Notes: generated from the letters alone by a model not told the origin. 64,000 nucleotides of DNA from Candidatus Spyradocola sp. (GCA_050942925.1 JBMNOF010000001.1:69712-133711); one strand, 5' to 3'. Counted from the first letter of the stretch, positions 1-64,000 are shown. Numbers and translations: made by a program.

Positions 1-180
1 CTGGCGGTAGTTGTCCAGCGGGATTCGGAAGACCGACAGCACCAGCACAATCACCGCCACCGCGATGAGCAGCGGATTGAACAGCGGGAGCTTCGTCTTT
101 CGGTTGAGGAAGACGCCCAGCGCAAAGGCCAGCAGCGAGAGCACCAGGCCAAACAGGGCGGAATCCGTCCAAGCCATCAT
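1..180 (-). CDS. LrgB-like (antiholin-like) membrane protein, N-terminal 60 aa only; rest lies beyond the left window edge
   Basis: Minus-strand translation from ATG at 180 reads MMAWTDSALFGLVLSLLAFALGVFLNRKTKLPLFNPLLIAVAVIVLVLSVF..., a typical LrgB N-terminus. Its ATG overlaps the TGA of the upstream LrgA-like gene (ATGA). Confidence 0.7.
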   Translation of the reverse strand, partial: MMAWTDSALFGLVLSLLAFALGVFLNRKTKLPLFNPLLIAVAVIVLVLSVFRIPLDNYRQ

Positions 181-545
181 GCGCGCGCACCTCCCAAGCG
201 GCGCTGCACCGCAAGGCACAGGTGCACGGTCCCGGCCGTCACCGCAAAGGTGATCACCGTCGTCAGCACCAGCACCGCCAGCAGCGGAAGAATTTTATCG
301 GCAACAGGCTTGTAGTTCTCCAGAATCTCCACGCCTGCGGGAATGAAGAAGAAGGCCATGTTCTTCGTCAGGAACTCTGCCAGGTCCTCGATTTGGCGGA
401 GCTGGAGCGCGCCCGTGAGCAGGAGCAAGAAGAGCAGCACCATGCTGATGACGCTCGAGGGGAAGGTGATGGGCAGCAGGAGCGAAATCCCTTCCCCCAC
501 AAAACAGATCAGCAGAAGAATGGCCAGTTGTTTCAACAGTTTCAT
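177..545 (-). CDS. CidA/LrgA family holin-like membrane protein
   Basis: 122-aa ORF with four hydrophobic helices (MKLLKQLAILLLICFVGEGIS...FFFIPAGVEILENY...), the size and motifs typical of CidA/LrgA. Coupled to the LrgB-like gene downstream. Confidence 0.8.
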   Translation of the reverse strand: MKLLKQLAILLLICFVGEGISLLLPITFPSSVISMVLLFLLLLTGALQLRQIEDLAEFLTKNMAFFFIPAGVEILENYKPVADKILPLLAVLVLTTVITFAVTAGTVHLCLAVQRRLGGARA

Positions 546-594
546 GCGCCTTGGCGTCCCTTTCTATGCAAAGATAAAAGATGATGGTTCCGGC

Positions 595-2385
595 CTACAG
601 GGCCCGCGTGCACGCCGCGAGGAATGCGCGCTCCCCGGCATCCAGGGCCGGGGCAAGTTCCGCGTAGACCCGCTCGTGGTAGGCGTTGAGCCACGCCCGC
701 TCCTGCGGCGTCATCTCCTCCGGCAGCACGGCCGCATGGTCGATGGGCGCCAGGGTCAGCGTCTCAAAGTGCAGGAACTCCCCGTACTCGTTCGTTTCCC
801 CCGCGCAGCAGAGCAGGTTGTTCTCGATGCGGATGCCGTGGCTGCCCTCGATGTAGATGCCCGGTTCGTCCGTCGTCACCATGCCCGGCTCCAGCTCGCA
901 GCTGTCCCGGCGCTCCGGCACGATGCGCCAGCGGAAGCCGTTGGGCGGCTCGTGCACGCCGCCGACAAAGGCCACGCCGTGCCCCGTGCCGCACTTGTAG
1001 TCCAGATCCAGATCCCAGATCGGGCCGCGCGCCAGGATGTCCAGGTTCAGGCCCCGGCACCCGCGCAGGAACTTCGCCTGCGCCAGGCGGATCATGCCGC
1101 GCAGCACCGCGGTATAGTGCCGCTTCCAGGTCTCCGGCACAGGGCCCAGGACCATCGTGCGCGTGATGTCCGTCGTGCCGCAGCGGTACTGTCCGCCGCT
1201 GTCCACCAGCAGCAGACCCTCCGGCCGCAGGCGCGCGGCGCTGCCAGGCTTAGCGCTGTAGTGCATCATGGCGGCGTTCTCGTTGTAGGCGCAGATCGTC
1301 GCAAACGACGGCTCCAGGAAGTCCGCGCTCTGCGCGCGCAGGCGGGTGAGCTCCTCCGCGGCGTCACACTCGTCGATCTCCCGCGCGCCGACGTTCTCCT
1401 GCAACCACTTGAGGAAGCGCACAAAGGCCACGCCGTCCTCCCGATGCGCCCGCTTCAGGTTCTCGATCTCCACCGGGTTCTTGACCGCCTTGTGGTGTTC
1501 GATGGGGAAGGTCTTGTCCAGCACCCGGACCCCTTCCGGAATGCGGGCCACGAGCGCGCTGTTCGCCTTGGCGGAATCCACCCAGACCGCGCTGCCCGCC
1601 TTCCGGGACGCGGCGTAGGCGTACACCTCCGCGTAGGGAACGACCTCCACGCCCTGCGCGGCAAGCGCCGCGCGGACCTCCTCGGAGATCGCGCCCTCCT
1701 GCGCAAAGAGCAGCGCGCGCGCGGATTCCACCGCCGCAAACGCGAGCAGGTACGGCGTGCAGGCGATGTCGTTGCCGCGCACGTTGAACAGCCAGGCGAT
1801 CTCGTCCAGTGCGGTCAGCAGCGCCGCATCCACACCCTCTTCGCGCATCTCCGCCCGGAAGGTCTCGAGCTTCTCCGCCGCCGTCCGGCCCGTACAGCTC
1901 TCCGGCAGAAGGAAGGCCGGTTCCGCCGAGCGCGCCGGCCGCTCCTTCCAAATCTCGCCCACGAGGTCGCCGTCCGTGCGCAGGCGCACCTGCTTCTTGC
2001 CCAACGCCTCCCCTAGGCCCCGCGCCATGGCCTCGTTGACCACGGTGCCGTCAAAGCTCAGGCAGCCGCCCTCGGGCAGAACGCCCTCCAAATACTCCTG
2101 CAGCGTCGGCACGCCCGGCTCGCCGCTCTTCATCAGCCGGAAGCCGCTGCCCGCGATCTCCCGCGCCGCCTGGATGAAGTAGCGCCCGTCCGTCCAGAGC
2201 GCCGCGTCCGTCTGCGTCACCGCGCAGATCCCCGCCGAGCCCGTAAAGCCCGTCAGAAAGGCCCGCGCCTTGTAGTGCTCCCCCACGTACTCGGACTCGT
2301 GGTCGTCCGCCGTGGGCACGATGTAGGCGTCGATCCCTCGCTCTGCCATGCGCGCGCGCAGGGCCGTCAGCCGCGTATTGTCCAT
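595..2385 (-). CDS. Xaa-Pro aminopeptidase (M24B, aminopeptidase P family)
   Basis: Translation has a creatinase-like N-domain and M24 metal-ligand region (VDSGGQY..GTTDITRT; HGTGHGVG-like CGTGHGVAFVGGVHE; EPGIYIEG; GIRIEN). Start trimmed from the ORF-track 2532 to ATG 2385 (MDNTRLTALRARMAERGIDAYIV), which is preceded by GGGAGGGGAGAG. Confidence 0.85.
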   Translation of the reverse strand: MDNTRLTALRARMAERGIDAYIVPTADDHESEYVGEHYKARAFLTGFTGSAGICAVTQTDAALWTDGRYFIQAAREIAGSGFRLMKSGEPGVPTLQEYLEGVLPEGGCLSFDGTVVNEAMARGLGEALGKKQVRLRTDGDLVGEIWKERPARSAEPAFLLPESCTGRTAAEKLETFRAEMREEGVDAALLTALDEIAWLFNVRGNDIACTPYLLAFAAVESARALLFAQEGAISEEVRAALAAQGVEVVPYAEVYAYAASRKAGSAVWVDSAKANSALVARIPEGVRVLDKTFPIEHHKAVKNPVEIENLKRAHREDGVAFVRFLKWLQENVGAREIDECDAAEELTRLRAQSADFLEPSFATICAYNENAAMMHYSAKPGSAARLRPEGLLLVDSGGQYRCGTTDITRTMVLGPVPETWKRHYTAVLRGMIRLAQAKFLRGCRGLNLDILARGPIWDLDLDYKCGTGHGVAFVGGVHEPPNGFRWRIVPERRDSCELEPGMVTTDEPGIYIEGSHGIRIENNLLCCAGETNEYGEFLHFETLTLAPIDHAAVLPEEMTPQERAWLNAYHERVYAELAPALDAGERAFLAACTRAL

Positions 2386-2633
2386 CTCTCTCCCCTCCCG
2401 TAGGCAAATCCGCTTTTTTCTGTCGTCCATTATACATCCTCTTCTCGACGTTTTCGATGAAAAACTGCGTAAAGAATGCGCGACAAACCATGTGCATTTT
2501 TGCAGGCCCGCTTCCTGCAAAAAATCCTGCACCGCAGTTTACAGTTTTCTCCCACAACATTCGGGGCGTCGCTCCCACCCTCCCACAAGATATAGCGGCC
2601 CCGAAAGCCTGTACCCACAAGTTTTGCACAGGC

Positions 2634-2654
2634 TGTGGATAACTTTGTGGAAAA
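2634..2654. promoter_or_regulatory. Two tandem DnaA-box-like 9-mers
   Basis: TGTGGATAA (2634-2642) is a perfect complement of TTATCCACA. TGTGGAAAA (2646-2654) has one mismatch. Degenerate CCACA/GCACA copies flank them over 2546-2700, in the divergent intergenic region between the aminopeptidase gene and gpsA. Confidence 0.35.
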
Positions 2655-2897
2655 GTTTCGGACAACCTTGGGGATAGCGTGTGCACGCCCTGTGCGCTGT
2701 GAACTGCCATGTTAAATTCTTCTCAGAGGATTTCTCGCCTTTCCTTGAAAATGGCGGATCTGTCGCCAAAACGCGACGTTTTGTCGTTCAAAATGACCAA
2801 AATCCTGCTTTTCCCGGGACTTGGGGTTTACAGAGGGAAATTCCGGGCGTATACTGGGGAAAACATGTGAGAAAAAAGTCACAAGGAGGTAGTGCAC

Positions 2898-3854
2898 ATG
2901 CGGATCACGGTTTTGGGCTGCGGAAGATGGGGCACCTTTTTGACCTGGTATCTCCACCGGACGGGACACGAAGTGGCGCTCTATGGCCGAAAGACCTCCT
3001 GGCGGATGGCGCGGCTGCTGGAGAGCCGCGAAAACGACCTGCTCCTGCTTCCGGACGGAGTGCCGCTCACGACGGACCTTGCGGCGGCGGTTCTGCGGGC
3101 GGAGGTCCTGGTGATCTCGGTGGGGGTGCAGTCATTCCGCGGGCTCCTGCGGGAGCTGCGCGCGCTGGACCTGTCCGGGCGCGCGCTCGTGCTGTGCATG
3201 AAGGGCTTGGAGGCGGAAACCGGCGCGCGCCTGACGGAGATGGTCGCCCAGGAGCTCGGCCCCGTGCCCTGCGGCATCTGGGTGGGGCCCGGGCACGTAC
3301 AGGATTTTCTCCGCGGCGTGCCCAACTGCATGGTGATCGATTCCGCGGACGCCGGTTTGCGGGAAACCCTGGTGCAGGCCTTCTCCTCGGATCTGATCCG
3401 CTTCTACTACGGGGACGACCTCATCGGCAACGAGATCGGCGCGGCGGCCAAGAACGTCGTGGGCATTGCGGCGGGCATGCTGGACGGATACGGGCTCACT
3501 TCGCTCAAGGGCGCGCTCATGGCGCGCGGCACGCGCGAGGTGGGGCGGCTCATCGGGGCGATGGGCGGCAGCGAGCGCTCGGCCTATGGCCTGGCGCACC
3601 TGGGCGACTACGAGGCGACGGTCTTCTCCCCCTACAGCCACAACCGGGCCTTTGGCGAGCAATTCGCCCGCGGCGAGAGCTACACGCAGCTGGCCGAGGG
3701 CGCGGCGACGGCAAAGGCGCTGCGCGTGCTCTCCGCGCGGTGCGGCGTGGACCTCCCCATCTGCGGCGCGGTGTACGCCGTGCTCTACGAGGGCATGGAC
3801 CCGCAGGAAGCGCTCTCCGGCCTGTTTCTGCGCAGCCTCAAGCGGGAGTTCTGA
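2898..3854 (+). CDS. gpsA: NAD(P)H-dependent glycerol-3-phosphate dehydrogenase
   Basis: MRITVLGCGRWGTFL (Rossmann GxGxxG), then ..NEIGAAAKNVVGIAAGMLDG.., typical GpsA motifs. AGGAGG lies 8 nt upstream of ATG 2898. Confidence 0.85.
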   Translation: MRITVLGCGRWGTFLTWYLHRTGHEVALYGRKTSWRMARLLESRENDLLLLPDGVPLTTDLAAAVLRAEVLVISVGVQSFRGLLRELRALDLSGRALVLCMKGLEAETGARLTEMVAQELGPVPCGIWVGPGHVQDFLRGVPNCMVIDSADAGLRETLVQAFSSDLIRFYYGDDLIGNEIGAAAKNVVGIAAGMLDGYGLTSLKGALMARGTREVGRLIGAMGGSERSAYGLAHLGDYEATVFSPYSHNRAFGEQFARGESYTQLAEGAATAKALRVLSARCGVDLPICGAVYAVLYEGMDPQEALSGLFLRSLKREF

Positions 3855-3920
3855 GCCACGGGGCGCCGGCCGCGCGGCCGGCGCCGCCGTGAGCGAAGGC
3901 CGCGATCCCATTTTATAGAA

Positions 3921-3959
3921 ACAACCCCTCCGCATGCGGGAAACATGCGGAGGGGTTGT
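3921..3959. terminator. Bidirectional intrinsic terminator between convergent gpsA and RraA-like genes
   Basis: Perfect 16-bp stem ACAACCCCTCCGCATG / CATGCGGAGGGGTTGT with a 7-nt loop. T-rich runs flank it on both strands. Confidence 0.75.
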
Positions 3960-3970
3960 GCGTTTATCGA

Positions 3971-4915
3971 TCAGATGGTGGAGCGGATGGGCGGGTTGTC
4001 CGTGCGGGGGCCCTTGCGGACGATGGACTCGGGGTGCTCGCGCATCTGGCGGGAGCGCTCGATGTCCTCTTCCCAGTCGAGGTACTGGAAGGGCGCAGCG
4101 ATCTCGCTGGTCTTGAACCAGCCCTGGAAGTCCTTCCACATTTCGTCGGACCAGTTGGCGTCGATCTCGGTGGCGGTGTAGACGCCCTGCTTCAGGCGCT
4201 CAAAGCCGAAGTCGTCCTTGAGGTGGGACTTCTCCGCGCTGTCCACGGTCTTTTCGGCCAGGTGGGCGGGAACGAACACGACGCCCTCGTTGCTGCCGAA
4301 GACGACGTCGCCGGGCATGCAGATGGCCTCGCCGATGCGGCAGGGCGCGTTGTAGCCGGTCATGACATAGTCGCGGATGGGGGTGGGATGGGTGCCGCGG
4401 TAGTAGATCTGGATGCCCTCGATCTTCTTGACCTGGTCCAGATCGCGGATGCCGCCCCAAACGACCGCGCCGCCGCGCTTGGTCTTGTTGCGGAGCTGGG
4501 TGGAGAGGTTGCCGCCAAAGAACGTGCCGTAGACGACCTTGTCAAACAGGTCGACGACCATGACGTCGTCCTCGACCAGGCGGTCGACGGCGGACTTGTT
4601 GTAGCCGCCCTTGAAGCCGAACTCGCGGGACTCGGCGGTGGCGACCTCGTGCAGATCCTGGCGCAGGGGCACGCAGACGCAGGTCAGCGCGCGGCCCACC
4701 AGACGGTGATCCTCGGTGGAGTGGGTCGTCATGAAGTGTCCCTCGGACTGGAACTCATAGCCCAGGGAATACGCGCGGCCCCAAACCTCCTCCAGCGTCA
4801 GCTTGCGCATGCGCTCCAAGACAGACGCGGGAACCTTGGGCCGGCCGTCCTCCATGCGTTCGCCCGTCCACTGGGGCGTGAGCTTGATGACGTCTTCCTT
4901 CGTGTAAAAGAACAT
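3971..4915 (-). CDS. RraA / dimethylmenaquinone methyltransferase-like family protein (possible oxaloacetate decarboxylase/aldolase-type enzyme)
   Basis: 314-aa ORF. The central region (..DLFDKVVYGTFFGGNLSTQLRNKTKRGGAVVWGGIRDLDQV..GTHPTP..IGEAICMPGDVVFGSNEGVVFVP) resembles the RraA-family fold. GGGGGAG RBS before ATG 4915. Confidence 0.55.
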   Translation of the reverse strand: MFFYTKEDVIKLTPQWTGERMEDGRPKVPASVLERMRKLTLEEVWGRAYSLGYEFQSEGHFMTTHSTEDHRLVGRALTCVCVPLRQDLHEVATAESREFGFKGGYNKSAVDRLVEDDVMVVDLFDKVVYGTFFGGNLSTQLRNKTKRGGAVVWGGIRDLDQVKKIEGIQIYYRGTHPTPIRDYVMTGYNAPCRIGEAICMPGDVVFGSNEGVVFVPAHLAEKTVDSAEKSHLKDDFGFERLKQGVYTATEIDANWSDEMWKDFQGWFKTSEIAAPFQYLDWEEDIERSRQMREHPESIVRKGPRTDNPPIRSTI

Positions 4916-5046
4916 GTGAAACTCCCCCTTGCCGTATTTGTGTACAAATCCGCTTTCATCATATCACATTCCCTTCTATAGGACAAGCAAGCTCTCAAAA
5001 AAAGCAGCAAAACCATGCCGTTTATTTCACAATATGAACCTCCGCC

Positions 5047-5075
5047 TTGACAATACAGCCTATTTGCGCTATACT
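5047..5075 (+). promoter_or_regulatory. Sigma-A-type promoter of the leuA leader
   Basis: TTGACA (5047-5052), 17-nt spacer, TATACT (5070-5075). Confidence 0.7.
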
Positions 5076-5081
5076 ATCCCC

Positions 5082-5376
5082 AAATCAAATGCTTTGACAG
5101 GGCAAAAGCGCACGTTTTTTTCCGTTGCAGAGAGCTGCCGGTCGGTGCGAGGCGGCACGGGCGCGGCGCGCGAACTCCCCCTTGAGCAGCCTGCTGAACC
5201 GCAAGGTTGAAGAGCGACTAGGTTAGGCCGGAACCCCACCGTTATCCAGGGGCGCGCATTTCATGCTTTGCCGATGCGCGGAAAAGGAGCCGGGCACGTT
5301 GCATCGTGCCAACAAGAGTGGTACCGCGGAGGAATGCCTTCGTCTCTTGCAGCCGCAGGAGGCGAGGGCTTTTTTG
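5082..5376 (+). promoter_or_regulatory. T-box leader (probably Leu-specific) with terminator/antiterminator
   Basis: Stem-I AGAGAG..GGTCGGTGCGAG element (~5135-5160). Candidate CUC specifier at 5175-5177. T-box sequence AACAAGAGTGGTACCGCGG at 5311-5329. Terminator hairpin GCCTTCGTCTC../GAGGCGAGGGC plus TTTTTT at 5336-5376, directly upstream of leuA. Confidence 0.8.
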
Positions 5377-5414
5377 CACCCCGTTTCCCCGCCTGCGCCG
5401 GAAAGGAGAACAAC

Positions 5415-7079
5415 ATGCAGAACGCGAGCAAGTACGGAATCCAATACTTCGCGCCGGAAAACCCGCCCATGCGCTGGGCGCGGCGCGATCACATCGAACG
5501 CGCCCCGATCTGGTGCTCGGTCGACCTGCGGGACGGCAATCAGGCCCTGATCGTGCCCATGAGCCTGGAAGAGAAGATCGAGTTCTTTGAGACGCTGGTC
5601 CGGGCGGGCTTCCGGGAGATCGAGGTCGGGTTCCCCGCCGCCTCGGACACGGAGTACCAGTTTGTGCGCGCGCTCATCGAGCGCAACCTCATCCCGGACG
5701 ACGTGACCATTCAGGTGCTCACGCAGTCGCGCGAGCACATCGTGCGCCGCACCTACGAGGCCTTGCGCGGCGTCAAGCACGCCATCGTCCACCTCTACAA
5801 CTCCACGTCCCTCGCCCAGCGCGAGCAGGTCTTTCACAAGTCGCGCAAGGAGATCATCGAAATCGCCACGTCCGGTGCCGAGCTCTGCGTGCGCCTGCGC
5901 GATGAGATCCTGCCCGATGCGTGCGTCCGCTTTGAATACTCGCCCGAGTCCTTCACCGGAACGGAGATGGATTTTGCCGCGGAAATCTGCAACGAGGTGC
6001 TGCGCATCTTCCAGCCCACGGCGGAGCGGCCCGCCATCATCAACCTGCCGGCCACCGTCTCCCTCTCCATGCCGCACATCTATGCCAACCAGATCGAGTA
6101 CATGTGCGACCACCTGATCCACCGCGAGAACGTGATCGTCTCCCTGCACCCGCACAACGACCGAGGCTGCGCCGTGGCCGACACGGAGATGGGCCTTCTT
6201 GCGGGCGCGGACCGCGTGGAGGGGACCCTGTTTGGCAACGGCGAGCGCACCGGCAACACGGACATCGTCACCCTGGCCCTCAACATGTACGCCCAGGGCG
6301 TGGACCCGGGGCTGGACTTTTCCAACCTCCCGGCGCTGCTGTCCGTCTACGAGCGCGTGACGGGCATGCACGTCTACGAGCGCCAGCCCTACTCCGGCCA
6401 GCTGGTGTTTGCCGCCTTCTCCGGCGGACACCAGGACGCCATCACCAAGGGCATGAAGTGGCGTGCCGAGCACGGCGGGCGCTGGACCGTTCCCTACCTG
6501 GCCATCGACCCGGAGGACATCGGCCGCACGTACGAGAGCGACGTCATCCGCATCAACAGCCAGTCCGGCAAGGGCGGAATCGGGCACGTGCTGGAGAGCC
6601 ACTTCGGCTACGACCTGCCCGCCGCGATGCGCGAAGACTTCAGTTACACCGTCAAGCGCATTTCCGACCAGGAGCACCGCGAGATGCAGGCCGACGACAT
6701 CCTGGCCATCTTCATGGAGAACTACGTCAACAACTTCGATCCTCTGGACGTTGTAGAGGCCCACTTCAAGCAGGAGAACGGCATTGTGGCCACCATCACG
6801 GTCTTCAACGGCAGCCGCGAGGAGCAGGTCTTTACCGCCCAGGGCAACGGCCGCCTGGACGCCGTCTCCAACGCCCTGAAGGCAAACCTCGGCTACCGCT
6901 ACTCCATCATCAAGTACCAGGAGCACGCCATCGAGCAGGGCTCCAACGCAAAGGCCATCGCCTACGTCGGAATCCAGACGCCGGACGGCCGCGTCTCCTG
7001 GGGCGCCGGCACGCACGACGACATCATGGCCGCTTCCGTCAACGCCCTGGTTTCCGCCATCAACCGGCTGGGAAAGTAG
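5415..7079 (+). CDS. leuA: 2-isopropylmalate synthase (long, LeuA type 2 form)
   Basis: ..WCSVDLRDGNQALIVPMSLEEKIEFFETLVRAGFREIEVGFPAAS.. and HPHNDRGCAVADTE..GTLFGNGERTGN are hallmark HMGL-like/LeuA motifs, followed by a C-terminal LeuA dimerisation region. AAAGGAG RBS before ATG 5415. Confidence 0.9.
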   Translation: MQNASKYGIQYFAPENPPMRWARRDHIERAPIWCSVDLRDGNQALIVPMSLEEKIEFFETLVRAGFREIEVGFPAASDTEYQFVRALIERNLIPDDVTIQVLTQSREHIVRRTYEALRGVKHAIVHLYNSTSLAQREQVFHKSRKEIIEIATSGAELCVRLRDEILPDACVRFEYSPESFTGTEMDFAAEICNEVLRIFQPTAERPAIINLPATVSLSMPHIYANQIEYMCDHLIHRENVIVSLHPHNDRGCAVADTEMGLLAGADRVEGTLFGNGERTGNTDIVTLALNMYAQGVDPGLDFSNLPALLSVYERVTGMHVYERQPYSGQLVFAAFSGGHQDAITKGMKWRAEHGGRWTVPYLAIDPEDIGRTYESDVIRINSQSGKGGIGHVLESHFGYDLPAAMREDFSYTVKRISDQEHREMQADDILAIFMENYVNNFDPLDVVEAHFKQENGIVATITVFNGSREEQVFTAQGNGRLDAVSNALKANLGYRYSIIKYQEHAIEQGSNAKAIAYVGIQTPDGRVSWGAGTHDDIMAASVNALVSAINRLGK

Positions 7080-7091
7080 CCGCCTTTCTCC

Positions 7092-7124
7092 GGCGCGCTG
7101 CCGCTGTGCAGCGCGCCTTTTTTT
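7092..7124 (+). terminator. Intrinsic terminator after leuA
   Basis: GGCGCGCTGC / GCAGCGCGCC stem followed by TTTTTTT. Confidence 0.75.
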
Positions 7125-7251
7125 CGCCTGCGCGCCCCGGCGAATTTCCAAAAAATAACGTGAACAAAACATAATCAAAAATTTATTTGTGTTCCAGGAC
7201 TGGCTTTTGTATAATAGCGTTGATATACATCACTTTTCGAGGGGCGTCAAC

Positions 7252-8583
7252 ATGAAAGGACATCTTCACAGACTTCGAAACGATATTTCCGGGTTTCTCG
7301 CCGGAAACCGCAACCGCACACTGCTGCTCTTCGGCATAGAGGGATTGCTATTCCAGTTTGTCTACTCCCTTGCGGCGGGCAACGGCATCGCCACAAACCT
7401 CTACGCCACAAACCTTGGCGCAACGGACACACAGGTCAGCATGGTGCAGCTCCTGTCCAACCTGCTGGCGGTTGCGCTGCTTCTGCCGGCGGGCATCCTC
7501 AGCGACAGAACCAAGAACTCCAAGACCATGCCGGTCGTCATCCTGCTCTTTGTCGGCGTCATGTACTTCTTCTACGGCACGGTGCCGGTGATGGGCAATA
7601 GCCGCATGGTGTTTTTCTTCCTCTTTGTGTCGCTGACGGCGGGGCTCATGGCGATCTACAACGCGATCTGGCAGGCCTTCTTTGGCGACGCGACGCCCCT
7701 TGCGGACCGCAATCGCGTCTACGCATTCCGCAACCGCTTCGTCTTTTTGATCAGCACCATCGCCCCGATTCTGCTGGGCACAATCCTGACCGCCATGCCG
7801 GACAGCGAGCACAAGATCCTCGTCCTGCGGGTATTCTTCTACCTCTGCGGCGTCCTGAACCTGCTCAACGCCTTTGTGCTCTCGCGCATCCCGGGCGGGC
7901 GGCGCTCGCCGCAGGCGCTGGCGCAGATTCCCAAGTTCTCCTTCTCCGCCTTTACGGACGTGTTCCGGACCCTGGTGCATGACCGGCATTTCCTGTTTTA
8001 TTTCGGCTCCATCATGTTCTTTTACATGGGCTGGCACCTGGACTGGACCATGTGGTACATCGGTCAGACGCAGTACGTGGGCCTGACGGAGGCGCAGCTC
8101 TCCTGGTTCTCGGCGGCCAGCGCCATCCTGCAGCTGGTGACCCTGGGCATCTTCGCCCGGTTCAACGAAAAGAAGTCCGTGCACTTCACCTTCATCTTCT
8201 GCGTGTTCTCGCTGATGCTCTGCCCGCTGACGATGATCCTCTCGGGATTGACGCCGGTTGCGGCGCGGACGACCGTGTTCCTGGTCGTGGGCACGCTCGT
8301 GTGCATTCCCCAGGGCGCGAACAACCTGTGCCTGGTGCAGATGCTGCTCGAGGTCACGCCGGAGAAGAACCGCTCCCTCATCGTCTCGCTGAACATGGCG
8401 TTTGTCACGCTCTCCAACGCGGTGATGCCCTTTGTCGGCGTGCAGATCTACAACGCCCTGGGCGCGGACTACAACGCCTTCCTCTCGTTTAACACCATCG
8501 CCTTTGTCTGGCGCGCGCTGGCGCTCAGCCTGTTCATCTACCGCTATCTCCACTTCCGCCGGCGCGCCGCTGCCGCCGCGTGA
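7252..8583 (+). CDS. MFS-type transporter (substrate unknown)
   Basis: ~443 aa with about 12 hydrophobic segments and a central basic loop (SRIPGGRRSPQAL). Start set at ATG 7252 (MKGHLHRL). Confidence 0.65.
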   Translation: MKGHLHRLRNDISGFLAGNRNRTLLLFGIEGLLFQFVYSLAAGNGIATNLYATNLGATDTQVSMVQLLSNLLAVALLLPAGILSDRTKNSKTMPVVILLFVGVMYFFYGTVPVMGNSRMVFFFLFVSLTAGLMAIYNAIWQAFFGDATPLADRNRVYAFRNRFVFLISTIAPILLGTILTAMPDSEHKILVLRVFFYLCGVLNLLNAFVLSRIPGGRRSPQALAQIPKFSFSAFTDVFRTLVHDRHFLFYFGSIMFFYMGWHLDWTMWYIGQTQYVGLTEAQLSWFSAASAILQLVTLGIFARFNEKKSVHFTFIFCVFSLMLCPLTMILSGLTPVAARTTVFLVVGTLVCIPQGANNLCLVQMLLEVTPEKNRSLIVSLNMAFVTLSNAVMPFVGVQIYNALGADYNAFLSFNTIAFVWRALALSLFIYRYLHFRRRAAAAA

Positions 8584-8627
8584 TTCCGCTTCCGCAAGAC
8601 CGCGGAAATTCTCCAACGTTCGCTTTG

Positions 8628-8664
8628 CCGCAGGGACCGACAGGGTCGGTCCCTGCGGTTTTTT
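8628..8664 (+). terminator. Intrinsic terminator after the MFS gene
   Basis: CCGCAGGGACCGA / TCGGTCCCTGCGG stem followed by TTTTTT. Confidence 0.8.
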
Positions 8665-8701
8665 GCCAGAAAAAACTCGTAAAGTTTTTTATATAATCCT
8701 A

Positions 8702-8729
8702 TTGACAAATTATTTAGATGTGCTACAAT
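8702..8729 (+). promoter_or_regulatory. Sigma-A-type promoter (extended -10) for the RHH gene and clpB
   Basis: TTGACA (8702-8707), 16-nt spacer ending in TGC, TACAAT (8724-8729). Confidence 0.7.
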
Positions 8730-8766
8730 AGATGCTGAAGTCCAAGGAAAGAAAGGAGGCGGAAGC

Positions 8767-9432
8767 ATGAACAAGAGCGTCTATTCGCTGGTTCTCATGG
8801 ATAATGTCGTGAGCGAGGTGGACAAACTGGCCTATGAGATGGGGACCTCGCGTTCCAATCTCATCAACCAGATTCTGGCGGAATACGTCCGCTACACCAC
8901 GCCGGAAATGCGGATGCGCGCCGTTTTTGAGGAAATGGAGCGCCTGATGCAGGGCGTGGATAGCTTCCAGATTCAGCCGCAGCCCTCGGATGCGATGTTG
9001 ACCATTCGGTCCGCCTTGCGCTACAAGTACAAGCCGACCATCCGCTACTGCGTCGAACTCTACCGGAGCAGCCACGGACGAACCGTGGGCGCGTTGAAGG
9101 TGGCCTTTCGGACGCAGAGCCAGCCCTTGATCGCGATGCTGACCTCCTTCTTCGAGCTTTGGACGCGGCTGGAGACGCATTACCGCGAGCAACTCCGGTT
9201 GCCCGCCTGCGAGAGCCGCATCGAGGAGGGAAAGTACATTCGCTCCTTTGCGCCGGCCGGGAGCGCAGAATTCACGGAGCAACAGCTGGCCGACGCCATG
9301 AGCGCCTACATTCGCATGTTTGACGGCGCGATTAAGACCTATTTTGCCGCAGGCGGAGAGCAAAGCACCGCACTGCCGCAAATGGAGACATCCTACCGAA
9401 ACTATTTGCAAGCAACCCCCCTGCTGCTGTGA
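8767..9432 (+). CDS. Hypothetical protein with N-terminal ribbon-helix-helix (CopG/Arc-like) DNA-binding motif
   Basis: N-terminus MNKSVYSLVLMDNVVSEVDKLAYEMGTSRSNLINQILAEYV fits a beta-strand/helix/helix RHH pattern. The remaining ~170 aa are not recognised. GGAGG RBS. It lies 45 nt upstream of clpB on the same strand. Confidence 0.5.
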   Translation: MNKSVYSLVLMDNVVSEVDKLAYEMGTSRSNLINQILAEYVRYTTPEMRMRAVFEEMERLMQGVDSFQIQPQPSDAMLTIRSALRYKYKPTIRYCVELYRSSHGRTVGALKVAFRTQSQPLIAMLTSFFELWTRLETHYREQLRLPACESRIEEGKYIRSFAPAGSAEFTEQQLADAMSAYIRMFDGAIKTYFAAGGEQSTALPQMETSYRNYLQATPLLL

Positions 9433-9477
9433 CGGCAAAGAAACCGACGCGGCAAGCCGGAAAGGAGAGACGAGTTT

Positions 9478-12072
9478 ATGGATATTAACAAGCTGACGCA
9501 AAAATCCCGCGAGGCTGTGCAGGACGCACAGGCCTTGACGATTGAATATGGCAACACGCAAATCGAGCAGGCGCACCTGCTCTACGCCCTGCTCGCGCAG
9601 GAGAACGGCCTCATCCCGCAGATGCTGACCAAGATGGAGGTGGACCCGGAGGCCGTTAAGGCCGACGCACAGCAGGCCATCGGCCGTCTGCCCAAGGTCA
9701 GCGGCCCCGGCCGCGAGCCGGACAAGGTCTACATCTCCCAGGATGTGGATCGTGCGCTGAACGCCGCGCAGAAGCACGCGGACCACATGACGGACGAGTA
9801 CATCTCCGTCGAGCACCTGATGTTGGGCCTGATGGAGACGGCGGATTCTGCGCTGCAGAACATCTTCCAGAAGCACAACATCACCAAGGAGAAGTTCCTG
9901 GAGGCGCTCAAGACCGTGCGCGGCAACACACGCGTGACCTCCGATACGCCGGAGGACACCTATGATGCGCTGACCAAGTACGGCCAGGATCTGGTCGCCC
10001 TGGCCCGCGCGCACAAGCTGGACCCGGTCATCGGCCGCGATGAGGAGATCCGCAACGTCATCCGCATTCTTTCGCGCAAGACGAAGAACAATCCCTGCCT
10101 GATCGGTGAGCCGGGCGTCGGCAAGACCGCCATCGCGGAAGGGCTGGCCCAGCGCATTGTGCGCGGGGACGTGCCCTCTTCCCTGAAGGACCGCCGCCTG
10201 TTCTCGCTGGACATGGGCGCGCTGATCGCGGGCGCAAAGTTCCGCGGCGAGTTTGAGGAGCGCCTGAAGGCCGTCCTCAACGAGGTCAAGAAGTCCAACG
10301 GCGAGATCATCCTGTTCATCGATGAGCTGCACACCATTGTCGGTGCGGGCAAGACCGAGGGCAGCATGGACGCGGGCAACCTGCTCAAGCCCATGCTGGC
10401 GCGCGGCGAGCTGCACTGCATCGGCGCGACGACCCTGAACGAGTACGCCAAGTACATCGAAAAGGACCCGGCTCTGGAGCGCCGCTTCCAGCCGGTCATG
10501 GTCAACGAGCCCTCTGTGGAGGACACGATTTCCATCCTGCGCGGTCTGAAGGAGCGCTATGAGGTCTTCCACGGCGTCAAGATCCAGGACCAGGCGCTCA
10601 TCGCCGCGGCCACGCTCTCCAACCGCTACATCACGGACCGGTTCCTGCCGGACAAGGCCATCGACCTGGTCGATGAGGCTTGCGCCATGATCCGCAGCGA
10701 GATGGACTCCATGCCCGCGGAGATGGATGAGCTGAACCGCAAGATCATGCGCCACGAGATTGAGGAGGCCGCCCTGAAGAAGGAGACGGACACCCTCTCC
10801 CAGGAGCATCTGGCGGACATCCAGAAGGAACTGGCCGACATGCGCGCCCAGTTCAGCGAGATGAAGGCCAAGTGGGAGAACGAAAAGAGCGCCATCGGCA
10901 AGGTGCAGAAGCTCCGCGAGGAGATTGAGCAGCTCAATGGCGAAATGGAGAAGGCGGAGCGCGAGTACGACCTGAACCGCGCGGCGGAGATCAAGTACGG
11001 CCGCCTGCCCCAGCTCAAGAAGGAGCTGGAGGAGGAGGAGCGCACCGCGGAAGAGGGCAAGCGCACGCTGCTGCGCGACCGCGTCACCGAAGAGGAGATC
11101 GCGCGCATCGTGGCCCGCTGGACCGGCATCCCGGTCTCCAAGCTCATGGAGAGCGAGCGCGAGAAGCTCCTGCACCTGGAGGAGATCCTGCACCAGCGCG
11201 TCATCGGCCAGGATGAAGCGGTGACCAAGGTCACGGAAGCCATCCTGCGCTCCCGCGCCGGCATTCAGGACCCGAACCGGCCCATCGGCTCGTTCCTGTT
11301 CCTGGGCCCCACGGGCGTCGGCAAGACGGAGCTGGCCAAGGCCTTGGCGCAGTTCCTGTTTGACGACGAGAAGAACCTCATCCGCATCGATATGTCCGAG
11401 TACATGGAGAAGTACTCCGTCTCGCGCCTGATCGGCGCGCCTCCGGGATACGTCGGCTACGAGGAGGGCGGTCAGCTGACCGAGGCCGTGCGCAAGAAGC
11501 CGTATTCCGTCGTGCTCTTCGATGAGATCGAGAAGGCGCACCCGGACGTGTTCAACATCCTTCTGCAGGTGCTGGACGACGGCCGCATCACGGACTCGCA
11601 GGGACGCACGGTGGACTTCAAGAACACCATCATCATCCTGACCTCCAACCTCGGCTCCCAGTTCATCCTGGAGGGCATCCAGGACGGCCGCATCACGGAC
11701 GAGGCCCGCGAGAAGGTCGAGGCTCTGCTCAAGACGCAGTTCCGCCCGGAGTTCCTCAACCGTATCGACGAGATCGTGTTCTACAAGCCGCTGATGAAGA
11801 GCGAGATCGACCGCATCGTCGACCTGCAGATCGCCGACCTGCGCCGCCGGCTCAAGGAGCAGCAGCTCGACATCGAGCTCACGCCCGCGGCCCGCAGCTA
11901 CATCGTGGACTCTGGCTACGATCCGGTCTACGGCGCGCGTCCGCTCAAGCGCTTCATCCAGTCCAAGGTCGAGACGCTCATCGCCCGCAAGATTCTCTCC
12001 GAGGACCTGCACCACGGCAGCGTGCTCACCGTCGATTACGACGGCCGCGACCTCTTCGTCACGGGCAAGTGA
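9478..12072 (+). CDS. clpB: ATP-dependent chaperone/disaggregase ClpB
   Basis: 864 aa. Clp-N repeats, two AAA+ modules ([10 protein letters not shown].. and [12 protein letters not shown]..), a long coiled-coil middle domain, and GARPLKR near the C-terminus. Confidence 0.95.
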
Positions 12073-12075
12073 TCC

Positions 12076-12129
12076 GCAGAAAAACGAAAGGGTTTCCCCT
12101 GTATTGGGGAAACCCTTTCGTTTTTCTGC
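12076..12129. terminator. Bidirectional intrinsic terminator (clpB / convergent membrane-protein gene)
   Basis: 24-bp perfect stem GCAGAAAAACGAAAGGGTTTCCCC / GGGGAAACCCTTTCGTTTTTCTGC with a 6-nt loop. Confidence 0.8.
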
Positions 12130-12131
12130 GC

Positions 12132-12920
12132 TCATGCGCGTTTTACGCGCACCGCGCCCAGGCCTAAGAAGAACACGCCCGAGAACAGGGCGAGCGTGTT
12201 CTCGTCGTACAGAATCCACGAGAAGAGCGCCGGCGCGTCCCAGAAATCAATGGAGAGCCGGTTCAGCACGACCGCCGCCAGATCCACCGCCAGGCAGAAA
12301 CCGCCGACCGCCAGCAGCGCCGCGCCAGCCGGGCGGCTGCGCCGGGCGAGGAAGAAGAACGGCACGCCCGCCGCCAGGCGCAGAACCGGCGGCGCATAGA
12401 TCCCGATGTAGCGCGCCGCCGCGGAGCGGTTCATCGTGGCGCTGCGCACGGCGTTGGCCGCGTCGCCCGGCCACTCCGAGGCTGCAACGAGGAACGCCAG
12501 CAGCGCCAGGGCCAGCGCCGCTTTCCAACGGAAGCACCAGCCACGCCGCTGCCAAATCCCCAGCGCCGCATCCACGCAGCCGATGCCGACAAGCGCCAGC
12601 AGGAGCGTGGAGAGCCGCACGCTGGTTTCCGGGTAGGGCCTGAACCAGGCGGGCGATTCGCTGTGCATCCAGAGGGGGATGCACAGCAGCAGGGTGGGCA
12701 GCCACTCCAGCGGGGCGATGTCGCGGCGCAGCGCGCCCGTCAGGTGCAGGGCGAGCCCCAGCAGCAGCCCAAAGAGCAGGGGCGAGAAGCTGTCCACGCG
12801 GACGAGGTGTCCATCCACAATGCCCGAGCGCGGCCCGGCCAGGCGCACGCCGTAGACCAGGAGCACCCCGAGCGCCGTCGTGCCCACAGCCAGCGCAAAC
12901 CATCTTGCCTTCTTTCCCAT
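12132..12920 (-). CDS. Hypothetical polytopic membrane protein
   Basis: 262 aa with ~7-8 hydrophobic helices. GGAGGGGAGGAG RBS upstream of ATG 12920. No family recognised. Confidence 0.5.
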   Translation of the reverse strand: MGKKARWFALAVGTTALGVLLVYGVRLAGPRSGIVDGHLVRVDSFSPLLFGLLLGLALHLTGALRRDIAPLEWLPTLLLCIPLWMHSESPAWFRPYPETSVRLSTLLLALVGIGCVDAALGIWQRRGWCFRWKAALALALLAFLVAASEWPGDAANAVRSATMNRSAAARYIGIYAPPVLRLAAGVPFFFLARRSRPAGAALLAVGGFCLAVDLAAVVLNRLSIDFWDAPALFSWILYDENTLALFSGVFFLGLGAVRVKRA

Positions 12921-13013
12921 TCGAACTCCTCCCCTCCAGTTTCTTGCGCGGTTATCTTACGTACCCCGGATAGGCGCTCGCCACCATGCGCATGGGGGGC
13001 ATTCCTGGTACTC

Positions 13014-13721
13014 CTACCTGTCCGAATGCGCAGGCCCTTTTTCACCCATAAATCCGTCGTGCGAAATATCGGCCCACAATTCTGCGGGCATCGGGTCCGG
13101 CGTCTTCCGGAATGCAAAGGAATAGAACGCATTGGGATCGAGATTGTAGAAGCGAATCCTGCCTGTAGAAAGCCTCCCGTTTTCGTCCGCATACCCCTCC
13201 GTTTGGTGCGAAACCAACTCCGGATCTTCCCAAATGGAGCCGCCGTACTCGCAAAGAAGAATGGTCACGCTTCGATTTGTGCTTGCACCCTCTTCCAGAT
13301 CGAGCCACCCAAAGGAAGCGCTCACATAGATTTCCCCATCCGCGTTCGGACAGAAATAGGAGTCCGTATGGACCTCTTGCGTCATGCTGCCCGCATGCGC
13401 CGTGTAAGCATCTGCCCCAAGGTTCCAGAACGCATTGGGCGGATGGGAACCCTTTGTAACGAGTTCTGTACGGCTGTCCTCCGGCGTTTCCGCAAAGGGC
13501 ATTTGCGATTCCCCTACCCATTCCGCGGCGGGTTCTCCCTGCGCGCTTCGCGGCGCCTTGACCGGTTCCGCAAGGAGGTCATCTGCGTCCTGCACATCGA
13601 AGTCCAGCTGCGATTCCCCCACCCATTCCGCGGCGGGCATGGCAGTTTGCGCATATCCCGGAACGACGGCCATCGCAAGCAAAAGGGTCAGAAGAAGTAG
13701 TCTGGTGACGATGCGTTTCAT
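13014..13721 (-). CDS. Hypothetical secreted protein
   Basis: Signal peptide MKRIVTRLLLLTLLLAMAVVPGYA. Duplicated PAAEWVGESQ motif, encoded by two near-identical ~29-bp DNA copies at ~13503-13531 and ~13611-13640. AAGGAGAG RBS before ATG 13721. Confidence 0.55.
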   Translation of the reverse strand: MKRIVTRLLLLTLLLAMAVVPGYAQTAMPAAEWVGESQLDFDVQDADDLLAEPVKAPRSAQGEPAAEWVGESQMPFAETPEDSRTELVTKGSHPPNAFWNLGADAYTAHAGSMTQEVHTDSYFCPNADGEIYVSASFGWLDLEEGASTNRSVTILLCEYGGSIWEDPELVSHQTEGYADENGRLSTGRIRFYNLDPNAFYSFAFRKTPDPMPAELWADISHDGFMGEKGPAHSDR

Positions 13722-13810
13722 CGGTGTCTCTCCTTTTCCCATATTTCCGATGGACGATTTCGCGCGCAGCTTTGTCTTTTTGATTCTTTTGTTTTTCTCT
13801 TTCTATTAAC

Positions 13811-13839
13811 AAAATATCATATTTTATAGTTTCTGTCAA
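13811..13839 (-). promoter_or_regulatory. Candidate promoter for the secreted-protein gene
   Basis: On the minus strand: TTGACA, 17 nt, TATTTT, within an AT-rich spacer. Confidence 0.4.
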
Positions 13840-13898
13840 GTGTATTTGAATCGTTTTTTTGCCGATTCACTCTATAATCTCAAGTTTCGTTGTGTTAG

Positions 13899-13948
13899 CA
13901 AAAAAGCGCCGACCGAGATCAGCAAAACGCTGGTTTCGGTCGGCGCTT
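13899..13948 (-). terminator. Intrinsic terminator after the CofE-like gene
   Basis: AGCGCCGACCGA / TCGGTCGGCGCT stem with a T-tract on the minus strand (TTTTTTGC). Confidence 0.7.
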
Positions 13949-13958
13949 GAAAAGGATC

Positions 13959-15149
13959 TCACTCCGCGTAGTTGTCGAAATACCCTTGCACCAGGACGAT
14001 GGGCGTGCCCTTGTCTCCGCTGCCGGAGGTGAGGTCGCACAGCGAGCCGATCAGGTCCGTCAGGCGGCGCGGCGTGGTCCCCTGGGAGACCATCTTGCCC
14101 ACGAGGTTGCCGTCCTTCTTGCGGATGTAGTCGGCAATCGCGCTCTTGAGGGCCTCGCCGGAGAGGCTGGCAAAGTCGTTGTCCGCCAGGTACTTGAGCT
14201 TAACCTCGTTGGGCTGGCCCTCGAGCCCGGCGGTGTAGGCCGGGGAGACCACCGGGTCCGCCAGCTCCCAGATCTTGCCCACGGGGTCGCGGAAGGCGCC
14301 GTCGCCGTAGACCATGACCTCCACATGCTTGCCCGTGCGCGCGAGGAGCTCGGCCTGGATGCGCTCGACGATGGGCTGGCAGTCGCGGGGGAAGAGCTTG
14401 ACCTTGTCCTCGGTTGCCTTGTTGGAGCCCAGCAGGCCGTACGTTTCGTTGCAGCCGCTGCCGTCCACGGGCGCGGTCAAGAGGTCGTCCAGGCCGAGGA
14501 CCTTCTCGGCGCCGGCGGCCGCGAGCAGGCGCTTGGTGCGCGCGCGGCTGTGGATGTCGCAGCAGAGCACGGTCTTAGCGTAGGGCAGGATGGCGCGGCA
14601 GTCGTTGGCCAGGATCACCTCGGCCTCGCAGCCGCAGCTCTCGATCAGCTCCTTGTAGTAGGCGATGTAGTCCACGCCCGTGAAGAGGTGTTTGGTGTAG
14701 CCGAAGAGCGCGCGCCACTTCTCCTCCGTCAGCACGTCGCGGTAGGGGTCCACGCCCTTTTCGTCCAGCGCGTCCAGGTCCACCAGGGCGTTGCCGACCT
14801 CGTCGGCGGGATAGCTGAGCTGGAGCACGATCTTCTTTGCGCCCATGGCGATGCCCTTGAGGCAGATGGCGAAGCGGTTGCGGCTCAGGATGGGAAAGAG
14901 CACGCCGAGCGTCTCGCCGCCGACCTTCTGCCGCACATCCGCGGCGATCTGGCTGGTGGTGGCGTAATTGCCCTGGGCGCGAGCCACGACCGCCTCGGTC
15001 ACGGCAACGACGTCCCGGTCTCGCAGGGAAAAGCCCTCGCTCTCGGCCGCGGCGAGCACGCTCTCCACGACGAGCGCGGCGATGTCATCCCCCTGGCGGA
15101 TGATGGGGGCGCGAATGCCTCGGGATACGGTTCCGACCAATCGTTCCAT
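13959..15149 (-). CDS. F420-0:gamma-glutamyl ligase (CofE/FbiB)-like family protein
   Basis: 396 aa. The N-terminus (..RGIRAPIIRQGDDIAALVV..DRDVVAVTEAVVARAQGN) and C-terminus (..GSGDKGTPIVLVQGY) resemble CofE-family ligases. The true substrate is uncertain in a probable non-F420 organism. Confidence 0.55.
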   Translation of the reverse strand: MERLVGTVSRGIRAPIIRQGDDIAALVVESVLAAAESEGFSLRDRDVVAVTEAVVARAQGNYATTSQIAADVRQKVGGETLGVLFPILSRNRFAICLKGIAMGAKKIVLQLSYPADEVGNALVDLDALDEKGVDPYRDVLTEEKWRALFGYTKHLFTGVDYIAYYKELIESCGCEAEVILANDCRAILPYAKTVLCCDIHSRARTKRLLAAAGAEKVLGLDDLLTAPVDGSGCNETYGLLGSNKATEDKVKLFPRDCQPIVERIQAELLARTGKHVEVMVYGDGAFRDPVGKIWELADPVVSPAYTAGLEGQPNEVKLKYLADNDFASLSGEALKSAIADYIRKKDGNLVGKMVSQGTTPRRLTDLIGSLCDLTSGSGDKGTPIVLVQGYFDNYAE

Positions 15150-15178
15150 GGTTCGTTTCCTCCGTTTTCATGCAAAGT

Positions 15179-16072
15179 TTATTCGGCCGTCTCTTGGGCG
15201 GGGGCCTTTCTCCTCCGCAGGAGCGTGTGCAGCGCGCCCGTAGGGCAGGCGTGCAGGCAGGCCCCGCACCGGATGCACTCCAAATGGTTGGGGGTCTTGT
15301 AGGGAGCGATGTCCAGCTTGCAGGCGCGCTGGCACTTGCCGCAGTGCACGCATTTGTGCTCCTCCACGGCGAAACGATGCAGCGCGATGGGGTTGAAGAG
15401 TCCATAGATGGCGCCCAAGGGGCAGAGGTAGCGGCAGAAGGGCCGATAGACAAAGACCGAGAGCACCAGCAATGCGGCCAACAGCGCGACTTTCCAGGCA
15501 AAGAGGCCGCCCACCGCCGCCCGGAGCGGCGGATTGGTCAACAGCAGGGGGATTCCCCCGAGCAGCGTCCCAGAGGGGCAGATGTACTCGCAGAACCAGG
15601 GCATGCCCTGCCCGGTCACGTCCACAACGATCGAGGGCAGGAGCAGCACAAATCCCGCCAGGATGGCGTACTTGAGGAACCGCAGGACGCGGTCCCCGGG
15701 GAGCTTTTTTCGCTTCCAGCCCTTGGGCAGGGGGATCTTGTGCAGCAGGTCCTGCACAAGGCCGAACGGACAGAGCCAGCCGCAGACAAACCGCCCCAGC
15801 GCCGCGCCGAACAGGAACAGGAAGCCCACCACATAAAAGGCGAACCGATAGCTGCGGCTGCCGAGCACGGCTTGCAGCGACCCAATCGGGCACGAGCCCA
15901 GCGCGCCGGGGCAGGAGTAGCAGTTGAGCCCCGGCACGCAGACGTACTTGCTCGCGCCGCGATAGATCTTTCCCTGCAAAAAGCCAGCGGCATAGCCGTT
16001 CGTCAGCGCGGCAAAGGCCACCTGCACGGCGGTGCGCAGGTGGCGGTGGAGCCATTTCCAGGCTCTACCCAA
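15179..16072 (-). CDS. Membrane-bound 4Fe-4S binding protein (NapH/MauN-like)
   Basis: Polytopic, with CxxC pairs in loops (NCYSCPGALGSCP; CEYICPSG) and a C-terminal ferredoxin motif pair (CVHCGKCQRAC ; CIRCGACLHACP). TTG start at 16072, so the start is uncertain. Confidence 0.75.
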   Translation of the reverse strand: MGRAWKWLHRHLRTAVQVAFAALTNGYAAGFLQGKIYRGASKYVCVPGLNCYSCPGALGSCPIGSLQAVLGSRSYRFAFYVVGFLFLFGAALGRFVCGWLCPFGLVQDLLHKIPLPKGWKRKKLPGDRVLRFLKYAILAGFVLLLPSIVVDVTGQGMPWFCEYICPSGTLLGGIPLLLTNPPLRAAVGGLFAWKVALLAALLVLSVFVYRPFCRYLCPLGAIYGLFNPIALHRFAVEEHKCVHCGKCQRACKLDIAPYKTPNHLECIRCGACLHACPTGALHTLLRRRKAPAQETAE

Positions 16073-16211
16073 GGCCGATGCACTCCATGCAGATGGTCAC
16101 GGCCTTGCGCAGCACGGCGTCCGCCTCGCCGCGCCAAATGCCCAGGGCCACAAACGCCGCCCCGGCGAGCAAGAACGCTCCCGCCCACAGGTTGCGCCGC
16201 AGCGCGCTCAT
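16065..16211 (-). CDS. CD1871A-family small CXXC membrane protein
   Basis: 48 aa: MSALRRNLWAGAFLLAGAAFVALGIWRGEADAVLRKAVTICMECIGLG. One TM helix plus a C-terminal CxxC, the typical partner of the adjacent 4Fe-4S protein. Its ATG overlaps the upstream stop (ATGA). Confidence 0.7.
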   Translation of the reverse strand: MSALRRNLWAGAFLLAGAAFVALGIWRGEADAVLRKAVTICMECIGLG

Positions 16212-17155
16212 GCGCCGGCCTCCCCGAGGATCTCGTCCACGATGGCGGCCCACTCCGCCTCCGACTTGGAGCCCAGGTACGTGGAGCCCACCTGCGCGCC
16301 CGTCTCATCCACAAAGAACGTCGTGGGCACGGCAAAAATCTGCTGGAGCAGGAAGAACAGGTCCTCCGAGGGCACGATGTGCACGTAGTTAGCGCCCGTC
16401 TCCTCGACGATGGACCGCGCCTCGGCCACCTGGGCCTCGCTCACGCTCCCGTCCAGGCCCAGCACGTCGCTGACCAGGCCCACGACCTGCACGCCCTGGT
16501 CCGCGTAGGCTTCGTTCAGCGCGGCAAGGTCCGGCATTTCCTGGATGCAGGGGCCGCAGGTCGTGCCCCAGACGTTGATCATGGTGAGCGTATGGCCGGC
16601 AAAGAGCGTGGCGTCCACGGCATTGCCGTCCAGGTCCGTCGCCGTGAACGCACTGAGGATGCCCGTGGGTTCCTCTGTGCCGCCCTCCGACGGGGACTCC
16701 GCGGGAGACGCAGCCGGGGACTCTGCCGGCGATGCAGCCGGCTCCTCCGCGGGCGCGCCCGTTTCCGTCTCATAGGGCCAGTCCACAATGCCGCCCATGT
16801 CCAGGACGTTGGAATAGCCCATGTTTAGGAGCTTTCGGCCGGCGTCCTTGGTGCGGTTTCCCGTGCGGCAGTAGAGCAGGATGGTGGCGTCCTTGTCGGG
16901 CAAAAGGGCAGGCGGTTCGTCGCCGATCTCCTCATTGGGCACGTTGATCGCGCCGGGGATGCGCTCCTCGGCAAACTCCTCGGGCGTGCGCACGTCCACC
17001 AGCACCGCCTCGCCGGCGTCCAGCAGCTGCTTTCCCTCTTCCGGGGAGATGGTGGGGGGATTCGTTCCCGACGCCGGTGCGCAGGCTGCGAGCGGCAGCG
17101 CGAGCAGCAGGAGCGCGAGCAGCGCGGCGAATCGTCTCGTCCATTGTCTTTTCAT
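16208..17155 (-). CDS. Lipoprotein fusing a rhodanese domain to a TlpA/thioredoxin-like domain
   Basis: Lipobox LALPLAAC. Rhodanese core (..VLVDVRTPEEFAEERIPGAINVP..LLYCRTGNRTK, with an active-site Cys loop). A PAEEPAASPAESPAASPAESP linker. Redoxin domain with WGTTCGPC (CxxC). Start trimmed to ATG 17155; the ORF-track N-extension is non-coding-like. Confidence 0.8.
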   Translation of the reverse strand: MKRQWTRRFAALLALLLLALPLAACAPASGTNPPTISPEEGKQLLDAGEAVLVDVRTPEEFAEERIPGAINVPNEEIGDEPPALLPDKDATILLYCRTGNRTKDAGRKLLNMGYSNVLDMGGIVDWPYETETGAPAEEPAASPAESPAASPAESPSEGGTEEPTGILSAFTATDLDGNAVDATLFAGHTLTMINVWGTTCGPCIQEMPDLAALNEAYADQGVQVVGLVSDVLGLDGSVSEAQVAEARSIVEETGANYVHIVPSEDLFFLLQQIFAVPTTFFVDETGAQVGSTYLGSKSEAEWAAIVDEILGEAGA

Positions 17156-17172
17156 GGGCATACTCCTTCCTG

Positions 17173-17961
17173 TCATCCAGTCTCTTGCAGGGCGCGCACG
17201 GAAGCGCGCAGGGCCTCCTCGGTCTTGACCTCCACGACGGTGCGGATGCGCCTTTCGCGAGCGAACGCGAGCGCCCGCCGCCAATCCAGCTCCCCCGTTC
17301 CGAGGGGCAGGTGGTCGTGCCGGCCGCGGCAGTCGTGCAGGTGCAGGTGACGCACGCGGTCTGCATGCGCGGCGAAGAAATCCGCGTCCGCGTTTCCCGC
17401 GGCGCGCAGGTGGCCGACATCCATCGTTAAGCCGAAGGCCGGGTTCTCGAGCAGGCGCTCCAAGCCTTCCCGCGCAAAGGGCGGAAAGCCGCCCGTGTTC
17501 TCCACGCAGACCGCCGTGCCCGGCGCCGCCTCCCGCTCCGCGAGGTCCCGCAGGGCGCACAGCCCCTCCAAGAACAGCGGCTTCTCGCGCTCATAGAGAA
17601 AGACGCGCCCCTCGGGCAAGGTGAAGTACACCCCGAGGTTCAGGTGCAGGGTGACGACGGGCATTTCCGCCTCCGCCGCAAGCGCCAGCGCGCGACGAAA
17701 TGTCTCCCGCCACGCCCGGCGCACGCCGGGGTTGAAATCGCAGGCGTCCAGCCGCTCGTCCAGGTGGAGGGTAAAGGCCGTGCCCGTTTCCCGCGCGATG
17801 CGCCGAAGCGCCCGCGCGTCCACGGCCGCCGGGTCCGAAAACGCCGGCAGGTTGGCATTGCACTCCACAAACCCCAGGCCCAGTTCTGCGCACAACGCGG
17901 CGCTCGCCGCGGCGTCCGGCCGCTCCAGGAGCGTGGGGATGCCCAGGCTTTCCGCCCTCAC
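17173..17961 (-). CDS. Sugar phosphate isomerase/epimerase (xylose-isomerase-like TIM barrel)
   Basis: ..VTLHLNLG.., ..VCVENT.., ..GLTMDVGHL.., ..VRHLHLHD.. follow the pattern of the AP-endonuclease-2/xylose-isomerase-like TIM family. Proposed GTG start at 17961 overlaps the upstream TGA (GTGA); the start is uncertain. Confidence 0.7.
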   Translation of the reverse strand: MRAESLGIPTLLERPDAAASAALCAELGLGFVECNANLPAFSDPAAVDARALRRIARETGTAFTLHLDERLDACDFNPGVRRAWRETFRRALALAAEAEMPVVTLHLNLGVYFTLPEGRVFLYEREKPLFLEGLCALRDLAEREAAPGTAVCVENTGGFPPFAREGLERLLENPAFGLTMDVGHLRAAGNADADFFAAHADRVRHLHLHDCRGRHDHLPLGTGELDWRRALAFARERRIRTVVEVKTEEALRASVRALQETG

Positions 17962-18764
17962 AGCGCGCGCATGTAGCGGACAAAGGCCGGGAAGGCCTCC
18001 TCCGGCTCGGCCAGAGACGGCACCCATTTCTTTTCCCACTCAAAGGAGAAGTAGCCGTCGTATCCGTCCTGCACAAGGGTGTGGAGGATCTCCGGCAGCG
18101 GGATGTCGCCCTCGCCCATCGGGCAGAGGGTGAAGTGTCCATTCTCCCCGCGGTGGTAATCCTTGACGTGGACGTGGCGGAGCAAGGGGCGCACGACCTC
18201 GTAGAAGGGGCGGAAGTCGTCCCCGCAGGTCTTGTCGCTGTGCTCGACGTCCCAGAGGATGCCAAAGCCCGGCGCGCCCGCCATCTCCTGCGCGACCTGG
18301 CGCATGACCTCGACCGTGTTGAAGTCGCCATGGACCTCGAGCAGCGTCTGCACGCCCAAGGGTTCGGCGCGCTCGCAGACGCGGCGGATGCCCTTGCAGG
18401 CCAGCGCCACGGTTTCCTCCGCGCGCGCCGCGTCCGGGATGTCGTTGCCAAAGACGCGCAGGAAGGGGATGTCCATGCGGGCGCAGACCTCTGCGGCCTC
18501 CCACCCGGCGCGGACGTTCTCCTCCTGGGTCGCCGGATCGTGGAACTTGCAGGAAGTGCCAAAGCCCACGAGCTTGCGCCCGTGTGCGGCAAGGAACGCC
18601 TTTGTCTCCTGCGCGCGCTCCGGGGAAAACCGCGCGATGCGCCCGGCCTCCATTTCGCCGTCGACGCCGCGGACCTCGATGTCCACGTCCAGTTTCTCAA
18701 ACTCCTCCACCACGCGCGCAAAGCCCCAATCCGGGCAGCCCAGCGTGGAAATTGAGAGCTTCAT
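17958..18764 (-). CDS. Sugar phosphate isomerase/epimerase (xylose-isomerase-like TIM barrel)
   Basis: MKLSISTLGCPDW.., ..LLEVHGDF.., ..GILWDVEH.., ..HVHVKD.., ..YFSFEWEK.. are the conserved barrel/metal-site pattern. ATGA overlap with the upstream kinase gene. Confidence 0.8.
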   Translation of the reverse strand: MKLSISTLGCPDWGFARVVEEFEKLDVDIEVRGVDGEMEAGRIARFSPERAQETKAFLAAHGRKLVGFGTSCKFHDPATQEENVRAGWEAAEVCARMDIPFLRVFGNDIPDAARAEETVALACKGIRRVCERAEPLGVQTLLEVHGDFNTVEVMRQVAQEMAGAPGFGILWDVEHSDKTCGDDFRPFYEVVRPLLRHVHVKDYHRGENGHFTLCPMGEGDIPLPEILHTLVQDGYDGYFSFEWEKKWVPSLAEPEEAFPAFVRYMRAL

Positions 18765-19666
18765 TGCTCTCCCTCCTCTCTCGATACCCCAAAACCATTT
18801 GGCTGAATCCCTTGCCGGGCGGGATTCTGTTCTCCTTGGCGGTCTTGCGCCGCCAAATAGGCCTGCCGCAGATACCGCCGCCGCTCGTCCTTCTCCGAGG
18901 GAAGCCCCCAGTACAGGCGGCAGAGGGACAGAACGATCCGCCAGCCTTCCAGTTCTTCCTCATCTAGAGGCATCTGCACGCGCATCTCCTGCAGGTAACC
19001 AACTGCAATTTGCTTTGCCAAGTGCACAAGTCGCTCGTGCTCCGCCTCGCTCTGCCCGGGGGTGCGCGGGGCATGCTCCATTAATAGGAGCGTGTGCGCA
19101 ATGTCCGAAACCGGGTTTCCCCTGTACGCACCCGACCAATCGATGATGTAGAATTTCTCTCCCTTTTGCAAGATATTGCCCGGATGAAAATCCCCGTGGC
19201 AAAGGGCATCCCCAGAGGGGAGGGCCTGCGCTCTCCGCATGGCAAACGCAAACACTTCGGGCTCTACCTGCAAGGGCTGCGTGCGCAGGTAGGCAATTTT
19301 GTCCTCCAACGAAGGGAGCAGGCCGTCATCCACCCGCAGGCTGCAAATGCGCGCATGAAGCCGCGCAAACTGCGGCAGCTGTTCCTTTACGCAAAGCGGA
19401 TGCGCCAGCCAATGATCCAGGAGCGATCCGCCGGGGATTCGCTCCTGGATCTCCGCCTGCATGCCCGCAACCTCTCCTCGTTCGTAGACCTTAGGTATAG
19501 GGAGATTTTGGCTTTCCAACATCCGATACAAGGCTTGTTCCGCTGCGAGCACGGCCGGTGCACACACCTTTCGGCTGACCCGAAGAACCCGGTCTTCTCC
19601 CACCGCGTAAATGTCCGCCTCCCCGCCGCGCGCCAGCAGCGTCAGCTTCTGCAAATCCACGTTCAT
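18761..19666 (-). CDS. Aminoglycoside-phosphotransferase/choline-kinase-fold (APH family) small-molecule kinase
   Basis: Brenner/catalytic motif LCHGDFHPGNIL and IIDWSG (DxD-like) in a 301-aa protein. Start trimmed from the merged 666-aa ORF to ATG 19666 (MNVDLQKL). Confidence 0.75.
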   Translation of the reverse strand: MNVDLQKLTLLARGGEADIYAVGEDRVLRVSRKVCAPAVLAAEQALYRMLESQNLPIPKVYERGEVAGMQAEIQERIPGGSLLDHWLAHPLCVKEQLPQFARLHARICSLRVDDGLLPSLEDKIAYLRTQPLQVEPEVFAFAMRRAQALPSGDALCHGDFHPGNILQKGEKFYIIDWSGAYRGNPVSDIAHTLLLMEHAPRTPGQSEAEHERLVHLAKQIAVGYLQEMRVQMPLDEEELEGWRIVLSLCRLYWGLPSEKDERRRYLRQAYLAAQDRQGEQNPARQGIQPNGFGVSREEGEQ

Positions 19667-19713
19667 TTGCTTTTCTCTTTCTCCTAGGCGATCTATCCGC
19701 CCTCGAGAAGCTC

Positions 19714-20721
19714 CTAGGCCATGGTCTCCAGCATCTCCAGCGTGACGCGGCCATCCAGCTCGCCTCCGGCCAGGTACTTGTCCAGCTCCTCGATCATCTT
19801 GTCCGCAAAGAGGTAGACCTCCTTGGCGGCGTATCCCGCCACGTGCGGGAACAAAAACACATTGGGCAGGCTCCACAGCGGCGAATCCGCCGGCGCGGGC
19901 TCCGGCTCCGTGACGTCCAGAATCGCCGAGCGCAGGGGCTGCTCCCGGAGCGCCCGGACGAGATCCGGCTCCACGACCTGTGCGCCCCGTCCGGTGTTGA
20001 GGAAGCAGGCGGTCTCCCCCATGCGGGAAAAGAGGGAGTAGTTCAGCATTCCGCGGGTCTGCGGGTTGTTGGCGATGTGGCAGGAGATGGTCTGGCAGGA
20101 GGAAAACACCTCCTCCAGGCTGTAGAGCCGGGGCAGGCCCAGCGCCTCCTGGCGCTCCGGCGTCAGGAAGGGATCGTAGACCCGGAGCTCGACGCGCTCG
20201 CGCTGCAGGCGCCGGATCACGCGGGAGCCGATGGCCCCCGCGCCGAGAATCCCCACGGGCGTGTCGCACGTTCCGGGAAAGACGTTCTCCACCAGGCGCT
20301 TGCCCGCGGCATAGCCCTCCTCCCGGTAGGCGCGAAGGGCCAGCAGCGCGCCCTTGTTGGCCAAGGTGATGAGGGCCGTCGTGAACTGCGCCACAGGCTC
20401 GGCCATCACCTGCCAGGCGGAGAGCACGGTGACGCCGCGGCGGAGGAACGGCGCCGCAAAGTAGCGCACGGACCCCGCCGCATAGAAGATCACCCGCAGG
20501 TTGGGAAAGTATTCCGCGACCTGCTCCTCCGTCAGCTCCAGCATGTCCCAACCGCAGAAGAGGACCTCGCACTCCCGCAGGAAGGCCCGGTTTGCCTCCA
20601 GGCCTTCCTCGTCCACGACGCCGGGCAGGATCTCGACGCGCGCTTCGATCGCCTCGCGCCGTCCCCCGCCGTACAGGTAGCCGATGCGTCCGCCCTTCTT
20701 GCAGACGAAGCAGCCCTTCAC
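19714..20721 (-). CDS. D-isomer-specific 2-hydroxyacid dehydrogenase family, NAD-binding
   Basis: VGILGAGAIGSRV (GxGxxG), ..NTGRGAQV.., ..LDVTEPEP.. and ..PHVAG.. are hallmark motifs. GTG start overlaps the GH78 stop (GTGA). Confidence 0.8.
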   Translation of the reverse strand: MKGCFVCKKGGRIGYLYGGGRREAIEARVEILPGVVDEEGLEANRAFLRECEVLFCGWDMLELTEEQVAEYFPNLRVIFYAAGSVRYFAAPFLRRGVTVLSAWQVMAEPVAQFTTALITLANKGALLALRAYREEGYAAGKRLVENVFPGTCDTPVGILGAGAIGSRVIRRLQRERVELRVYDPFLTPERQEALGLPRLYSLEEVFSSCQTISCHIANNPQTRGMLNYSLFSRMGETACFLNTGRGAQVVEPDLVRALREQPLRSAILDVTEPEPAPADSPLWSLPNVFLFPHVAGYAAKEVYLFADKMIEELDKYLAGGELDGRVTLEMLETMA

Positions 20722-23051
20722 GCCCGCTCGCCCCCGATCTCGGCGCGTCCATCCTTTCCAAGCACGGTCATGCCGTTGGCGCAGAGCTCCAGGGGCACGT
20801 CCTTCGGGCCTTCAACCGAGACGCGCAGCGCGCCGCCCGCCTTCTCCCAGCGGACGGTGACGGGGCCCTTGGGCGTGGGCACGGTGCCGCTGAGCCGCTC
20901 CAGGCCGATGGCGTGGGGCTCGACGCGGATGCGCGCCCAGCCCGGCGCCGCAGGCTGCACGCCCAGGAGCATGCGCGGCACTTCGTACAGCGGCAGCGCG
21001 CTCCAGGCGTGGCAATCGCTGCGGGTTTCGCCCGGGCGCTCCGGCACCGTGGTGAGGTTGCGGTCCAGCATCGCAAAGTACTGGTCCCAGATGGGCGCCG
21101 TGCGGTCATAGAGGCCGACCTTGTCCAGCGCGCGGAACAGCGTGAACTGCCAGGGGAAGGTGCACAGCAGCACGTCCTTGCCCTCCAGGGCATAGCGCAT
21201 GGCGGCCTCCGCCTCTTTTCCCTGCAGCGCGCCGGTCAGGACGCCCAGCGCCTGGCAGTGCTGGGAGATCTGTTCAAAGCCCGGGCCCTCCAGCAGCACG
21301 CCGCGCGCGGCGTCAAAGCACAGGTCGTGCACGCGCGTGCAGATCGCGTCCGCGCGGCCGTCGTAGTCTGCGGCAGCGCCTTGGCGGCCGAGCAGGCGCA
21401 TCATGCGCGCCGCGGTGCGCAGGCCCAGCGCATAGGTGAGGTTGTGCAGCGTCGCCGGGCCCCGCCAGGTCGCGTCCGGCACGCCGGCATGGTCGTCCCA
21501 CTCGTCGACCCAATCGCCGAACTCCCAGTAGCCGAGGTTCTCCGCCAGGCCGCTGTCCCCGATGTGCCGGTCAAAGTAGTTCAAAACGCCGTCCATCGTG
21601 GGCGCATAGAAGCGGATGGGCTCCAAGTCACCGGTCTGGATGGCATACTCCTCCAGCATGTAGATCCAATGGATGGCAAAATCCGGGATGACCTGCGTGT
21701 GCGTGCAGGGGTAGCGGGACTGCAGAATGCCGTCCGGCAGGCGGGAGCAATGGTAGTCCCACAGGACGTTCTTCGCCATGCGCGTGTCCCCGGAGATGGC
21801 GTAGGTAAAGAGCATCTGCAGGCGCGTGTCGAGCGTGTACTGGAGCTGCTCGTAATAGGGGCAGTCCTCGTGCGTGTCGTGCATGCAGCGGCGGAGCGTG
21901 CGCACGGAGATGTCCCAAAGACGGCGCATGCGCTCGTCCGGGAAGTCGAACTCCGCCCGCACCTCCAGGGGATAGGCGGTCTCCAGGAAATCCGGCAGGC
22001 AGATCTCCAGGTCCGCGTCTCCGGCGGTCGCCTCCAGGCGCACGAACCGGAACGTGCGGTACCAGAAGTTCTCAAACGTCCTCTCCTCCGCCGCCGTCTC
22101 AAATTCGTCGTGGAAACCCGTCAGGACACCATTTTCCCGGTCGTCCCGGCGCATGGGCCCCTTCGGCGCGCTCTCGTCCTTGGGGAAGTAGCGCTCGGCA
22201 TAGGTGATGCGCACGCGGCCGCCCGCGCCCTTGGCCTTCATGCGCAGGTAGGCGGTGCGCAGAACGCCCGCGTCCAGCTCGACGGCGCGCGTCTTGCCGG
22301 CGGGGATGACGGCCCGGCCGTTCCCATCAAAGGCAAAGCCGGCCTCGCCCTCCCGATTCGGGAGCTGGCCGCAGAATGCGCCAAGCTCCTCGCGCTGGTT
22401 GGGGATTCTCCGGTCCTTCAGCAGCAGGGGCGAGAACTCGCCGTAGGGATTGACGCCGGTGGCAAAGCCCGTCTCGGCCGCGGGCAGCGCCAGGTGCGCC
22501 TGTTCGCGCCAGGGCAGGCAGCGCGCGGCAAAGAACTTCTCCGTCGCGCCGACGTAAAAGGCATTGGTCGTATCCAGGCCGTAGGACTCGTCCACACAGG
22601 CGGTCCACGCCGCCTCGCCCGTGGAGAGGGACAGCGTCCTTCCGCCCTCCTCCTCGATCTGCCCCAATGTCAGGAACACGGGCCCCACGGGGGCGACATA
22701 GACCGAGAGCGGCGCATTCTGTGCGGTCTGCGTGCTCTCAAACGCATAGGAGACGACGCGCGCGGTCAGGGAATTGTCCCCGGGGTGCAGGTGCGGCGCC
22801 AGGTCCACCGTTTCGCAGTAGCGGTTCCACTGGTCCCCCTTGCGCGGACCGCAGACGAGGGACTCGCCATTGACATAGAGCCGGTAGCGGTCCGCAGCGG
22901 ACACGCGCAGCCGCGCCTGCCGCACCGGGCCTTCCACGCGGAATTCCAGGCGGAAGAGCGCCGCCTGTGCGCGGTCGCGCCGCCCGTCCCCCAGGCCCGC
23001 AACGCGCGCCCACTGCGCGCCCGCAAGCTCCCGATCGATCAGCATTTCCAC
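20718..23051 (-). CDS. alpha-L-rhamnosidase (GH78-like, six-hairpin glycosidase)
   Basis: 777 aa. An N-terminal bacterial rhamnosidase-like beta-sandwich (..RYRLYVNGESLVCGP..) and a catalytic (alpha/alpha)6 region (..DCPYYEQLQYTLDTR.., ..GYWEFGDWV.., ..SDCHAWSALP..). Adjacent to rhaA. Confidence 0.75.
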   Translation of the reverse strand: MEMLIDRELAGAQWARVAGLGDGRRDRAQAALFRLEFRVEGPVRQARLRVSAADRYRLYVNGESLVCGPRKGDQWNRYCETVDLAPHLHPGDNSLTARVVSYAFESTQTAQNAPLSVYVAPVGPVFLTLGQIEEEGGRTLSLSTGEAAWTACVDESYGLDTTNAFYVGATEKFFAARCLPWREQAHLALPAAETGFATGVNPYGEFSPLLLKDRRIPNQREELGAFCGQLPNREGEAGFAFDGNGRAVIPAGKTRAVELDAGVLRTAYLRMKAKGAGGRVRITYAERYFPKDESAPKGPMRRDDRENGVLTGFHDEFETAAEERTFENFWYRTFRFVRLEATAGDADLEICLPDFLETAYPLEVRAEFDFPDERMRRLWDISVRTLRRCMHDTHEDCPYYEQLQYTLDTRLQMLFTYAISGDTRMAKNVLWDYHCSRLPDGILQSRYPCTHTQVIPDFAIHWIYMLEEYAIQTGDLEPIRFYAPTMDGVLNYFDRHIGDSGLAENLGYWEFGDWVDEWDDHAGVPDATWRGPATLHNLTYALGLRTAARMMRLLGRQGAAADYDGRADAICTRVHDLCFDAARGVLLEGPGFEQISQHCQALGVLTGALQGKEAEAAMRYALEGKDVLLCTFPWQFTLFRALDKVGLYDRTAPIWDQYFAMLDRNLTTVPERPGETRSDCHAWSALPLYEVPRMLLGVQPAAPGWARIRVEPHAIGLERLSGTVPTPKGPVTVRWEKAGGALRVSVEGPKDVPLELCANGMTVLGKDGRAEIGGERA

Positions 23052-23102
23052 AACAGATTCCCTCCTTTTTGATGCGGTCCGCCCGTGCGGCGCCCGCTCC
23101 TC

Positions 23103-24347
23103 TCACTTCCGCTTGGAAAGGACCTCCTGCTCGTAGCGGAGGATTTCGTCAAACCAGCTCTCGTCCGCAGGGACGTTCTGGCGGCGGCAATACTCCTCCC
23201 AGACCGCGCCGAAGGGATAGGTCTTCATCTCCTCCTGCTGCATGAGCATGCGGGTGAAGTCGCCCTTGTCCTGCAGGGCCTTGAGCTGCTCGCTCGGCTG
23301 CAGCAGGGCGTTGAGCAGCGCCTTCTGCATGTTGCGCGCGCCGATGACCCAGGCGGCGACGCGGTTGATGGAGGCGTCGAAGTAGTCTAGGCCGATGAGC
23401 ACGCGGTCCAGGGCGTTGTTGCGGACGATCTCCAGGGCGATCTCGCGGATTTCGTCGTCCAGGCGCACGACGTGATCGCTATCCCAGCGCATGGGGCGCG
23501 TGACGTGCAGGGGCAGGAGGTCGAAGAAGGACAGCAGCGAGGAGATCTTGTCGCTGACCATCTCCGTGGGGTGGTAGTGGCCGTTGTCCAGCAGGTTGTA
23601 GACGCCCGGGTGCCGCGCGGCATAGGCCAGGTAGAACTCCGAGGAGCCGACCGTATAGGCCTCCACGCCGATGCCGAAGACCTTGCTCTCCACGCAGTCG
23701 ATGACGCCGGGCAGGGGCTCGGCATAGATCTTGTCCAGGCTGTCCAGGAGGCGCTGGCGCGGGCCGAGGCGGTCCGCGGGGATCTCCTTATACCCATCCG
23801 GAATCCAGAGGTTGCACAGGACTTTATCCCCGAGCTTTTCGGCGATGTAGGCGGAGATGCGGCGGCTGGCGATGCCGTGCCGGACCCAGAAGGCGCGGAT
23901 TTCGTCGTTGGGGTGGGAGAGCGTCAGCGTGTCCGCGGCCAAGGGATGCGAGAAGAAGGTGGGGTTGAAGTCGATGCCGAGGCCGTTCTCCTTGGCAAAG
24001 TCGATCCAGGGATCGAAGTGGCGGCCCTCCAGGGCGTCGCGGTCGACCTTCTCGCCGTTGAGGATGGCGTAGCTGGCGTGGAGGTTGATGCGCTTCTTGC
24101 CCGGGATGAGGGCGGCAGCCTGCACAAAGTCCTGCATGAGCTCCTGCGGGGTCCGAGCGCGGCCGGGGTAGTTGCCGGTGGCCTGGATGCCGCCGGAGAG
24201 GGCCTGGCCCGCGTTTTCAAACCCGCGGACGTCGTCGCCCTGCCAGCAGTGGATGGAGATGGCCTTCTGCGAGAGGCGCGCAATGGCCGCCTCCGCATCC
24301 ACGCCCAGCGCCGCATAGCGCGCCTTTGCCTGATCGTATGCACACAT
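23103..24347 (-). CDS. rhaA: L-rhamnose isomerase
   Basis: ..[16 protein letters not shown].., ..INLHASYA.., ..FNPTFFSHP.., ..[11 protein letters not shown].. are collinear with enterobacterial RhaA. Start chosen at ATG 24347 ([15 protein letters not shown]), giving 414 aa. Confidence 0.9.
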
Positions 24348-24412
24348 GGTGAGACACATCCTTTCTGGAATCGGTCTTTGTCTTCGAAAAATAGGGGGAC
24401 TCATTCTTCCCC

Positions 24413-24442
24413 ATTATACCGCAGGGGTGGGAAGAACGTAAA
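24413..24442 (-). promoter_or_regulatory. Candidate promoter of the rhaA operon
   Basis: Minus strand: TTTACG, 18 nt, TATAAT. Located just downstream of the hydF terminator. Confidence 0.5.
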
Positions 24443-24468
24443 GGGGAGAATCTCCGCTTCCGGGGGAC

Positions 24469-24503
24469 AAAAAAATGCTCCGGCGCGCGGAAGGCGCCGG
24501 AGC
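24469..24503 (-). terminator. Intrinsic terminator after hydF
   Basis: GCTCCGGCGC / GCGCCGGAGC stem followed on the minus strand by ATTTTTTT. Confidence 0.8.
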
Positions 24504-24521
24504 GGAACGTCTTTTCGAGGA

Positions 24522-25709
24522 TTAGGCGTGGAACACGCGGGTTGCGCGCTCCAGGATGCCCTGCATATAGGCGATGAGCAGGCCATAGTTGATGAAGGGC
24601 ACGCCCTGGCGCTCGGCCTCGTGCATGCGGTAGAGGACCTCGCGCTCGTTGAGCATGCAACCGCCGCAGTGGATGACGAGCTTATAGGGCGTCAGATCCT
24701 CCGGGAAGGACGGGCCGGAGCAGGTCTCAATGCGGAAGTCCTTTCCGCTGTGGGCGCGCAGCCACTTGGGGATCTTGACGGTGCCGATGTCCTCGCACTG
24801 GCGGTGATGCGTGCAGCCCTCGGCGATGAGCACGGTATCGCCATCCTCCAGGCTCTCCACCGCGGGGATGGAGCGCAGCGCCGCGTCCAGATAGCCCTTG
24901 TAGCGGGCCATGAGGATGGAGAAGGAGGTCAGCGGCACGTCCTCGGGCGTATCCCGGGCGACCGAGGCAAAGGCCTGGCTGTCGGTGACGACCATGCGGG
25001 GCTTTTCCTTGAGCGCGGCAAGGGCGGCGGGCAGCTCCGTCTCGCGCACGGTCAGCGACAGGGCTCCGGCCTCCAGGACGTCGCGGATGGTCTGCTGCTG
25101 GGGCAGGATCAGGCGGCCCTTGGGGGCGGACTTGTCAATGGGCACGACGAGGACGACCAGGTCGCCCGGCTGGAGCAGGTCCGCAATGAGGCGCCGGCCG
25201 CTGTCGCCCGGGGTCAGGTGCGCAATGCGCTCCTTGAGCGCCTCAATGCCGCGGCCGTTGCTCGCGGAAACGCAGGCCGACGCACCGGCGAGGTCCTCCG
25301 GCGCGGAGCAGTCCTGCTCGTCGCACTTGTTGAAGACCACGAGGTAGGGAATCTCCAGGTTCCGAATGCGGTCGAGCAGGGCGCGGTCCTCGGGCGCCAG
25401 GCCCTCCTTCGCGTCCACGACGAGCAGCGCGATGTCCGTGCGGCGCAGCTCTTCCAGCGCCTTCTCCATGCGCTTTTTGCCGAGCTCGCCCTCGTCGTCC
25501 AGGCCGGGAGTGTCGACCAGGACCACCGGGCCCAGGGGCAGCAGTTCCATGGCCTTCTTGACGGGATCGGTGGTGGTGCCCTTCGTCTCGGATACGACGG
25601 CCAGGTCCTGTCCGGTCAGGGCGTTGATGAGGCTGGATTTGCCCGCGTTGCGCCGGCCAAAGATGCCGATGCGCGCGCGGTTTGCAGACGGGGTTGCATT
25701 GAGGCTCAT
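24522..25709 (-). CDS. hydF: [FeFe]-hydrogenase H-cluster maturation GTPase HydF
   Basis: GRRNAGKSSLINALTG (G1), DTPGLDD (G3), NKCD (G4), and a C-terminal CxHx..HCGGC cluster-binding motif (EGCTHHRQC...IHCGGCML). Confidence 0.9.
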   Translation of the reverse strand: MSLNATPSANRARIGIFGRRNAGKSSLINALTGQDLAVVSETKGTTTDPVKKAMELLPLGPVVLVDTPGLDDEGELGKKRMEKALEELRRTDIALLVVDAKEGLAPEDRALLDRIRNLEIPYLVVFNKCDEQDCSAPEDLAGASACVSASNGRGIEALKERIAHLTPGDSGRRLIADLLQPGDLVVLVVPIDKSAPKGRLILPQQQTIRDVLEAGALSLTVRETELPAALAALKEKPRMVVTDSQAFASVARDTPEDVPLTSFSILMARYKGYLDAALRSIPAVESLEDGDTVLIAEGCTHHRQCEDIGTVKIPKWLRAHSGKDFRIETCSGPSFPEDLTPYKLVIHCGGCMLNEREVLYRMHEAERQGVPFINYGLLIAYMQGILERATRVFHA

Positions 25710-25715
25710 GGGGTT

Positions 25716-26777
25716 TTACCCTCCTTTGTTTGCGTGGGATTCACCGGGGAAGTCGCCGCGATCCACGACGGCCTCGTAGCCTGCGGCGGCAAGGCGCGCG
25801 CGCAGGACGGCCAGGCCTTCGGCGGCCTCGTCCCCATCGGACCGCTTGTTGTCATAGAGCGCGTACTTTTTTCGGGTGTTCTTGGGCGAGAGGTTGGGCA
25901 TGACGACATTGCATCCGGCATTCATGCCCTTTTCGCGGCCGTCGCCGTCCAGCGTGCCCAGGGCCGTCGTCGCCGGCAGCAGGACGCGCGGCAGCAGCAG
26001 CCGAACAATGGCCAGGCACACGAGCGTGCGCGTCTCGCTGCCGGCGGGCTCGTCGCGGAAGGGCGTATCGCGGTGCGGCAGGAACGGGCCGATGCCCACC
26101 ATCTGTGGCCGCAGCTCCTGCAGGAAGCGGAAGTCCTCCACGAGGCACGCGGGGGTCTGTCCGGGGGAGCCGACCATGAAGCCCGCTCCGGTCTGGAACC
26201 CGATGTCCTTCAAGTCCCGCAGGCAGCGCATGCGGTTTGCCAGGGAGAGCTCCGGCGGGTGCAGGCGGGCATAGTGGGCAAAGTCTGCGGTCTCGTGGCG
26301 CAGCAGGTAGCGGTTCGCGCCCGCGGCAAAGAGGCGCGCATAGCTCTGCCGGCTGCGCTCGCCGATGGACAGGGTGATGGCGCAATCGGGGAACTCCGCG
26401 CGGATGGCGGCGACGATGTCCACCATTCTGTCGTCCGTGAAGTACGGGTCCTCGCCGCCCTGAAGCACGAAGGTGCGGAAGCCCAGCTCGTAGCCCGCGC
26501 GGCAGCAGGAGAGGATTTCCTCGCGGTCCAGCCGGTAGCGCTGCGCGTTCTTGTTGCTGCGCCGGATGCCGCAGTACAAGCAATCGTTTCGACAGTAGTT
26601 CGTGAACTCGATCAAGCCCCGGATGAAGACGCGGCGGCCGTAGGTGCGGTCGCGCACGTCCCGGGCGCGGGCAAAGAGGTAGTCGCGGTCCTCGGGCGTG
26701 CTGTCCTCCAGCAGGGCGAGGAATTCCGCGTCCGTCAGGTCCTGCGTCCGCTCGAGCCGGTCGACGATCTCTCTCAT
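25716..26777 (-). CDS. hydE: [FeFe]-hydrogenase maturase HydE (radical SAM)
   Basis: CRNDCLYCGIR radical-SAM CxxxCxxC motif. BioB-like core (..TFVLQGGEDP.., ..ITLSIGE..). Genomic context between hydF and the TM1266-type regulator. Confidence 0.85.
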   Translation of the reverse strand: MREIVDRLERTQDLTDAEFLALLEDSTPEDRDYLFARARDVRDRTYGRRVFIRGLIEFTNYCRNDCLYCGIRRSNKNAQRYRLDREEILSCCRAGYELGFRTFVLQGGEDPYFTDDRMVDIVAAIRAEFPDCAITLSIGERSRQSYARLFAAGANRYLLRHETADFAHYARLHPPELSLANRMRCLRDLKDIGFQTGAGFMVGSPGQTPACLVEDFRFLQELRPQMVGIGPFLPHRDTPFRDEPAGSETRTLVCLAIVRLLLPRVLLPATTALGTLDGDGREKGMNAGCNVVMPNLSPKNTRKKYALYDNKRSDGDEAAEGLAVLRARLAAAGYEAVVDRGDFPGESHANKGG

Positions 26778-27046
26778 GCCTGCGTCTCCTCGTCCGGGCG
26801 GGAGAAGACCGTGCGGGAGCTCACGCCGGGGATGGCGCCGAGCGCGTCGGTCAGGGCGGCGATCTCCTCCGCCGGCGCGTCGATGGCCACGCTGATGAGC
26901 GAGAGGCCACGCTTGGGGTAGGGCAGGCCCATGCGGCCGATGATGCGATGCGCGTGCGCATGCAGGGCGGCATTGATCTGCTCCGAGGCTTCCTGGTCCT
27001 CCACGACCAGGCTAATCAGTGCGACGCGGCTATTCTTGGTTTCCAT
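26774..27046 (-). CDS. TM1266-family iron-only hydrogenase system regulator (ACT-like small protein)
   Basis: 90 aa: METKNSRVALISLVVEDQEASEQINAALHAHAHRIIGRMGLPY..ISVAIDAPAEEIAALTDALGAIPGVS. ATGA overlap with hydE. Confidence 0.7.
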   Translation of the reverse strand: METKNSRVALISLVVEDQEASEQINAALHAHAHRIIGRMGLPYPKRGLSLISVAIDAPAEEIAALTDALGAIPGVSSRTVFSRPDEETQA

Positions 27047-27080
27047 GTTGCAACATCCTTTCCAAAGAATTTCCGGCAGG

Positions 27081-27116
27081 AAAACGCAAAACGCGCGCGC
27101 CGGTGCGGCGCGCGCG
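27081..27116 (-). terminator. Intrinsic terminator inside the 5' leader of the hyd-maturation operon (attenuator)
   Basis: CGCGCGCGCCG / CGGCGCGCGCG 11-bp GC stem with a 3-nt loop, followed on the minus strand by TTTTGCGTTTT. It lies 35 nt upstream of the first start codon and ~110 nt downstream of the promoter. Confidence 0.7.
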
Positions 27117-27226
27117 GGACATGCCTTCCCCCGTGATCGCACCTTCCCCCTCTGGCCACTCCATTGGGGTCAGATCACACGGTTCCTGTCGTCAGCGCCC
27201 GCCTTGCCTGGCATGGCGCCTCTTTT

Positions 27227-27255
27227 ACTATATCACCGGTTTGGGCCGCCGTCAA
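27227..27255 (-). promoter_or_regulatory. Sigma-A-type promoter of the hyd-maturation operon leader
   Basis: Minus strand: TTGACG (27255-27250), 17 nt, TATAGT (27232-27227). Confidence 0.65.
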
Positions 27256-27257
27256 AC

Positions 27258-27296
27258 GCAAAAGTCCCGCCGCGCGGGAAAAGCGCGCGGCGGGAC
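27258..27296 (-). terminator. Intrinsic terminator after the TIM-barrel::acyl-CoA synthetase gene
   Basis: GTCCCGCCGCGCG / CGCGCGGCGGGAC 13-bp stem, then TTTTGCGTTT on the minus strand. Confidence 0.8.
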
Positions 27297-27301
27297 AAGA
27301 A

Positions 27302-29833
27302 TTATGCGGTCTCGATGGCCTCGGCAGCCTGCAGCGAGAGCTTCTGCACGGCGGCCTCGCGCATCTTGTACTTGAGGATCTTGCCGGCAGCGTTCATCGG
27401 GAACTCCTGGACGAATTCGACATAGCGCGGCACCTTGTGCTTGGCCATGTGCGTGCGGACGAAATCCTTGATCTCCTCCTCGGTCATGGTCTCACCCTCC
27501 TTGAGGATGACGCACGCCATGATCTCCTCTCCATAGTCCTTGGACGGCACGCCGATGACCTGCACGTCCTTGACCTTGGGATGGGTGTAGATGAAGTCCT
27601 CGATCTCCTTGGGGTAGATGTTCTCGCCGCCGCGGATGATCATGTCCTTGATGCGGCCGGTGATCTTGTAGCGGCCGTTTTCGTCGCGGCGGGCCAGGTC
27701 GCCGGAGTGGAGCCAGCCGTCCTTGTCGATGGCGGCGGCAGTGGCGGTGGGCATCTTGTAGTAGCCTTTCATGATGTTGTAGCCGCGGGCGAGGAACTCG
27801 CCGTCCTTGTTGTCGGGCAGGTCTTCGCCGGTCTCCGGATCGACGACCTTGCACTCCACGCCGAAGATCGGGCCGCCGACGGTGTTGACGCGCACCTCGA
27901 GCGGGTCGGTGATCTTGGACATGGTGGTCGCGGGCGAGGCCTCGGTCTGGCCGTAGGTGATGCAGATCTCCGTCATGTGCATCTTGTCCACGACGTCCTG
28001 CATGACCTTGATCGGGCAGGGGCTGCCGGCCATGATGCCGGTGCGCATGTGGCTGAAGTCCGTCTTTTCAAAGTCCGGGTGCTCGAGCATGGCGATGAAC
28101 ATGGTCGGCACGCCGTGGAAGGCGGTGATCTTCTTTTCGTTGATGCAGTGCAGGCCCTTGCGCGGCGAGAAGGCCGTGATGGGCGACATGGAGGTGCCGT
28201 GCGTCATGGAGGCGGTCATGGCCAGGACCATGCCAAAGCAGTGGAACATGGGCACCTGGATCATCAAGCGGTCCGCGGTGGACAGATCCATGCAGTCGCC
28301 GATGGCCTTGCCGTTATTGACGACGTTGTAGTGCGTGAGCATGACGCCCTTGGGGAAGCCCGTGGTGCCGGAGGTGTACTGCATGTTGCACACGTCGTGC
28401 TTGTCGATGTTCATCGCGCGCAGGTAGACCTCCTGCACGGGCACGCGCTCGGCCATGGACAGCGCCTCCTCCCAGGAGAAGCAGCCCTCCTGCTTGCTTT
28501 CGCAGGTGATGACGTTGCGCAGGAACGGCAGGCGCTTGGCGTGCAGCGGGGTGCGGGGATCGTGCCCCTCGAGCTCCGGGCAGAGCTCCTTGATGATGCC
28601 GACGTAGTCCGAGTCCTTGAACCCGTCGATCATCACCAGCGTGTGCGTGTCGGACTGGCGCAGCAGGTACTCCGCCTCGTGGATCTTGTAGGCGGTGTTG
28701 ACCGTGACCAGCACCGCGCCGATCTTGGTCGTGGCCCAGAAGGTGATGTACCAGGCCGGGACGTTCGTGGCCCAGATGGCCACGTGGTCGCCGCGCTTGA
28801 CACCCATGCCGATGAGCGCGCGGGCGAACTCGTCCACGTCGTCGCGGAACTGGGAGTAGGTGCGCGTATAGTCGAGCTCCGTGTAGTCAAAGCAGATCTG
28901 GTCCGGGAACTCTTCGACCATGCGGTCCAGAACCTGCGGGAAGGTTAGATCGATGAGCTGGTTGTGCGGCCAAACGTACTGGCCCAGCCCCGTGTGCGCC
29001 GTGTAGAGCTTGTGTTCCACCACGGGCTTGTCCAGGTAGGCCTCCATGTAGTGGATGAACTGGGGGAAGACCACGCCCGCGTCGTACATGTCGCGGCTCC
29101 AATAGCGCACCCACTCGAAGGAGACAAAGCCCTCGTAGTTGATGGAGCGCAGCGCCAGCATCATGTCCTCAATGGGCAGATCGCCGTCGCCCATGAGGCG
29201 GTAGACCAGCTTGCCGTCCTTGATGAGGGAGTCCTTGATGTGGACGTGCTTGATGTAGGTGCCCAGGTTCTGCAGGGTCTGCTCCGGGCTCTCGCCCATG
29301 AAGCGGTAGGGATGGTGCATGTCCCACAGCGCCGCGACGTTGTCGGAGGCAAGGTCCGTCAAAAGGTCGCGCAGGCGCTCGGTGTTGGCGTAGACGCCGT
29401 TGGTCTCCACCAGCAGCGTCACCCCGTACTTCTCCGCCTCCGGGATGAGCTCGCGCAGCTGGGACTTGACCGCCTCGTCATCCACCTCGCCGCCGGGCGC
29501 CGCGTCATAGTCGCCCATGACGCGCACATAGGGCGTGTTCAGCCGCGCGGCCATGTGGATGTAGTCCTTTAGCTCCGCAATGTTCGCCTCGCGCTTATCG
29601 GCGAACTTTAGCGCGATGCCGCTGGATAGGCAGGGAATGGATAGTCGCAAATCCGCAAGCGTCCGAACGGTTCGGTCGATTTCTCCCTCCGAGAAAGGCT
29701 GCATGTTGAAGGTCGAAATCTCCTTGCCCAGGCCGCGCACCTCGATGCCGTCAAAGCCGAGGTCCTTTGCCATGGAGTAGATTTCCGACCATTGGAAGTC
29801 CGGACAGCCAACCGTTGAGAATGCGAGTTTCAT
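27302..29833 (-). CDS. Fusion protein: N-terminal xylose-isomerase-like TIM barrel + C-terminal AMP-forming acyl-CoA synthetase/ligase
   Basis: aa 1-~275: MKLAFSTVGCPDF.., ..LLVETNG.., ..ALWDMHH.., ..HVHIKD.., ..FVSFEW... aa ~300-843: adenylate-forming motifs YTSGTTGFPKGVMLTH, ..YGQTE.., ..GWLHSGDLA.., ..GRIKDMIIRGGENIYP.., ..GKILK. A single uninterrupted 843-aa frame. Confidence 0.85.
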   Translation of the reverse strand: MKLAFSTVGCPDFQWSEIYSMAKDLGFDGIEVRGLGKEISTFNMQPFSEGEIDRTVRTLADLRLSIPCLSSGIALKFADKREANIAELKDYIHMAARLNTPYVRVMGDYDAAPGGEVDDEAVKSQLRELIPEAEKYGVTLLVETNGVYANTERLRDLLTDLASDNVAALWDMHHPYRFMGESPEQTLQNLGTYIKHVHIKDSLIKDGKLVYRLMGDGDLPIEDMMLALRSINYEGFVSFEWVRYWSRDMYDAGVVFPQFIHYMEAYLDKPVVEHKLYTAHTGLGQYVWPHNQLIDLTFPQVLDRMVEEFPDQICFDYTELDYTRTYSQFRDDVDEFARALIGMGVKRGDHVAIWATNVPAWYITFWATTKIGAVLVTVNTAYKIHEAEYLLRQSDTHTLVMIDGFKDSDYVGIIKELCPELEGHDPRTPLHAKRLPFLRNVITCESKQEGCFSWEEALSMAERVPVQEVYLRAMNIDKHDVCNMQYTSGTTGFPKGVMLTHYNVVNNGKAIGDCMDLSTADRLMIQVPMFHCFGMVLAMTASMTHGTSMSPITAFSPRKGLHCINEKKITAFHGVPTMFIAMLEHPDFEKTDFSHMRTGIMAGSPCPIKVMQDVVDKMHMTEICITYGQTEASPATTMSKITDPLEVRVNTVGGPIFGVECKVVDPETGEDLPDNKDGEFLARGYNIMKGYYKMPTATAAAIDKDGWLHSGDLARRDENGRYKITGRIKDMIIRGGENIYPKEIEDFIYTHPKVKDVQVIGVPSKDYGEEIMACVILKEGETMTEEEIKDFVRTHMAKHKVPRYVEFVQEFPMNAAGKILKYKMREAAVQKLSLQAAEAIETA

Positions 29834-29911
29834 AGTGTTTTCCTCCTATTTTTCTTGCGGATTTTGCGACAGCGCCCATGCCTGCCTTTGCATGCGCTCT
29901 GTTGAAGTTAT

Positions 29912-29940
29912 ATACTACCTGAAAAGCGCAATATTGTCAA
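29912..29940 (-). promoter_or_regulatory. Candidate promoter of the fusion gene
   Basis: Minus strand: TTGACA, 17 nt, TAGTAT. Confidence 0.55.
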
Positions 29941-29960
29941 GTTTTTTCCTGTTAACTGCA

Positions 29961-29994
29961 TAAAAATACCCGCCCATGCGGATCATGGGCGGGT
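29961..29994 (-). terminator. Intrinsic terminator after the lipoprotein gene
   Basis: ACCCGCCCATG / CATGGGCGGGT stem, then ATTTTTAT on the minus strand. Confidence 0.7.
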
Positions 29995-30101
29995 TGTATG
30001 CGGCGCATATTCACTTTTTCGTCCTTGCCGGCAGCAGGACACACAGGCCGCTCATGGCCAGCATCGCAAAGATCTGGAACTGCCCGCCCGCAGCGCGCCG
30101 A

Positions 30102-31121
30102 TCAGGGCAGGCGCACCTGGACCAGGCGCGGCCCTTCGTCTGTGCTCTCCCAGTAGTAGGCGGTCTCCGCATCCGCGCCCAGCGGAGCGCCGCAGGCCGC
30201 GGGCACGGTAACCGTGCCGACGAGTTCGCCCGAGGATTCGTATCGCCAAAGCGCGCGCTCCGCGGCGGGGAAGGCGAGGCCTTCGTCCACCAGCAGGCCG
30301 TCGCCCGCCGGGCAGAGCAGGGGCCGCGTCTCCGTCGTGCAGAGCGTGCGCACGGCCTGCCCCGATTCCTCCAGCAGCACGACCTCGTAGCCCGTTTCCC
30401 CCTGCCGCACCGCGGCAAGGCCGCCCTCCAGCGGCACGAGGCAGTGCCCGCCCGCGTTCTCGGCGTAGGTCTCACAGGCGCTGCCGTCCGGCCGTACGCG
30501 CACGAGGTCCATCTGCCCGCCCTGGTTCAGCCGCACCTCCGTCAGGTACAGCCAGCCGTCGATCTCCTGGGCGCAGCCGATGTAGCCCTGCCCGTCCTGC
30601 TCGTACAGCGCCGTCGGCGCTTCCTCCGGCTGCCCGCGCGGCACGCGGTAAAAGCCGAACCCCTCCGCGCCCTGCAGGCTGTAGACGATGCTCTCCTCCA
30701 GCATGAGGAAGCAGCGCAGGGTCCCCTCCGTGGAGAGCACGACCTCCGGCGCGCCGCCCGCCGGATCATAGCGCAGGATGCGCCCTCCGTCCCCGGCGTA
30801 GAGCGCGTCCCCGGCGGCGAGCAGGCCGCGCCCGGCCGGAGCGTAGGCGTTGCAGGGATCGGCCAGCGTGCTCTGCTCCATGTGGGCGCAATCGGCGCGG
30901 TTGCAGACGGGGCGGGGCGCCTGCCCTTGGCGCAGTTCGCAGAGATAGGTCCGCGGCCCCGCCTCGCCCGTCTTCGGCAGAAAGGCGTAGAACGCGCCCC
31001 CCACCTGCGCCACGCTCTCGTCCGCGAGGTATCCGTGGGGAATGAACGCCGGTCCGGCCTGCGCGCAGCCGGTCAGCAGCAGGGCGCACAGCGCCGCACA
31101 GAGGATTTTCCGGATACACAT
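30102..31121 (-). CDS. Hypothetical lipoprotein (possibly beta-propeller-like)
   Basis: Lipobox LLLTGC after MCIRKILCAALCA. Repetitive G-D/Y-rich strands (..GDALYAGDGGRILRYDPAGG..). GGAGG RBS before ATG 31121. No family assigned. Confidence 0.55.
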   Translation of the reverse strand: MCIRKILCAALCALLLTGCAQAGPAFIPHGYLADESVAQVGGAFYAFLPKTGEAGPRTYLCELRQGQAPRPVCNRADCAHMEQSTLADPCNAYAPAGRGLLAAGDALYAGDGGRILRYDPAGGAPEVVLSTEGTLRCFLMLEESIVYSLQGAEGFGFYRVPRGQPEEAPTALYEQDGQGYIGCAQEIDGWLYLTEVRLNQGGQMDLVRVRPDGSACETYAENAGGHCLVPLEGGLAAVRQGETGYEVVLLEESGQAVRTLCTTETRPLLCPAGDGLLVDEGLAFPAAERALWRYESSGELVGTVTVPAACGAPLGADAETAYYWESTDEGPRLVQVRLP

Positions 31122-31226
31122 GTGGTTCGCCTCCTTCCGTATAGGAAAAAAGGCACGGCAAAAAGTCGTGCGGCTTTCTGTCGTGCCCAACTCTTGGAAC
31201 GAAATTGAGGAAAACTGAACAGCTAC

Positions 31227-31574
31227 CTACGGCGTAGGCGGCGTGACGGTAATATAGCACCACCACCAGATATCCTCTCCACAGGCCGTGTGGAGAACAT
31301 AACAGGGGTGCCTATGACTGTAACGCCAAATTCTTTCACAATCGTAACAGTAGATTCCAGCGAAACTGTCGTACTTTCGGATTGTACAGGTCCCTCCGCT
31401 GTATTCGTGCGTGGCTTCTTCCACAACAACGCTGTCTCCAAGGCAAACCTCATAGGCATAACTCGACCCACAGTAATGACAGGAAATCAGATTGTTTTCT
31501 GCTGCGGACGCCGCTGGAACAAACACTACCGTCAGAAGAAGCGTCCAGAGAATGAACCAGTAGAATTTTCTCAC
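31227..31574 (-). CDS. Small secreted cysteine-rich protein (hypothetical)
   Basis: 115 aa. Signal peptide ..LLLTVVFVPAASA/AENN. Nine Cys including CHYC and CYDC pairs, and a W-rich C-terminus. Sits in a locally low-GC segment with its own strong promoter. Confidence 0.5.
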   Translation of the reverse strand: MRKFYWFILWTLLLTVVFVPAASAAENNLISCHYCGSSYAYEVCLGDSVVVEEATHEYSGGTCTIRKYDSFAGIYCYDCERIWRYSHRHPCYVLHTACGEDIWWWCYITVTPPTP

Positions 31575-31711
31575 GAAATCCCTCCGTTCTGTTCACGTCG
31601 GTCGATTGGGTGAGCAACTTCTCTATCTCCTTGCGTCGATCGTGCAAGCCTTTTGTTTCACGGTCTGTTCTTCTGTCTTGGCGCACCAATATACTCTTCC
31701 CGGGTGTCTTA

Positions 31712-31740
31712 AGTATACGCTTCTCCCTCTGTTTTGTCAA
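31712..31740 (-). promoter_or_regulatory. Sigma-A-type promoter for the Cys-rich protein gene
   Basis: Minus strand: TTGACA (31740-31735), 17 nt, TATACT (31717-31712). Confidence 0.65.
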
Positions 31741-31783
31741 TAGAAAAGTTACATTTCATTGGCGCTTCATGCGACACAGTCCT

Positions 31784-32530
31784 TCAGAGCAGGGGGCGCA
31801 GGGCCTCGGCCAGGAGCGCGGCGAGGATCTCGTTGCCCTCGTCGGTCGGGTGCAGGCCGTCATAGGTCAGGGCGCGGGCCTCGGGCGGATAGGGGTAGGG
31901 GTCCTTTTCCGGGTCAAAGGGCAGCCCGGCATAGTCGGGATAGGGCAGGTCGCGCACGCCGTCCGCCGTGCGCACGCGCTTGAAGCGCACGGCGTTTTCC
32001 GGGGTGATGCCGCTGCGGCCGTGCAGGTCGAGCGTCGGGACGCCCTCGGCGCGGCAGGCGCCGCAGATGCCGCGGGCGATGCCGGCCAGCGTCTGCCCGT
32101 GCTCGGGCGCGTAACTGCCCGGCGCGTTGTTGTAGGGATCAAAGAGGTAGACGAAGTCGGAGCGCTCCACGGGGTTGCAGACGAGAACGCGCGCCGCGGG
32201 CGCGAGGGCGTGGATGCGGCGGAGCAGGTTGCCGAGGTTCCCCAGGATCGTGCCGGGCTCTCCCGCGCAAAAGGCGGCGCGGTCGCCCAGGGGAATGCCC
32301 TGATGCCAATCATTCGTGCCGAGAAGGATCGTGTACACGTCCGCGGGGGTGAGCGGCGCGGTCAGCCAGTCGCGGGTGGTGGAGCCGTTGATGCCGAGGT
32401 TCACGAGGCGGAGCGGCGGGAGCTTGTCTAGCGTGCGGCTGAGGTAGCCGCGCGCGACGATGTTTCCCGTCTCGTCCAGGTGGTCGTTGAGGTATGTAAA
32501 CGAATCGCCGATGGCGCACCATGTCTGCAT
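31784..32530 (-). CDS. SGNH/GDSL-family hydrolase (esterase/lipase-like)
   Basis: Block I ..WCAIGDSFT.., block II ..NLGINGST.., block III ..LLGTNDW.., block V ..DGLHPTDEG... GGAAGGAGG RBS 8 nt before ATG 32530. No signal peptide seen. Confidence 0.8.
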   Translation of the reverse strand: MQTWCAIGDSFTYLNDHLDETGNIVARGYLSRTLDKLPPLRLVNLGINGSTTRDWLTAPLTPADVYTILLGTNDWHQGIPLGDRAAFCAGEPGTILGNLGNLLRRIHALAPAARVLVCNPVERSDFVYLFDPYNNAPGSYAPEHGQTLAGIARGICGACRAEGVPTLDLHGRSGITPENAVRFKRVRTADGVRDLPYPDYAGLPFDPEKDPYPYPPEARALTYDGLHPTDEGNEILAALLAEALRPLL

Positions 32531-32551
32531 GGAGCGCACCTCCTTCCGAAA

Positions 32552-33661
32552 TCATGGGGCGGCGGCCAAGGCCGTCAGGTTTTTGCACTGGGCATAGATC
32601 TCCGGAAAATGCTCGACGGGCACGGGGACGCCCCACTCGCTCGCGCCGGTCTCGACGGTAAAGGCCGGGATGCCGAGGGTTTCGACGCAGTAGTCCTTGT
32701 AGCCGCCAAAGCTGGTGACCACCAGGTCGTCCTCGAGCGTCAAGCCCGCGTATCCGGTCAGCTTCAAAAAGCGCTGGGCCAGGCGCGCGTCGCGCTTGAG
32801 CGCCTCTCCCTCCTGGAAAAAATACCAATAGAGAATTTCTCCGCGGGAATGGTAGCTGAGGGTGAGAGTCGGGGCATACGCCTCCGTCAGGGCGAGCAGC
32901 GCCTGCGTCTCCGGCTCGCTTTCCGGGGCGGGGCCGGGATAGTGGGCATAGGCCGGGGCCTCCACGCCCTCGATCACGCGCTGGTCCTCCCAATGGGCGT
33001 CAAAATTGCGGTTGAGGTCCACGCCGCGGCCGTTGGCCTTCCAGAGCCGGTGAGAGCGCCCGCTCTGCACGATCAGGCGCTCGACCAGGGCGCGGTCTGC
33101 CGGGTTCTCGATCCAGGCGGCGCCCTCCTGGGCGATGCGCACGCCGTCCGGGTTGGTCATGGGCACAAAGAGGAAGCTCGCCCGCTCGAGCAGCGGGTCG
33201 TACATGTCCTCTCCCAGGTAGTCCTCGATCTGCGCCAAGAGGATCTGCACGTTGATCCACTCCCGCCCGTGCATGCCCGCCTGCACGAGCACGCGCGTGG
33301 ACGCCTCGGGGTTCCCGATCTCCATGGCGTACAGGGGCTGGCCCAGGGCGGAGGAATCGTAGGTGAACAGGCGCGCCTCCTCCGGATGCCGGGCCTGGAG
33401 CGCGGAGAGCTCCGCCTCCATCCTCGCGGGGCTGTAGGTCTGCGCGTCGCGGGACACGATGGGGTCGCTGCGGTTTGCTGGTGTCTGCACGGGAATTTCC
33501 TCCTTGTCCTGCGTCGGGGCCGCAGAGGCGGCGGTCCCGGAGGCGGCCGGCGCATCGGCAGGCGCTGCCGGTGGGGCGGCCGCTGCGCACAGCGCGATGA
33601 GCGCGCCGACGAGCGCGGCGCACAGCGCCCGGCAGAGGGTCTCCCAGAGCTCCTTATGCAA
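32552..33661 (-). CDS. Secreted M14-family zinc carboxypeptidase, gamma-D-glutamyl-meso-DAP peptidase-like
   Basis: N-terminal hydrophobic signal (..LCAALVGALIALCAAAA). M14 motifs ..QAGMHGREW.., ..NPDGV.., ..WKANGRGVDLNRNF.. and ..LSYHSRGE... TTG start at 33661 with a GGGGGA RBS inside the end of the upstream gene (8-nt overlap). Confidence 0.75.
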   Translation of the reverse strand: MHKELWETLCRALCAALVGALIALCAAAAPPAAPADAPAASGTAASAAPTQDKEEIPVQTPANRSDPIVSRDAQTYSPARMEAELSALQARHPEEARLFTYDSSALGQPLYAMEIGNPEASTRVLVQAGMHGREWINVQILLAQIEDYLGEDMYDPLLERASFLFVPMTNPDGVRIAQEGAAWIENPADRALVERLIVQSGRSHRLWKANGRGVDLNRNFDAHWEDQRVIEGVEAPAYAHYPGPAPESEPETQALLALTEAYAPTLTLSYHSRGEILYWYFFQEGEALKRDARLAQRFLKLTGYAGLTLEDDLVVTSFGGYKDYCVETLGIPAFTVETGASEWGVPVPVEHFPEIYAQCKNLTALAAAP

Positions 33662-36600
33662 GCGTCAGGTCCCCCATCACGATGTTGAGGGTGCCTGCGC
33701 TGCCGCGCGCCTCCTCCAGCACAAGGGTCAGCGACTGCGCGCCGCGCAGGTCGATTTCGATCCCTGAGAAGGACGACGTATAGTCGCCCCAACCGGTCGT
33801 ATAGGCCTCTTTGTCGTCTACAAAGACCGTCAGGCGGAAGCTTCCGGACTCTGCGCCGTCGTTCCAATCCTGGTCCGCCGAAACGGTCAGGCGCAGCGCT
33901 TCATAGGCGCCGCCCAGGTCGTACTGCGCTTGGGCGCTTCCCTGCGCGCCCACCGCCTCGCCAATGGCCGAGGACGGCACAAACCAGCCAATGCCGTCGC
34001 AGGTGCGGACCTGGTCCCCGTCCAGGAGCTGGAAGTCGCCGGAGTGGGTGGGGTTCGTCCAGCGGTGCAGGTAGTAATGCGCGGGTTCCTGGGTCGGGGT
34101 GAGGTCCATGAGCGTCTGGGCCAGCGCCCCCTCGTCCGAGCCCTGCGCCTCGTCCGGGCTGGAGGTCGCCACGGGCTGAACGGGGATGCCGATTTCCTTC
34201 GCCAGGTAGGGCAGCCCCATGGCTGCCGCTGCCCCGAGCAACAGCACCAGGAGTACCACCGCGACGATTTTCGCCGGGCCGAAGCGCCGCTTGCGCCGCC
34301 TGCGCGGGGGCGGCGTCTCCTCCTCCGGTTCGGGCGCGGGCGGGGCTTCCTCCGCCGCGGACGGGCGCTCGGAAAAGAGGTCCTGGCGGTAGGGCTCCAG
34401 CAGCAGGCGGAGAATCGTCAGGTTCACATCCTCGTCCTCCGCCTCCGCCGGCAGATCGCCCATGGGGCCCTGGGCAAACGCGCGCTTTTCCTCCTCGCGG
34501 TTGAGCGCGTTAAAGGCGTCGAGGCGCTCCTTCCAGCCCGGCGCGGCGGCGCGCGCCGGGCGGTCGCTCTTCTGCCGTGAGCCGCGGGCCTCGGCCTGCG
34601 CGGCCCCGCGGAGCAGCGACCGCGCCTCCTCCCACTCCTGGGCAACGGGCAGGCGGTCGGAATCGGGAAGCTCCAGGCGGCGCAGGGCGGTTTCGGCATA
34701 GCGCTTGCGGTCCTGCGGCGCGCAGCGGTCCAAGCCCTGGCACAGCTCCAGAAGCGCGCCGCGCATCGCCTGCACGAGGGCGGCGCGGTAGCGCGCAAGC
34801 GGCTCGGCCTCGCCCGCCGCCTCTTGCGGCAGCTCCGCCCACGCCCCGGCCAGCTCGCGCAGGGCGTCCGGCGAGGCGCCGATCTCGGATAGGGCCTGGG
34901 CTTTTTCCTCCCAATCGGGCGCTTCCTCGGCCTGCGGCGGCGCGGGCTTCTCCTCCGGCAGGACGCGCTCCACGGCCGCACAGAGCGCGTCGTACTCGGC
35001 GCAGGGGGCGTTTTCGTACAGGCTCTGGGCCGGGCCGAGGAACTCCCTTGCAAAGAAGCGCGCCCTCTCGCGCAGGACCTTGGGATTGCGCTCGCTCTTG
35101 GATGACGCGGGGTCGAAATAGGGCAGGAACATCTCCCAGCGGGCGCGCAGTTCTTCCCGCAGCTCCGCGCGGAACGCGGAAAGGTCCGCCTCCTCGCCGG
35201 GGGTCTTTTCGGGGAGCTTGCGCAGCGCGTCGATGGCAAAGCGCATGGCCTTGACCGGGTCGCGGCGCAGCTTTTCCCGCTGTGCGCGCAGGGCGGCGAT
35301 ATCGGCGCCGCCCGCGGCCGGTGCGGCCTGCAAAAGGCGATCCGCCGCCGCGCAGACGGCCGCGTACTCGGGACAGGGCGCTGCCGCGTAGAGGTCCTGC
35401 GCCGGGAGCAGGAGCTCCTTTTTCAGCGCGGACGCCTGCTTCTGCCGGTCCTTCCGGCTCGTTCCCTCGTCCTGCAGGCGGGCAAGCTCTCTCTGCCAGC
35501 CCGCGCGCAGGGCCTCCCGCAGCTCCGCGCGGAATTGCGCGAGCTGGGGATCGTCCTGGGGCGTCTCCGGGGGGAGGCTGTGCAACGTATCCACCGCCAG
35601 GTGCAGCGCGACGGGGCTGTCGTGCTCCCTCGAGTCCCAGCGGGCGCGCAGCGCGGTCCAGCCCTCCCCCTCCGGGTTCGGGCCCTCGAGCACGCGCAGG
35701 ACCTCGCCGCAGACCGCGTCAAACGCGGGCGCGCGCCGGCCCTCGTACAGGGCGGAAGCGGGCTCCAGCACCTCCCAGGCAAAGCGGCGGGCGCGGCGCA
35801 CGGCCGCGGCGTCAGCCGGGTCCTCCATGGCAAAGAGCGCCGTCAGGGCCTTCCACCGCTCGTCCAGCTCCGCAAGCCCTGCCTCGCGCTCCGGCCCCGC
35901 CTCCATGCCGCGCAGCGCCTCCACGCGCGCGCGGATTTCCTGTCCGTCGGGGAGCGCATCCACCGCCACCTTGCGCCGGGTATGCGCTTCGGCGGGCTGG
36001 GTGCGGCCGGGCAGGACAAAGGGCTTCCGGGCGGCAGGCTCCGCTTGCTTGGGCGCGGTCTCCCTGCGGCCGGGCAAAACAAAGGGCTTCCGGGCGCCGG
36101 CCGTGGGCTTCTGCGCCGCCTCCGCCGGACTCTCGGGTCCCGGCTGTGCGGGCTTCGGCTGTGCGGGTTCCGGCTCTGCCGGCTCCGGCTGTGCCGGGCG
36201 CGGTTGTGCGAGTTCCGGCTCTGCCGGCTCCGGCTGTGCCGGCTGCGGCGGGGGCGCCGGCTTGGGCGGCTCGGGCACGGCGAGGAGCGCCTGCCGGAGC
36301 GCAGAGAGGGGGCGGGCTTCACCGGATCGCGCCGGGGGGAGCGTGGGCAGCAGGCTCTGCCGCAGGCTCCAGCGCTCGGCGGGGTCGGTGCAGGCGCGCA
36401 GGCGCGCCAAATCCACGGCATAGCGCCGGAACTCCTCGGGCGGGGCGGCCAGAAGCGCGCGGAGCTTGTCGGCCTCCGCGCCGCCGCCCTCGGGCAGGGA
36501 GGCGCAGAGCTCGCGGTTTTCGTAGACCGCGCTCTTGTCCGCGTCGTTCAGCTCCTGGAAGAACGCGAGCGCGCCGGCGGCGTCGCCCCGGCGGAGGGCG

Positions 36601-37700
36601 TCGGCCAGCACGCGGTCGGGGGGCGATCCGGCCAAGAGCGCGCGGCGATAGAGCTCCTGCCGGAGGGCGCGCGCCTCCTCCCCCTCGCGGCGGGAGGGGC
36701 CTGCAAACAGCAGCGCCCGGTCGACAAAGGCGGCCGGGTCGGGGATGTTTTCCCAATTCTCCAGGACATAGCGCAGGGCTTCGCCGTACTTCTGCGCCTC
36801 TGCGCTGGCGCGATAGGCCTCCAGGTACAGCCCATCCTGTGTGCACAGCCGGATGTAGCGCAGGCGCGCGACCTCGCTGCCGCCCTTTGCGACCGTCTGC
36901 AGCAGGCGGCGCGCAGCGTCGTGGTTGGCGGGCAAGCCCTCGGCACCGGCCTCGTAGAGCCCGGCCAACTGCAGCTCCGCGCGCGGCTCGGCCATGGCCT
37001 GCTGCTTCTCCAGGTCCATTGCGCGGCGGAGCAAGCGCTCGGCGGCGCGGCCGTCGGGCTTTGTGCCCTTGCCCTTTTCGTACATGCGCGCGAGAGTGAG
37101 GCACGCGCTGATCCCCAGCTGCTCGCCCTCGCGGTCCTTCTTGAGCAGCTCGCGGTAGAGGTTGTCCCGCATTTCCGGCTCCACGCCCAAGGTTTCCAGC
37201 CGCTCCGCGGTCTCGTAGAGCATGGCGCTGTCGCCGGAGAGGGCCGCGTACTTTGCCGCCTTTTCGATGTCCACGCCCCCGATTTCGCCGGTCAGGTAGA
37301 GGCGGGCGGCGCGGGCGGCGGCCGCCTTATCGCCGGCGTCCGCGGACTCCGTCAGCAGCTGCAGGCCCCGCGCGGCGCGGTCCTCGCTCTCCAGGTACAG
37401 GCGGGTGAGCTGCGTGCGCGCGGTGGTGCTCCCCAGGGCGAGGGCCTGCTCGTAATAGACCATGGCCTGCTTTTTGTCCTGGGGGATGTCCCCCTCGCCG
37501 TAGAGGTAGGCGCTGCCGAGCCGCTCGCAGGCCTGCAGATGGCGCTTCTTGGCGGCGTTTTTCAGGTGCTCCATCCCCTCCATCGCGCGGCCCCTCTGCC
37601 CGAGCAAACGCTGCCCCAGCAGATACTCGGCCTCCGTATCGCCCTCCAGGGCGCAGAGGCGCAGTTCCTCCAAACTCATGCGGGAATAGGACGAAGGCAT
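33654..37700 (-). CDS. Giant bitopic membrane protein: cytoplasmic Sel1/TPR-like repeats + three internal ~120-aa repeats + TM helix + extracellular beta-sandwich (NPCBM/lectin-like) tail
   Basis: 1348 aa. The N-terminal ~300 aa carry Sel1-like units (..GSAYLYGEGDIPQDKKQAMVYYEQALALG.., ..LARMYEKGKGTKPDGRAAERLLRRA.., ..LAGLYEAGAEGLPANHDAARRLL..). A P/E/A/Q pentapeptide linker and a duplicated ARKPFVLPGR follow. Then three repeats share the ..P(A)xxLYxxAPxxEYDAxCxxVxRxL....FRAELRExLRAxW.. signature. RRRRKRRF precedes the TM helix IVAVVLLVLLLGAAAAMGL (~34200-34275). The C-terminal 178 aa are ..QYDLGGAYEALRLTVSADQDW..FRLTVFVDDKEAY..IEIDLRGAQSLTLVLEE... AAGGAGG RBS 9 nt before ATG 37700. Confidence 0.7.
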   Translation of the reverse strand: MPSSYSRMSLEELRLCALEGDTEAEYLLGQRLLGQRGRAMEGMEHLKNAAKKRHLQACERLGSAYLYGEGDIPQDKKQAMVYYEQALALGSTTARTQLTRLYLESEDRAARGLQLLTESADAGDKAAAARAARLYLTGEIGGVDIEKAAKYAALSGDSAMLYETAERLETLGVEPEMRDNLYRELLKKDREGEQLGISACLTLARMYEKGKGTKPDGRAAERLLRRAMDLEKQQAMAEPRAELQLAGLYEAGAEGLPANHDAARRLLQTVAKGGSEVARLRYIRLCTQDGLYLEAYRASAEAQKYGEALRYVLENWENIPDPAAFVDRALLFAGPSRREGEEARALRQELYRRALLAGSPPDRVLADALRRGDAAGALAFFQELNDADKSAVYENRELCASLPEGGGAEADKLRALLAAPPEEFRRYAVDLARLRACTDPAERWSLRQSLLPTLPPARSGEARPLSALRQALLAVPEPPKPAPPPQPAQPEPAEPELAQPRPAQPEPAEPEPAQPKPAQPGPESPAEAAQKPTAGARKPFVLPGRRETAPKQAEPAARKPFVLPGRTQPAEAHTRRKVAVDALPDGQEIRARVEALRGMEAGPEREAGLAELDERWKALTALFAMEDPADAAAVRRARRFAWEVLEPASALYEGRRAPAFDAVCGEVLRVLEGPNPEGEGWTALRARWDSREHDSPVALHLAVDTLHSLPPETPQDDPQLAQFRAELREALRAGWQRELARLQDEGTSRKDRQKQASALKKELLLPAQDLYAAAPCPEYAAVCAAADRLLQAAPAAGGADIAALRAQREKLRRDPVKAMRFAIDALRKLPEKTPGEEADLSAFRAELREELRARWEMFLPYFDPASSKSERNPKVLRERARFFAREFLGPAQSLYENAPCAEYDALCAAVERVLPEEKPAPPQAEEAPDWEEKAQALSEIGASPDALRELAGAWAELPQEAAGEAEPLARYRAALVQAMRGALLELCQGLDRCAPQDRKRYAETALRRLELPDSDRLPVAQEWEEARSLLRGAAQAEARGSRQKSDRPARAAAPGWKERLDAFNALNREEEKRAFAQGPMGDLPAEAEDEDVNLTILRLLLEPYRQDLFSERPSAAEEAPPAPEPEEETPPPRRRRKRRFGPAKIVAVVLLVLLLGAAAAMGLPYLAKEIGIPVQPVATSSPDEAQGSDEGALAQTLMDLTPTQEPAHYYLHRWTNPTHSGDFQLLDGDQVRTCDGIGWFVPSSAIGEAVGAQGSAQAQYDLGGAYEALRLTVSADQDWNDGAESGSFRLTVFVDDKEAYTTGWGDYTSSFSGIEIDLRGAQSLTLVLEEARGSAGTLNIVMGDLTLA
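36141..36245 (-). repeat. 15-bp tandem repeat (x7, imperfect) encoding a PAQPE/PAEPE pentapeptide linker in the giant Sel1 protein
   Basis: Units CGGCTGTGCGGGCTT / CGGCTGTGCGGGTTC / CGGCTCTGCCGGCTC / ... are directly visible. A 31-bp block (36167-36197) recurs exactly at 36212-36242. Confidence 0.85.
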
Positions 37701-37754
37701 AGGCGCGGCCCTCCTTACGGCATAGCGCGGGAAACGGGGTTCTTGGCAACGTTT

Positions 37755-38738
37755 TTAGAGGTTACAGGCGATGAGGCGGCCTTTTCTCTCCACCGTGAGC
37801 AGATGCTTGCTCTCTCTGGCCTCGTTCTGCACGGTCTCCCCGGCTTCGCGGGCGACGGCCAGGCGCTGCAGGACGAAGTGCGGCGCGGCATTTTCGGGGT
37901 CGCTGCGGCGCTCGATTTCGTACCAGTCCGCAAGGGCCGGCGCGTCCAGGCTGATGCGGTAGGGCACGACGAACTTGCCCACCTTCATCACGGACGCAAT
38001 GCCCGGGTTGATGCGGCTATACGCACAGAATTCGGCGTAGTCGGCGTCCTGCAGCTTTCGCTGCGGGCGCACGTAGTGCAGCAGCTCCATGCGGCCGAGC
38101 TCCGCCTGGGGAAAGGCGCGCTGCATGGCGCGGTCCGGGCTCTCCGCGCCGTTGAGCACGCGGTTCATGGCGGCAAGGAGGTCGTCCTCCTCGGACCGGG
38201 GCGCGCCCGCTCGGGGCGCAAAGGCCGCGGCGTTACGCACGGGCGCCGCCCTCTGGGGGGAAGCGGCGTTGGGAATCGAGGGATTGACGGGAGCGGGACG
38301 GTGCGCGCTCTCGGGCGAATAGGCGGGCTGCGGCGGCACGGTGGGCACGACGGCGCTTCTCTTGGGCACCGCTCGCTCCACGGCGGCGAGCGCGGCGTCC
38401 AGCGCATCCACATCGCGCTCCAAGTCGAGGATGCGGCGCTGCATATCCGCACCGGAATCGTCCTTTTTGCGGGAGAGGGCGGCTTCGAGCTCGCGCAGGC
38501 GGCGCTGGAGCTCCGCGTTCTCGCGCGCATGCTCCTGGTCCGCGCGCCGCAGGGCGAGGAACAGCACCACGGCCGCTAGCAGCGCCAGGACCGCGATCAG
38601 CAGCGCGAGGATTCCCAGGGCGGAAGAGGTTGCGGGGGCGGTGGTTGCCGTCTCGCTCTCGCCGGTGGCCAAGGCGGCGGGCACCCACAGCATGGCGCCG
38701 AGGAAGATCCCGCCAAACAGGGTCCGTTTGGTTCTCAT
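37755..38738 (-). CDS. Bitopic membrane protein with cytoplasmic coiled coil, Pro-rich linker and unknown C-terminal domain
   Basis: 327 aa. N-terminal hydrophobic segment (LFGGIFLGAMLWVPAALA), a short S/T-rich stretch, then a TM helix (ALGILALLIAVLALLAAVVLFLAL). Next is a heptad-like ..ENAELQRRLRELEAALSRKKDD..RRILDLERDVDALDAALAAVE.. and a P-rich linker. ATGA overlap with the upstream giant ATPase gene. Confidence 0.6.
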   Translation of the reverse strand: MRTKRTLFGGIFLGAMLWVPAALATGESETATTAPATSSALGILALLIAVLALLAAVVLFLALRRADQEHARENAELQRRLRELEAALSRKKDDSGADMQRRILDLERDVDALDAALAAVERAVPKRSAVVPTVPPQPAYSPESAHRPAPVNPSIPNAASPQRAAPVRNAAAFAPRAGAPRSEEDDLLAAMNRVLNGAESPDRAMQRAFPQAELGRMELLHYVRPQRKLQDADYAEFCAYSRINPGIASVMKVGKFVVPYRISLDAPALADWYEIERRSDPENAAPHFVLQRLAVAREAGETVQNEARESKHLLTVERKGRLIACNL

Positions 38739-41700
38739 GCCCGTCCACCTTCTCTCCAGTACCAGATGGAGAACACGCGCTTGAAGCACTCGGAGAGCGC
38801 GGTCTCGTCCGTGACGCTTGCGTCAAAGGCGTTGAGCTTGCCGATGATGGTCATGGGATCGGTGCAGTTGCCGTTCTCATCCACAAAGGGAGTGAGCCAC
38901 GGCGCGTGGGTGAGGTAGGCGTAGAGGGAAAGGAACTCGAGCACGCGCTCCTGGCGGGTGGGCACGTCCACGGCCTTTGGGGGTGCGGCGGGCGCGGCCG
39001 GGGCTTGGCCCGGGGCGGCCATGGCAAAGGGATTGCTCCGCGCGCCCATGCCGTCGCTGGCCACGCCGAAGGGATTGGCGGCAGAGCGGGCGCCGGGGGC
39101 GTTGACCGCGCCGCGCGCAAGGGAATCCTCGAGCTTGTGCACGCCCATGGCGACCTCGGTCTTGGGGTTCAGGCACATCTGCACGGCGTCCGGCGCGGTG
39201 CGCGTGCCGTAGACCGCGTCAAAGACCTGGCGCACGAGGGTCTGGTCCTCCGGGGTGAGCCACTGGAAGAGCCGGCCGCCGTTTCCGGCGAAGAACAGGC
39301 GCATGAGACCGCCGGCGTTGAGCGCGCGGCCCGTCTCCTGCGAGAAGCGGCGCGCGTTCTCCGCAATGAGGTAGATGACGGAGGCAAAGTTAAAGCGGAT
39401 GGACTCGTAGACGGAGGGGCAAGCGGCGCCGCCCGCGCGGAGCTGGCTCATCATGTCCTCGGAGTGGTTCGCGCACAGCAGGTCCACAATCAGCGAGAAG
39501 GCCTCGGGCATGGCGTCTGCGGAGCCGGATTGGCGCGCGGCCATGTCCCGCAGCATGTGGACGCGGGAAAGGTCCTTCTGCGCGATGGACTTGAGGTTTT
39601 CGTCCTGGGAGGCGACGTGGATGCCGGCCGCCCGCGTCAGGAACTCCTGCTCCGGGCAGGTCTCCTCCCCGTGCTGGCAGCTGAGCAGCAAGCCCTTATA
39701 GATGGGCTCGGTGAGGATATTGCGCCCGCCGATGATGACGGAGAACTCCTTCTGGGGGCGATGGATGTCGTCCAGCCAGAGCGACACATCCGTCGATCCG
39801 CCGCCGACGTCCGCGCAGAGGAAGCCATCGGACAGCGCCGTGACGCCCGCCGCGATGAAGAATGCGCCTGCGGCCTGGCTCTCGGTGAACAGCTCCACGC
39901 TCCCCAGGTCAATGCCGGTCGTCGCGGCGACCCACTTGGCGCTGTCCGCCACGCAGGTGCGGAAGCCCTGCACGTCAAAGGACGCGGTATTGGGGAAGGT
40001 AAAGCGCCAGTTGATCTTGGTGCCCTGGTTGATGGCGGCGATCAGCGCGTACTGCAGCATGACCTGCCGCAAGAACAGGCGCAGGGCGGCCTTGTGCGTG
40101 GGGGTGAGGCCCTCGCCGTCGCCCCACTTCAGGCCCGTCACGATCGCATCCCGCTCCCCAAAGTCGCGCGTAGAGTGGCAGATGTGCCCGTCCAGGAGCA
40201 CCTGCGTGCGCTCGACGTCCTCGGCGCTGAGCTGGCCAAAGGCATTGCCGTCAAAGACCTCCAGGGCTGTGGAGATGCCGCTGGTCTTGAGCTGCGCGTC
40301 GCAGACGAACTCGCGCAGCATATTCGTTTCGGTTTCGGTGTCGCGCAGGATGTGCTTATGCAGGTGCAGCGCGTCCTCGAGCTGGACCGTGCGGTAATTG
40401 CCGTCGATCTCCATGGCGCCGATGGTATTGGAGGTACCAAAGTCCAGGCCGATCTGCACGGTCTTGGGCAGGACCACGGAGGGGCCTTCAAACCGGCCGT
40501 CGTCGGCAAAGAAGCAGCCCACGCCGCACGGGCCGGCTGGCAGCTGCACGCGGAAGGCCACGATCTTGGGGAAGAAGGGCGACTGGACGATCTGCCAGGT
40601 ATTTTCGCTCACGCCGCCGCTTGAGGCGACCTGCTGGCGGATGCGGAAGGCCTTGCGCGTATCGCCCTCGCCCACGGCGACCATTTCCAGGGGGTTCCGG
40701 CCGCCGGAGCCATTGCTCTGCTTGAAGTAGGTGTAGTAGCACTTCCACTTGGGCAAGCGCACGTTGGGCCAAATGACCAAATCGGAAAGGGCCACGTCCT
40801 CCGAGACGATGACGCGCGTTTCCGGCATGGACTTGCGGATGATGTAGCGCCGCGCGGCAAAGCCCGGCGCGTGGGACTCGACCGTGATGTCCACCACGAT
40901 GTCCCCGTAGTCGCGCGCGGTCATGCGCAGGTCCTGAATCGTGAGCTCCCCGCGCAGCTCCAGCTGCATGAGGGCCTCGCCCACCGGCGGCACGGCATGG
41001 TCCACGACCTCACCGCCCTCGTTGTAGATGGCGGAGAAGTTGACGTTCTTCATGATGTCGCGGTTGACGTTGTCCGTGAGGTTGAAATCCGAGAGCACCG
41101 AGCGGCTGAACTTATAGATGCCCAGGGCCACCAGGTCCTCGCTGCGCGCAAAGGGCAGGGCGTTGACGGGGTTGACCACGTGCGCAAACGGCGCGGGCAG
41201 GGGGAACTCCACGGGCGGCGGGGCGTCCAAATCCACGAGCGTATCCGGCAGGGCCAGGTTGCTCACGGCGGGCATGCGCGCGCGCTCGACAAGGTTCAGG
41301 CACTCGACGTCCAGGGTGCTGACCTGGGTGAGGAAGCCAAGCATCTTGTTGATCATGTCGCAGTTATAGGAGAACTGCGGCCGCGCGGGGTCGAGCTGAT
41401 AGTCGACGCTCATGTTGAGGCTCACGAGCGCGGGATCGGACACGCCGCCCAACGGGACCCAGAAGAACTCCGGGGAAAGGTAGGCAATGCTTCGTCCGTT
41501 GTAGAAGAGGTACACGCCCCCGGGGCTCTGGCGGCGGATGTTCTCCGGCAGTCCGGCCACGGCCATGGTCAGGTTCAGCAGCCGCACGCTGCGCCGCGCG
41601 CTCTCCAAGGTATTGGCGGGGTCGCCCATCTGCACGCTGATGCCGAGATCGGCATAGTACGTGCCCAGGAAATAGCCGCGCGTGACCAACAGCCAGAGGT

Positions 41701-42475
41701 TTCGCGCCTCCTCCGAGGCGCGCATGGCGTGCAGGGCGCTCGTCTCCTCGGCGCGCAGGTCGCGCAGGAAGTCCTCCGCCAGGCGCGCGACGAGCTTCTG
41801 TCCAAAGACGGGCGAGTTGGGCGTCTGCGTCATGGTCAGCACGCCGGAGAGGCGGCTGACCAGCTCGTCCCGTTGCAGGACGGGGAGCCGGACGTCGCAG
41901 GGATCGCGGAAGGTGCCGGTGGGGTAGTGGAACCAGGGGATGTTCCGGGCGCCCTTGGCGTCCGCCCGCACGGCCGCGGGAAAGACCAGGAGCTTCCGGG
42001 AGAAGATCAGGCGCGGGGCGCCGTCGAAGTAGCCGACCTGCATGCCGGCCGGGGCAAAATCGCCGTGCGCGGCATCTGCCGGGAGGAAGAAGTCCTCTCC
42101 GGCCGGGGCATAGTCGTGGCCAATGGCGGAAAAGTCCGACCGGGCGCGGCCGGGGCGATCCTCTGCCGTGAGCGCGAGCGTGTTGACCTCAAAGGGGTAT
42201 TCGTCCTGCAGGAGGGCCAAGGCCGTCATGCCGCGCCACTGGCGCACGGCGTCCTCCATGCCCATCTCCAGCGCGGCCTGAAAGGAGAAGTAATTGGAGT
42301 AGATCTCCGGGAAAGAGGAGGAGACCAGCTCGTCGCCCGCCTTCATGCGCTTGGCGATTTTTTCGCACAGGTTAAAGGGCGCATTTCCGTCGGAACCGAC
42401 GCGCTCCCAGCCCTTGCGGCTGAGCGTCGGCAGGGCTTCGCCCGCGTTGAGCTCCACGATCATGGATTCCAGCAT
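38735..42475 (-). CDS. Giant (1246 aa) protein with actin/Hsp70-fold (ASKHA) ATPase core, ~660-aa unknown N-terminal region and NPF-motif/Pro-rich C-terminal tail
   Basis: Phosphate-1 motif VQIGLDFGTSNTIGAM (~40424-40452). Phosphate-2 motif FLCADVGGGSTDVSLW (~39782-39820). Adenosine-type motif LFFAGNGGRLFQWL (~39266-39295). They are in the canonical order and spacing for Hsp70/actin-like ATPases. AAGGGGGAAGAG RBS before ATG 42475. Confidence 0.7.
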   Translation of the reverse strand: MLESMIVELNAGEALPTLSRKGWERVGSDGNAPFNLCEKIAKRMKAGDELVSSSFPEIYSNYFSFQAALEMGMEDAVRQWRGMTALALLQDEYPFEVNTLALTAEDRPGRARSDFSAIGHDYAPAGEDFFLPADAAHGDFAPAGMQVGYFDGAPRLIFSRKLLVFPAAVRADAKGARNIPWFHYPTGTFRDPCDVRLPVLQRDELVSRLSGVLTMTQTPNSPVFGQKLVARLAEDFLRDLRAEETSALHAMRASEEARNLWLLVTRGYFLGTYYADLGISVQMGDPANTLESARRSVRLLNLTMAVAGLPENIRRQSPGGVYLFYNGRSIAYLSPEFFWVPLGGVSDPALVSLNMSVDYQLDPARPQFSYNCDMINKMLGFLTQVSTLDVECLNLVERARMPAVSNLALPDTLVDLDAPPPVEFPLPAPFAHVVNPVNALPFARSEDLVALGIYKFSRSVLSDFNLTDNVNRDIMKNVNFSAIYNEGGEVVDHAVPPVGEALMQLELRGELTIQDLRMTARDYGDIVVDITVESHAPGFAARRYIIRKSMPETRVIVSEDVALSDLVIWPNVRLPKWKCYYTYFKQSNGSGGRNPLEMVAVGEGDTRKAFRIRQQVASSGGVSENTWQIVQSPFFPKIVAFRVQLPAGPCGVGCFFADDGRFEGPSVVLPKTVQIGLDFGTSNTIGAMEIDGNYRTVQLEDALHLHKHILRDTETETNMLREFVCDAQLKTSGISTALEVFDGNAFGQLSAEDVERTQVLLDGHICHSTRDFGERDAIVTGLKWGDGEGLTPTHKAALRLFLRQVMLQYALIAAINQGTKINWRFTFPNTASFDVQGFRTCVADSAKWVAATTGIDLGSVELFTESQAAGAFFIAAGVTALSDGFLCADVGGGSTDVSLWLDDIHRPQKEFSVIIGGRNILTEPIYKGLLLSCQHGEETCPEQEFLTRAAGIHVASQDENLKSIAQKDLSRVHMLRDMAARQSGSADAMPEAFSLIVDLLCANHSEDMMSQLRAGGAACPSVYESIRFNFASVIYLIAENARRFSQETGRALNAGGLMRLFFAGNGGRLFQWLTPEDQTLVRQVFDAVYGTRTAPDAVQMCLNPKTEVAMGVHKLEDSLARGAVNAPGARSAANPFGVASDGMGARSNPFAMAAPGQAPAAPAAPPKAVDVPTRQERVLEFLSLYAYLTHAPWLTPFVDENGNCTDPMTIIGKLNAFDASVTDETALSECFKRVFSIWYWREGGRA

Positions 42476-42491
42476 GTCTCTTCCCCCTTTC

Positions 42492-44129
42492 TCACTGCAC
42501 GCTGCAGGCGTAGAGCAGGCTGGACAGGAACGTCTCAAAGCAGGTTGCCCCGCTGACGCTGTCCGAGGTCTGCGCTACGACGCTTCGGTTGATCGCTTCA
42601 AACGTATACTCGCCGGCAAGGCCGCAGACGAGGGACTTGACGTCCTCCTGGGAGGCGTCGCCGCCCAGGGGCTTCTGCGCGTCATACCGGCCGTCCGGCA
42701 TTTCCATGTAATACTTGTAGAGCAGGGCCAGCAGGGCGCCGTCCACCAACTCGTTGCTGGGCACGTCGATGCGCCAGCCGCCTGCGCCGCCCACGGCATA
42801 GCCCTCCCCGGGATTGGACCGAACGTACGGCGGCGGGAGCGTGACGATCATCTCCGTCAGCCACCGCACGAACTCCGTAAAATACCGGCCCGCCGTGCGG
42901 AAGCGCAGCACGGCCTCCTCGCGCTCCTCGTCTGCGCGGACCTTGCGGAAATAGCGCCGGGTGACGGCATCCTGCGTGCGGAAGAGGCTCTGCTTGCCCG
43001 TCAGGTCCTTGACCATGGGGTAGCCGTAGGACGTGGCCAGGACGTACGCCGCGCGCAGCAGGCGCGCAAACCCGCCGCGCATGCCCATGTCCGGGAAGGA
43101 GTCCCAGGTCAGGAACGTCTTTCCCTCGGCATTGGGCGCGGTGAGGTCCAGGTTAAAGAGGTAGTGCCCGTCCTGCTCCTGGGGAACATAGCCGCCCGGA
43201 TTCGTCGTCAGGAAGTGCGACACCGCCTGCGCGCCGAGCCAATCCACCAGGTGGGCGGCATTGTTCTGCTCCTGCCCGCCGGTGCAATAGTCGTAGACGA
43301 CCTTGTCCTGCGAACCGACCATGTAGATGGCGTTGAAGACCTTGTTCTCCCCATAGCCCACGCCCTCGCGCGCGTAATACTCCAGCGCGGCCTTGGCCTT
43401 GGGCTCAAACTGCGAGGACTCGATCACGCCGTCGCCCTTTGTCGTGGCAAAGTAGGGCAAGAGCAGCATGGCGCCAATGATGGCGCCGCCGCCCACGGAC
43501 CTGCGGGCGTCCGGGTTCGGGTTCTCGTCGGTGAGGTTGCGGATGTAGCGGGCAATGGAGGGGATGGCCGAGGCGCCCGTGCCGCCGAAGATGGAGCCGG
43601 CCAGCAGAATCCTGGGCTGTCCGCCCTTGACCAGCTCCCGCCGGATCTCCTCGATGACCTCGGAAAAACTGTGCTCTGGCGGGAGCGTGGGCAGCTCGGA
43701 GGCAAAGAAGTGCGCGCCCACGTTCGGGTGCCCGTAAAAGCCCTTCTTGTAGCTCATCTCCAGCTCATAGTCCGTGTAGAGGGCGCGGGCGATCTCCCGG
43801 TCGTTGCCCATGCCGGTCGAGCGCAGGATGCCGCCCATGGCCTGCTCCTCCACGGCGGTCAGGCGATAGAGCGCAAAGTCCGCCGAAAAGCCGATGTCCG
43901 TCTCCTCCTCGGCGTCGGCCTGCGCGGAGGAGACGCATGCGCGCATGTCCTGGTAGAGCGTCGTCAGGCTCTCGGCGCGCTTGAGGTTGCCGCCGGTCTG
44001 GTCCAGGTCCACGATCACGGCGTGGATGGCCGCGCCCGGGTGGCGCAGCACGCCGGCCGCGGCCGCGTGCAGGGTGGCCTCCAGCATCTTGGAGCCGGAG
44101 CCGCCCACGAAAAACACATAGCTGCCCAA
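42492..44129 (-). CDS. Tubulin/FtsZ-like GTPase-domain protein (divergent; 'Tubulin_2'-like by inference)
   Basis: 545 aa from a TTG start at 44129, with GAGGAGGAAG 6 nt upstream. T1-like YVFFVGGSGSKMLEA (~44088-44116). T3-like KGFYGHPNVGAHFF (~43717-43745; compare FtsZ GAGANPEVG). T4 signature-like LLAGSIFGGTGASAIPSIARYI (~43569-43600; compare GGGTGSG/GGGTGTG). Confidence 0.65.
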   Translation of the reverse strand: MGSYVFFVGGSGSKMLEATLHAAAAGVLRHPGAAIHAVIVDLDQTGGNLKRAESLTTLYQDMRACVSSAQADAEEETDIGFSADFALYRLTAVEEQAMGGILRSTGMGNDREIARALYTDYELEMSYKKGFYGHPNVGAHFFASELPTLPPEHSFSEVIEEIRRELVKGGQPRILLAGSIFGGTGASAIPSIARYIRNLTDENPNPDARRSVGGGAIIGAMLLLPYFATTKGDGVIESSQFEPKAKAALEYYAREGVGYGENKVFNAIYMVGSQDKVVYDYCTGGQEQNNAAHLVDWLGAQAVSHFLTTNPGGYVPQEQDGHYLFNLDLTAPNAEGKTFLTWDSFPDMGMRGGFARLLRAAYVLATSYGYPMVKDLTGKQSLFRTQDAVTRRYFRKVRADEEREEAVLRFRTAGRYFTEFVRWLTEMIVTLPPPYVRSNPGEGYAVGGAGGWRIDVPSNELVDGALLALLYKYYMEMPDGRYDAQKPLGGDASQEDVKSLVCGLAGEYTFEAINRSVVAQTSDSVSGATCFETFLSSLLYACSVQ

Positions 44130-44145
44130 GGGTTGCTTCCTCCTC

Positions 44146-44667
44146 TCACCACTTCTTAAACAGGGAACTGCGCATGCCCACCGGCGAGAAGAGCCACAGC
44201 CCCAGGATGAACGGCACATTGTACAGGAAGAGTCCGTGGTACGCCAGAATGTCGTACGCATCCAGCACCATGGAGGTGGCAAAGCCAAAGACGCCGCTGA
44301 GGATGGAAACGAGCAGCGTCATGAGCACATGCACCGCGATAAACACCGCAAAGAGGATGTTTTCCAGGCTTCTGCGGTCGGGATTGCCCGCCTTGCGGAA
44401 GATCACATACCAAATTGCCATCAGCAGCACCGAGAGGCCCGCCGTCGTGCCATAGGCGCCGGCCATGACTGAAAACCAGACCTGGCGCACAGCCTCGTCC
44501 GTCAGGTTCTCCACGCCCGCGATGCCCACGCTCTGCAAAAACTCATACGCAAAGGGCGTGCTCGCCATGTTCCACGACAGGAACGCCAGCAGGAGCCCCG
44601 TGAGCACCGCGTACATCACCACCAATATGGCGATGTGCTTGCCATTGTTGTCCATGCTTCTAGCCAA
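44146..44667 (-). CDS. Small polytopic membrane protein (4-5 TM), hypothetical
   Basis: 173 aa with hydrophobic helices throughout. Probable TTG start at 44667 preceded by GAAGGGAAGGA. Sandwiched between the vWA-like and tubulin-like genes. Confidence 0.55.
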   Translation of the reverse strand: MARSMDNNGKHIAILVVMYAVLTGLLLAFLSWNMASTPFAYEFLQSVGIAGVENLTDEAVRQVWFSVMAGAYGTTAGLSVLLMAIWYVIFRKAGNPDRRSLENILFAVFIAVHVLMTLLVSILSGVFGFATSMVLDAYDILAYHGLFLYNVPFILGLWLFSPVGMRSSLFKKW

Positions 44668-44694
44668 CTCTTCATCCTTCCCTTCGTGTGCGGT

Positions 44695-46545
44695 TTATTC
44701 ACTGCGGAAATACCCCTGCTCGTCCACATACAGGTCGACGTAAAAACTCACCAGGTCGTGCGTGGGCGACAGGGCGTTCGCGCCCGTGGTCTGCACGGTG
44801 TTGGAGGAGACCACGAGCTGGTTCATGATGCGCTTGAGGTACAGCGTCTTAGAGCCGTCAAAGCTCGCCGGATCGCTCAGCCAGGTCAGCTCGTCCGCCA
44901 CCGAGATGTCCCACTCGTCCACCCACGGCTCCAGGTCCGTGGGGAACAGGTCGGCCGGGCACTGGGCCGAGGCCGTGAGCAGGATGCGGTAGATGCCGAT
45001 GTCCTCCGGCGTCTGCAGGGTCACGCGGAAAGTGACCGGGCAGGTGAGCGCCTCGCCGTCGCGCTGGGCCTCGCCCACGGAGAGGACTTCCACGCCCTTC
45101 ACCAGGGCCGCGGAGGTCTCGTCTGCGACAAAGTCACCGGCATAGCGGCTGGAGCCGACGGTCGCGGTGATGGGCAGGCCCGTTTCCTCCGCGGTCTGCG
45201 CGCCGGCGTCGCTGCCGGTGCGCCGGCCGGAGGCAACCTCCTGCAGGACCGTGCGCTCGACCTGCGCCTCCGCCGTGAAGGTAAAGGTCGAGAAGTCCAC
45301 CTCCTTGTCCGTCAAAACGCGGACCGGGACGGTGAAGTCAAAGTACACGCTCTCCGGCTCCTGGGCGGGCGCCGGGGTCTGCCCGCGTGCCGTGGCCTCT
45401 GCACGCGGAATCGTGTAGCGCAGGTCCGCGACCTGGCCGCTGGCAAGCGATGTTTCGTCCTTCTGCGTCTGGCCCGTGAGCGTGCCGTCCGTGGCAAAAC
45501 CGGTGATGTCCGCCGCGTCTGCGGCCTCGCCCCAGTTCCCCGTCTTCATCAGCTGCACTTCACAGGTATAGAACTCGTTGTCCGCGATCTCGGCATCGAA
45601 CTTCTCCTTCAGCGCCTGCGCAAAGGCATTGACCTCGTTCTCGTCGCCGATGAGCAGCAGGTAGAAGGGGTGGGACTTGTACTCGACGAAGTTCCGGTTC
45701 TCGTCCACGCCGTAGTTGATGGTCTGGTCGCTCTCCCCGATGTCATAGATGGGGCCAGCAAACTCGCTCTGGATGCCGAGCACGGCGACGGTCTTTCCCT
45801 GGGAGAAGAAGCGGTCGGTCATGAGCCGCCCGATGCTCTCCACCATGCCCTTTTCCTCGTAGAGGTCGGTCACGATGACGTTGAGGCTGTCGGGGTTGGC
45901 CATGGTCAGCGCGGTGCGCAGGGGCGGGAGGGTCTGGCTGTCCCAGTTGACGGCCGCAATGGAGCGGACCTTGTCCGTTACGGCTTGCAGCACGTCGCCC
46001 TCGCCGGCGCTGTAGTCGGCAAAGTAGGTGGTCTTGCTGTAGAAGTCCGCCTGCTCGTAGGCGCGGACGGTATCGCCTGCGGAGATCGGCGCAAAGGCGT
46101 ACAGGGAGCGCGTCAGCTCCTCCAGCGTCTGGCCCGTTTCGCCCAGGTAGGCGTCCATGCCCTCGATGTCCGCGAAATCCTCAGGCAGCAGGGAGACCTC
46201 AAAGCGATAATACGAAACGTCCGCCTGAATCCACATGTTGTAGGCGGTCTCCTCGATGCGGGGCAGCGCCTTGCGGTAGGCGGTGGCCAGGTCCCCGGCC
46301 ACGAACCCCGCCATGGAGGGCGTGCCATCCATCCAAATATCGACCTGCACATCGGCGTTGGGGTCCAGTGTGACGGAGGTTCCGTCCTCCCCGCCGGTTG
46401 CGGTTGGCTGTTCATAGGCGGGAACGCCCGCATAATCCCGAATGTGCACTTGGCTGGCCGTCGTGCTCGTCCTGCCTCTGCAGCCGGTGAGCAACAAAAC
46501 CAGAGCCAGCGCAGCGCACCATGCGCTTCTCTTCCTCATGTACAT
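44695..46545 (-). CDS. Lipoprotein with N-terminal vWA-like domain (MIDAS-like DxTxS) and beta-rich C-terminal region
   Basis: Lipobox LLLTGC. VQVDIWMDGTPSMAGF (~46311-46344) resembles vWA beta1 plus a MIDAS DxS/TxS. ..SLNVIVTDLYEE.. (~45856-45882) resembles the vWA beta4 'TD' motif. Alternating beta/alpha pattern in between. Start is ATG 46545 or 46539. Confidence 0.55.
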   Translation of the reverse strand: MYMRKRSAWCAALALVLLLTGCRGRTSTTASQVHIRDYAGVPAYEQPTATGGEDGTSVTLDPNADVQVDIWMDGTPSMAGFVAGDLATAYRKALPRIEETAYNMWIQADVSYYRFEVSLLPEDFADIEGMDAYLGETGQTLEELTRSLYAFAPISAGDTVRAYEQADFYSKTTYFADYSAGEGDVLQAVTDKVRSIAAVNWDSQTLPPLRTALTMANPDSLNVIVTDLYEEKGMVESIGRLMTDRFFSQGKTVAVLGIQSEFAGPIYDIGESDQTINYGVDENRNFVEYKSHPFYLLLIGDENEVNAFAQALKEKFDAEIADNEFYTCEVQLMKTGNWGEAADAADITGFATDGTLTGQTQKDETSLASGQVADLRYTIPRAEATARGQTPAPAQEPESVYFDFTVPVRVLTDKEVDFSTFTFTAEAQVERTVLQEVASGRRTGSDAGAQTAEETGLPITATVGSSRYAGDFVADETSAALVKGVEVLSVGEAQRDGEALTCPVTFRVTLQTPEDIGIYRILLTASAQCPADLFPTDLEPWVDEWDISVADELTWLSDPASFDGSKTLYLKRIMNQLVVSSNTVQTTGANALSPTHDLVSFYVDLYVDEQGYFRSE

Positions 46546-46570
46546 ACATCCTCCAACGTTTCTTTCCCTT

Positions 46571-46600
46571 ATTATACGGCACCGCTCCCCGACTCCGCAA
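46571..46600 (-). promoter_or_regulatory. Candidate promoter of the vWA/tubulin-like/Hsp70-like operon
   Basis: Minus strand: TTGCGG (46600-46595), 18 nt, TATAAT (46576-46571). Located between the upstream terminator and the first gene. Confidence 0.5.
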
Positions 46601-46671
46601 CCCAAAATGATGCGTTCGCTTTGCGGGAATGCCCATTCAAATAAACGCTTTGCACGGGGAAAACGTGCCCT

Positions 46672-46706
46672 CCAAAAGCGCAAAAGAACCGGTTTTTTCC
46701 GGTTCT
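46672..46706 (-). terminator. Intrinsic terminator after the DUF1846 gene
   Basis: AGAACCGG / CCGGTTCT stem with a 6-nt loop, followed on the minus strand by TTTTGCGCTTTTGG. Confidence 0.65.
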
Positions 46707-46722
46707 CTTGTCGTTCTTGTTC

Positions 46723-48210
46723 TTATACGTAATACAGGTCCTTGTTGGGATAGGTGTCCTCGCAGGTGTACTGCAGGCCCAGGCGGGAGAGCATGACCTC
46801 GTTGCTCTGGGAGAGCATGTAGGAGGCATGGGCCTGGCAGTTGCGCAGGTCCGAGAGCTTTTTTACGGCCAATTCCGCCACGGGGTTGGTCGCCGCGCAG
46901 ATGGAGAGGGAGAGCAGCACCTCGTCCAGGCTGAGCACGGGCTCGGCAATGCCCAGCACGTTCTTCTTGAGCTGCACAATGGGCTCCAGAATGATGTGGG
47001 AGAGGAGGTAGATGTCGTCGGCAATGCCGGCAAGACGCTTGACGGCGTTGAGCACGGCGCTGGCGTCGGCGTTCATGATGCCGGCACCGCGGCCGGTGAC
47101 CATGGACCCATCCGGCAGTTCGATGGCAAAGGCCGGGCAGCCCGTCTGTTCGGCGCGATCCAGCGCGGGCTTTACCACGCGCCGGTCCTCGGGCGAGAGG
47201 TCCAGGCTCTTCATGACCATCTCGGTCTTCTGCACGGTTTCCTCGTCCGCGCGGCCCTTGGCATAGTCGACCTTTGCGCGGTAGTAGCGCCGGATGATCT
47301 CCTGCTTGGCGGCCTCGCGCACGACCTCGTCGTCAAAGATGCCATACCCCACCATGTTGACGCCCATGTCCGTCGGGGAGTGGTAGATGGCGTCGCTGCC
47401 CGTGATCTTCATCAAGATGCGGCGCAGCACGGGGAAGGCCTCAATATCGCGGTTGTAGTTGACGGTGGTGACCCCGTAGGCCTCCAAATGGAAGGGATCG
47501 ATCATGTTGACGTCCTTCAAGTCCGCCGTCGCCGCCTCATAGGCCAGGTTCACCGGGTGCTTGAGGGGCAGGTTCCAGACGGGGAAGGTCTCAAACTTGG
47601 CATAGCCCGCCTGCACGCCGCGCTTGTACTCGTGGTAGAGCTGGGAAAGGCAGGTGGCCAGCTTTCCCGAGCAGGGGCCGGGCGCCGTGACCACGACCAG
47701 GGGCCGCGTCGTCTCCACAAAGTCGTTCTTGCCATATCCCTCGTCGGAGACGACCAGATCCACGTCCATCGGGTAGCCCTGAATCGGATAGTGCAGGTAG
47801 GCGCGCTCGCCGCGCAGCTCCAGCATCTTGCGGAAGGCGTCGGCCGCCGGCTGGCCCTTGTACTGCGTGATGACCACGGCCGAGACGTACAGGCCCATCC
47901 GGCGGAGCTGGTCCATCAGGCGCAGCAGGTCCATGTCATAGGTGATGCCCAGATCCGCGCGGTACTTGCCGTTGCCGATATCCCCGGCGTTGATGCAGAA
48001 AATGATCTCCGCCTGGTCGCGGAACTGCTGCAAAAGACCGATCTTGGCGTCGGGCTTGAAGCCCGGCAGCACGCGCGAGGCATGCAGGTCGTCAAAGAGC
48101 TTGCCGCCAAATTCCAGGTAGAGCTTATTGCCAAACCGCTCGATCCGCTCGCGGATGGCTTGGGACTGGCGTTGAATGTAGAGATCGTTGTCGAAGCCGA
48201 TTTTTTGCAT
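46723..48210 (-). CDS. DUF1846 (UPF0371) family protein
   Basis: 495 aa starting MQKIGFDNDLYIQRQSQAIRERIERFGNKLYLEFGGKLFDD..HASRVLPGF.., a strongly conserved UPF0371 N-terminus, collinear throughout. Start trimmed to ATG 48210. Confidence 0.8.
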   Translation of the reverse strand: MQKIGFDNDLYIQRQSQAIRERIERFGNKLYLEFGGKLFDDLHASRVLPGFKPDAKIGLLQQFRDQAEIIFCINAGDIGNGKYRADLGITYDMDLLRLMDQLRRMGLYVSAVVITQYKGQPAADAFRKMLELRGERAYLHYPIQGYPMDVDLVVSDEGYGKNDFVETTRPLVVVTAPGPCSGKLATCLSQLYHEYKRGVQAGYAKFETFPVWNLPLKHPVNLAYEAATADLKDVNMIDPFHLEAYGVTTVNYNRDIEAFPVLRRILMKITGSDAIYHSPTDMGVNMVGYGIFDDEVVREAAKQEIIRRYYRAKVDYAKGRADEETVQKTEMVMKSLDLSPEDRRVVKPALDRAEQTGCPAFAIELPDGSMVTGRGAGIMNADASAVLNAVKRLAGIADDIYLLSHIILEPIVQLKKNVLGIAEPVLSLDEVLLSLSICAATNPVAELAVKKLSDLRNCQAHASYMLSQSNEVMLSRLGLQYTCEDTYPNKDLYYV

Positions 48211-48305
48211 TTTATCCCCTCCCCGTCGGTAAAAAAGCGATGCCAACAAGCAGGGGACCACCGCGAGATGCGGCGCTCCCCTATTCCCTTCTCTTTCTGT
48301 GTGCT

Positions 48306-50009
48306 TTACATCTTCTCCGGTGCATCCACGCCGATGAGCGACAGCGCCGTGCGCAGGCACGAGGCGGTGGCCGCGGTGAGGTTTACGCGCGCGGCGGAGG
48401 CGGCCGCGTCCTCGGTGAGGATGCGGTTCTCGTAGTAATACCGGTTGAAGTTGGACGCCAACTCCACCGTAAAGCGCGTCACGAGCGAGGGCTCGTTGCG
48501 CTGGCAGGCCTCGCGCACGACCTCCGGGAAGCGCTCCAGAGACCGGACGACCTCCTGTGCGGTCGCATTCTCCAGCGCGGCGTAATCCGGTGCGGCGGTG
48601 AGTTCCCCGGCCTTGGAGAGCACGGAGCAGCAGCGCGCATGCGTGTACTGCACATAGGGGCCGGTTTCGCCGTCAAAGTTCAACACGCGGTCCCACCGGA
48701 AGTCGATGTCCTTGATGCGGTTGTTGAACAGGTCGAAGAACACGACCGCGCCGATGCCGACCTGGCGCGCGACCTTGTCCTTGTCCGCGAGGTTCGGGCT
48801 CTTCTCCTCGATGATCTCGCGCGCCTTTTCCACCGCGCGGGTGAGCAGCTCGTCCAGGTACACCACGTAGCCTTCGCGCGTGGACAGGGCGCGGCCCTCA
48901 TAGGAGACCATGCCGAACGCCACGTGCTCCAGGTCCTTGTACCAGTCGTACCCCATCTTCTCCACGACCTTGAACCACTGGCGGAAGTGCAGGTCCTGCT
49001 GGTAGGCCACGACGTAGAGGTCCTTATAGAAATTGTAGGTCTTTTTGCGGTAGAACGCGGCCGCCAGGTCGCGCGTGGCGTAGAGCGTGGCGCCGTCCTT
49101 CTTGAGGATCAGGCAGGGCGGCATGCCGTCCTCCTCCAGATCCACGACATAGGCGCCCTGGCTCTCCTTGAGCAGGCCCTTTTCGCGCAGCTCGTCGATG
49201 ACGGGCTGCATCTTATCATTATAGAAGCTCTCCCCCGCATAGGAGTCGAACTTCACGCCGAGCATGTCGTAGACGCGCTCCGCGTCCTTGAGGGTGATCT
49301 CCTTGAACTTGTTGAAGATGCGCAGGGCTTCGGGATCGCCGTCCTCGATCTTCTTGAACCACAGGCGGCCTTCGTCCTCCAGGGAGGGGTCCTTTTCCGC
49401 CTCCTTGTGGAAGCGGACGTAGAGCTCCGTCAGGGCGTTGACGCCGCCCTTGTCGATCTGCTCGCGGCTGCCCCACTTGAGGTAGGCAGCGATCATCTTG
49501 CCAAACTGCGTGCCCCAGTCACCCAGGTGGTTGATGCCCACGCACTTGTAGCCCAGGTGCTCATAGATCTTGTAGAGCGCATTGCCGATCATGGTGGTGG
49601 ACAAATGCCCGATGTGGAAGCGCTTGGCGATGTTGATCGAGGAGTAGTCGATGCAGATGACGCGCCCCTGGCCCTCGTCCGACGATCCGTAGCGCTCGCC
49701 CTGTTCCAGCACGCGCTCCACGATGGACTGCGCGTACCCCGTCTTGTGCAGGAAGAAATTGAGGTATCCGCCCACGCACTCCACGCGCTCGATCACCGCA
49801 TCCGGCGCAATGCGCCCGGAGAGCTCCGCCGCGATCTTCGGCGGCGCCATGCGCAGCGTCTTGGACAGCCGGAAGCAGGGGAAGGCAAAGTCCCCCATCT
49901 CGGGGTTGGGCGGCGTCTCGAGGAAGCTGGGGATTCCCTCCACGCTCGCATCGAAGGCCTCGCGCAGGGCCCCCGCAATCTTTTCGGCAAGGTACGCCTT
50001 AAATTCCAT
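48306..50009 (-). CDS. argS: Arginine--tRNA ligase
   Basis: 567 aa. Class-I HIGH motif (..INIAKRFHIGHLSTTMIGNAL..), an N-terminal Arg-tRNA-binding domain and a C-terminal DALR anticodon-binding region ending ..GVDAPEKM. Confidence 0.9.
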   Translation of the reverse strand: MEFKAYLAEKIAGALREAFDASVEGIPSFLETPPNPEMGDFAFPCFRLSKTLRMAPPKIAAELSGRIAPDAVIERVECVGGYLNFFLHKTGYAQSIVERVLEQGERYGSSDEGQGRVICIDYSSINIAKRFHIGHLSTTMIGNALYKIYEHLGYKCVGINHLGDWGTQFGKMIAAYLKWGSREQIDKGGVNALTELYVRFHKEAEKDPSLEDEGRLWFKKIEDGDPEALRIFNKFKEITLKDAERVYDMLGVKFDSYAGESFYNDKMQPVIDELREKGLLKESQGAYVVDLEEDGMPPCLILKKDGATLYATRDLAAAFYRKKTYNFYKDLYVVAYQQDLHFRQWFKVVEKMGYDWYKDLEHVAFGMVSYEGRALSTREGYVVYLDELLTRAVEKAREIIEEKSPNLADKDKVARQVGIGAVVFFDLFNNRIKDIDFRWDRVLNFDGETGPYVQYTHARCCSVLSKAGELTAAPDYAALENATAQEVVRSLERFPEVVREACQRNEPSLVTRFTVELASNFNRYYYENRILTEDAAASAARVNLTAATASCLRTALSLIGVDAPEKM

Positions 50010-50100
50010 AGTCCACCTCTCCTAAAAACACATTTCAAACCTAATCATAGCATATTTCCTGCCTTTTTCCTAGGGGACGGCAGACATTTTACAATGCGCA

Positions 50101-50145
50101 AGAAAAAGAAAGAACCCCACCGGAAACGGGTTCCGGTAGGGTTCT
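50101..50145 (-). terminator. Intrinsic terminator after solute-binding protein gene 1
   Basis: AGAACCCCACCGGAA / TTCCGGTAGGGTTCT stem (one mismatch), then TTCTTTTTCT on the minus strand. Confidence 0.7.
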
Positions 50146-50156
50146 TGAGCGGGCAA

Positions 50157-51893
50157 TTAGCCTTCCGCGCTCTCCGTGGGGGCCTCGCTCGCAGCGGGCT
50201 CCGCAGAGGCAGCGGGCTCCTCGGAAGCAGCGGGCTCCTCGGAAGCAGCGGGCTCCTCAGAAGCAGCGGGCTCCTCAGAAGCAGTGGGCTCCGCAGAGGC
50301 AGCGGGCACTTCCACCGCGCCGACGGTCGCTCTCCACTCGTCGTACTGCGCCTGGACATCGGCCTTCAGCTCGTCAAGGCCAGCGGCCTTCAGGTCGGCG
50401 ATGTACTGGGGCAGAGCCGTGGAGGGATCCACAGCGCCGGAGATCAGCGCGTTGTTCATGCCATCGGCGACGTTGTTCAGAGACGCCATGATGGTCTCCA
50501 TCTCATCGGGCATCTTGTAGCGGAAGCCCAGGGACGGGTGCGCGACGGCATCCGCAGAGTAATCCTGCAGGAGCTGGTTCTTCTCAGGATCCTCGTCAAC
50601 GGTCACGTCCTGCAGAACGGTGTTGCCGAAGGTCCAAGCGCCGCCGTGCGCGCTGTACCAAGAGGAGTCGATCAGCTCAACGCGGCCGTCATCCGCAAAG
50701 GTCCACATGGTCTCCGGCACGCCAAAGACCAGCATGTCCAGCAGGGTGGTGTCGCTGTACATCATGTTGATGAACTTCATCGCGACATCCGGATGCTCAC
50801 AGGTGACAGGAATGGCGAGCATAGCGCCACCGGTGTGGTTGGTGGTGACGATCTTGGGCTGGGTGTAAACTTCCGTCAGGTTCAGGTTCGGGTTGCCGGA
50901 GGCATTCTTCATCTCCTGAGCCTTGATGTTGTTGCCCTTCAGGGGCGCGGTGTAGACCAGGAACTCGCCCGCGTTGAACTGGGTCAGCGCGTCGTACTGC
51001 GCAAGAGCGGTGTCGGGATGGACATAGCCAGCCTGCGCGTACTTGTACATGATCTGTGCGTAGTTCGCGTACTCCTCAGACTCCCAGACGGAGTAGACGG
51101 TGTTGTCCCAGGTGCCGTCCTCCTTGGGGGAGAGGTAGGTGCTCAGCAGGTTGTAGGTCAGACCCGCGACGAAGCTCTCGCTCCAGGGATCCTCACACCA
51201 ACGACGGTCGGTGACGTAGGGGTACTGATCGGGATGGAGCTCCTTGTACGCAGCCAGGTAGGGCTCCAGATCCGCGATGCCGGTGATCGTGGTGGGGTCC
51301 ATGCCGACCTCGTTGGCCGCATCGATGTTCACGATGTAGCCATTGGGAACGCACAGCTCCTTGTTGACAGGCACCGCGTAGTTGATACCGTCAATCTGGG
51401 TACCGGTGATGAACAGCGGGTTCAGGCTGTTGGTGATGTCCTGGCCGTAGGTCTCCAGCAGGTTGCCGTACGCGCCGTTGTCATCGTTCAGCGCCGTGAA
51501 CAGGCCCTGCATAACGGAACGGGTGTACTGCTTCCAGTCCGCCGTGAAGAACAGGTCAATCGGCTCGCCGGACTGCAGAGCGGTCAGCGCGCGGGAATCC
51601 CAGTCCGCCCAGCTGACGATGCGGAACTCCACGTTCGCGCCGATCAGGGGCTCAATGTAGGCGTTGATCGCATCCTGGACGGACTCGCGGGAGCTCGTGT
51701 CCTGGTTGCCGATCTCGTAATACAGCAAGTTGACAACTTCACCGGTCTCGGTGCTGGCGGTGGGCTCGCTGCTCTCAGTCGCAGCGCCATCCGTGGTGGC
51801 CGGAGACTCGGCGGGCTCTTCCGTGCCGGTGCAAGCGGTCATCGCGAACACCATGGCCAGCGCAAGAACCAACGCAAGAATCTTCTTGGTCAT
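50157..51893 (-). CDS. ABC transporter extracellular solute-binding lipoprotein (LplA/LipO-like, family 1), paralog 1
   Basis: Signal/lipobox MTKKILALVLALAMVFAMTAC. About 60% identity by eye to the two neighbouring paralogs (shared ..IEPLIGAN.., ..FFTADW.., ..NDDNG.YGNLLE.YGQ.., ..FITGTQ..GINYAVP.NKELCVP.., ..LAAYKELHP..). C-terminal (PAASEE)n tail. Confidence 0.85.
   Translation of the reverse strand: MTKKILALVLALAMVFAMTACTGTEEPAESPATTDGAATESSEPTASTETGEVVNLLYYEIGNQDTSSRESVQDAINAYIEPLIGANVEFRIVSWADWDSRALTALQSGEPIDLFFTADWKQYTRSVMQGLFTALNDDNGAYGNLLETYGQDITNSLNPLFITGTQIDGINYAVPVNKELCVPNGYIVNIDAANEVGMDPTTITGIADLEPYLAAYKELHPDQYPYVTDRRWCEDPWSESFVAGLTYNLLSTYLSPKEDGTWDNTVYSVWESEEYANYAQIMYKYAQAGYVHPDTALAQYDALTQFNAGEFLVYTAPLKGNNIKAQEMKNASGNPNLNLTEVYTQPKIVTTNHTGGAMLAIPVTCEHPDVAMKFINMMYSDTTLLDMLVFGVPETMWTFADDGRVELIDSSWYSAHGGAWTFGNTVLQDVTVDEDPEKNQLLQDYSADAVAHPSLGFRYKMPDEMETIMASLNNVADGMNNALISGAVDPSTALPQYIADLKAAGLDELKADVQAQYDEWRATVGAVEVPAASAEPTASEEPAASEEPAASEEPAASEEPAASAEPAASEAPTESAEG
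50191..50298 (-). repeat. 18-bp tandem repeat x6 encoding the (EPAASE)n C-terminal tail of SBP paralog 1
   Basis: GCAGCGGGCTCCTCGGAA-type units are directly adjacent from 50191 to 50298, with 0-3 substitutions per unit. Confidence 0.9.
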
Positions 51894-52380
51894 GTCCTTT
51901 TTCCTCCTTAGACTTCGCTCTTACAGAGCGCTCCCGGGCGATTCCCCCCCCCGGAAACGCTCCCGTTGAACGATGGAGATTATACCACCTCTCATAACAG
52001 TTTGCAACACTTTGTTAAAAGCAATTTCCGGCATTTTTTGTGGATTGTGTCCAAATTCTGACGAAAAAACTTTTACAAATCAAATAAATTTACATGCACG
52101 AAACAGAACACAATAGAATTTTACATAGTTGCAAAAATACAACTAATTTCGTGCAAATTTTCCCCTTTCCATTCTTATGAATATTTCTTAAAATAGAATG
52201 GTTATGTAAAACGGTAATTTTTAGAATTTTGAGTGTGTCCTTCTGTTTTTTTCAAGCAATGGCTTTCTTTACCCCATCTTTTTCAAATTCCTTCTTCTTT
52301 TCCAAAAATTTGGCGGAGCGTTCCAAAGAACGTTCCGCTTTACATAACGCAGAATTAACCTTTTTGCTTTCCTCCCGGAG

Positions 52381-52417
52381 AAAAACAGGCCCCGAAGAGG
52401 GAATCCTCTTCGGGGCC
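52381..52417 (-). terminator. Intrinsic terminator after solute-binding protein gene 2
   Basis: GGCCCCGAAGAGG / CCTCTTCGGGGCC perfect 13-bp stem with a 4-nt loop, then TGTTTTT on the minus strand. Confidence 0.85.
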
Positions 52418-52444
52418 CACAAGGGCTTTGTTCAGTCGAACTGC

Positions 52445-54136
52445 TTAGGCAGCCGCACCATCATCGGCAGCAGCGGCGTCGTCGGTCGCAGCAGCGGCAT
52501 CATCCGTCGCAGCAGCGGTGTCGTCAGTCGTCGCGGTGGAATCCTTCGTGGCCTTCCACTCGTTGTACTGGCGCTCGATGTCCGCCTTCAGCTCGTCCAG
52601 GCCAGCGGCCTTCAGATCGGAGATGTACTGCGGCAGGGCAGTGGAGGGATCCACAGCACCGGTCAGCAGAGAGCGGTTCATAGCATCCTGCACGTTAACA
52701 ACGGCAGCCAGCTGCGTCTCGAGCTCAACGGGAACGATGTAACGGAAGCCAAGGGAGGGATGCATGATGGCATCAGCAGAGTACTCCTGGAGCTTCTGGT
52801 TCTTCTCCGGGTCCTCATCGGTGGTGACATCCTGGATCGCGGTGTTACCCATGGTCCAAGCGCCGCCGTGCACGCCGTACCAAGAGGGATCGAGCAGCTC
52901 AACGCGGCCGTCCTCAGCGAACTCCCACTGCACGCCCTGAACGCCGAAGAGCATCATGTCAAGCAGCTCGGTGTCAGTGTGCATGAGGTTGATGTACTGC
53001 ATGGCCTTGACCGGATCTTCACTGGTCACGGGGATGGCGAGCATGGAGCCGCCAGCGTGCGTGGTGATGCAGACCTTGCCCTGCATGTAGATCTCCTGGA
53101 GGTTGAGGTCGAGGTTACCGGAGGTGATCATCATCTCCTGGGCCTTGATGTTCTCGCCCTTCAGAGGAGCAGAGATGAACAGCCACTCGCCAGCCGCGAA
53201 CGGAGCGGAGGTGTTGACGTCGAAGGAAGTCAAGGGGCTATCGGGATGGACATAACCAGCCTGGAACCACTTGTACATGGTTTCCACGTGGGCCTTGTTC
53301 TCCTCGGTCTCCCAGACGGAGTACCAGGTCTCGTCGAAGACGCCGTTCTCATCGGGGTCGTACTTCTGGGCGATCAGGTTACCGGTCAGGCCGTTGACCT
53401 GGTTCGCAACCCAGGGCTCGTCGCCCCAGCCGCCGTCGTTCAGGTAGCCGTACTGCTCGGGATGGAGCTCCTTGTAAGCCGCCAGGTAGGGCTCAAAGTC
53501 CTCCAGGCAGGTGATGACGGACAGGTCGGTCAGACCAACTTCGTTCGCGGCGTCCATGTTGACGATGAAGCCCATGGGAACGCACAGCTCCTTGTTGGTG
53601 GGAACCGCATAGTTGATGCCGTTCATCTGGGTACCGGTGATGAACGCGGGGTTCAGGCTCTCCAGGATGCCCTGGCCATACTGCTCAAGCAGGTTGCCAT
53701 ACTGGCCGTTATCATCGTTCAGGGGGAGAAGCAGGTTACGGGTAACCTCGTTAACGTAGCCCTGCCAGTCAGCGGTGAAGAAGATATCGATCTTCTCGCC
53801 AGCCTGCAGCGCGGTCACAGCACGAGCGTTCCAGTCACCAGCGGAGACGACGACGAAGTTGATGTTCGCGCCGATCAGGGGCTCGATGTGCTCGTTGATC
53901 GCATTCTGGACGGACTCACGCACGGCGTTGTCCTGCATGCCGTACATGTAGTAGGTCAGGGTGTAGACGTCGCCGGAAGGCTCCGCAGCGGGGGATTCTT
54001 CCGTGCCGTCGTCGGTGGCAGCGGGCTCGGTGCCGTCGGCGGCAGGAGATTCCGCAGGAGTCTCGGTCGTTGTGCAGGCGGTCATCGCAAACACGAGGAC
54101 CAGCGCCATCAACAACGCCACGATCTTCTTGGTCAT
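52445..54136 (-). CDS. ABC transporter extracellular solute-binding lipoprotein (LplA/LipO-like), paralog 2
   Basis: MTKKIVALLMALVLVFAMTAC lipobox. Collinear with paralogs 1 and 3. C-terminal (TDDAAAA)n tail. Confidence 0.85.
   Translation of the reverse strand: MTKKIVALLMALVLVFAMTACTTTETPAESPAADGTEPAATDDGTEESPAAEPSGDVYTLTYYMYGMQDNAVRESVQNAINEHIEPLIGANINFVVVSAGDWNARAVTALQAGEKIDIFFTADWQGYVNEVTRNLLLPLNDDNGQYGNLLEQYGQGILESLNPAFITGTQMNGINYAVPTNKELCVPMGFIVNMDAANEVGLTDLSVITCLEDFEPYLAAYKELHPEQYGYLNDGGWGDEPWVANQVNGLTGNLIAQKYDPDENGVFDETWYSVWETEENKAHVETMYKWFQAGYVHPDSPLTSFDVNTSAPFAAGEWLFISAPLKGENIKAQEMMITSGNLDLNLQEIYMQGKVCITTHAGGSMLAIPVTSEDPVKAMQYINLMHTDTELLDMMLFGVQGVQWEFAEDGRVELLDPSWYGVHGGAWTMGNTAIQDVTTDEDPEKNQKLQEYSADAIMHPSLGFRYIVPVELETQLAAVVNVQDAMNRSLLTGAVDPSTALPQYISDLKAAGLDELKADIERQYNEWKATKDSTATTDDTAAATDDAAAATDDAAAADDGAAA
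52466..52528 (-). repeat. 21-bp tandem repeat x3 encoding the (TDDxAAA)n tail of SBP paralog 2
   Basis: GGCAGCAGCGGCGTCGTCGGT / CGCAGCAGCGGCATCATCCGT / CGCAGCAGCGGTGTCGTCAGT. Confidence 0.85.
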
Positions 54137-54608
54137 GCTAAATTCCTCCTTAGAGTGTTTGGTCCATCCCGACCACTGAGGGGGCAGCGGTGGGTGGGGT
54201 CCTTGTACGGTATTTATCCTAACACTTTTTCTTTACAAATGCAATATGCTTTTTAACTCTCTTTGAAATTTTTTTGTGCGACTTGTCCAAGAATTTTCCC
54301 CTTGATTTTGCGGTTATTCCCAAGTTATGGCCTCTTTGGACTTCCATCTTTCTGCAAAAAAGGTGAATTTTCAGTAAATTTAATTATACTTCTATCATAT
54401 TTTTTCTTTACAATGGTTATGACTTGTAAATAAAAAATCCCCTGAACTACAGGGATAATTTCCGTCATTGCTGTCCTACGGCTTTGGCAATCGTCTTTTT
54501 TTGCGCCATCCTTTGCTGTAGACGCAAGCAACGGAAAACGGCCCCGCGTCGGAGCGCGAGACCGTTTTCCTGTACACCCTTTTGGAGGAAGAAGAATTGG
54601 ATTTGTGC

Positions 54609-56198
54609 TTATTCCGCAGTCTGCGTGGTCTTCCACTCTGCATACTGCGCTTCGATGTCCGCCTTGATGTCCTGCAGGCCGGCGGCGTTGAGCTGCTCGA
54701 CGTAGGAGGGGATCGCAGTGGCGGGATCCATTGCACCGGTCAGCAGCGCGCGGTTATTGGCTTCCTGCACGTTGTTGACAGCCGCCCACTGGCTTTCGAG
54801 TTCCGCCGGAACGACGTAACGGAAACCAAGGGTGGGATGCGGGGTCGCGTCCGCGGAGTAATCCTGGAGAAGCTGGTTCTTTTCCGGATCCTCAATGGTG
54901 GTGACATCCTGGATGACGGTGTTGCCCATGGTCCAAGCTCCGCCGTGCGCGCCGTACCACTGGGAGTCAAGAATCTCGACGCGGCCGTCCTCAGCAAAGG
55001 TCCACATGGTCTCGGGCACGCCGTAGAGCATCATGTCGATCAGCTCGGTGTCGGTGTGCATGAGGTTGATGTACTGCATGGCCTTGGTCGGATCCTGCGA
55101 GGTGACGGGGATGGCGAGCATGGAGCCGCCGGAGTGGGTGGTGACGATGTACTTGCCCTGGCCGTAGATCTCATTCACTTCGAGGTCCGCGTTGCCGGAG
55201 GCATTGACCAGCTCCTGGCCCTTGATGTTGCTGCCCTTCAGGGGCTGCGGGTACACCAGGAAGTTGCCGGTGTTGAACACGTCGGTGGTGCTGTAGGTGG
55301 TCAGAGAGGAGTCGGGATCGATGTAGCCCGCCTGCATCCACTTGTACATCAGCTCGGACTGCTCGCGGTTGTAGTCGGTCTCCCAAACGGAGTACCAGGT
55401 CTCGTCGAAGACGCCGTTCTCATCGCACTCCTGCAGCATGCTGACCAGGTCGCCGTTGAGGTTGGAGACCGCGCCGGGAACCCAGGGAGAATCGCCCCAA
55501 GAACCGTCCGTCAGGTACGGGTACTGGTTCGGATAGAGCTCCTTGTAGGCCGCCAGGTAGGGCTCAAAGTCCGCCGTGCAGGTGATGGTGGCGGGGTCCA
55601 TACCGACCTCGGCCGCCGCTTTGACGTTGTAGACCCAGCCCATCGGAACGCACAGTTCCTTGTTGGTGGGAACCGCGTAATTGATGCCTTCAAACTGCGT
55701 ACCGGTGATGAACGCGGGGTTCAGGCTCTCCAGAATGCCCTGGCCGTAGGTCTCCAGCAGGTTGCCGTACTTGCCATCATCGTCATTCAAGGGAGTGAAC
55801 AAGCCTTGCGTAACGGAGCGAACGTAGCTCAGCCAGTCTGCGGTGAAGAAGATATCGATCGTCTCGCCGGACTGCAGGGCCGTCAGGGCCTTGTTGTTCC
55901 AGTCGCCGGTGGAGATGATCTGGAAGGATACCTTCGCGCCAATCAGCGGCTCCACATAGGCGCTGATCGCTTCCTCAACCTGGTTGCGAACGCTGGTATC
56001 CTGCATGCCGTAGATGTAGTAGATCAGCGTCAAGTCGCTGCTGCCAGACGTGGCGGCAGGTTCTTCGCTGGCGGGCGTCTCTGCGGTGTCACCGTCGGTT
56101 GCGGCCGGGGAGTCCGCAGGCGTTTCGGTGGTCGTACAGGCGGTCATCGCCAGAACCATCACCAAAACCATGAGCAATGCGATGAGCTTCTTTAGCAT
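54609..56198 (-). CDS. ABC transporter extracellular solute-binding lipoprotein (LplA/LipO-like), paralog 3
   Basis: MLKKLIALLMVLVMVLAMTAC lipobox. Collinear with paralogs 1 and 2. No repeat tail. Confidence 0.85.
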   Translation of the reverse strand: MLKKLIALLMVLVMVLAMTACTTTETPADSPAATDGDTAETPASEEPAATSGSSDLTLIYYIYGMQDTSVRNQVEEAISAYVEPLIGAKVSFQIISTGDWNNKALTALQSGETIDIFFTADWLSYVRSVTQGLFTPLNDDDGKYGNLLETYGQGILESLNPAFITGTQFEGINYAVPTNKELCVPMGWVYNVKAAAEVGMDPATITCTADFEPYLAAYKELYPNQYPYLTDGSWGDSPWVPGAVSNLNGDLVSMLQECDENGVFDETWYSVWETDYNREQSELMYKWMQAGYIDPDSSLTTYSTTDVFNTGNFLVYPQPLKGSNIKGQELVNASGNADLEVNEIYGQGKYIVTTHSGGSMLAIPVTSQDPTKAMQYINLMHTDTELIDMMLYGVPETMWTFAEDGRVEILDSQWYGAHGGAWTMGNTVIQDVTTIEDPEKNQLLQDYSADATPHPTLGFRYVVPAELESQWAAVNNVQEANNRALLTGAMDPATAIPSYVEQLNAAGLQDIKADIEAQYAEWKTTQTAE

Positions 56199-56606
56199 TC
56201 TGGTATCCTCCTTTTTTTCATGGGTTCCGTCCCATTGGTTTTTCGGTTTGGGGGTTACACAGAGAATAGCATATACTTTTCAAAAAATCAATAGTTTTTT
56301 AAGATTATTTTTTACACAAATTGCCCAATATAAATCCGTCAAAAATGCTTTATTTTCAATAAATTTTATGCTTTTATTGACACTTTTCCACTTTTTCCAT
56401 TAACATTTACTTAACATAATACTCGCAAATATTGCACAGAATTTCTTTTCCGGCTTTTTCCCCAAACATTATTGTAAGTACTTACATCTTGATTGTAAAA
56501 AGTTGTTTTGGCCATATTGCTTGGATTCTCGCAACTTACCTTCATTCTATCCTTTTTTATGCTAAATCTACGCCTAATTTTACGTATTTTTGCGGCCGTT
56601 TTGCGC

Positions 56607-56644
56607 AAAAAAGACGTCCAAGGAATGGAAATTCCTTGGACGTC
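56607..56644 (-). terminator. Intrinsic terminator after the two ABC permease genes
   Basis: GACGTCCAAGGAAT / ATTCCTTGGACGTC perfect 14-bp stem with a 4-nt loop, then TTTTTTGCG on the minus strand. Confidence 0.85.
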
Positions 56645-56683
56645 CACAGATACGAACAATTTTGGCTTTTGCGACTTGGCGTC

Positions 56684-57628
56684 TTAGCCCTTGACCGCGC
56701 CGATGGTCAGGCCCTTGACAAAGTACTTCTGGAAGAAGGGGTAGGCCAGGATGATGGGTCCCATGGTGACCATGGCCATGGCCATACGGAACGTCTCCGA
56801 GGGCAGGTTCGCGATCATGGACGCGAGCGCGCCAACCTGGGAAGCCATTTCTCTCAGGAAGCGGATGTTGTTCAGGGTCTGGTAGATGGTGTACTGCAGG
56901 TTGTAGTACTTAGACTCATCCACGAGCAGCATGCAGTTGAAGAAGTTGTTCCACACGCTGATGGCGGCGAACAGAGCGACCGTAGCCAGGCCAGGCACGG
57001 CCAGAGGCAGAACGATCTGCAGCAGCGTTCTCCACTCGCCAGCGCCGTCGATGCGCGCCGACTCGATGACGGCGTCCGGGACGTTGGACTTGTAGAAGGA
57101 ACGCATGATCAGCACCCAGTACGCGCTGAAGGACAGCGGCAGGAACAGAGCCCAGATGGAGTTGCCGATGTGCAGGATCTGGCGGCAGGTCACGTAGAAC
57201 GCAACGGTACCGGCCGTGAACAGCTGGGTAAAGAAGGAGATGAACGTGAACACCCGGCGCCAACGGAAGTCCGGACGGGAAATCGGGTAGGCGTACAGGC
57301 CAACGGAGGCAACACAGAGAACCGTGCCAACCACGGTGGCGATGATGGTGTTCTTATAGGCCGTGCCGATGATGGAACCCTTGGAGAACAGGAACTTATA
57401 GGCCTCCACCGACCACTCCTGCGGCCAGAAGCCGTATCCGTAAGTGGTCAGCGCGTGCTCCGACGTGAAGGAGGCGATGATGATGACCCAAATCGGGACA
57501 ACGGTGACCAGAACGGCGATGATGAACACGATGTTCAACAGAATGTTTGCGCCGTTGGAGATCTCGTTCATGTCCTTGTTTTTCTTGACGACTTTGATCT
57601 TTTCCGTAGCATGCGTCTGCGAAGTCAT
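56684..57628 (-). CDS. Carbohydrate ABC transporter permease (LplC/MalG-like)
   Basis: 314 aa, 6 TM. EAA-loop-like ..ESARIDGAGEWRTLLQIVLPLAVPG... Confidence 0.85.
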   Translation of the reverse strand: MTSQTHATEKIKVVKKNKDMNEISNGANILLNIVFIIAVLVTVVPIWVIIIASFTSEHALTTYGYGFWPQEWSVEAYKFLFSKGSIIGTAYKNTIIATVVGTVLCVASVGLYAYPISRPDFRWRRVFTFISFFTQLFTAGTVAFYVTCRQILHIGNSIWALFLPLSFSAYWVLIMRSFYKSNVPDAVIESARIDGAGEWRTLLQIVLPLAVPGLATVALFAAISVWNNFFNCMLLVDESKYYNLQYTIYQTLNNIRFLREMASQVGALASMIANLPSETFRMAMAMVTMGPIILAYPFFQKYFVKGLTIGAVKG

Positions 57629-57646
57629 GAATCTGCTCCTCCTTTC

Positions 57647-58651
57647 TTAGAACATGGCCATCTCGGGAGAGACCTTGCGCACGATCAGGTTCGTGGAAAG
57701 AACCATGATGAAGCCGACGATCGACTGGAAGAAAGCCGCCGCGGATGCAAGGCCGAGCTGGGCGCCCGTCTTCATGGTGTTGTAAACGTAGACGTCCAAG
57801 GTGGTGGACACGTTCTTCAGCGGGCCGGAGCCGTTCGGAACGGAGTAGAACATATCGAAGTCGCCGTTGAAGATACGGCCAACAGCCAGGATCTCCAGAA
57901 GGACGATCGTGGGCAGAAGCAGGGGCAGGGTGATGTTGGTGATCTGCTTCCACTTGCCTGCGCCATCGATGGCAGCCGCTTCATACAGCTCCTGGTCAAA
58001 GCCGGTGAGGGTGGCCAGGTAGATGATGGAGTTGTTGCCCGTGTACTTCCAGATATTACAGAAGACGAAGATGAAGGGCCAATACTGGGGAGAAGAGTAG
58101 AAGTTGATGGTGTTCTGTCCAAGAGCCTTCAGCCACTGGTTAAAGACGCCGTTGGCGCTGACGAACGCGTAGACAACGTAGGCGACGATGATCCAGGAGA
58201 TGAAGTAGGGCATGAAGAGGATGGTGTGGTAGACCTTGGCCAGGATGCGGTTGCGAAGCTCGTTAACCATGATGGCCAGGGCGACCGACAACACCAGGCC
58301 CAGCGCCATGAAGACGATGTTGTAGCCTAGGGTGTTGCGCAGCACCATTGCCGCGTCAGGGGTATTGAAGATGTACTCGAAGTTGGAGAATCCAACCCAC
58401 TCGTTATCCACAAACAAGCTGTAGATGAAGCGGTTCTGGATCCAGTAGTCTGCCGGAGGGGTAGCCAACTGGTAACGCTTAAATGCGAGAATCAGAGCGG
58501 GCATGGGCAGGTAGCTGAAGCAAAACAGAAAAACCAAGCCCGGCAGCAGCATCGTCAAGAACGCGAGATGCCGCTTGACCTCGCCCGAGCCCCATTTTTT
58601 GTGCTTCAGTGTCTTTGCCGTTCCGGGCGTCAGTGCGGATTTTGCAGCCAT
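57647..58651 (-). CDS. Sugar ABC transporter permease (LplB/MalF-like)
   Basis: 334 aa from ATG 58651, with an AGGAGGAG RBS. ..EAAAIDGAGKWKQITNITLPLLLP.. EAA loop. Confidence 0.85.
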   Translation of the reverse strand: MAAKSALTPGTAKTLKHKKWGSGEVKRHLAFLTMLLPGLVFLFCFSYLPMPALILAFKRYQLATPPADYWIQNRFIYSLFVDNEWVGFSNFEYIFNTPDAAMVLRNTLGYNIVFMALGLVLSVALAIMVNELRNRILAKVYHTILFMPYFISWIIVAYVVYAFVSANGVFNQWLKALGQNTINFYSSPQYWPFIFVFCNIWKYTGNNSIIYLATLTGFDQELYEAAAIDGAGKWKQITNITLPLLLPTIVLLEILAVGRIFNGDFDMFYSVPNGSGPLKNVSTTLDVYVYNTMKTGAQLGLASAAAFFQSIVGFIMVLSTNLIVRKVSPEMAMF

Positions 58652-58846
58652 TGTTTCTCCTCCTGTTCTAAGAATATGACCTCTGCGGCACGGCAACCAG
58701 AGCCTCGCGCCGCTGCGCTTTCTCCGTCTGCCGGAACCCCTGCACGCACCCGCTGCCCGACGGGGGGGAACAACCGCGCTCCCTTTTGCGTTTATTGCCC
58801 AAGGGGATGCGGTGTTTTCGGACGGCCCGTGCGTTTCGTCTTAGTT

Positions 58847-58875
58847 ATTATAGCATCCTCTATTTACATTTACAA
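58847..58875 (-). promoter_or_regulatory. Sigma-A-type promoter of the permease operon
   Basis: Minus strand: TTGTAA (58875-58870), 17 nt, TATAAT (58852-58847). About 190-nt 5' UTR. Confidence 0.6.
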
Positions 58876-59192
58876 TCCCTTTGTTAAGAAAAAATGTCAG
58901 AATTTCTATTTATTTTGACTGTCTTTTTTACAAGGGTTTTGGCAACCTATCACAAAAAATCTGCCTTGCGCATACAGGACCCGAAAAAGTACGGCCCTCT
59001 TCTCCGCTTGCGCGCCCCGCCGGTCTACAGGAGACGGGCGCTTTTGCAACGCCGGAGAAATGCTTCTGAAACTATATCCTTTTTCCTGCGGCTCTCCCTA
59101 CAATAGGGGATATGCCGCCGCCGGGGAAGGAATTCCTTTTGGGAATGGCGAATTGATTTTTTACACACAAAAATTGTATGGGAGGGCTGACC

Positions 59193-60023
59193 ATGAACCT
59201 GAGAACCACAAAGCGCTTGAACGACGGACGCGAAATGCCGATCTTTGGCCTTGGCGTATTCCGGTCCAAGGATGGCGAGGAGACCTACAACGCAGTGCGC
59301 TACGCGTTGGACGCCGGGTACCGCCACATCGATACCGCGGCCGTTTACGGAAACGAGGCCTCTGTCGGCCGCGCCATCCACGACAGCGGCATTCCCCGCG
59401 AGGAAATCTGGATCACCACCAAGCTTTGGAACTCGGAGATCCGCGCGCACAACGAAGAAGCGGCGCTCGCGGCGAGCCTTGCGCGCCTGGGAACGGACTA
59501 TGTGGACCTCTACCTCATCCACTGGCCCGTGCGCGAGGAGCAGGGCTACCTGCGCGCCTGGAAGAAGATGGAGGACTTCCGCCGCCGCGGCCTGGCCCGG
59601 TCCATCGGCGTGAGCAATTACCACATCCACCATCTGGAGGACGTCCTCCGGGAGGCTGAGGTCGTTCCGGCGGTCGACCAGGTGGAGTGTCATCCGGAGC
59701 TGACGCAGGTCGAGCTGGCGAACTTCTGCGCGGAGAAGGGCATCGCCTTTGAGCCCTGGTCGCCGCTTGGCGCCGGAAAGCTCCTGACCGACCCGACGCT
59801 CGTGTCCATTGCCGAAGCCTACGGCAAGACGCCGGCCCAGGTCATTCTCCGCTGGGGCCTGCAGCGCGGCTTCATCTGCATCCCCAAGTCGGTGCACAAG
59901 GATCGCATCGAATCGAACGCGCAGATCTTTGACTTTGCGCTGACCGACGAGGACATGAACCGCATCTATGCCCTCAACAAGAACGCCCGCGTGGGCTCCG
60001 ACCCGGAGACCTTCACCTTCTGA
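59193..60023 (+). CDS. Aldo/keto reductase (2,5-diketo-D-gluconate reductase-like)
   Basis: ..YRHIDTAAVYGNE.., ..LWN.., ..DLYLIHWP.., ..IGVSN.., ..IPKS.. are AKR catalytic tetrad/signature regions. GGGAGGG RBS before ATG 59193. Confidence 0.9.
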   Translation: MNLRTTKRLNDGREMPIFGLGVFRSKDGEETYNAVRYALDAGYRHIDTAAVYGNEASVGRAIHDSGIPREEIWITTKLWNSEIRAHNEEAALAASLARLGTDYVDLYLIHWPVREEQGYLRAWKKMEDFRRRGLARSIGVSNYHIHHLEDVLREAEVVPAVDQVECHPELTQVELANFCAEKGIAFEPWSPLGAGKLLTDPTLVSIAEAYGKTPAQVILRWGLQRGFICIPKSVHKDRIESNAQIFDFALTDEDMNRIYALNKNARVGSDPETFTF

Positions 60024-60038
60024 TCGGCGGCGCGGCAA

Positions 60039-60086
60039 AGAGGGAGCGGGGGGACGCTTTTGCGTCCCCCCGCTCCCTCTTTTTTT
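60039..60086. terminator. Intrinsic terminator after the AKR gene (possibly bidirectional)
   Basis: AGAGGGAGCGGGGGGACGC / GCGTCCCCCCGCTCCCTCT 19-bp stem with a TTTT loop, then TTTTTT. Confidence 0.85.
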
Positions 60087-60105
60087 GGGCTTCTTGCCGT
60101 CCCGG

Positions 60106-61680
60106 CTATCCCAGCTGAATGGCGCGGACCGCCTCCATGAGGTCCACGACGTCCTCGCGCGCGACAAAGGAGGTCGGCACGCCGTCCACGACGGCCAAGC
60201 AGTCGGCGCTGTCGTAGCGGTAGAGCTCGATGCGCACCTGCGGGCAGCTCTCGTTTGCGAGCTCCAGCGTCAAGGAGATCTCCAGCTGGTCCGCGGGCGC
60301 CTCGGAGGTAAAGCTCTCGGCGGTCAGCGCGGCGAGCGTATCGCGCAGGTTCATGACGCTGACCTCCTCGCCGTTGCAGGTCCAAGTGGGCTCTTCGTCC
60401 TCCGTTCCGTCCTCCGCGGCAGCCGTTGCCGTGGCCTCCGCGCTCTCGCCCGTCTCGTCCTGCGCGGTTTCGGCCGTCAGGACCAGCGTCTGGCCGTCCA
60501 GGAGGATCGTGGCCTCCGTCACGTCGTCAAAGTCTCCCCAGAAGACTTGGCGGTGGCGCAGATCGTCGTAGGAGCCGGCAAACAGCGCCTCGCCGTCGGA
60601 TTCGGAGAGGTTGTAGACGATTTGGGACTCGCCCACGCGCAGGTAGTAGTCGTAGGACACTTCCTCCGCCGCTTCCTCCTGCGCGTCCCCGGTTTCGCCG
60701 TCAGCGGATTCCGCGGTCTCCTCCGGGGTCTCGCTTTCCTCCGGGGCCTCGGTCTCCTCCGCGCCCTCTTCCGCCTCTTCCTCCTGCTCCACGCGGCCGA
60801 CGTGTAGGACCAGGGTGCCGGATACGGTCTCCGGTTCGGCGCTCTCCTCTCCGGTTTCCCCGTCGGTCTCGGCGGCCTGCTCGTATTCCAGGGTGACGGT
60901 CAGGGCCGGGTCGGTCAGTCCGAAGGCGGCCAGCTCGATTTCGCTGGCGTTATAGGTGGCGTAGTCGGTCAGGATCAGGTCTTGGATCTCGTCCACGTAG
61001 TCCTCCACAAGCTCGGTATCCAGGGGCAGGGATTCGCCGTCGCGGTCGAAATAGTAGACGTCCTCGTCGCTATAGGAGGGGCCGCCCGACTCGACATAGG
61101 AGACGCTTGCCGCGGTCTCCCCCTCCAGGGAGAGGGCGGTCACGGTTTCCATGTCGGGGATCTCGTCGTTTTTGATGAGGTCGGAGAGTTCGACTTCATA
61201 GGCGTCCATGGGGTCCTGGATGGCGAGGTAGACGTTGCCGTCCCCGATGGAGACATAGCGCTGGTCGTCCATGGTGCTCATGTCGCCGATGTCGATGGTA
61301 TAGGCGGCATCGGCGGTTTGGATTTCAATGGTACAGGTGGGTTCCTCCAGGCCGTACTGGGCGAAGTCCGTGACGTCGCGGATGATGAAGTCTGCGCTGA
61401 AGTCCGCAAAGGGCGCGAGCAGCGCATCCAGGGCCTCCTCGTCCACGGGGAAGGCCTCGTCCGCGTCGTAGAGCCAGTCACCGTCCTTGTGGAAGGCGAA
61501 GCTCTCCTCCCCGCTCGTCCAGGACAGGGCGGTCACGCTTTCCGCGTCGATGGCCAAGGCGGTCTCGCCGCTCGCCTCGATCTGCTCCTGCTTCTCCTCT
61601 ATGCGGGTGGCCAGGAACCCCGCGGCGCAGACCACCGCGAGCACGCCCACCAGGATCAACAGCCGCTTAGACCGTTGCAT
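60106..61680 (-). CDS. DUF4340 domain protein (accessory to the GldG-type ABC system)
   Basis: N-terminal TM anchor (LLILVGVLAVVCAAGFL). ..LAIDAESVTALSW..FAFHKDGDWLYDADEAFPVDEEALDALL.. is typical of DUF4340. Acidic low-complexity insert. Overlaps the upstream GldG-like gene by 14 nt. Confidence 0.7.
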   Translation of the reverse strand: MQRSKRLLILVGVLAVVCAAGFLATRIEEKQEQIEASGETALAIDAESVTALSWTSGEESFAFHKDGDWLYDADEAFPVDEEALDALLAPFADFSADFIIRDVTDFAQYGLEEPTCTIEIQTADAAYTIDIGDMSTMDDQRYVSIGDGNVYLAIQDPMDAYEVELSDLIKNDEIPDMETVTALSLEGETAASVSYVESGGPSYSDEDVYYFDRDGESLPLDTELVEDYVDEIQDLILTDYATYNASEIELAAFGLTDPALTVTLEYEQAAETDGETGEESAEPETVSGTLVLHVGRVEQEEEAEEGAEETEAPEESETPEETAESADGETGDAQEEAAEEVSYDYYLRVGESQIVYNLSESDGEALFAGSYDDLRHRQVFWGDFDDVTEATILLDGQTLVLTAETAQDETGESAEATATAAAEDGTEDEEPTWTCNGEEVSVMNLRDTLAALTAESFTSEAPADQLEISLTLELANESCPQVRIELYRYDSADCLAVVDGVPTSFVAREDVVDLMEAVRAIQLG

Positions 61681-63175
61681 TCTGATTCCTCCTTCTTCTC
61701 AGGACCACCAGGATGCCCACGCCCAGGCAGGCGAGCGGGCAGATGCCGATCATGACGGTCTTCAGCAGGGAGGCCGTGGATTCGCTGATGGTCAGGTAGT
61801 TGTAGTTGAGGGACTTGCTGCGGATGGAGAGGGCCTCCCTTTCGCCGATCAGGGCGGAGAGGGCGTTCATGGCCAGGTCGCCGTTGGCGCCGGAAGAATA
61901 GGCGTTGTACATATCCTCCAGGAAGCTGGAGGAAGCGAACCAGATCATCTCCCCGCCGCCGTTGACCTCCACCTGCACGGCCAGGGCAAACGGCCCGTCG
62001 ATGTCGCCGTCCTCCTTTTCATAGGTGGTCAGGTCATAGCCCGCGACCTTGGAGAAGGCCTCGTCCGACGTGGTCAGCAGTTCCGTGACCGTGGCCTGCG
62101 TGGTGCCGCCGGACGAGGTCAGGCCCGCTGCCAGGGGCAGGATGGGCATGTAGTTTTCCTCGATCAAGGAAGCCGTGATGTCCGAATCGGTCATGTCCGG
62201 CAGGAGCACATAGGGGGACTGGAAGGCATAGTAGCTGCGGTTGCCCTCGATGACGACCCCCTCCGCGGCCTGGACCCCGTAGGTGGACAGCAGGCTATAG
62301 AGGGTTTCCGGCAGGCCCTCCTCCGTGGGTCCGGAGACGACCAGCAGCTTTCCGCCCTCCTCGACATAGGCGGCGAGCATGTCGGCCTCTTCCTGGGAGA
62401 TGTCGCTGGCGGGCGCGTAGAGGAACAGCGCATCCGCGTCCTCCGGGATCTCGTCCACGTTCAGGAGGGAAAGCGACTCGGTTTCGATGTTCTCCTTTTC
62501 GATCTGCTCGGAAAGCGTCGCGGGCAGCTCGGCCTCCCCGTGCCCTTCCAGCAGGTAGAGCTTGGGCAGGTCCTCGCTTGTGACGTAGTCGATGGCCGAG
62601 GTGATGGCGCCTTCGCCGTCAAAGGCCGTGCTGTAGGAATAGGAGTACATGTTCGACTCCTCGACATAGATCTCGTCGTTGCTGATGTAGCGGCTGCGCT
62701 CGCCGCTCGTGACGACGAGGCTGTTGTTTTGCACGGTCTCGTCCGTGTACTGGGCGGCAAAGGTGGGGTACGCATCCGGGTTGCGCACGTAGACGTTGAT
62801 GTGGTCCGAAAGCGCCGCATAGCGGGACAGGAGGTTCTCCAGCACGTCGTCCTCCTCGCCGGACTGCACGATCCAATAGATATCCACGTCCTGCTCCAGG
62901 GCGCCGACGACGGCCTTGGTATTGCTGGTGACGGAGTAGAGCTTGGAGGCGCTGATGTCATAGGTGGTCATGGACGAGGGCAGGGCGGAGACAAAGAAGT
63001 TCACCCCGATCAAAATCGCCAGGACCACCGCGGTCAGCGCCACCGAATAGGAGCCGCCGCGCAGGGCGTTGCCCCCGGGCGCGGCGTTCTTTTCCGGCTG
63101 GCCTACCCGCTCCGGTTGTTCTTCTGCCCCGGGCTTGGACCGGAGCGAATCCCGCCATTTCTTCAGAGGATTCAT
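61667..63175 (-). CDS. GldG-like ABC-type transport system auxiliary protein
   Basis: 502 aa with N- and C-terminal TM anchors. ..DISASKLYSVTSNTKAVVGALEQDVDIYWI..LLSRYAALSDHINVYVRNPD.. pattern of the ABC_transp_aux/GldG family. ATGA overlap with the upstream permease. Confidence 0.75.
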   Translation of the reverse strand: MNPLKKWRDSLRSKPGAEEQPERVGQPEKNAAPGGNALRGGSYSVALTAVVLAILIGVNFFVSALPSSMTTYDISASKLYSVTSNTKAVVGALEQDVDIYWIVQSGEEDDVLENLLSRYAALSDHINVYVRNPDAYPTFAAQYTDETVQNNSLVVTSGERSRYISNDEIYVEESNMYSYSYSTAFDGEGAITSAIDYVTSEDLPKLYLLEGHGEAELPATLSEQIEKENIETESLSLLNVDEIPEDADALFLYAPASDISQEEADMLAAYVEEGGKLLVVSGPTEEGLPETLYSLLSTYGVQAAEGVVIEGNRSYYAFQSPYVLLPDMTDSDITASLIEENYMPILPLAAGLTSSGGTTQATVTELLTTSDEAFSKVAGYDLTTYEKEDGDIDGPFALAVQVEVNGGGEMIWFASSSFLEDMYNAYSSGANGDLAMNALSALIGEREALSIRSKSLNYNYLTISESTASLLKTVMIGICPLACLGVGILVVLRRRRNQNATV

Positions 63176-64000
63176 CCGTTATACCTCCTCTTCTCCATGG
63201 ACTGCACGGACAAAAACAGAAAGAATGCGATCACGCTCAGGTAAAAGACCACGGCGCTGACGTCAAACATGCCGTTGACAAAGGGACTGAAGCGCTCAAA
63301 CAGCGATAGCGACGCCATGACCGTGGGCAGCAGATTTTCAAACAGCGAGCTGTCCAGATAGGTCAGGAACACCAGCGCCACGCACAGCACCAGGCAGAAC
63401 GCATACGCAGTGCTGGCGCTGCCCGTCAGCCGCCACACGAGCAGGCTCAGCAGCACCGAGAGAACAAACAGCGCGATCACCGTGCCAAAGGCCGTTGCGG
63501 ACACCATCTCGGAAAGGGACACGCTGAAGTAATTGAACAGGATCACCGCAATGCCCAGGCCTGCGGCCAAGCCCTGGTTCTCCGTCAGCGACGAAAGGAA
63601 GAGCCCCACCGCGATCAGCGCCGCCCCCAGCAGGAAGAACGCCAGCAGGGACCCGTAGGCCGTGGGCAGGTAGACGTCGCCGAACTGCGCAAAAATCAGC
63701 GGGTAGAGCGCGACGATGCACAGCGGCAACAGGTACAAAATCAGCAGCGCGGCATACTTTCCCAGGATCACCTGCGCGGTGGAAAGGGGCAGCGAATAGA
63801 GGAGCTGGTCCGTCTTCTGCCGGCGCTCCTCGGCGAGCGAGCGCATGGTCAGGATCGGGATGATGACGACAAACGCCAGGCTGCCAAAGCTCAGGACGTA
63901 CTCAAAATTGCTCACCGCCATCTCGATGTTGTAGAGCATGGCGCCCACGCCGACCATGGCGAGCAGAAATGCCGCGAAAACATAGGCCGTCATCGAGTGA
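63172..64000 (-). CDS. ABC-2 type transporter permease (GldF-like), 5' end probably beyond the right window edge
   Basis: Six hydrophobic helices, ..LTMRSLAEERRQKTDQLLYSLPLS.. motif. The frame stays open to position 64000 (..HSMTAYVF..), so the true start is probably outside the window. Confidence 0.75.
   Translation of the reverse strand, partial: HSMTAYVFAAFLLAMVGVGAMLYNIEMAVSNFEYVLSFGSLAFVVIIPILTMRSLAEERRQKTDQLLYSLPLSTAQVILGKYAALLILYLLPLCIVALYPLIFAQFGDVYLPTAYGSLLAFFLLGAALIAVGLFLSSLTENQGLAAGLGIAVILFNYFSVSLSEMVSATAFGTVIALFVLSVLLSLLVWRLTGSASTAYAFCLVLCVALVFLTYLDSSLFENLLPTVMASLSLFERFSPFVNGMFDVSAVVFYLSVIAFFLFLSVQSMEKRRYNG

Follow-up and report, generated by a model that had tools for sequence, protein, structure and literature searches.

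A gene for a 1348-aa protein in a 64,000-nucleotide stretch of Candidatus Spyradocola DNA (GCA_050942925.1, JBMNOF010000001.1:69712-133711; hereafter the window) raises the question of what a cell does with one polypeptide that joins Sel1 repeats to a lectin-like tail across a membrane helix. A preliminary description of the locus, made from the sequence alone, had allowed for either an outside-in sensor or an anchor for a cytoplasmic GTPase/ATPase. Here, we describe the domain order of this scaffold protein, the fold predicted for its tail, and an operon context that lends support to the anchor option. The host clade, Christensenellales, is of interest for gut microbiome research.

Domain order of the scaffold protein

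The 1348-aa open reading frame given in the preliminary description was recovered on the minus strand with an AAGGAGG ribosome-binding site 8 nt 5' of its ATG, and MPSSY forms the N-terminal start of the protein in all orthologues. The product is already known in NCBI from a Candidatus Spyradocola MAG (Christensenellales), where an identical sequence is entered as 'MAG: NPCBM/NEW2 domain-containing protein [Candidatus Spyradocola sp.]'. Two plus-strand open reading frames overlapping the gene (35535-38579 and 35282-37099) were judged spurious, because Arg/Gly/Ala-rich antisense translations of this kind are expected at ~71-73% G+C. The protein runs from the Sel1 region through a linker, repeats, and a transmembrane (TM) helix to the CBM51-type domain, with the following features.

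33654-37700, minus: whole open reading frame, 1348 aa
36846-37679, minus: region of Sel1 repeats, aa ~8-285, some six units when counted by eye (Pfam, PDB profile, conservation profile)
36261-36845, minus: conserved region without a family match, aa 286-480 (conservation profile, motif scan)
35976-36260, minus: linker rich in Pro, Ala, Glu, and Gln (31% Pro), aa 481-575, with a PAQPE-type array and two ARKPFVLPGR copies
36140-36249, no strand: tandem DNA repeat (TRF: period 15, 7.3 copies; period 45, 2.4 copies)
35574-35963, minus: internal repeat A, aa 580-709 (pairwise protein comparison, shuffle test)
35214-35573, minus: internal repeat B, aa 710-829, starting with the LPPETPQDDPQLAQFRAEL motif
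34830-35213, minus: internal repeat C, aa 830-957, starting with the LPEKTPGEEADLSAFRAEL motif
34371-34829, minus: degenerate fourth unit and conserved juxtamembrane segment, aa 958-1110, with motif copies at aa 957 and 1083
34281-34370, minus: low-complexity acidic/Pro tract leading into the basic cluster RRRRKRRF, aa 1111-1140 (sequence)
34206-34280, minus: predicted single TM helix, aa ~1141-1165 (Kyte-Doolittle, the only segment above 1.6)
34119-34205, minus: predicted disordered outside linker, aa 1166-1194 (AlphaFold pLDDT <50)
33657-34118, minus: predicted divergent NPCBM/CBM51 beta-sandwich ectodomain, aa 1195-1348 (Pfam, PDB profile, AlphaFold/Foldseek, alignment)

The N-terminal units, which had been called Sel1/TPR-like, proved to be Sel1 repeats. 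As expected of a family defined by several tandem 36-44-aa repeats with a profile above threshold, the region scored 46.9 bits against Pfam Sel1 (PF08238; cut-off 30.7), with two stretches significant alone, and a profile of the N-terminal 480 aa matched solved Sel1-repeat proteins, including EsiB (4bwr, E 7.6e-13), SEL1L, MotX, and HcpB/C (E 7.6e-13 to 1e-4, in multiple stretches). This is the most conserved part of the protein, with 69-91% identity to orthologues. At the end of the conserved region behind it, at aa 451, lies the first LPxxxxGExxxLxxLRxxL motif. The Pro-rich linker that follows is almost unalignable across orthologues. Its PAQPE array indeed arises from a 15-bp DNA repeat, which TRF recovered and whose translation at aa 487-521 consists of six P[AE][QE]P[EKG] units, and the duplicated ARKPFVLPGR was located at aa 536 and 557. 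The sole differences between orthologues 98% identical to one another are indels within the Pro-rich and the acidic linker, and the Pro-rich linker is slippage-prone.

Self-comparison, a check proposed in the preliminary description, gave statistical support to its three internal repeats, put there at ~120 aa and found here to span ~125 aa each: repeats B and C share 44% identity across 86 aa (E 5.5e-19), A matches C at E 2.9e-10 and B at E 4.9e-6, and the Smith-Waterman scores lie 9-20 SD above those of 300 shuffles. The fourth unit is too degenerate to reach significance alone in the same comparison with shuffles (z 2-2.7). Each ~125-aa repeat bears an LP-x4-5-GE-x3-L-x2-[FYL]R-x2-L motif, and the array varies across orthologues, with 5-10 motif copies and differing length in the middle of the protein. 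Both the ectodomain end (35-76% identity) and the juxtamembrane segment with W-x-RL-x-AFN...LTILR-x-LL-x-PY (43-88%) are conserved alongside the Sel1 end, a pattern of conserved ends and variable middle that would fit a spacer of variable valency.

No N-terminal signal peptide was found in the scaffold protein. The poly-Arg cluster RRRRKRRF (aa 1133) immediately precedes the single TM helix, as had been described, and K+R residues number 8 in the 30 aa on the N-side of the helix versus 1 in the 30 aa on the C-side. Owing to this bias, the positive-inside rule, taken alone, predicts an N-in/C-out topology: the N-terminal 1140 aa would lie in the cytoplasm and the tail on the outside, where it had been placed before.

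The predicted NPCBM/CBM51 ectodomain

The tail measures 183-185 aa rather than the 178 aa first given, and the beta-domain part of that claim stands. Its proposed likeness to NPCBM modules was upheld by three independent routes, which agree in predicting an NPCBM/CBM51 fold. Pfam NPCBM (PF08305) matched aa 1250-1334 at 36.6 bits (cut-off 23.9), and a profile search with the tail family, also proposed earlier, matched the solved CBM51 chains 7js4 (E 1.3e-6) and 2vmh/2vmg (E 3e-5). In the AlphaFold model of the tail, the domain exceeds pLDDT 90; its best eight Foldseek matches in the PDB were all CBM51 (E 8e-7 to 2e-5, probability 1.0), with TM-scores of 0.74-0.76 when normalised to 2vmg, 2vmh, and 2vmi. 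Apart from the tail length, every sequence feature listed in the preliminary description was thus real, and where it had allowed for a cytoplasmic tail, for no structural similarity to carbohydrate-binding modules, or for unsupported repeats, we obtained a tail placed outside by rule, similarity to CBM51, and supported repeats.

The ligand residues were compared at the sequence level, in a MAFFT alignment that included canonical NPCBM sequences and fragments from the PDB. The histidine position of G-x-H-A-x-S is not conserved in the tail; in its subfamily, GIG[WM][FY]V and GTLN[IV]V[ML]GD replace this histidine and the C-terminal D-x-D-W motif, and an insertion of ~10 residues follows the GIG motif. 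In GH95CBM51, sugar is bound by an aromatic platform and hydrogen-bonding histidines (PMC9513282). A carbohydrate ligand is therefore not assured for the tail, given that the canonical histidine motif is not conserved. The tail represents a divergent, membrane-anchored NPCBM subtype, which can now be defined by its own signature, GIG[WM][FY]V and GTLN[IV]V[ML]GD.

The closest relatives of the tail fall into ~50 clusters of 200-700-aa bitopic proteins that carry the same NPCBM subtype behind a cytoplasmic N-terminal part and one TM helix; one of them, P0181, has a protein kinase domain match below the Pfam cut-off (25.9 vs 31.7 bits). Because the subtype recurs in ~50 otherwise unrelated bitopic clusters, the CBM51 fold appears to be used beyond glycan-degrading enzymes. 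When homologues were sought with only the tail as query, 2 matches came back, the word index having evidently missed long proteins. The full-length scaffold family, queried with aa 149-1348, comprised 5 clusters among 1.84 billion representatives.

The operon and its distant versions

The scaffold gene is the sixth of a conserved seven-gene operon, and the orthologous loci L001-L004 carry these seven genes in this order. Listed in operon order, its partners in the window are as follows.

44695-46545, minus: ~617-aa lipoprotein, first operon gene, with an LLLTGC lipobox and a D-G-T-P-S motif (sequence)
44146-44667, minus: 173-aa polytopic membrane protein, predicted 4-TM (three hydrophobic segments, the last long enough for two helices)
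42492-44129, minus: 545-aa probable tubulin/FtsZ-superfamily protein with GGTGAS (Pfam, Foldseek, hhalign, all weak)
38735-42475, minus: 1246-aa predicted cytoplasmic actin/Hsp70-type ATPase with DFGTSNT, DVGGGSTD, and GNGG (sequence, weak Ppx-GppA match)
37755-38738, minus: ~327-aa membrane protein, upstream gene, combining a signal-like segment and a TM helix with a probable coiled coil (sub-threshold coiled-coil matches only)
32552-33661, minus: predicted secreted M14 zinc carboxypeptidase, weakly MpaA-like, downstream gene

The M14 gene start overlaps the scaffold gene stop by 8 nt, an arrangement kept in the window, L001, and L002. DUF1846, GDSL lipase, and AMP-binding genes accompany the operon in conserved synteny on the chromosomes of Christensenellales. 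A promoter/terminator scan of 31000-48500 found sites no more frequently than in shuffled sequence and was for that reason left out of the operon definition. A hairpin lies at 46685-46706. Orthologues of the scaffold protein share 37-48% identity versus 69-76% for the operon partners, the latter range also holding for the 1246-aa ATPase, and the scaffold protein thus evolves much faster than its partners, a difference that an arms race or a sensory role could also explain.

Several weak lines agree that the third gene probably encodes a member of the tubulin/FtsZ superfamily. It matched Pfam Tubulin_2 (PF13809) below threshold (E 0.0043, 16.8 bits vs cut-off 27) and Tubulin at E 0.016, while its distant homologues P0161-P0164 matched PF13809 at E 4e-4 to 4e-3 and PF00091 at E 1.4e-5. 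The best Foldseek matches were FtsZ but weak (E 4e-3, TM-score 0.33-0.47), and hhalign placed GGTGAS on the FtsZ T4 loop, again weakly (E 0.07). PDB profile searches with 4- and 18-sequence profiles of this protein gave nothing significant (best CetZ 3zid, E 0.15), nor did a PDB profile search with the large ATPase. For the lipoprotein, there was no Pfam match even at E 10 and no detectable vWA domain; its D-G-T-P-S motif, noticed by eye, has a counterpart, D-A-T-P-S, in the L009 lipoprotein. As for the anchor for a cytoplasmic GTPase/ATPase envisaged in the preliminary description, the anchor gains support from this operon context, and the 'GTPase' is only weakly assignable to the tubulin/FtsZ superfamily.

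Distant operons have counterparts of the lipoprotein (E 8e-7), of the tubulin-like protein (E 1e-29 and 6e-32), and of the large ATPase (E 2e-18), and contain no scaffold homologue. In two such operons, of 73% and 30% G+C, the scaffold slot is filled by a long-tailed MotA/ExbB-like protein and, after it, a peptidoglycan-binding OmpA/MotB protein (OmpA E 1.4e-12). Because this pair occupies it, the slot seems to be set aside for envelope anchoring, although treating the slots of the two operon types as equivalent is an argument by analogy.

A possible envelope tether, its alternatives, and known systems

The reading we tentatively favor, with a confidence a little short of even, is that the scaffold acts as a lineage-specific bitopic envelope anchor or tether for the operon's cytoplasmic machinery, within a narrow group of gut bacteria (Christensenellales). 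Its ectodomain would bind a glycan or another ligand and thereby fix the protein in place; given that the tether of ~30 residues, disordered according to AlphaFold, seems too short to pass the wall, that ligand would lie in the cell's own envelope. The translationally coupled M14 peptidase may act on wall peptides at the site of the ectodomain. On the cytoplasmic side, the Sel1 region together with the reiterated motifs, 5-10 in number, would offer multivalent docking sites and so keep the tubulin-like and the actin/Hsp70-like NTPase a fixed distance away from the membrane.

The sensor option translates into an outside-in receptor, whose CBM51-like ectodomain would sense a host or dietary glycan or a freed wall fragment, and whose ligand-driven clustering would alter the recruitment or release of the tubulin-like and ATPase proteins. 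We regard both parts of this proposal as doubtful: the ~50 clusters of bitopic tail relatives show a receptor-typical layout, P0181 even with its sub-threshold kinase match, and the host is a gut bacterium in a habitat where CBM51 ligands are abundant, but no signalling or enzymatic domain is recognisable in the 1140 aa on the cytoplasmic side, the operon encodes no regulator, and the corresponding slot in the distant operons holds a peptidoglycan anchor, not a sensor. Adhesion to mucin or blood-group glycans of the host by way of the CBM51 domain is also conceivable, as characterised CBM51 modules of gut and mucosal bacteria bind galactose, GlcNAc, and blood-group A/B glycans. We nevertheless judge a surface adhesin very improbable, since a domain tethered by only ~30 disordered residues is unlikely to project past the wall; moreover, the tail does not conserve the canonical sugar-binding motif, and neither 1140 cytoplasmic residues nor an operon of cytoplasmic NTPases would be needed for adhesion.

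The rapid divergence of the scaffold relative to its neighbours would also suit an anti-phage or anti-invader conflict system in which NPCBM recognises an invader molecule and the repeat region is engaged in an arms race, as would the very narrow, patchy distribution of the family and the integrase gene adjoining one distant operon version. NPCBM fusions to kinases and to TIR domains are reported among predicted conflict systems, and NPCBM-containing systems have been proposed to recognise invaders (Kaur et al. 2021, PMC8195603); that NPCBM is intracellular, however, whereas the one in the scaffold is predicted to lie beyond a TM helix. We consider a defence origin quite improbable because none of the seven operon proteins had a PADLOC-DB 2.0 match at E 0.01 and the Christensenellales operon lies in conserved synteny rather than in a mobile island; nor did any effector domain (nuclease, TIR, protease, pore) turn up.

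A bolder extension of the tether reading, which we hold to be unlikely, is that the scaffold is a wall-anchored stator-like element of a previously undescribed cytoskeletal machine whose envelope-coupling module was swapped in evolution. The divergent tubulin-like GTPase, the giant actin/Hsp70-like ATPase, and the lipoprotein would form a core kept from high-GC to low-GC bacteria, coupled either to the MotA-like and OmpA pair or to the Sel1-repeat-CBM51 scaffold and M14, and the LPxxxxGExxxLxxLRxxL repeats would be docking sites setting the number of filaments or ATPases per anchor.

Sel1-like repeat proteins generally act as protein-protein adaptors. EsiB (4BWR, E. coli), SEL1L/Hrd3, MotX, and Helicobacter HcpB/C align with the N-terminal ~285 aa of the scaffold and have the Sel1 consensus in common with it; bacterial members are mostly secreted or periplasmic, whereas the scaffold's Sel1 region is cytoplasmic by predicted topology and, unlike theirs, continues into repeats, a TM helix, and a lectin-type domain. 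At the other end, the C-terminal 154 aa would share their fold with the CBM51 modules of C. perfringens GH95CBM51 (2VMG), ZmpB (CBM51-1/-2, 7JS4), and S. pneumoniae Sp3GH98 (2YGL), at only 15-21% identity. In place of a glycoside hydrolase or peptidase, the TM helix joins this domain to a huge cytoplasmic scaffold; domain searches found no catalytic domain within the 1348 aa, and the tail is thus not a CBM in the CAZy sense, which calls for a carbohydrate-active or glycopeptidase catalytic module in the same protein.

Bacterial tubulin-family proteins other than FtsZ are poorly understood, and the FtsZl1-type operons, whose prediction dates from 2010, are to our knowledge still without an assigned function. 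The present locus offers a compact monoderm version, in which one polypeptide, as predicted, joins the cytoplasmic side, with Sel1 repeats and presumed docking motifs, to the wall side, with the lectin-fold domain and the coupled peptidase, and therefore provides a handle for pull-downs and localisation of the whole machine. The vWA/FtsZl1/OmpA operons (Makarova & Koonin 2010, PMC2875224) resemble the present operon in combining a divergent cytoplasmic protein of the tubulin family, a probable one in the present operon, with a secreted or lipoprotein partner and lineage-specific membrane proteins, and the OmpA peptidoglycan-binding protein recurs in distant relatives of the present operon. The present operon differs in that its tubulin-like protein matches Tubulin_2 only at E 0.004, below cut-off, in that no vWA protein with a MIDAS motif was found in it, and in its 1246-aa actin/Hsp70-like ATPase as a core member; searching that paper for Hsp70/ATPase revealed no such component (PMC2875224). 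In the present lineage, the Sel1-CBM51 protein and the M14 peptidase replace the OmpA component. A literature search for a defence system of tubulin-like, MotA, and OmpA proteins found no description of such an operon.

By analogy, the scaffold would be functionally akin to MapZ, ZipA, or HubP/FimV and unrelated to them by descent, as family searches detected no sequence relationship. MapZ/LocZ of streptococci, ZipA of E. coli, and HubP/FimV of Vibrio/Pseudomonas are bitopic landmark or tether proteins with one TM helix, which recruit cytoskeletal or ParA-type NTPases; MapZ, HubP, and FimV have wall-binding ectodomains, and ZipA (P/Q-rich linker) and HubP (acidic repeats) have long flexible or repeat-rich cytoplasmic regions. 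Their layout of a single TM helix, a large cytoplasmic part, and a wall-facing ectodomain is also predicted for the scaffold, by the positive-inside rule only, and the N-in/C-out orientation of MapZ, which binds FtsZ, equals the one so predicted. The scaffold would differ from this class in its CBM51-type lectin fold, in place of a MapZ, LysM, or OmpA-type domain, and in its presumed partner, a divergent tubulin-like protein rather than FtsZ itself.

The seven-gene operon and its partner proteins

The scaffold is the sixth gene of a minus-strand operon of seven tightly packed genes (32552-46545), and the seven genes occur in identical order at the orthologous loci L001-L004, one of which encodes a scaffold of only 37% identity. 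Across loci, identity was 69-76% for the partner genes and 37-48% for the scaffold.

Genes of the operon (window coordinates, strand, and product)
44695-46545, minus: gene 1, lipoprotein of ~617 aa
44146-44667, minus: gene 2, polytopic membrane protein of 173 aa (4-TM)
42492-44129, minus: gene 3, tubulin-like protein of 545 aa
38735-42475, minus: gene 4, actin/Hsp70-like large ATPase of 1246 aa
about 37755-38738/38789, minus: gene 5, transmembrane (TM) protein of ~327 aa with a probable coiled-coil stretch
33654-37700, minus: gene 6, scaffold of 1348 aa
32552-33661, minus: gene 7, secreted M14 carboxypeptidase

None of the five genes upstream of the scaffold matched Pfam or NCBIfam above threshold. 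The 545-aa protein, which contains GGTGAS, is a probable member of the tubulin superfamily, on which five weak lines of evidence agree: Pfam reported Tubulin_2 (E 0.004) and Tubulin (E 0.016); its distant homologues matched PF00091 (E 1.4e-5); its AlphaFold model reached a pLDDT of 70 and a pTM of 0.83; FtsZ provided the best Foldseek PDB matches, with a probability of 1.0 but an E of 4e-3 and TM-scores of 0.33-0.47; and hhalign placed GGTGAS on the T4 loop of an E. coli FtsZ sequence (E 0.07). The 1246-aa ATPase carries the actin/Hsp70 motifs DFGTSNT, DVGGGSTD, and GNGG, and at the second of these both the window protein and a distant homologue gave a weak Ppx-GppA match. In the ~327-aa TM protein, a signal-peptide-like segment is separated by only ~15 residues from another hydrophobic helix; cleavage of the signal-like segment would leave the protein with a minimal ectodomain, with its C-terminal part and the probable coiled coil in the cytoplasm. 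The M14 enzyme bears a weak likeness to MpaA, a murein tripeptide amidase, and its TTG start lies within CTTGCATAA (33654-33661), giving an 8-nt overlap with the scaffold stop that is kept in L001 and L002 and suggests translational coupling. Beyond gene 1, a perfect 8-bp palindromic hairpin (AGAACCGG TTTTTT CCGGTTCT, 46685-46706) precedes the operon on the side of a DUF1846 gene (46723-48360) and may be a terminator dividing the two transcription units. Elsewhere on the minus strand (27302-29833), an 843-aa fusion joins a xylose-isomerase-like TIM barrel (AP_endonuc_2) to an AMP-binding adenylating enzyme, and L001 has a gene of equal domains and length on the downstream side of its operon.

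Architecture and topology of the scaffold

The scaffold open reading frame (33654..37700, minus strand, 1348 aa) is preceded by an AAGGAGG ribosome-binding site 8 nt 5' of its ATG, and all orthologues share the N-terminus MPSSY. Long overlapping ORFs in other frames were judged spurious because the local G+C content is 71-73%. The features that the preliminary description named ahead of the membrane segment were all recovered: the Sel1 N-terminus matched PF08238 at 46.9 bits (cut-off 30.7), the 15-bp DNA repeat was found by Tandem Repeats Finder at 36140-36249 (period 15, 7.3 copies; also period 45), the ARKPFVLPGR duplication has its copies at aa 536 and 557, and the three internal repeats, A (aa ~580-709), B (710-829), and C (830-957), scored 9-20 SD over 300 shuffles. 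A profile of aa 1-480 from seven orthologues matched EsiB (4bwr, E 7.6e-13) among solved Sel1-repeat proteins, as well as SEL1L, MotX, and HcpB/C, and the DNA repeat is translated into six P[AE][QE]P[EKG] pentapeptides (aa 487-521). Repeats B and C share 44% identity across 86 aa (E 5.5e-19), with E values of 2.9e-10 for A versus C and 4.9e-6 for A versus B; a candidate fourth unit (z 2-2.7) was too degenerate to be significant by itself. The motif LP-x4-5-GE-x3-L-x2-[FYL]R-x2-L, of which the previously noted FRAELRE is a piece, recurs throughout the family, with five copies in the window protein (aa 451, 709, 829, 957, and 1083) and 3-10 copies among the orthologues.

Immediately ahead of the basic cluster and the membrane segment is another tract of low complexity, acidic and rich in Pro (34281-34370; PEDD-type in the orthologue P0002). 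As had been described, RRRRKRRF (aa 1133) precedes a single TM helix, which at aa ~1141-1165 is the only hydrophobic segment, and the scaffold sequence contains no N-terminal signal peptide. Lys and Arg are concentrated on the N-side of the helix, with 8 in 30 residues against 1 in 30 on the C-side; by the positive-inside rule, this bias would leave aa 1-1140 in the cytoplasm and the CBM51 domain outside, in line with the orientation first proposed. Because the outside tether between the helix and the CBM51 domain comprises only ~30 disordered residues, this domain should sit near the membrane inside the wall zone, not beyond the wall.

A C-terminal domain does follow the helix, at 183-185 aa instead of the 178 aa given earlier, and its supposed NPCBM-like character was upheld by Pfam, profile, and structural comparisons alike. 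NPCBM/NEW2 (PF08305) matched the tail at 36.6 bits (cut-off 23.9), and a profile of nine orthologous tails matched CBM51 chains of known structure, 7js4 with an E of 1.3e-6 and 2vmh/2vmg with an E of 3e-5. The AlphaFold2 model, built from the alignment of the nine tails, had a mean pLDDT of 85.8 (>90 in the beta-sandwich, <50 in the first ~29 residues), and its eight best Foldseek PDB matches were all CBM51 (ZmpB, GH95CBM51, Sp3GH98; probability 1.0, E 8e-7 to 2e-5), with target-normalised TM-scores of 0.74-0.76 for the GH95CBM51 entries. Alignment with canonical NPCBM and PDB fragments revealed GIG[WM][FY]V, an insertion of ~10 residues, and a C-terminal GTLN[IV]V[ML]GD in the window tail and its closest relatives, whereas canonical NPCBM has G-x-H-A-x-S and D-x-D-W in place of the two motifs; judged from these signatures, the scaffold tail is a divergent NPCBM subtype. 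In GH95CBM51, a tyrosine platform and two histidines hold galactose (PMC9513282). Ectodomain cysteines occur at (L/V)-C-D-G, G-W-C-D, and G-C-x-x-L, with all three sites occupied in the orthologues P0005-P0008 and two in P0009 and P0011; in the window protein (33657-34118) and P0002/P0003 the three positions are V/F, G, and A.

Distribution and divergence of the family

An NCBI entry 100% identical to the scaffold is named 'MAG: NPCBM/NEW2 domain-containing protein [Candidatus Spyradocola sp.]', a genus of the Christensenellaceae, Clostridia. A word-indexed search gave 280 matches, nearly all full-length (1150-1520 aa, Sel1 and NPCBM). When 1.84 billion 50%-identity representatives were scanned exhaustively with HMMER, only five full-length clusters plus fragments emerged, and a pattern search through 185,579 species genomes yielded four loci, all in Christensenellales or uncultured Clostridia MAGs, indicating that the full-length family is real but very narrow. 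About 50 more clusters (P0171-P0204) matched the TM helix and tail only; these proteins are 200-700 aa long, with a C-terminal NPCBM bearing the GIG[WM][FY]V ... GTLN[IV]V[ML]GD signature and, in nearly all, a TM helix ahead of it. On the cytoplasmic side they differ from one another and for the most part lack annotation, DUF4145 being present in P0171 and a protein kinase domain scoring 25.9 bits in P0181, under the Pfam cut-off of 31.7. A cytoplasmic module, a TM helix, and this NPCBM subtype thus form a recurring design, and these bitopic proteins look like an unrecognised membrane-anchored NPCBM subfamily.

Identity of scaffold regions to eight orthologues
aa 1-290, Sel1 region: 69-91%
aa 291-480: 49-86%
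aa 481-575, Pro-rich linker: 3-43%, gaps up to 94%
aa 576-960, repeats: 18-62%
aa 1051-1110, juxtamembrane segment: 43-88%
aa 1196-1348, CBM51: 35-76%

Within two orthologue pairs, each 98% identical, indels were the sole differences: 16 aa in the Pro-rich linker in one pair, and 3 aa in the acidic tract ahead of the helix in the other (P0002 versus P0003/P0004). Such length polymorphism is of the slippage type, the kind that the preliminary description had proposed to look for.

Distant operons and the proposed role of the scaffold

Operons of organisms with 73% G+C (L009:2715-12356) and 30% G+C (L011:8871-17933) encode remote homologues, 27-31% identical, of the tubulin-like protein. Both operons preserve, in layout, the core made up of genes 1-5. 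Three window proteins have sequence matches in L009, with E values of 1e-29 for the tubulin-like protein, 2e-18 for the large ATPase, and 8e-7 for the lipoprotein, and the polytopic protein of gene 2 and the TM protein of gene 5 are common by position; the C-terminal end of the ~327-aa protein resembles that of a 279-aa protein in L009. In L011, the tubulin-like protein matched with an E of 6e-32 and the ATPase weakly, and the operon has an extra trypsin-like peptidase. A scaffold homologue is absent from both operons, its slot being taken by a long-tailed MotA/ExbB-like membrane protein (PF01618 below threshold in both cases, E 0.02 and 0.002, but in the same region), followed by an OmpA/MotB-type peptidoglycan-binding protein (PF00691 at E 1.4e-12 in L009; weak MotB_plug and OmpA in L011). 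We take this layout to be reminiscent of ZorAB. The distant operons also resemble the vWA/FtsZl1/OmpA operons that Makarova and Koonin predicted (PMC2875224), but membership in that class would be tentative: Tubulin_2 is below threshold in the tubulin-like protein here, and a vWA domain was not detectable in the operon lipoprotein.

Established directly were the order of the domains, the CBM51 fold of the tail, the conservation of the operon, and the slot replacement in the distant operons. The reading that we favor, at slightly less than an even chance, is that the scaffold serves as a lineage-specific envelope anchor or tether of the operon machine. Its ectodomain would hold the protein to an envelope ligand while the coupled M14 peptidase works on the adjacent wall; the Sel1 region and the reiterated motifs would hold the cytoplasmic NTPases, and the Pro-rich linker and variable repeats would set reach and valency. 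MapZ, ZipA, and HubP/FimV work in a comparable mode, and no homology of the scaffold to them was detected.

An outside-in glycan receptor, which the receptor-like tail relatives would fit, is less likely; the scaffold itself has no recognisable signalling domain. Rapid scaffold divergence, patchy distribution, and the phage-type integrase adjoining L009 would be in keeping with a conflict system in which NPCBM senses invaders, after Kaur et al. 2021 (PMC8195603); PADLOC, however, gave no match and the Christensenellales loci are chromosomally syntenic, making this rather improbable. Both the short outside tether and the huge cytoplasmic part speak against a host-glycan adhesin, to which we assign very little likelihood.

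The Sel1 and NPCBM families are already known, and NPCBM is named in the database record. New are the architecture, in which cytoplasmic Sel1 repeats and a variable repeat array bearing the motif are joined through a TM helix to a CBM51 subtype anchored in the membrane; the putative docking-type motif that recurs in the family; and the operon role of the scaffold, an apparent stand-in for the MotA-like/OmpA pair beside a divergent tubulin-like protein and a giant actin/Hsp70-like ATPase. The whole operon is of greater interest than the scaffold alone.
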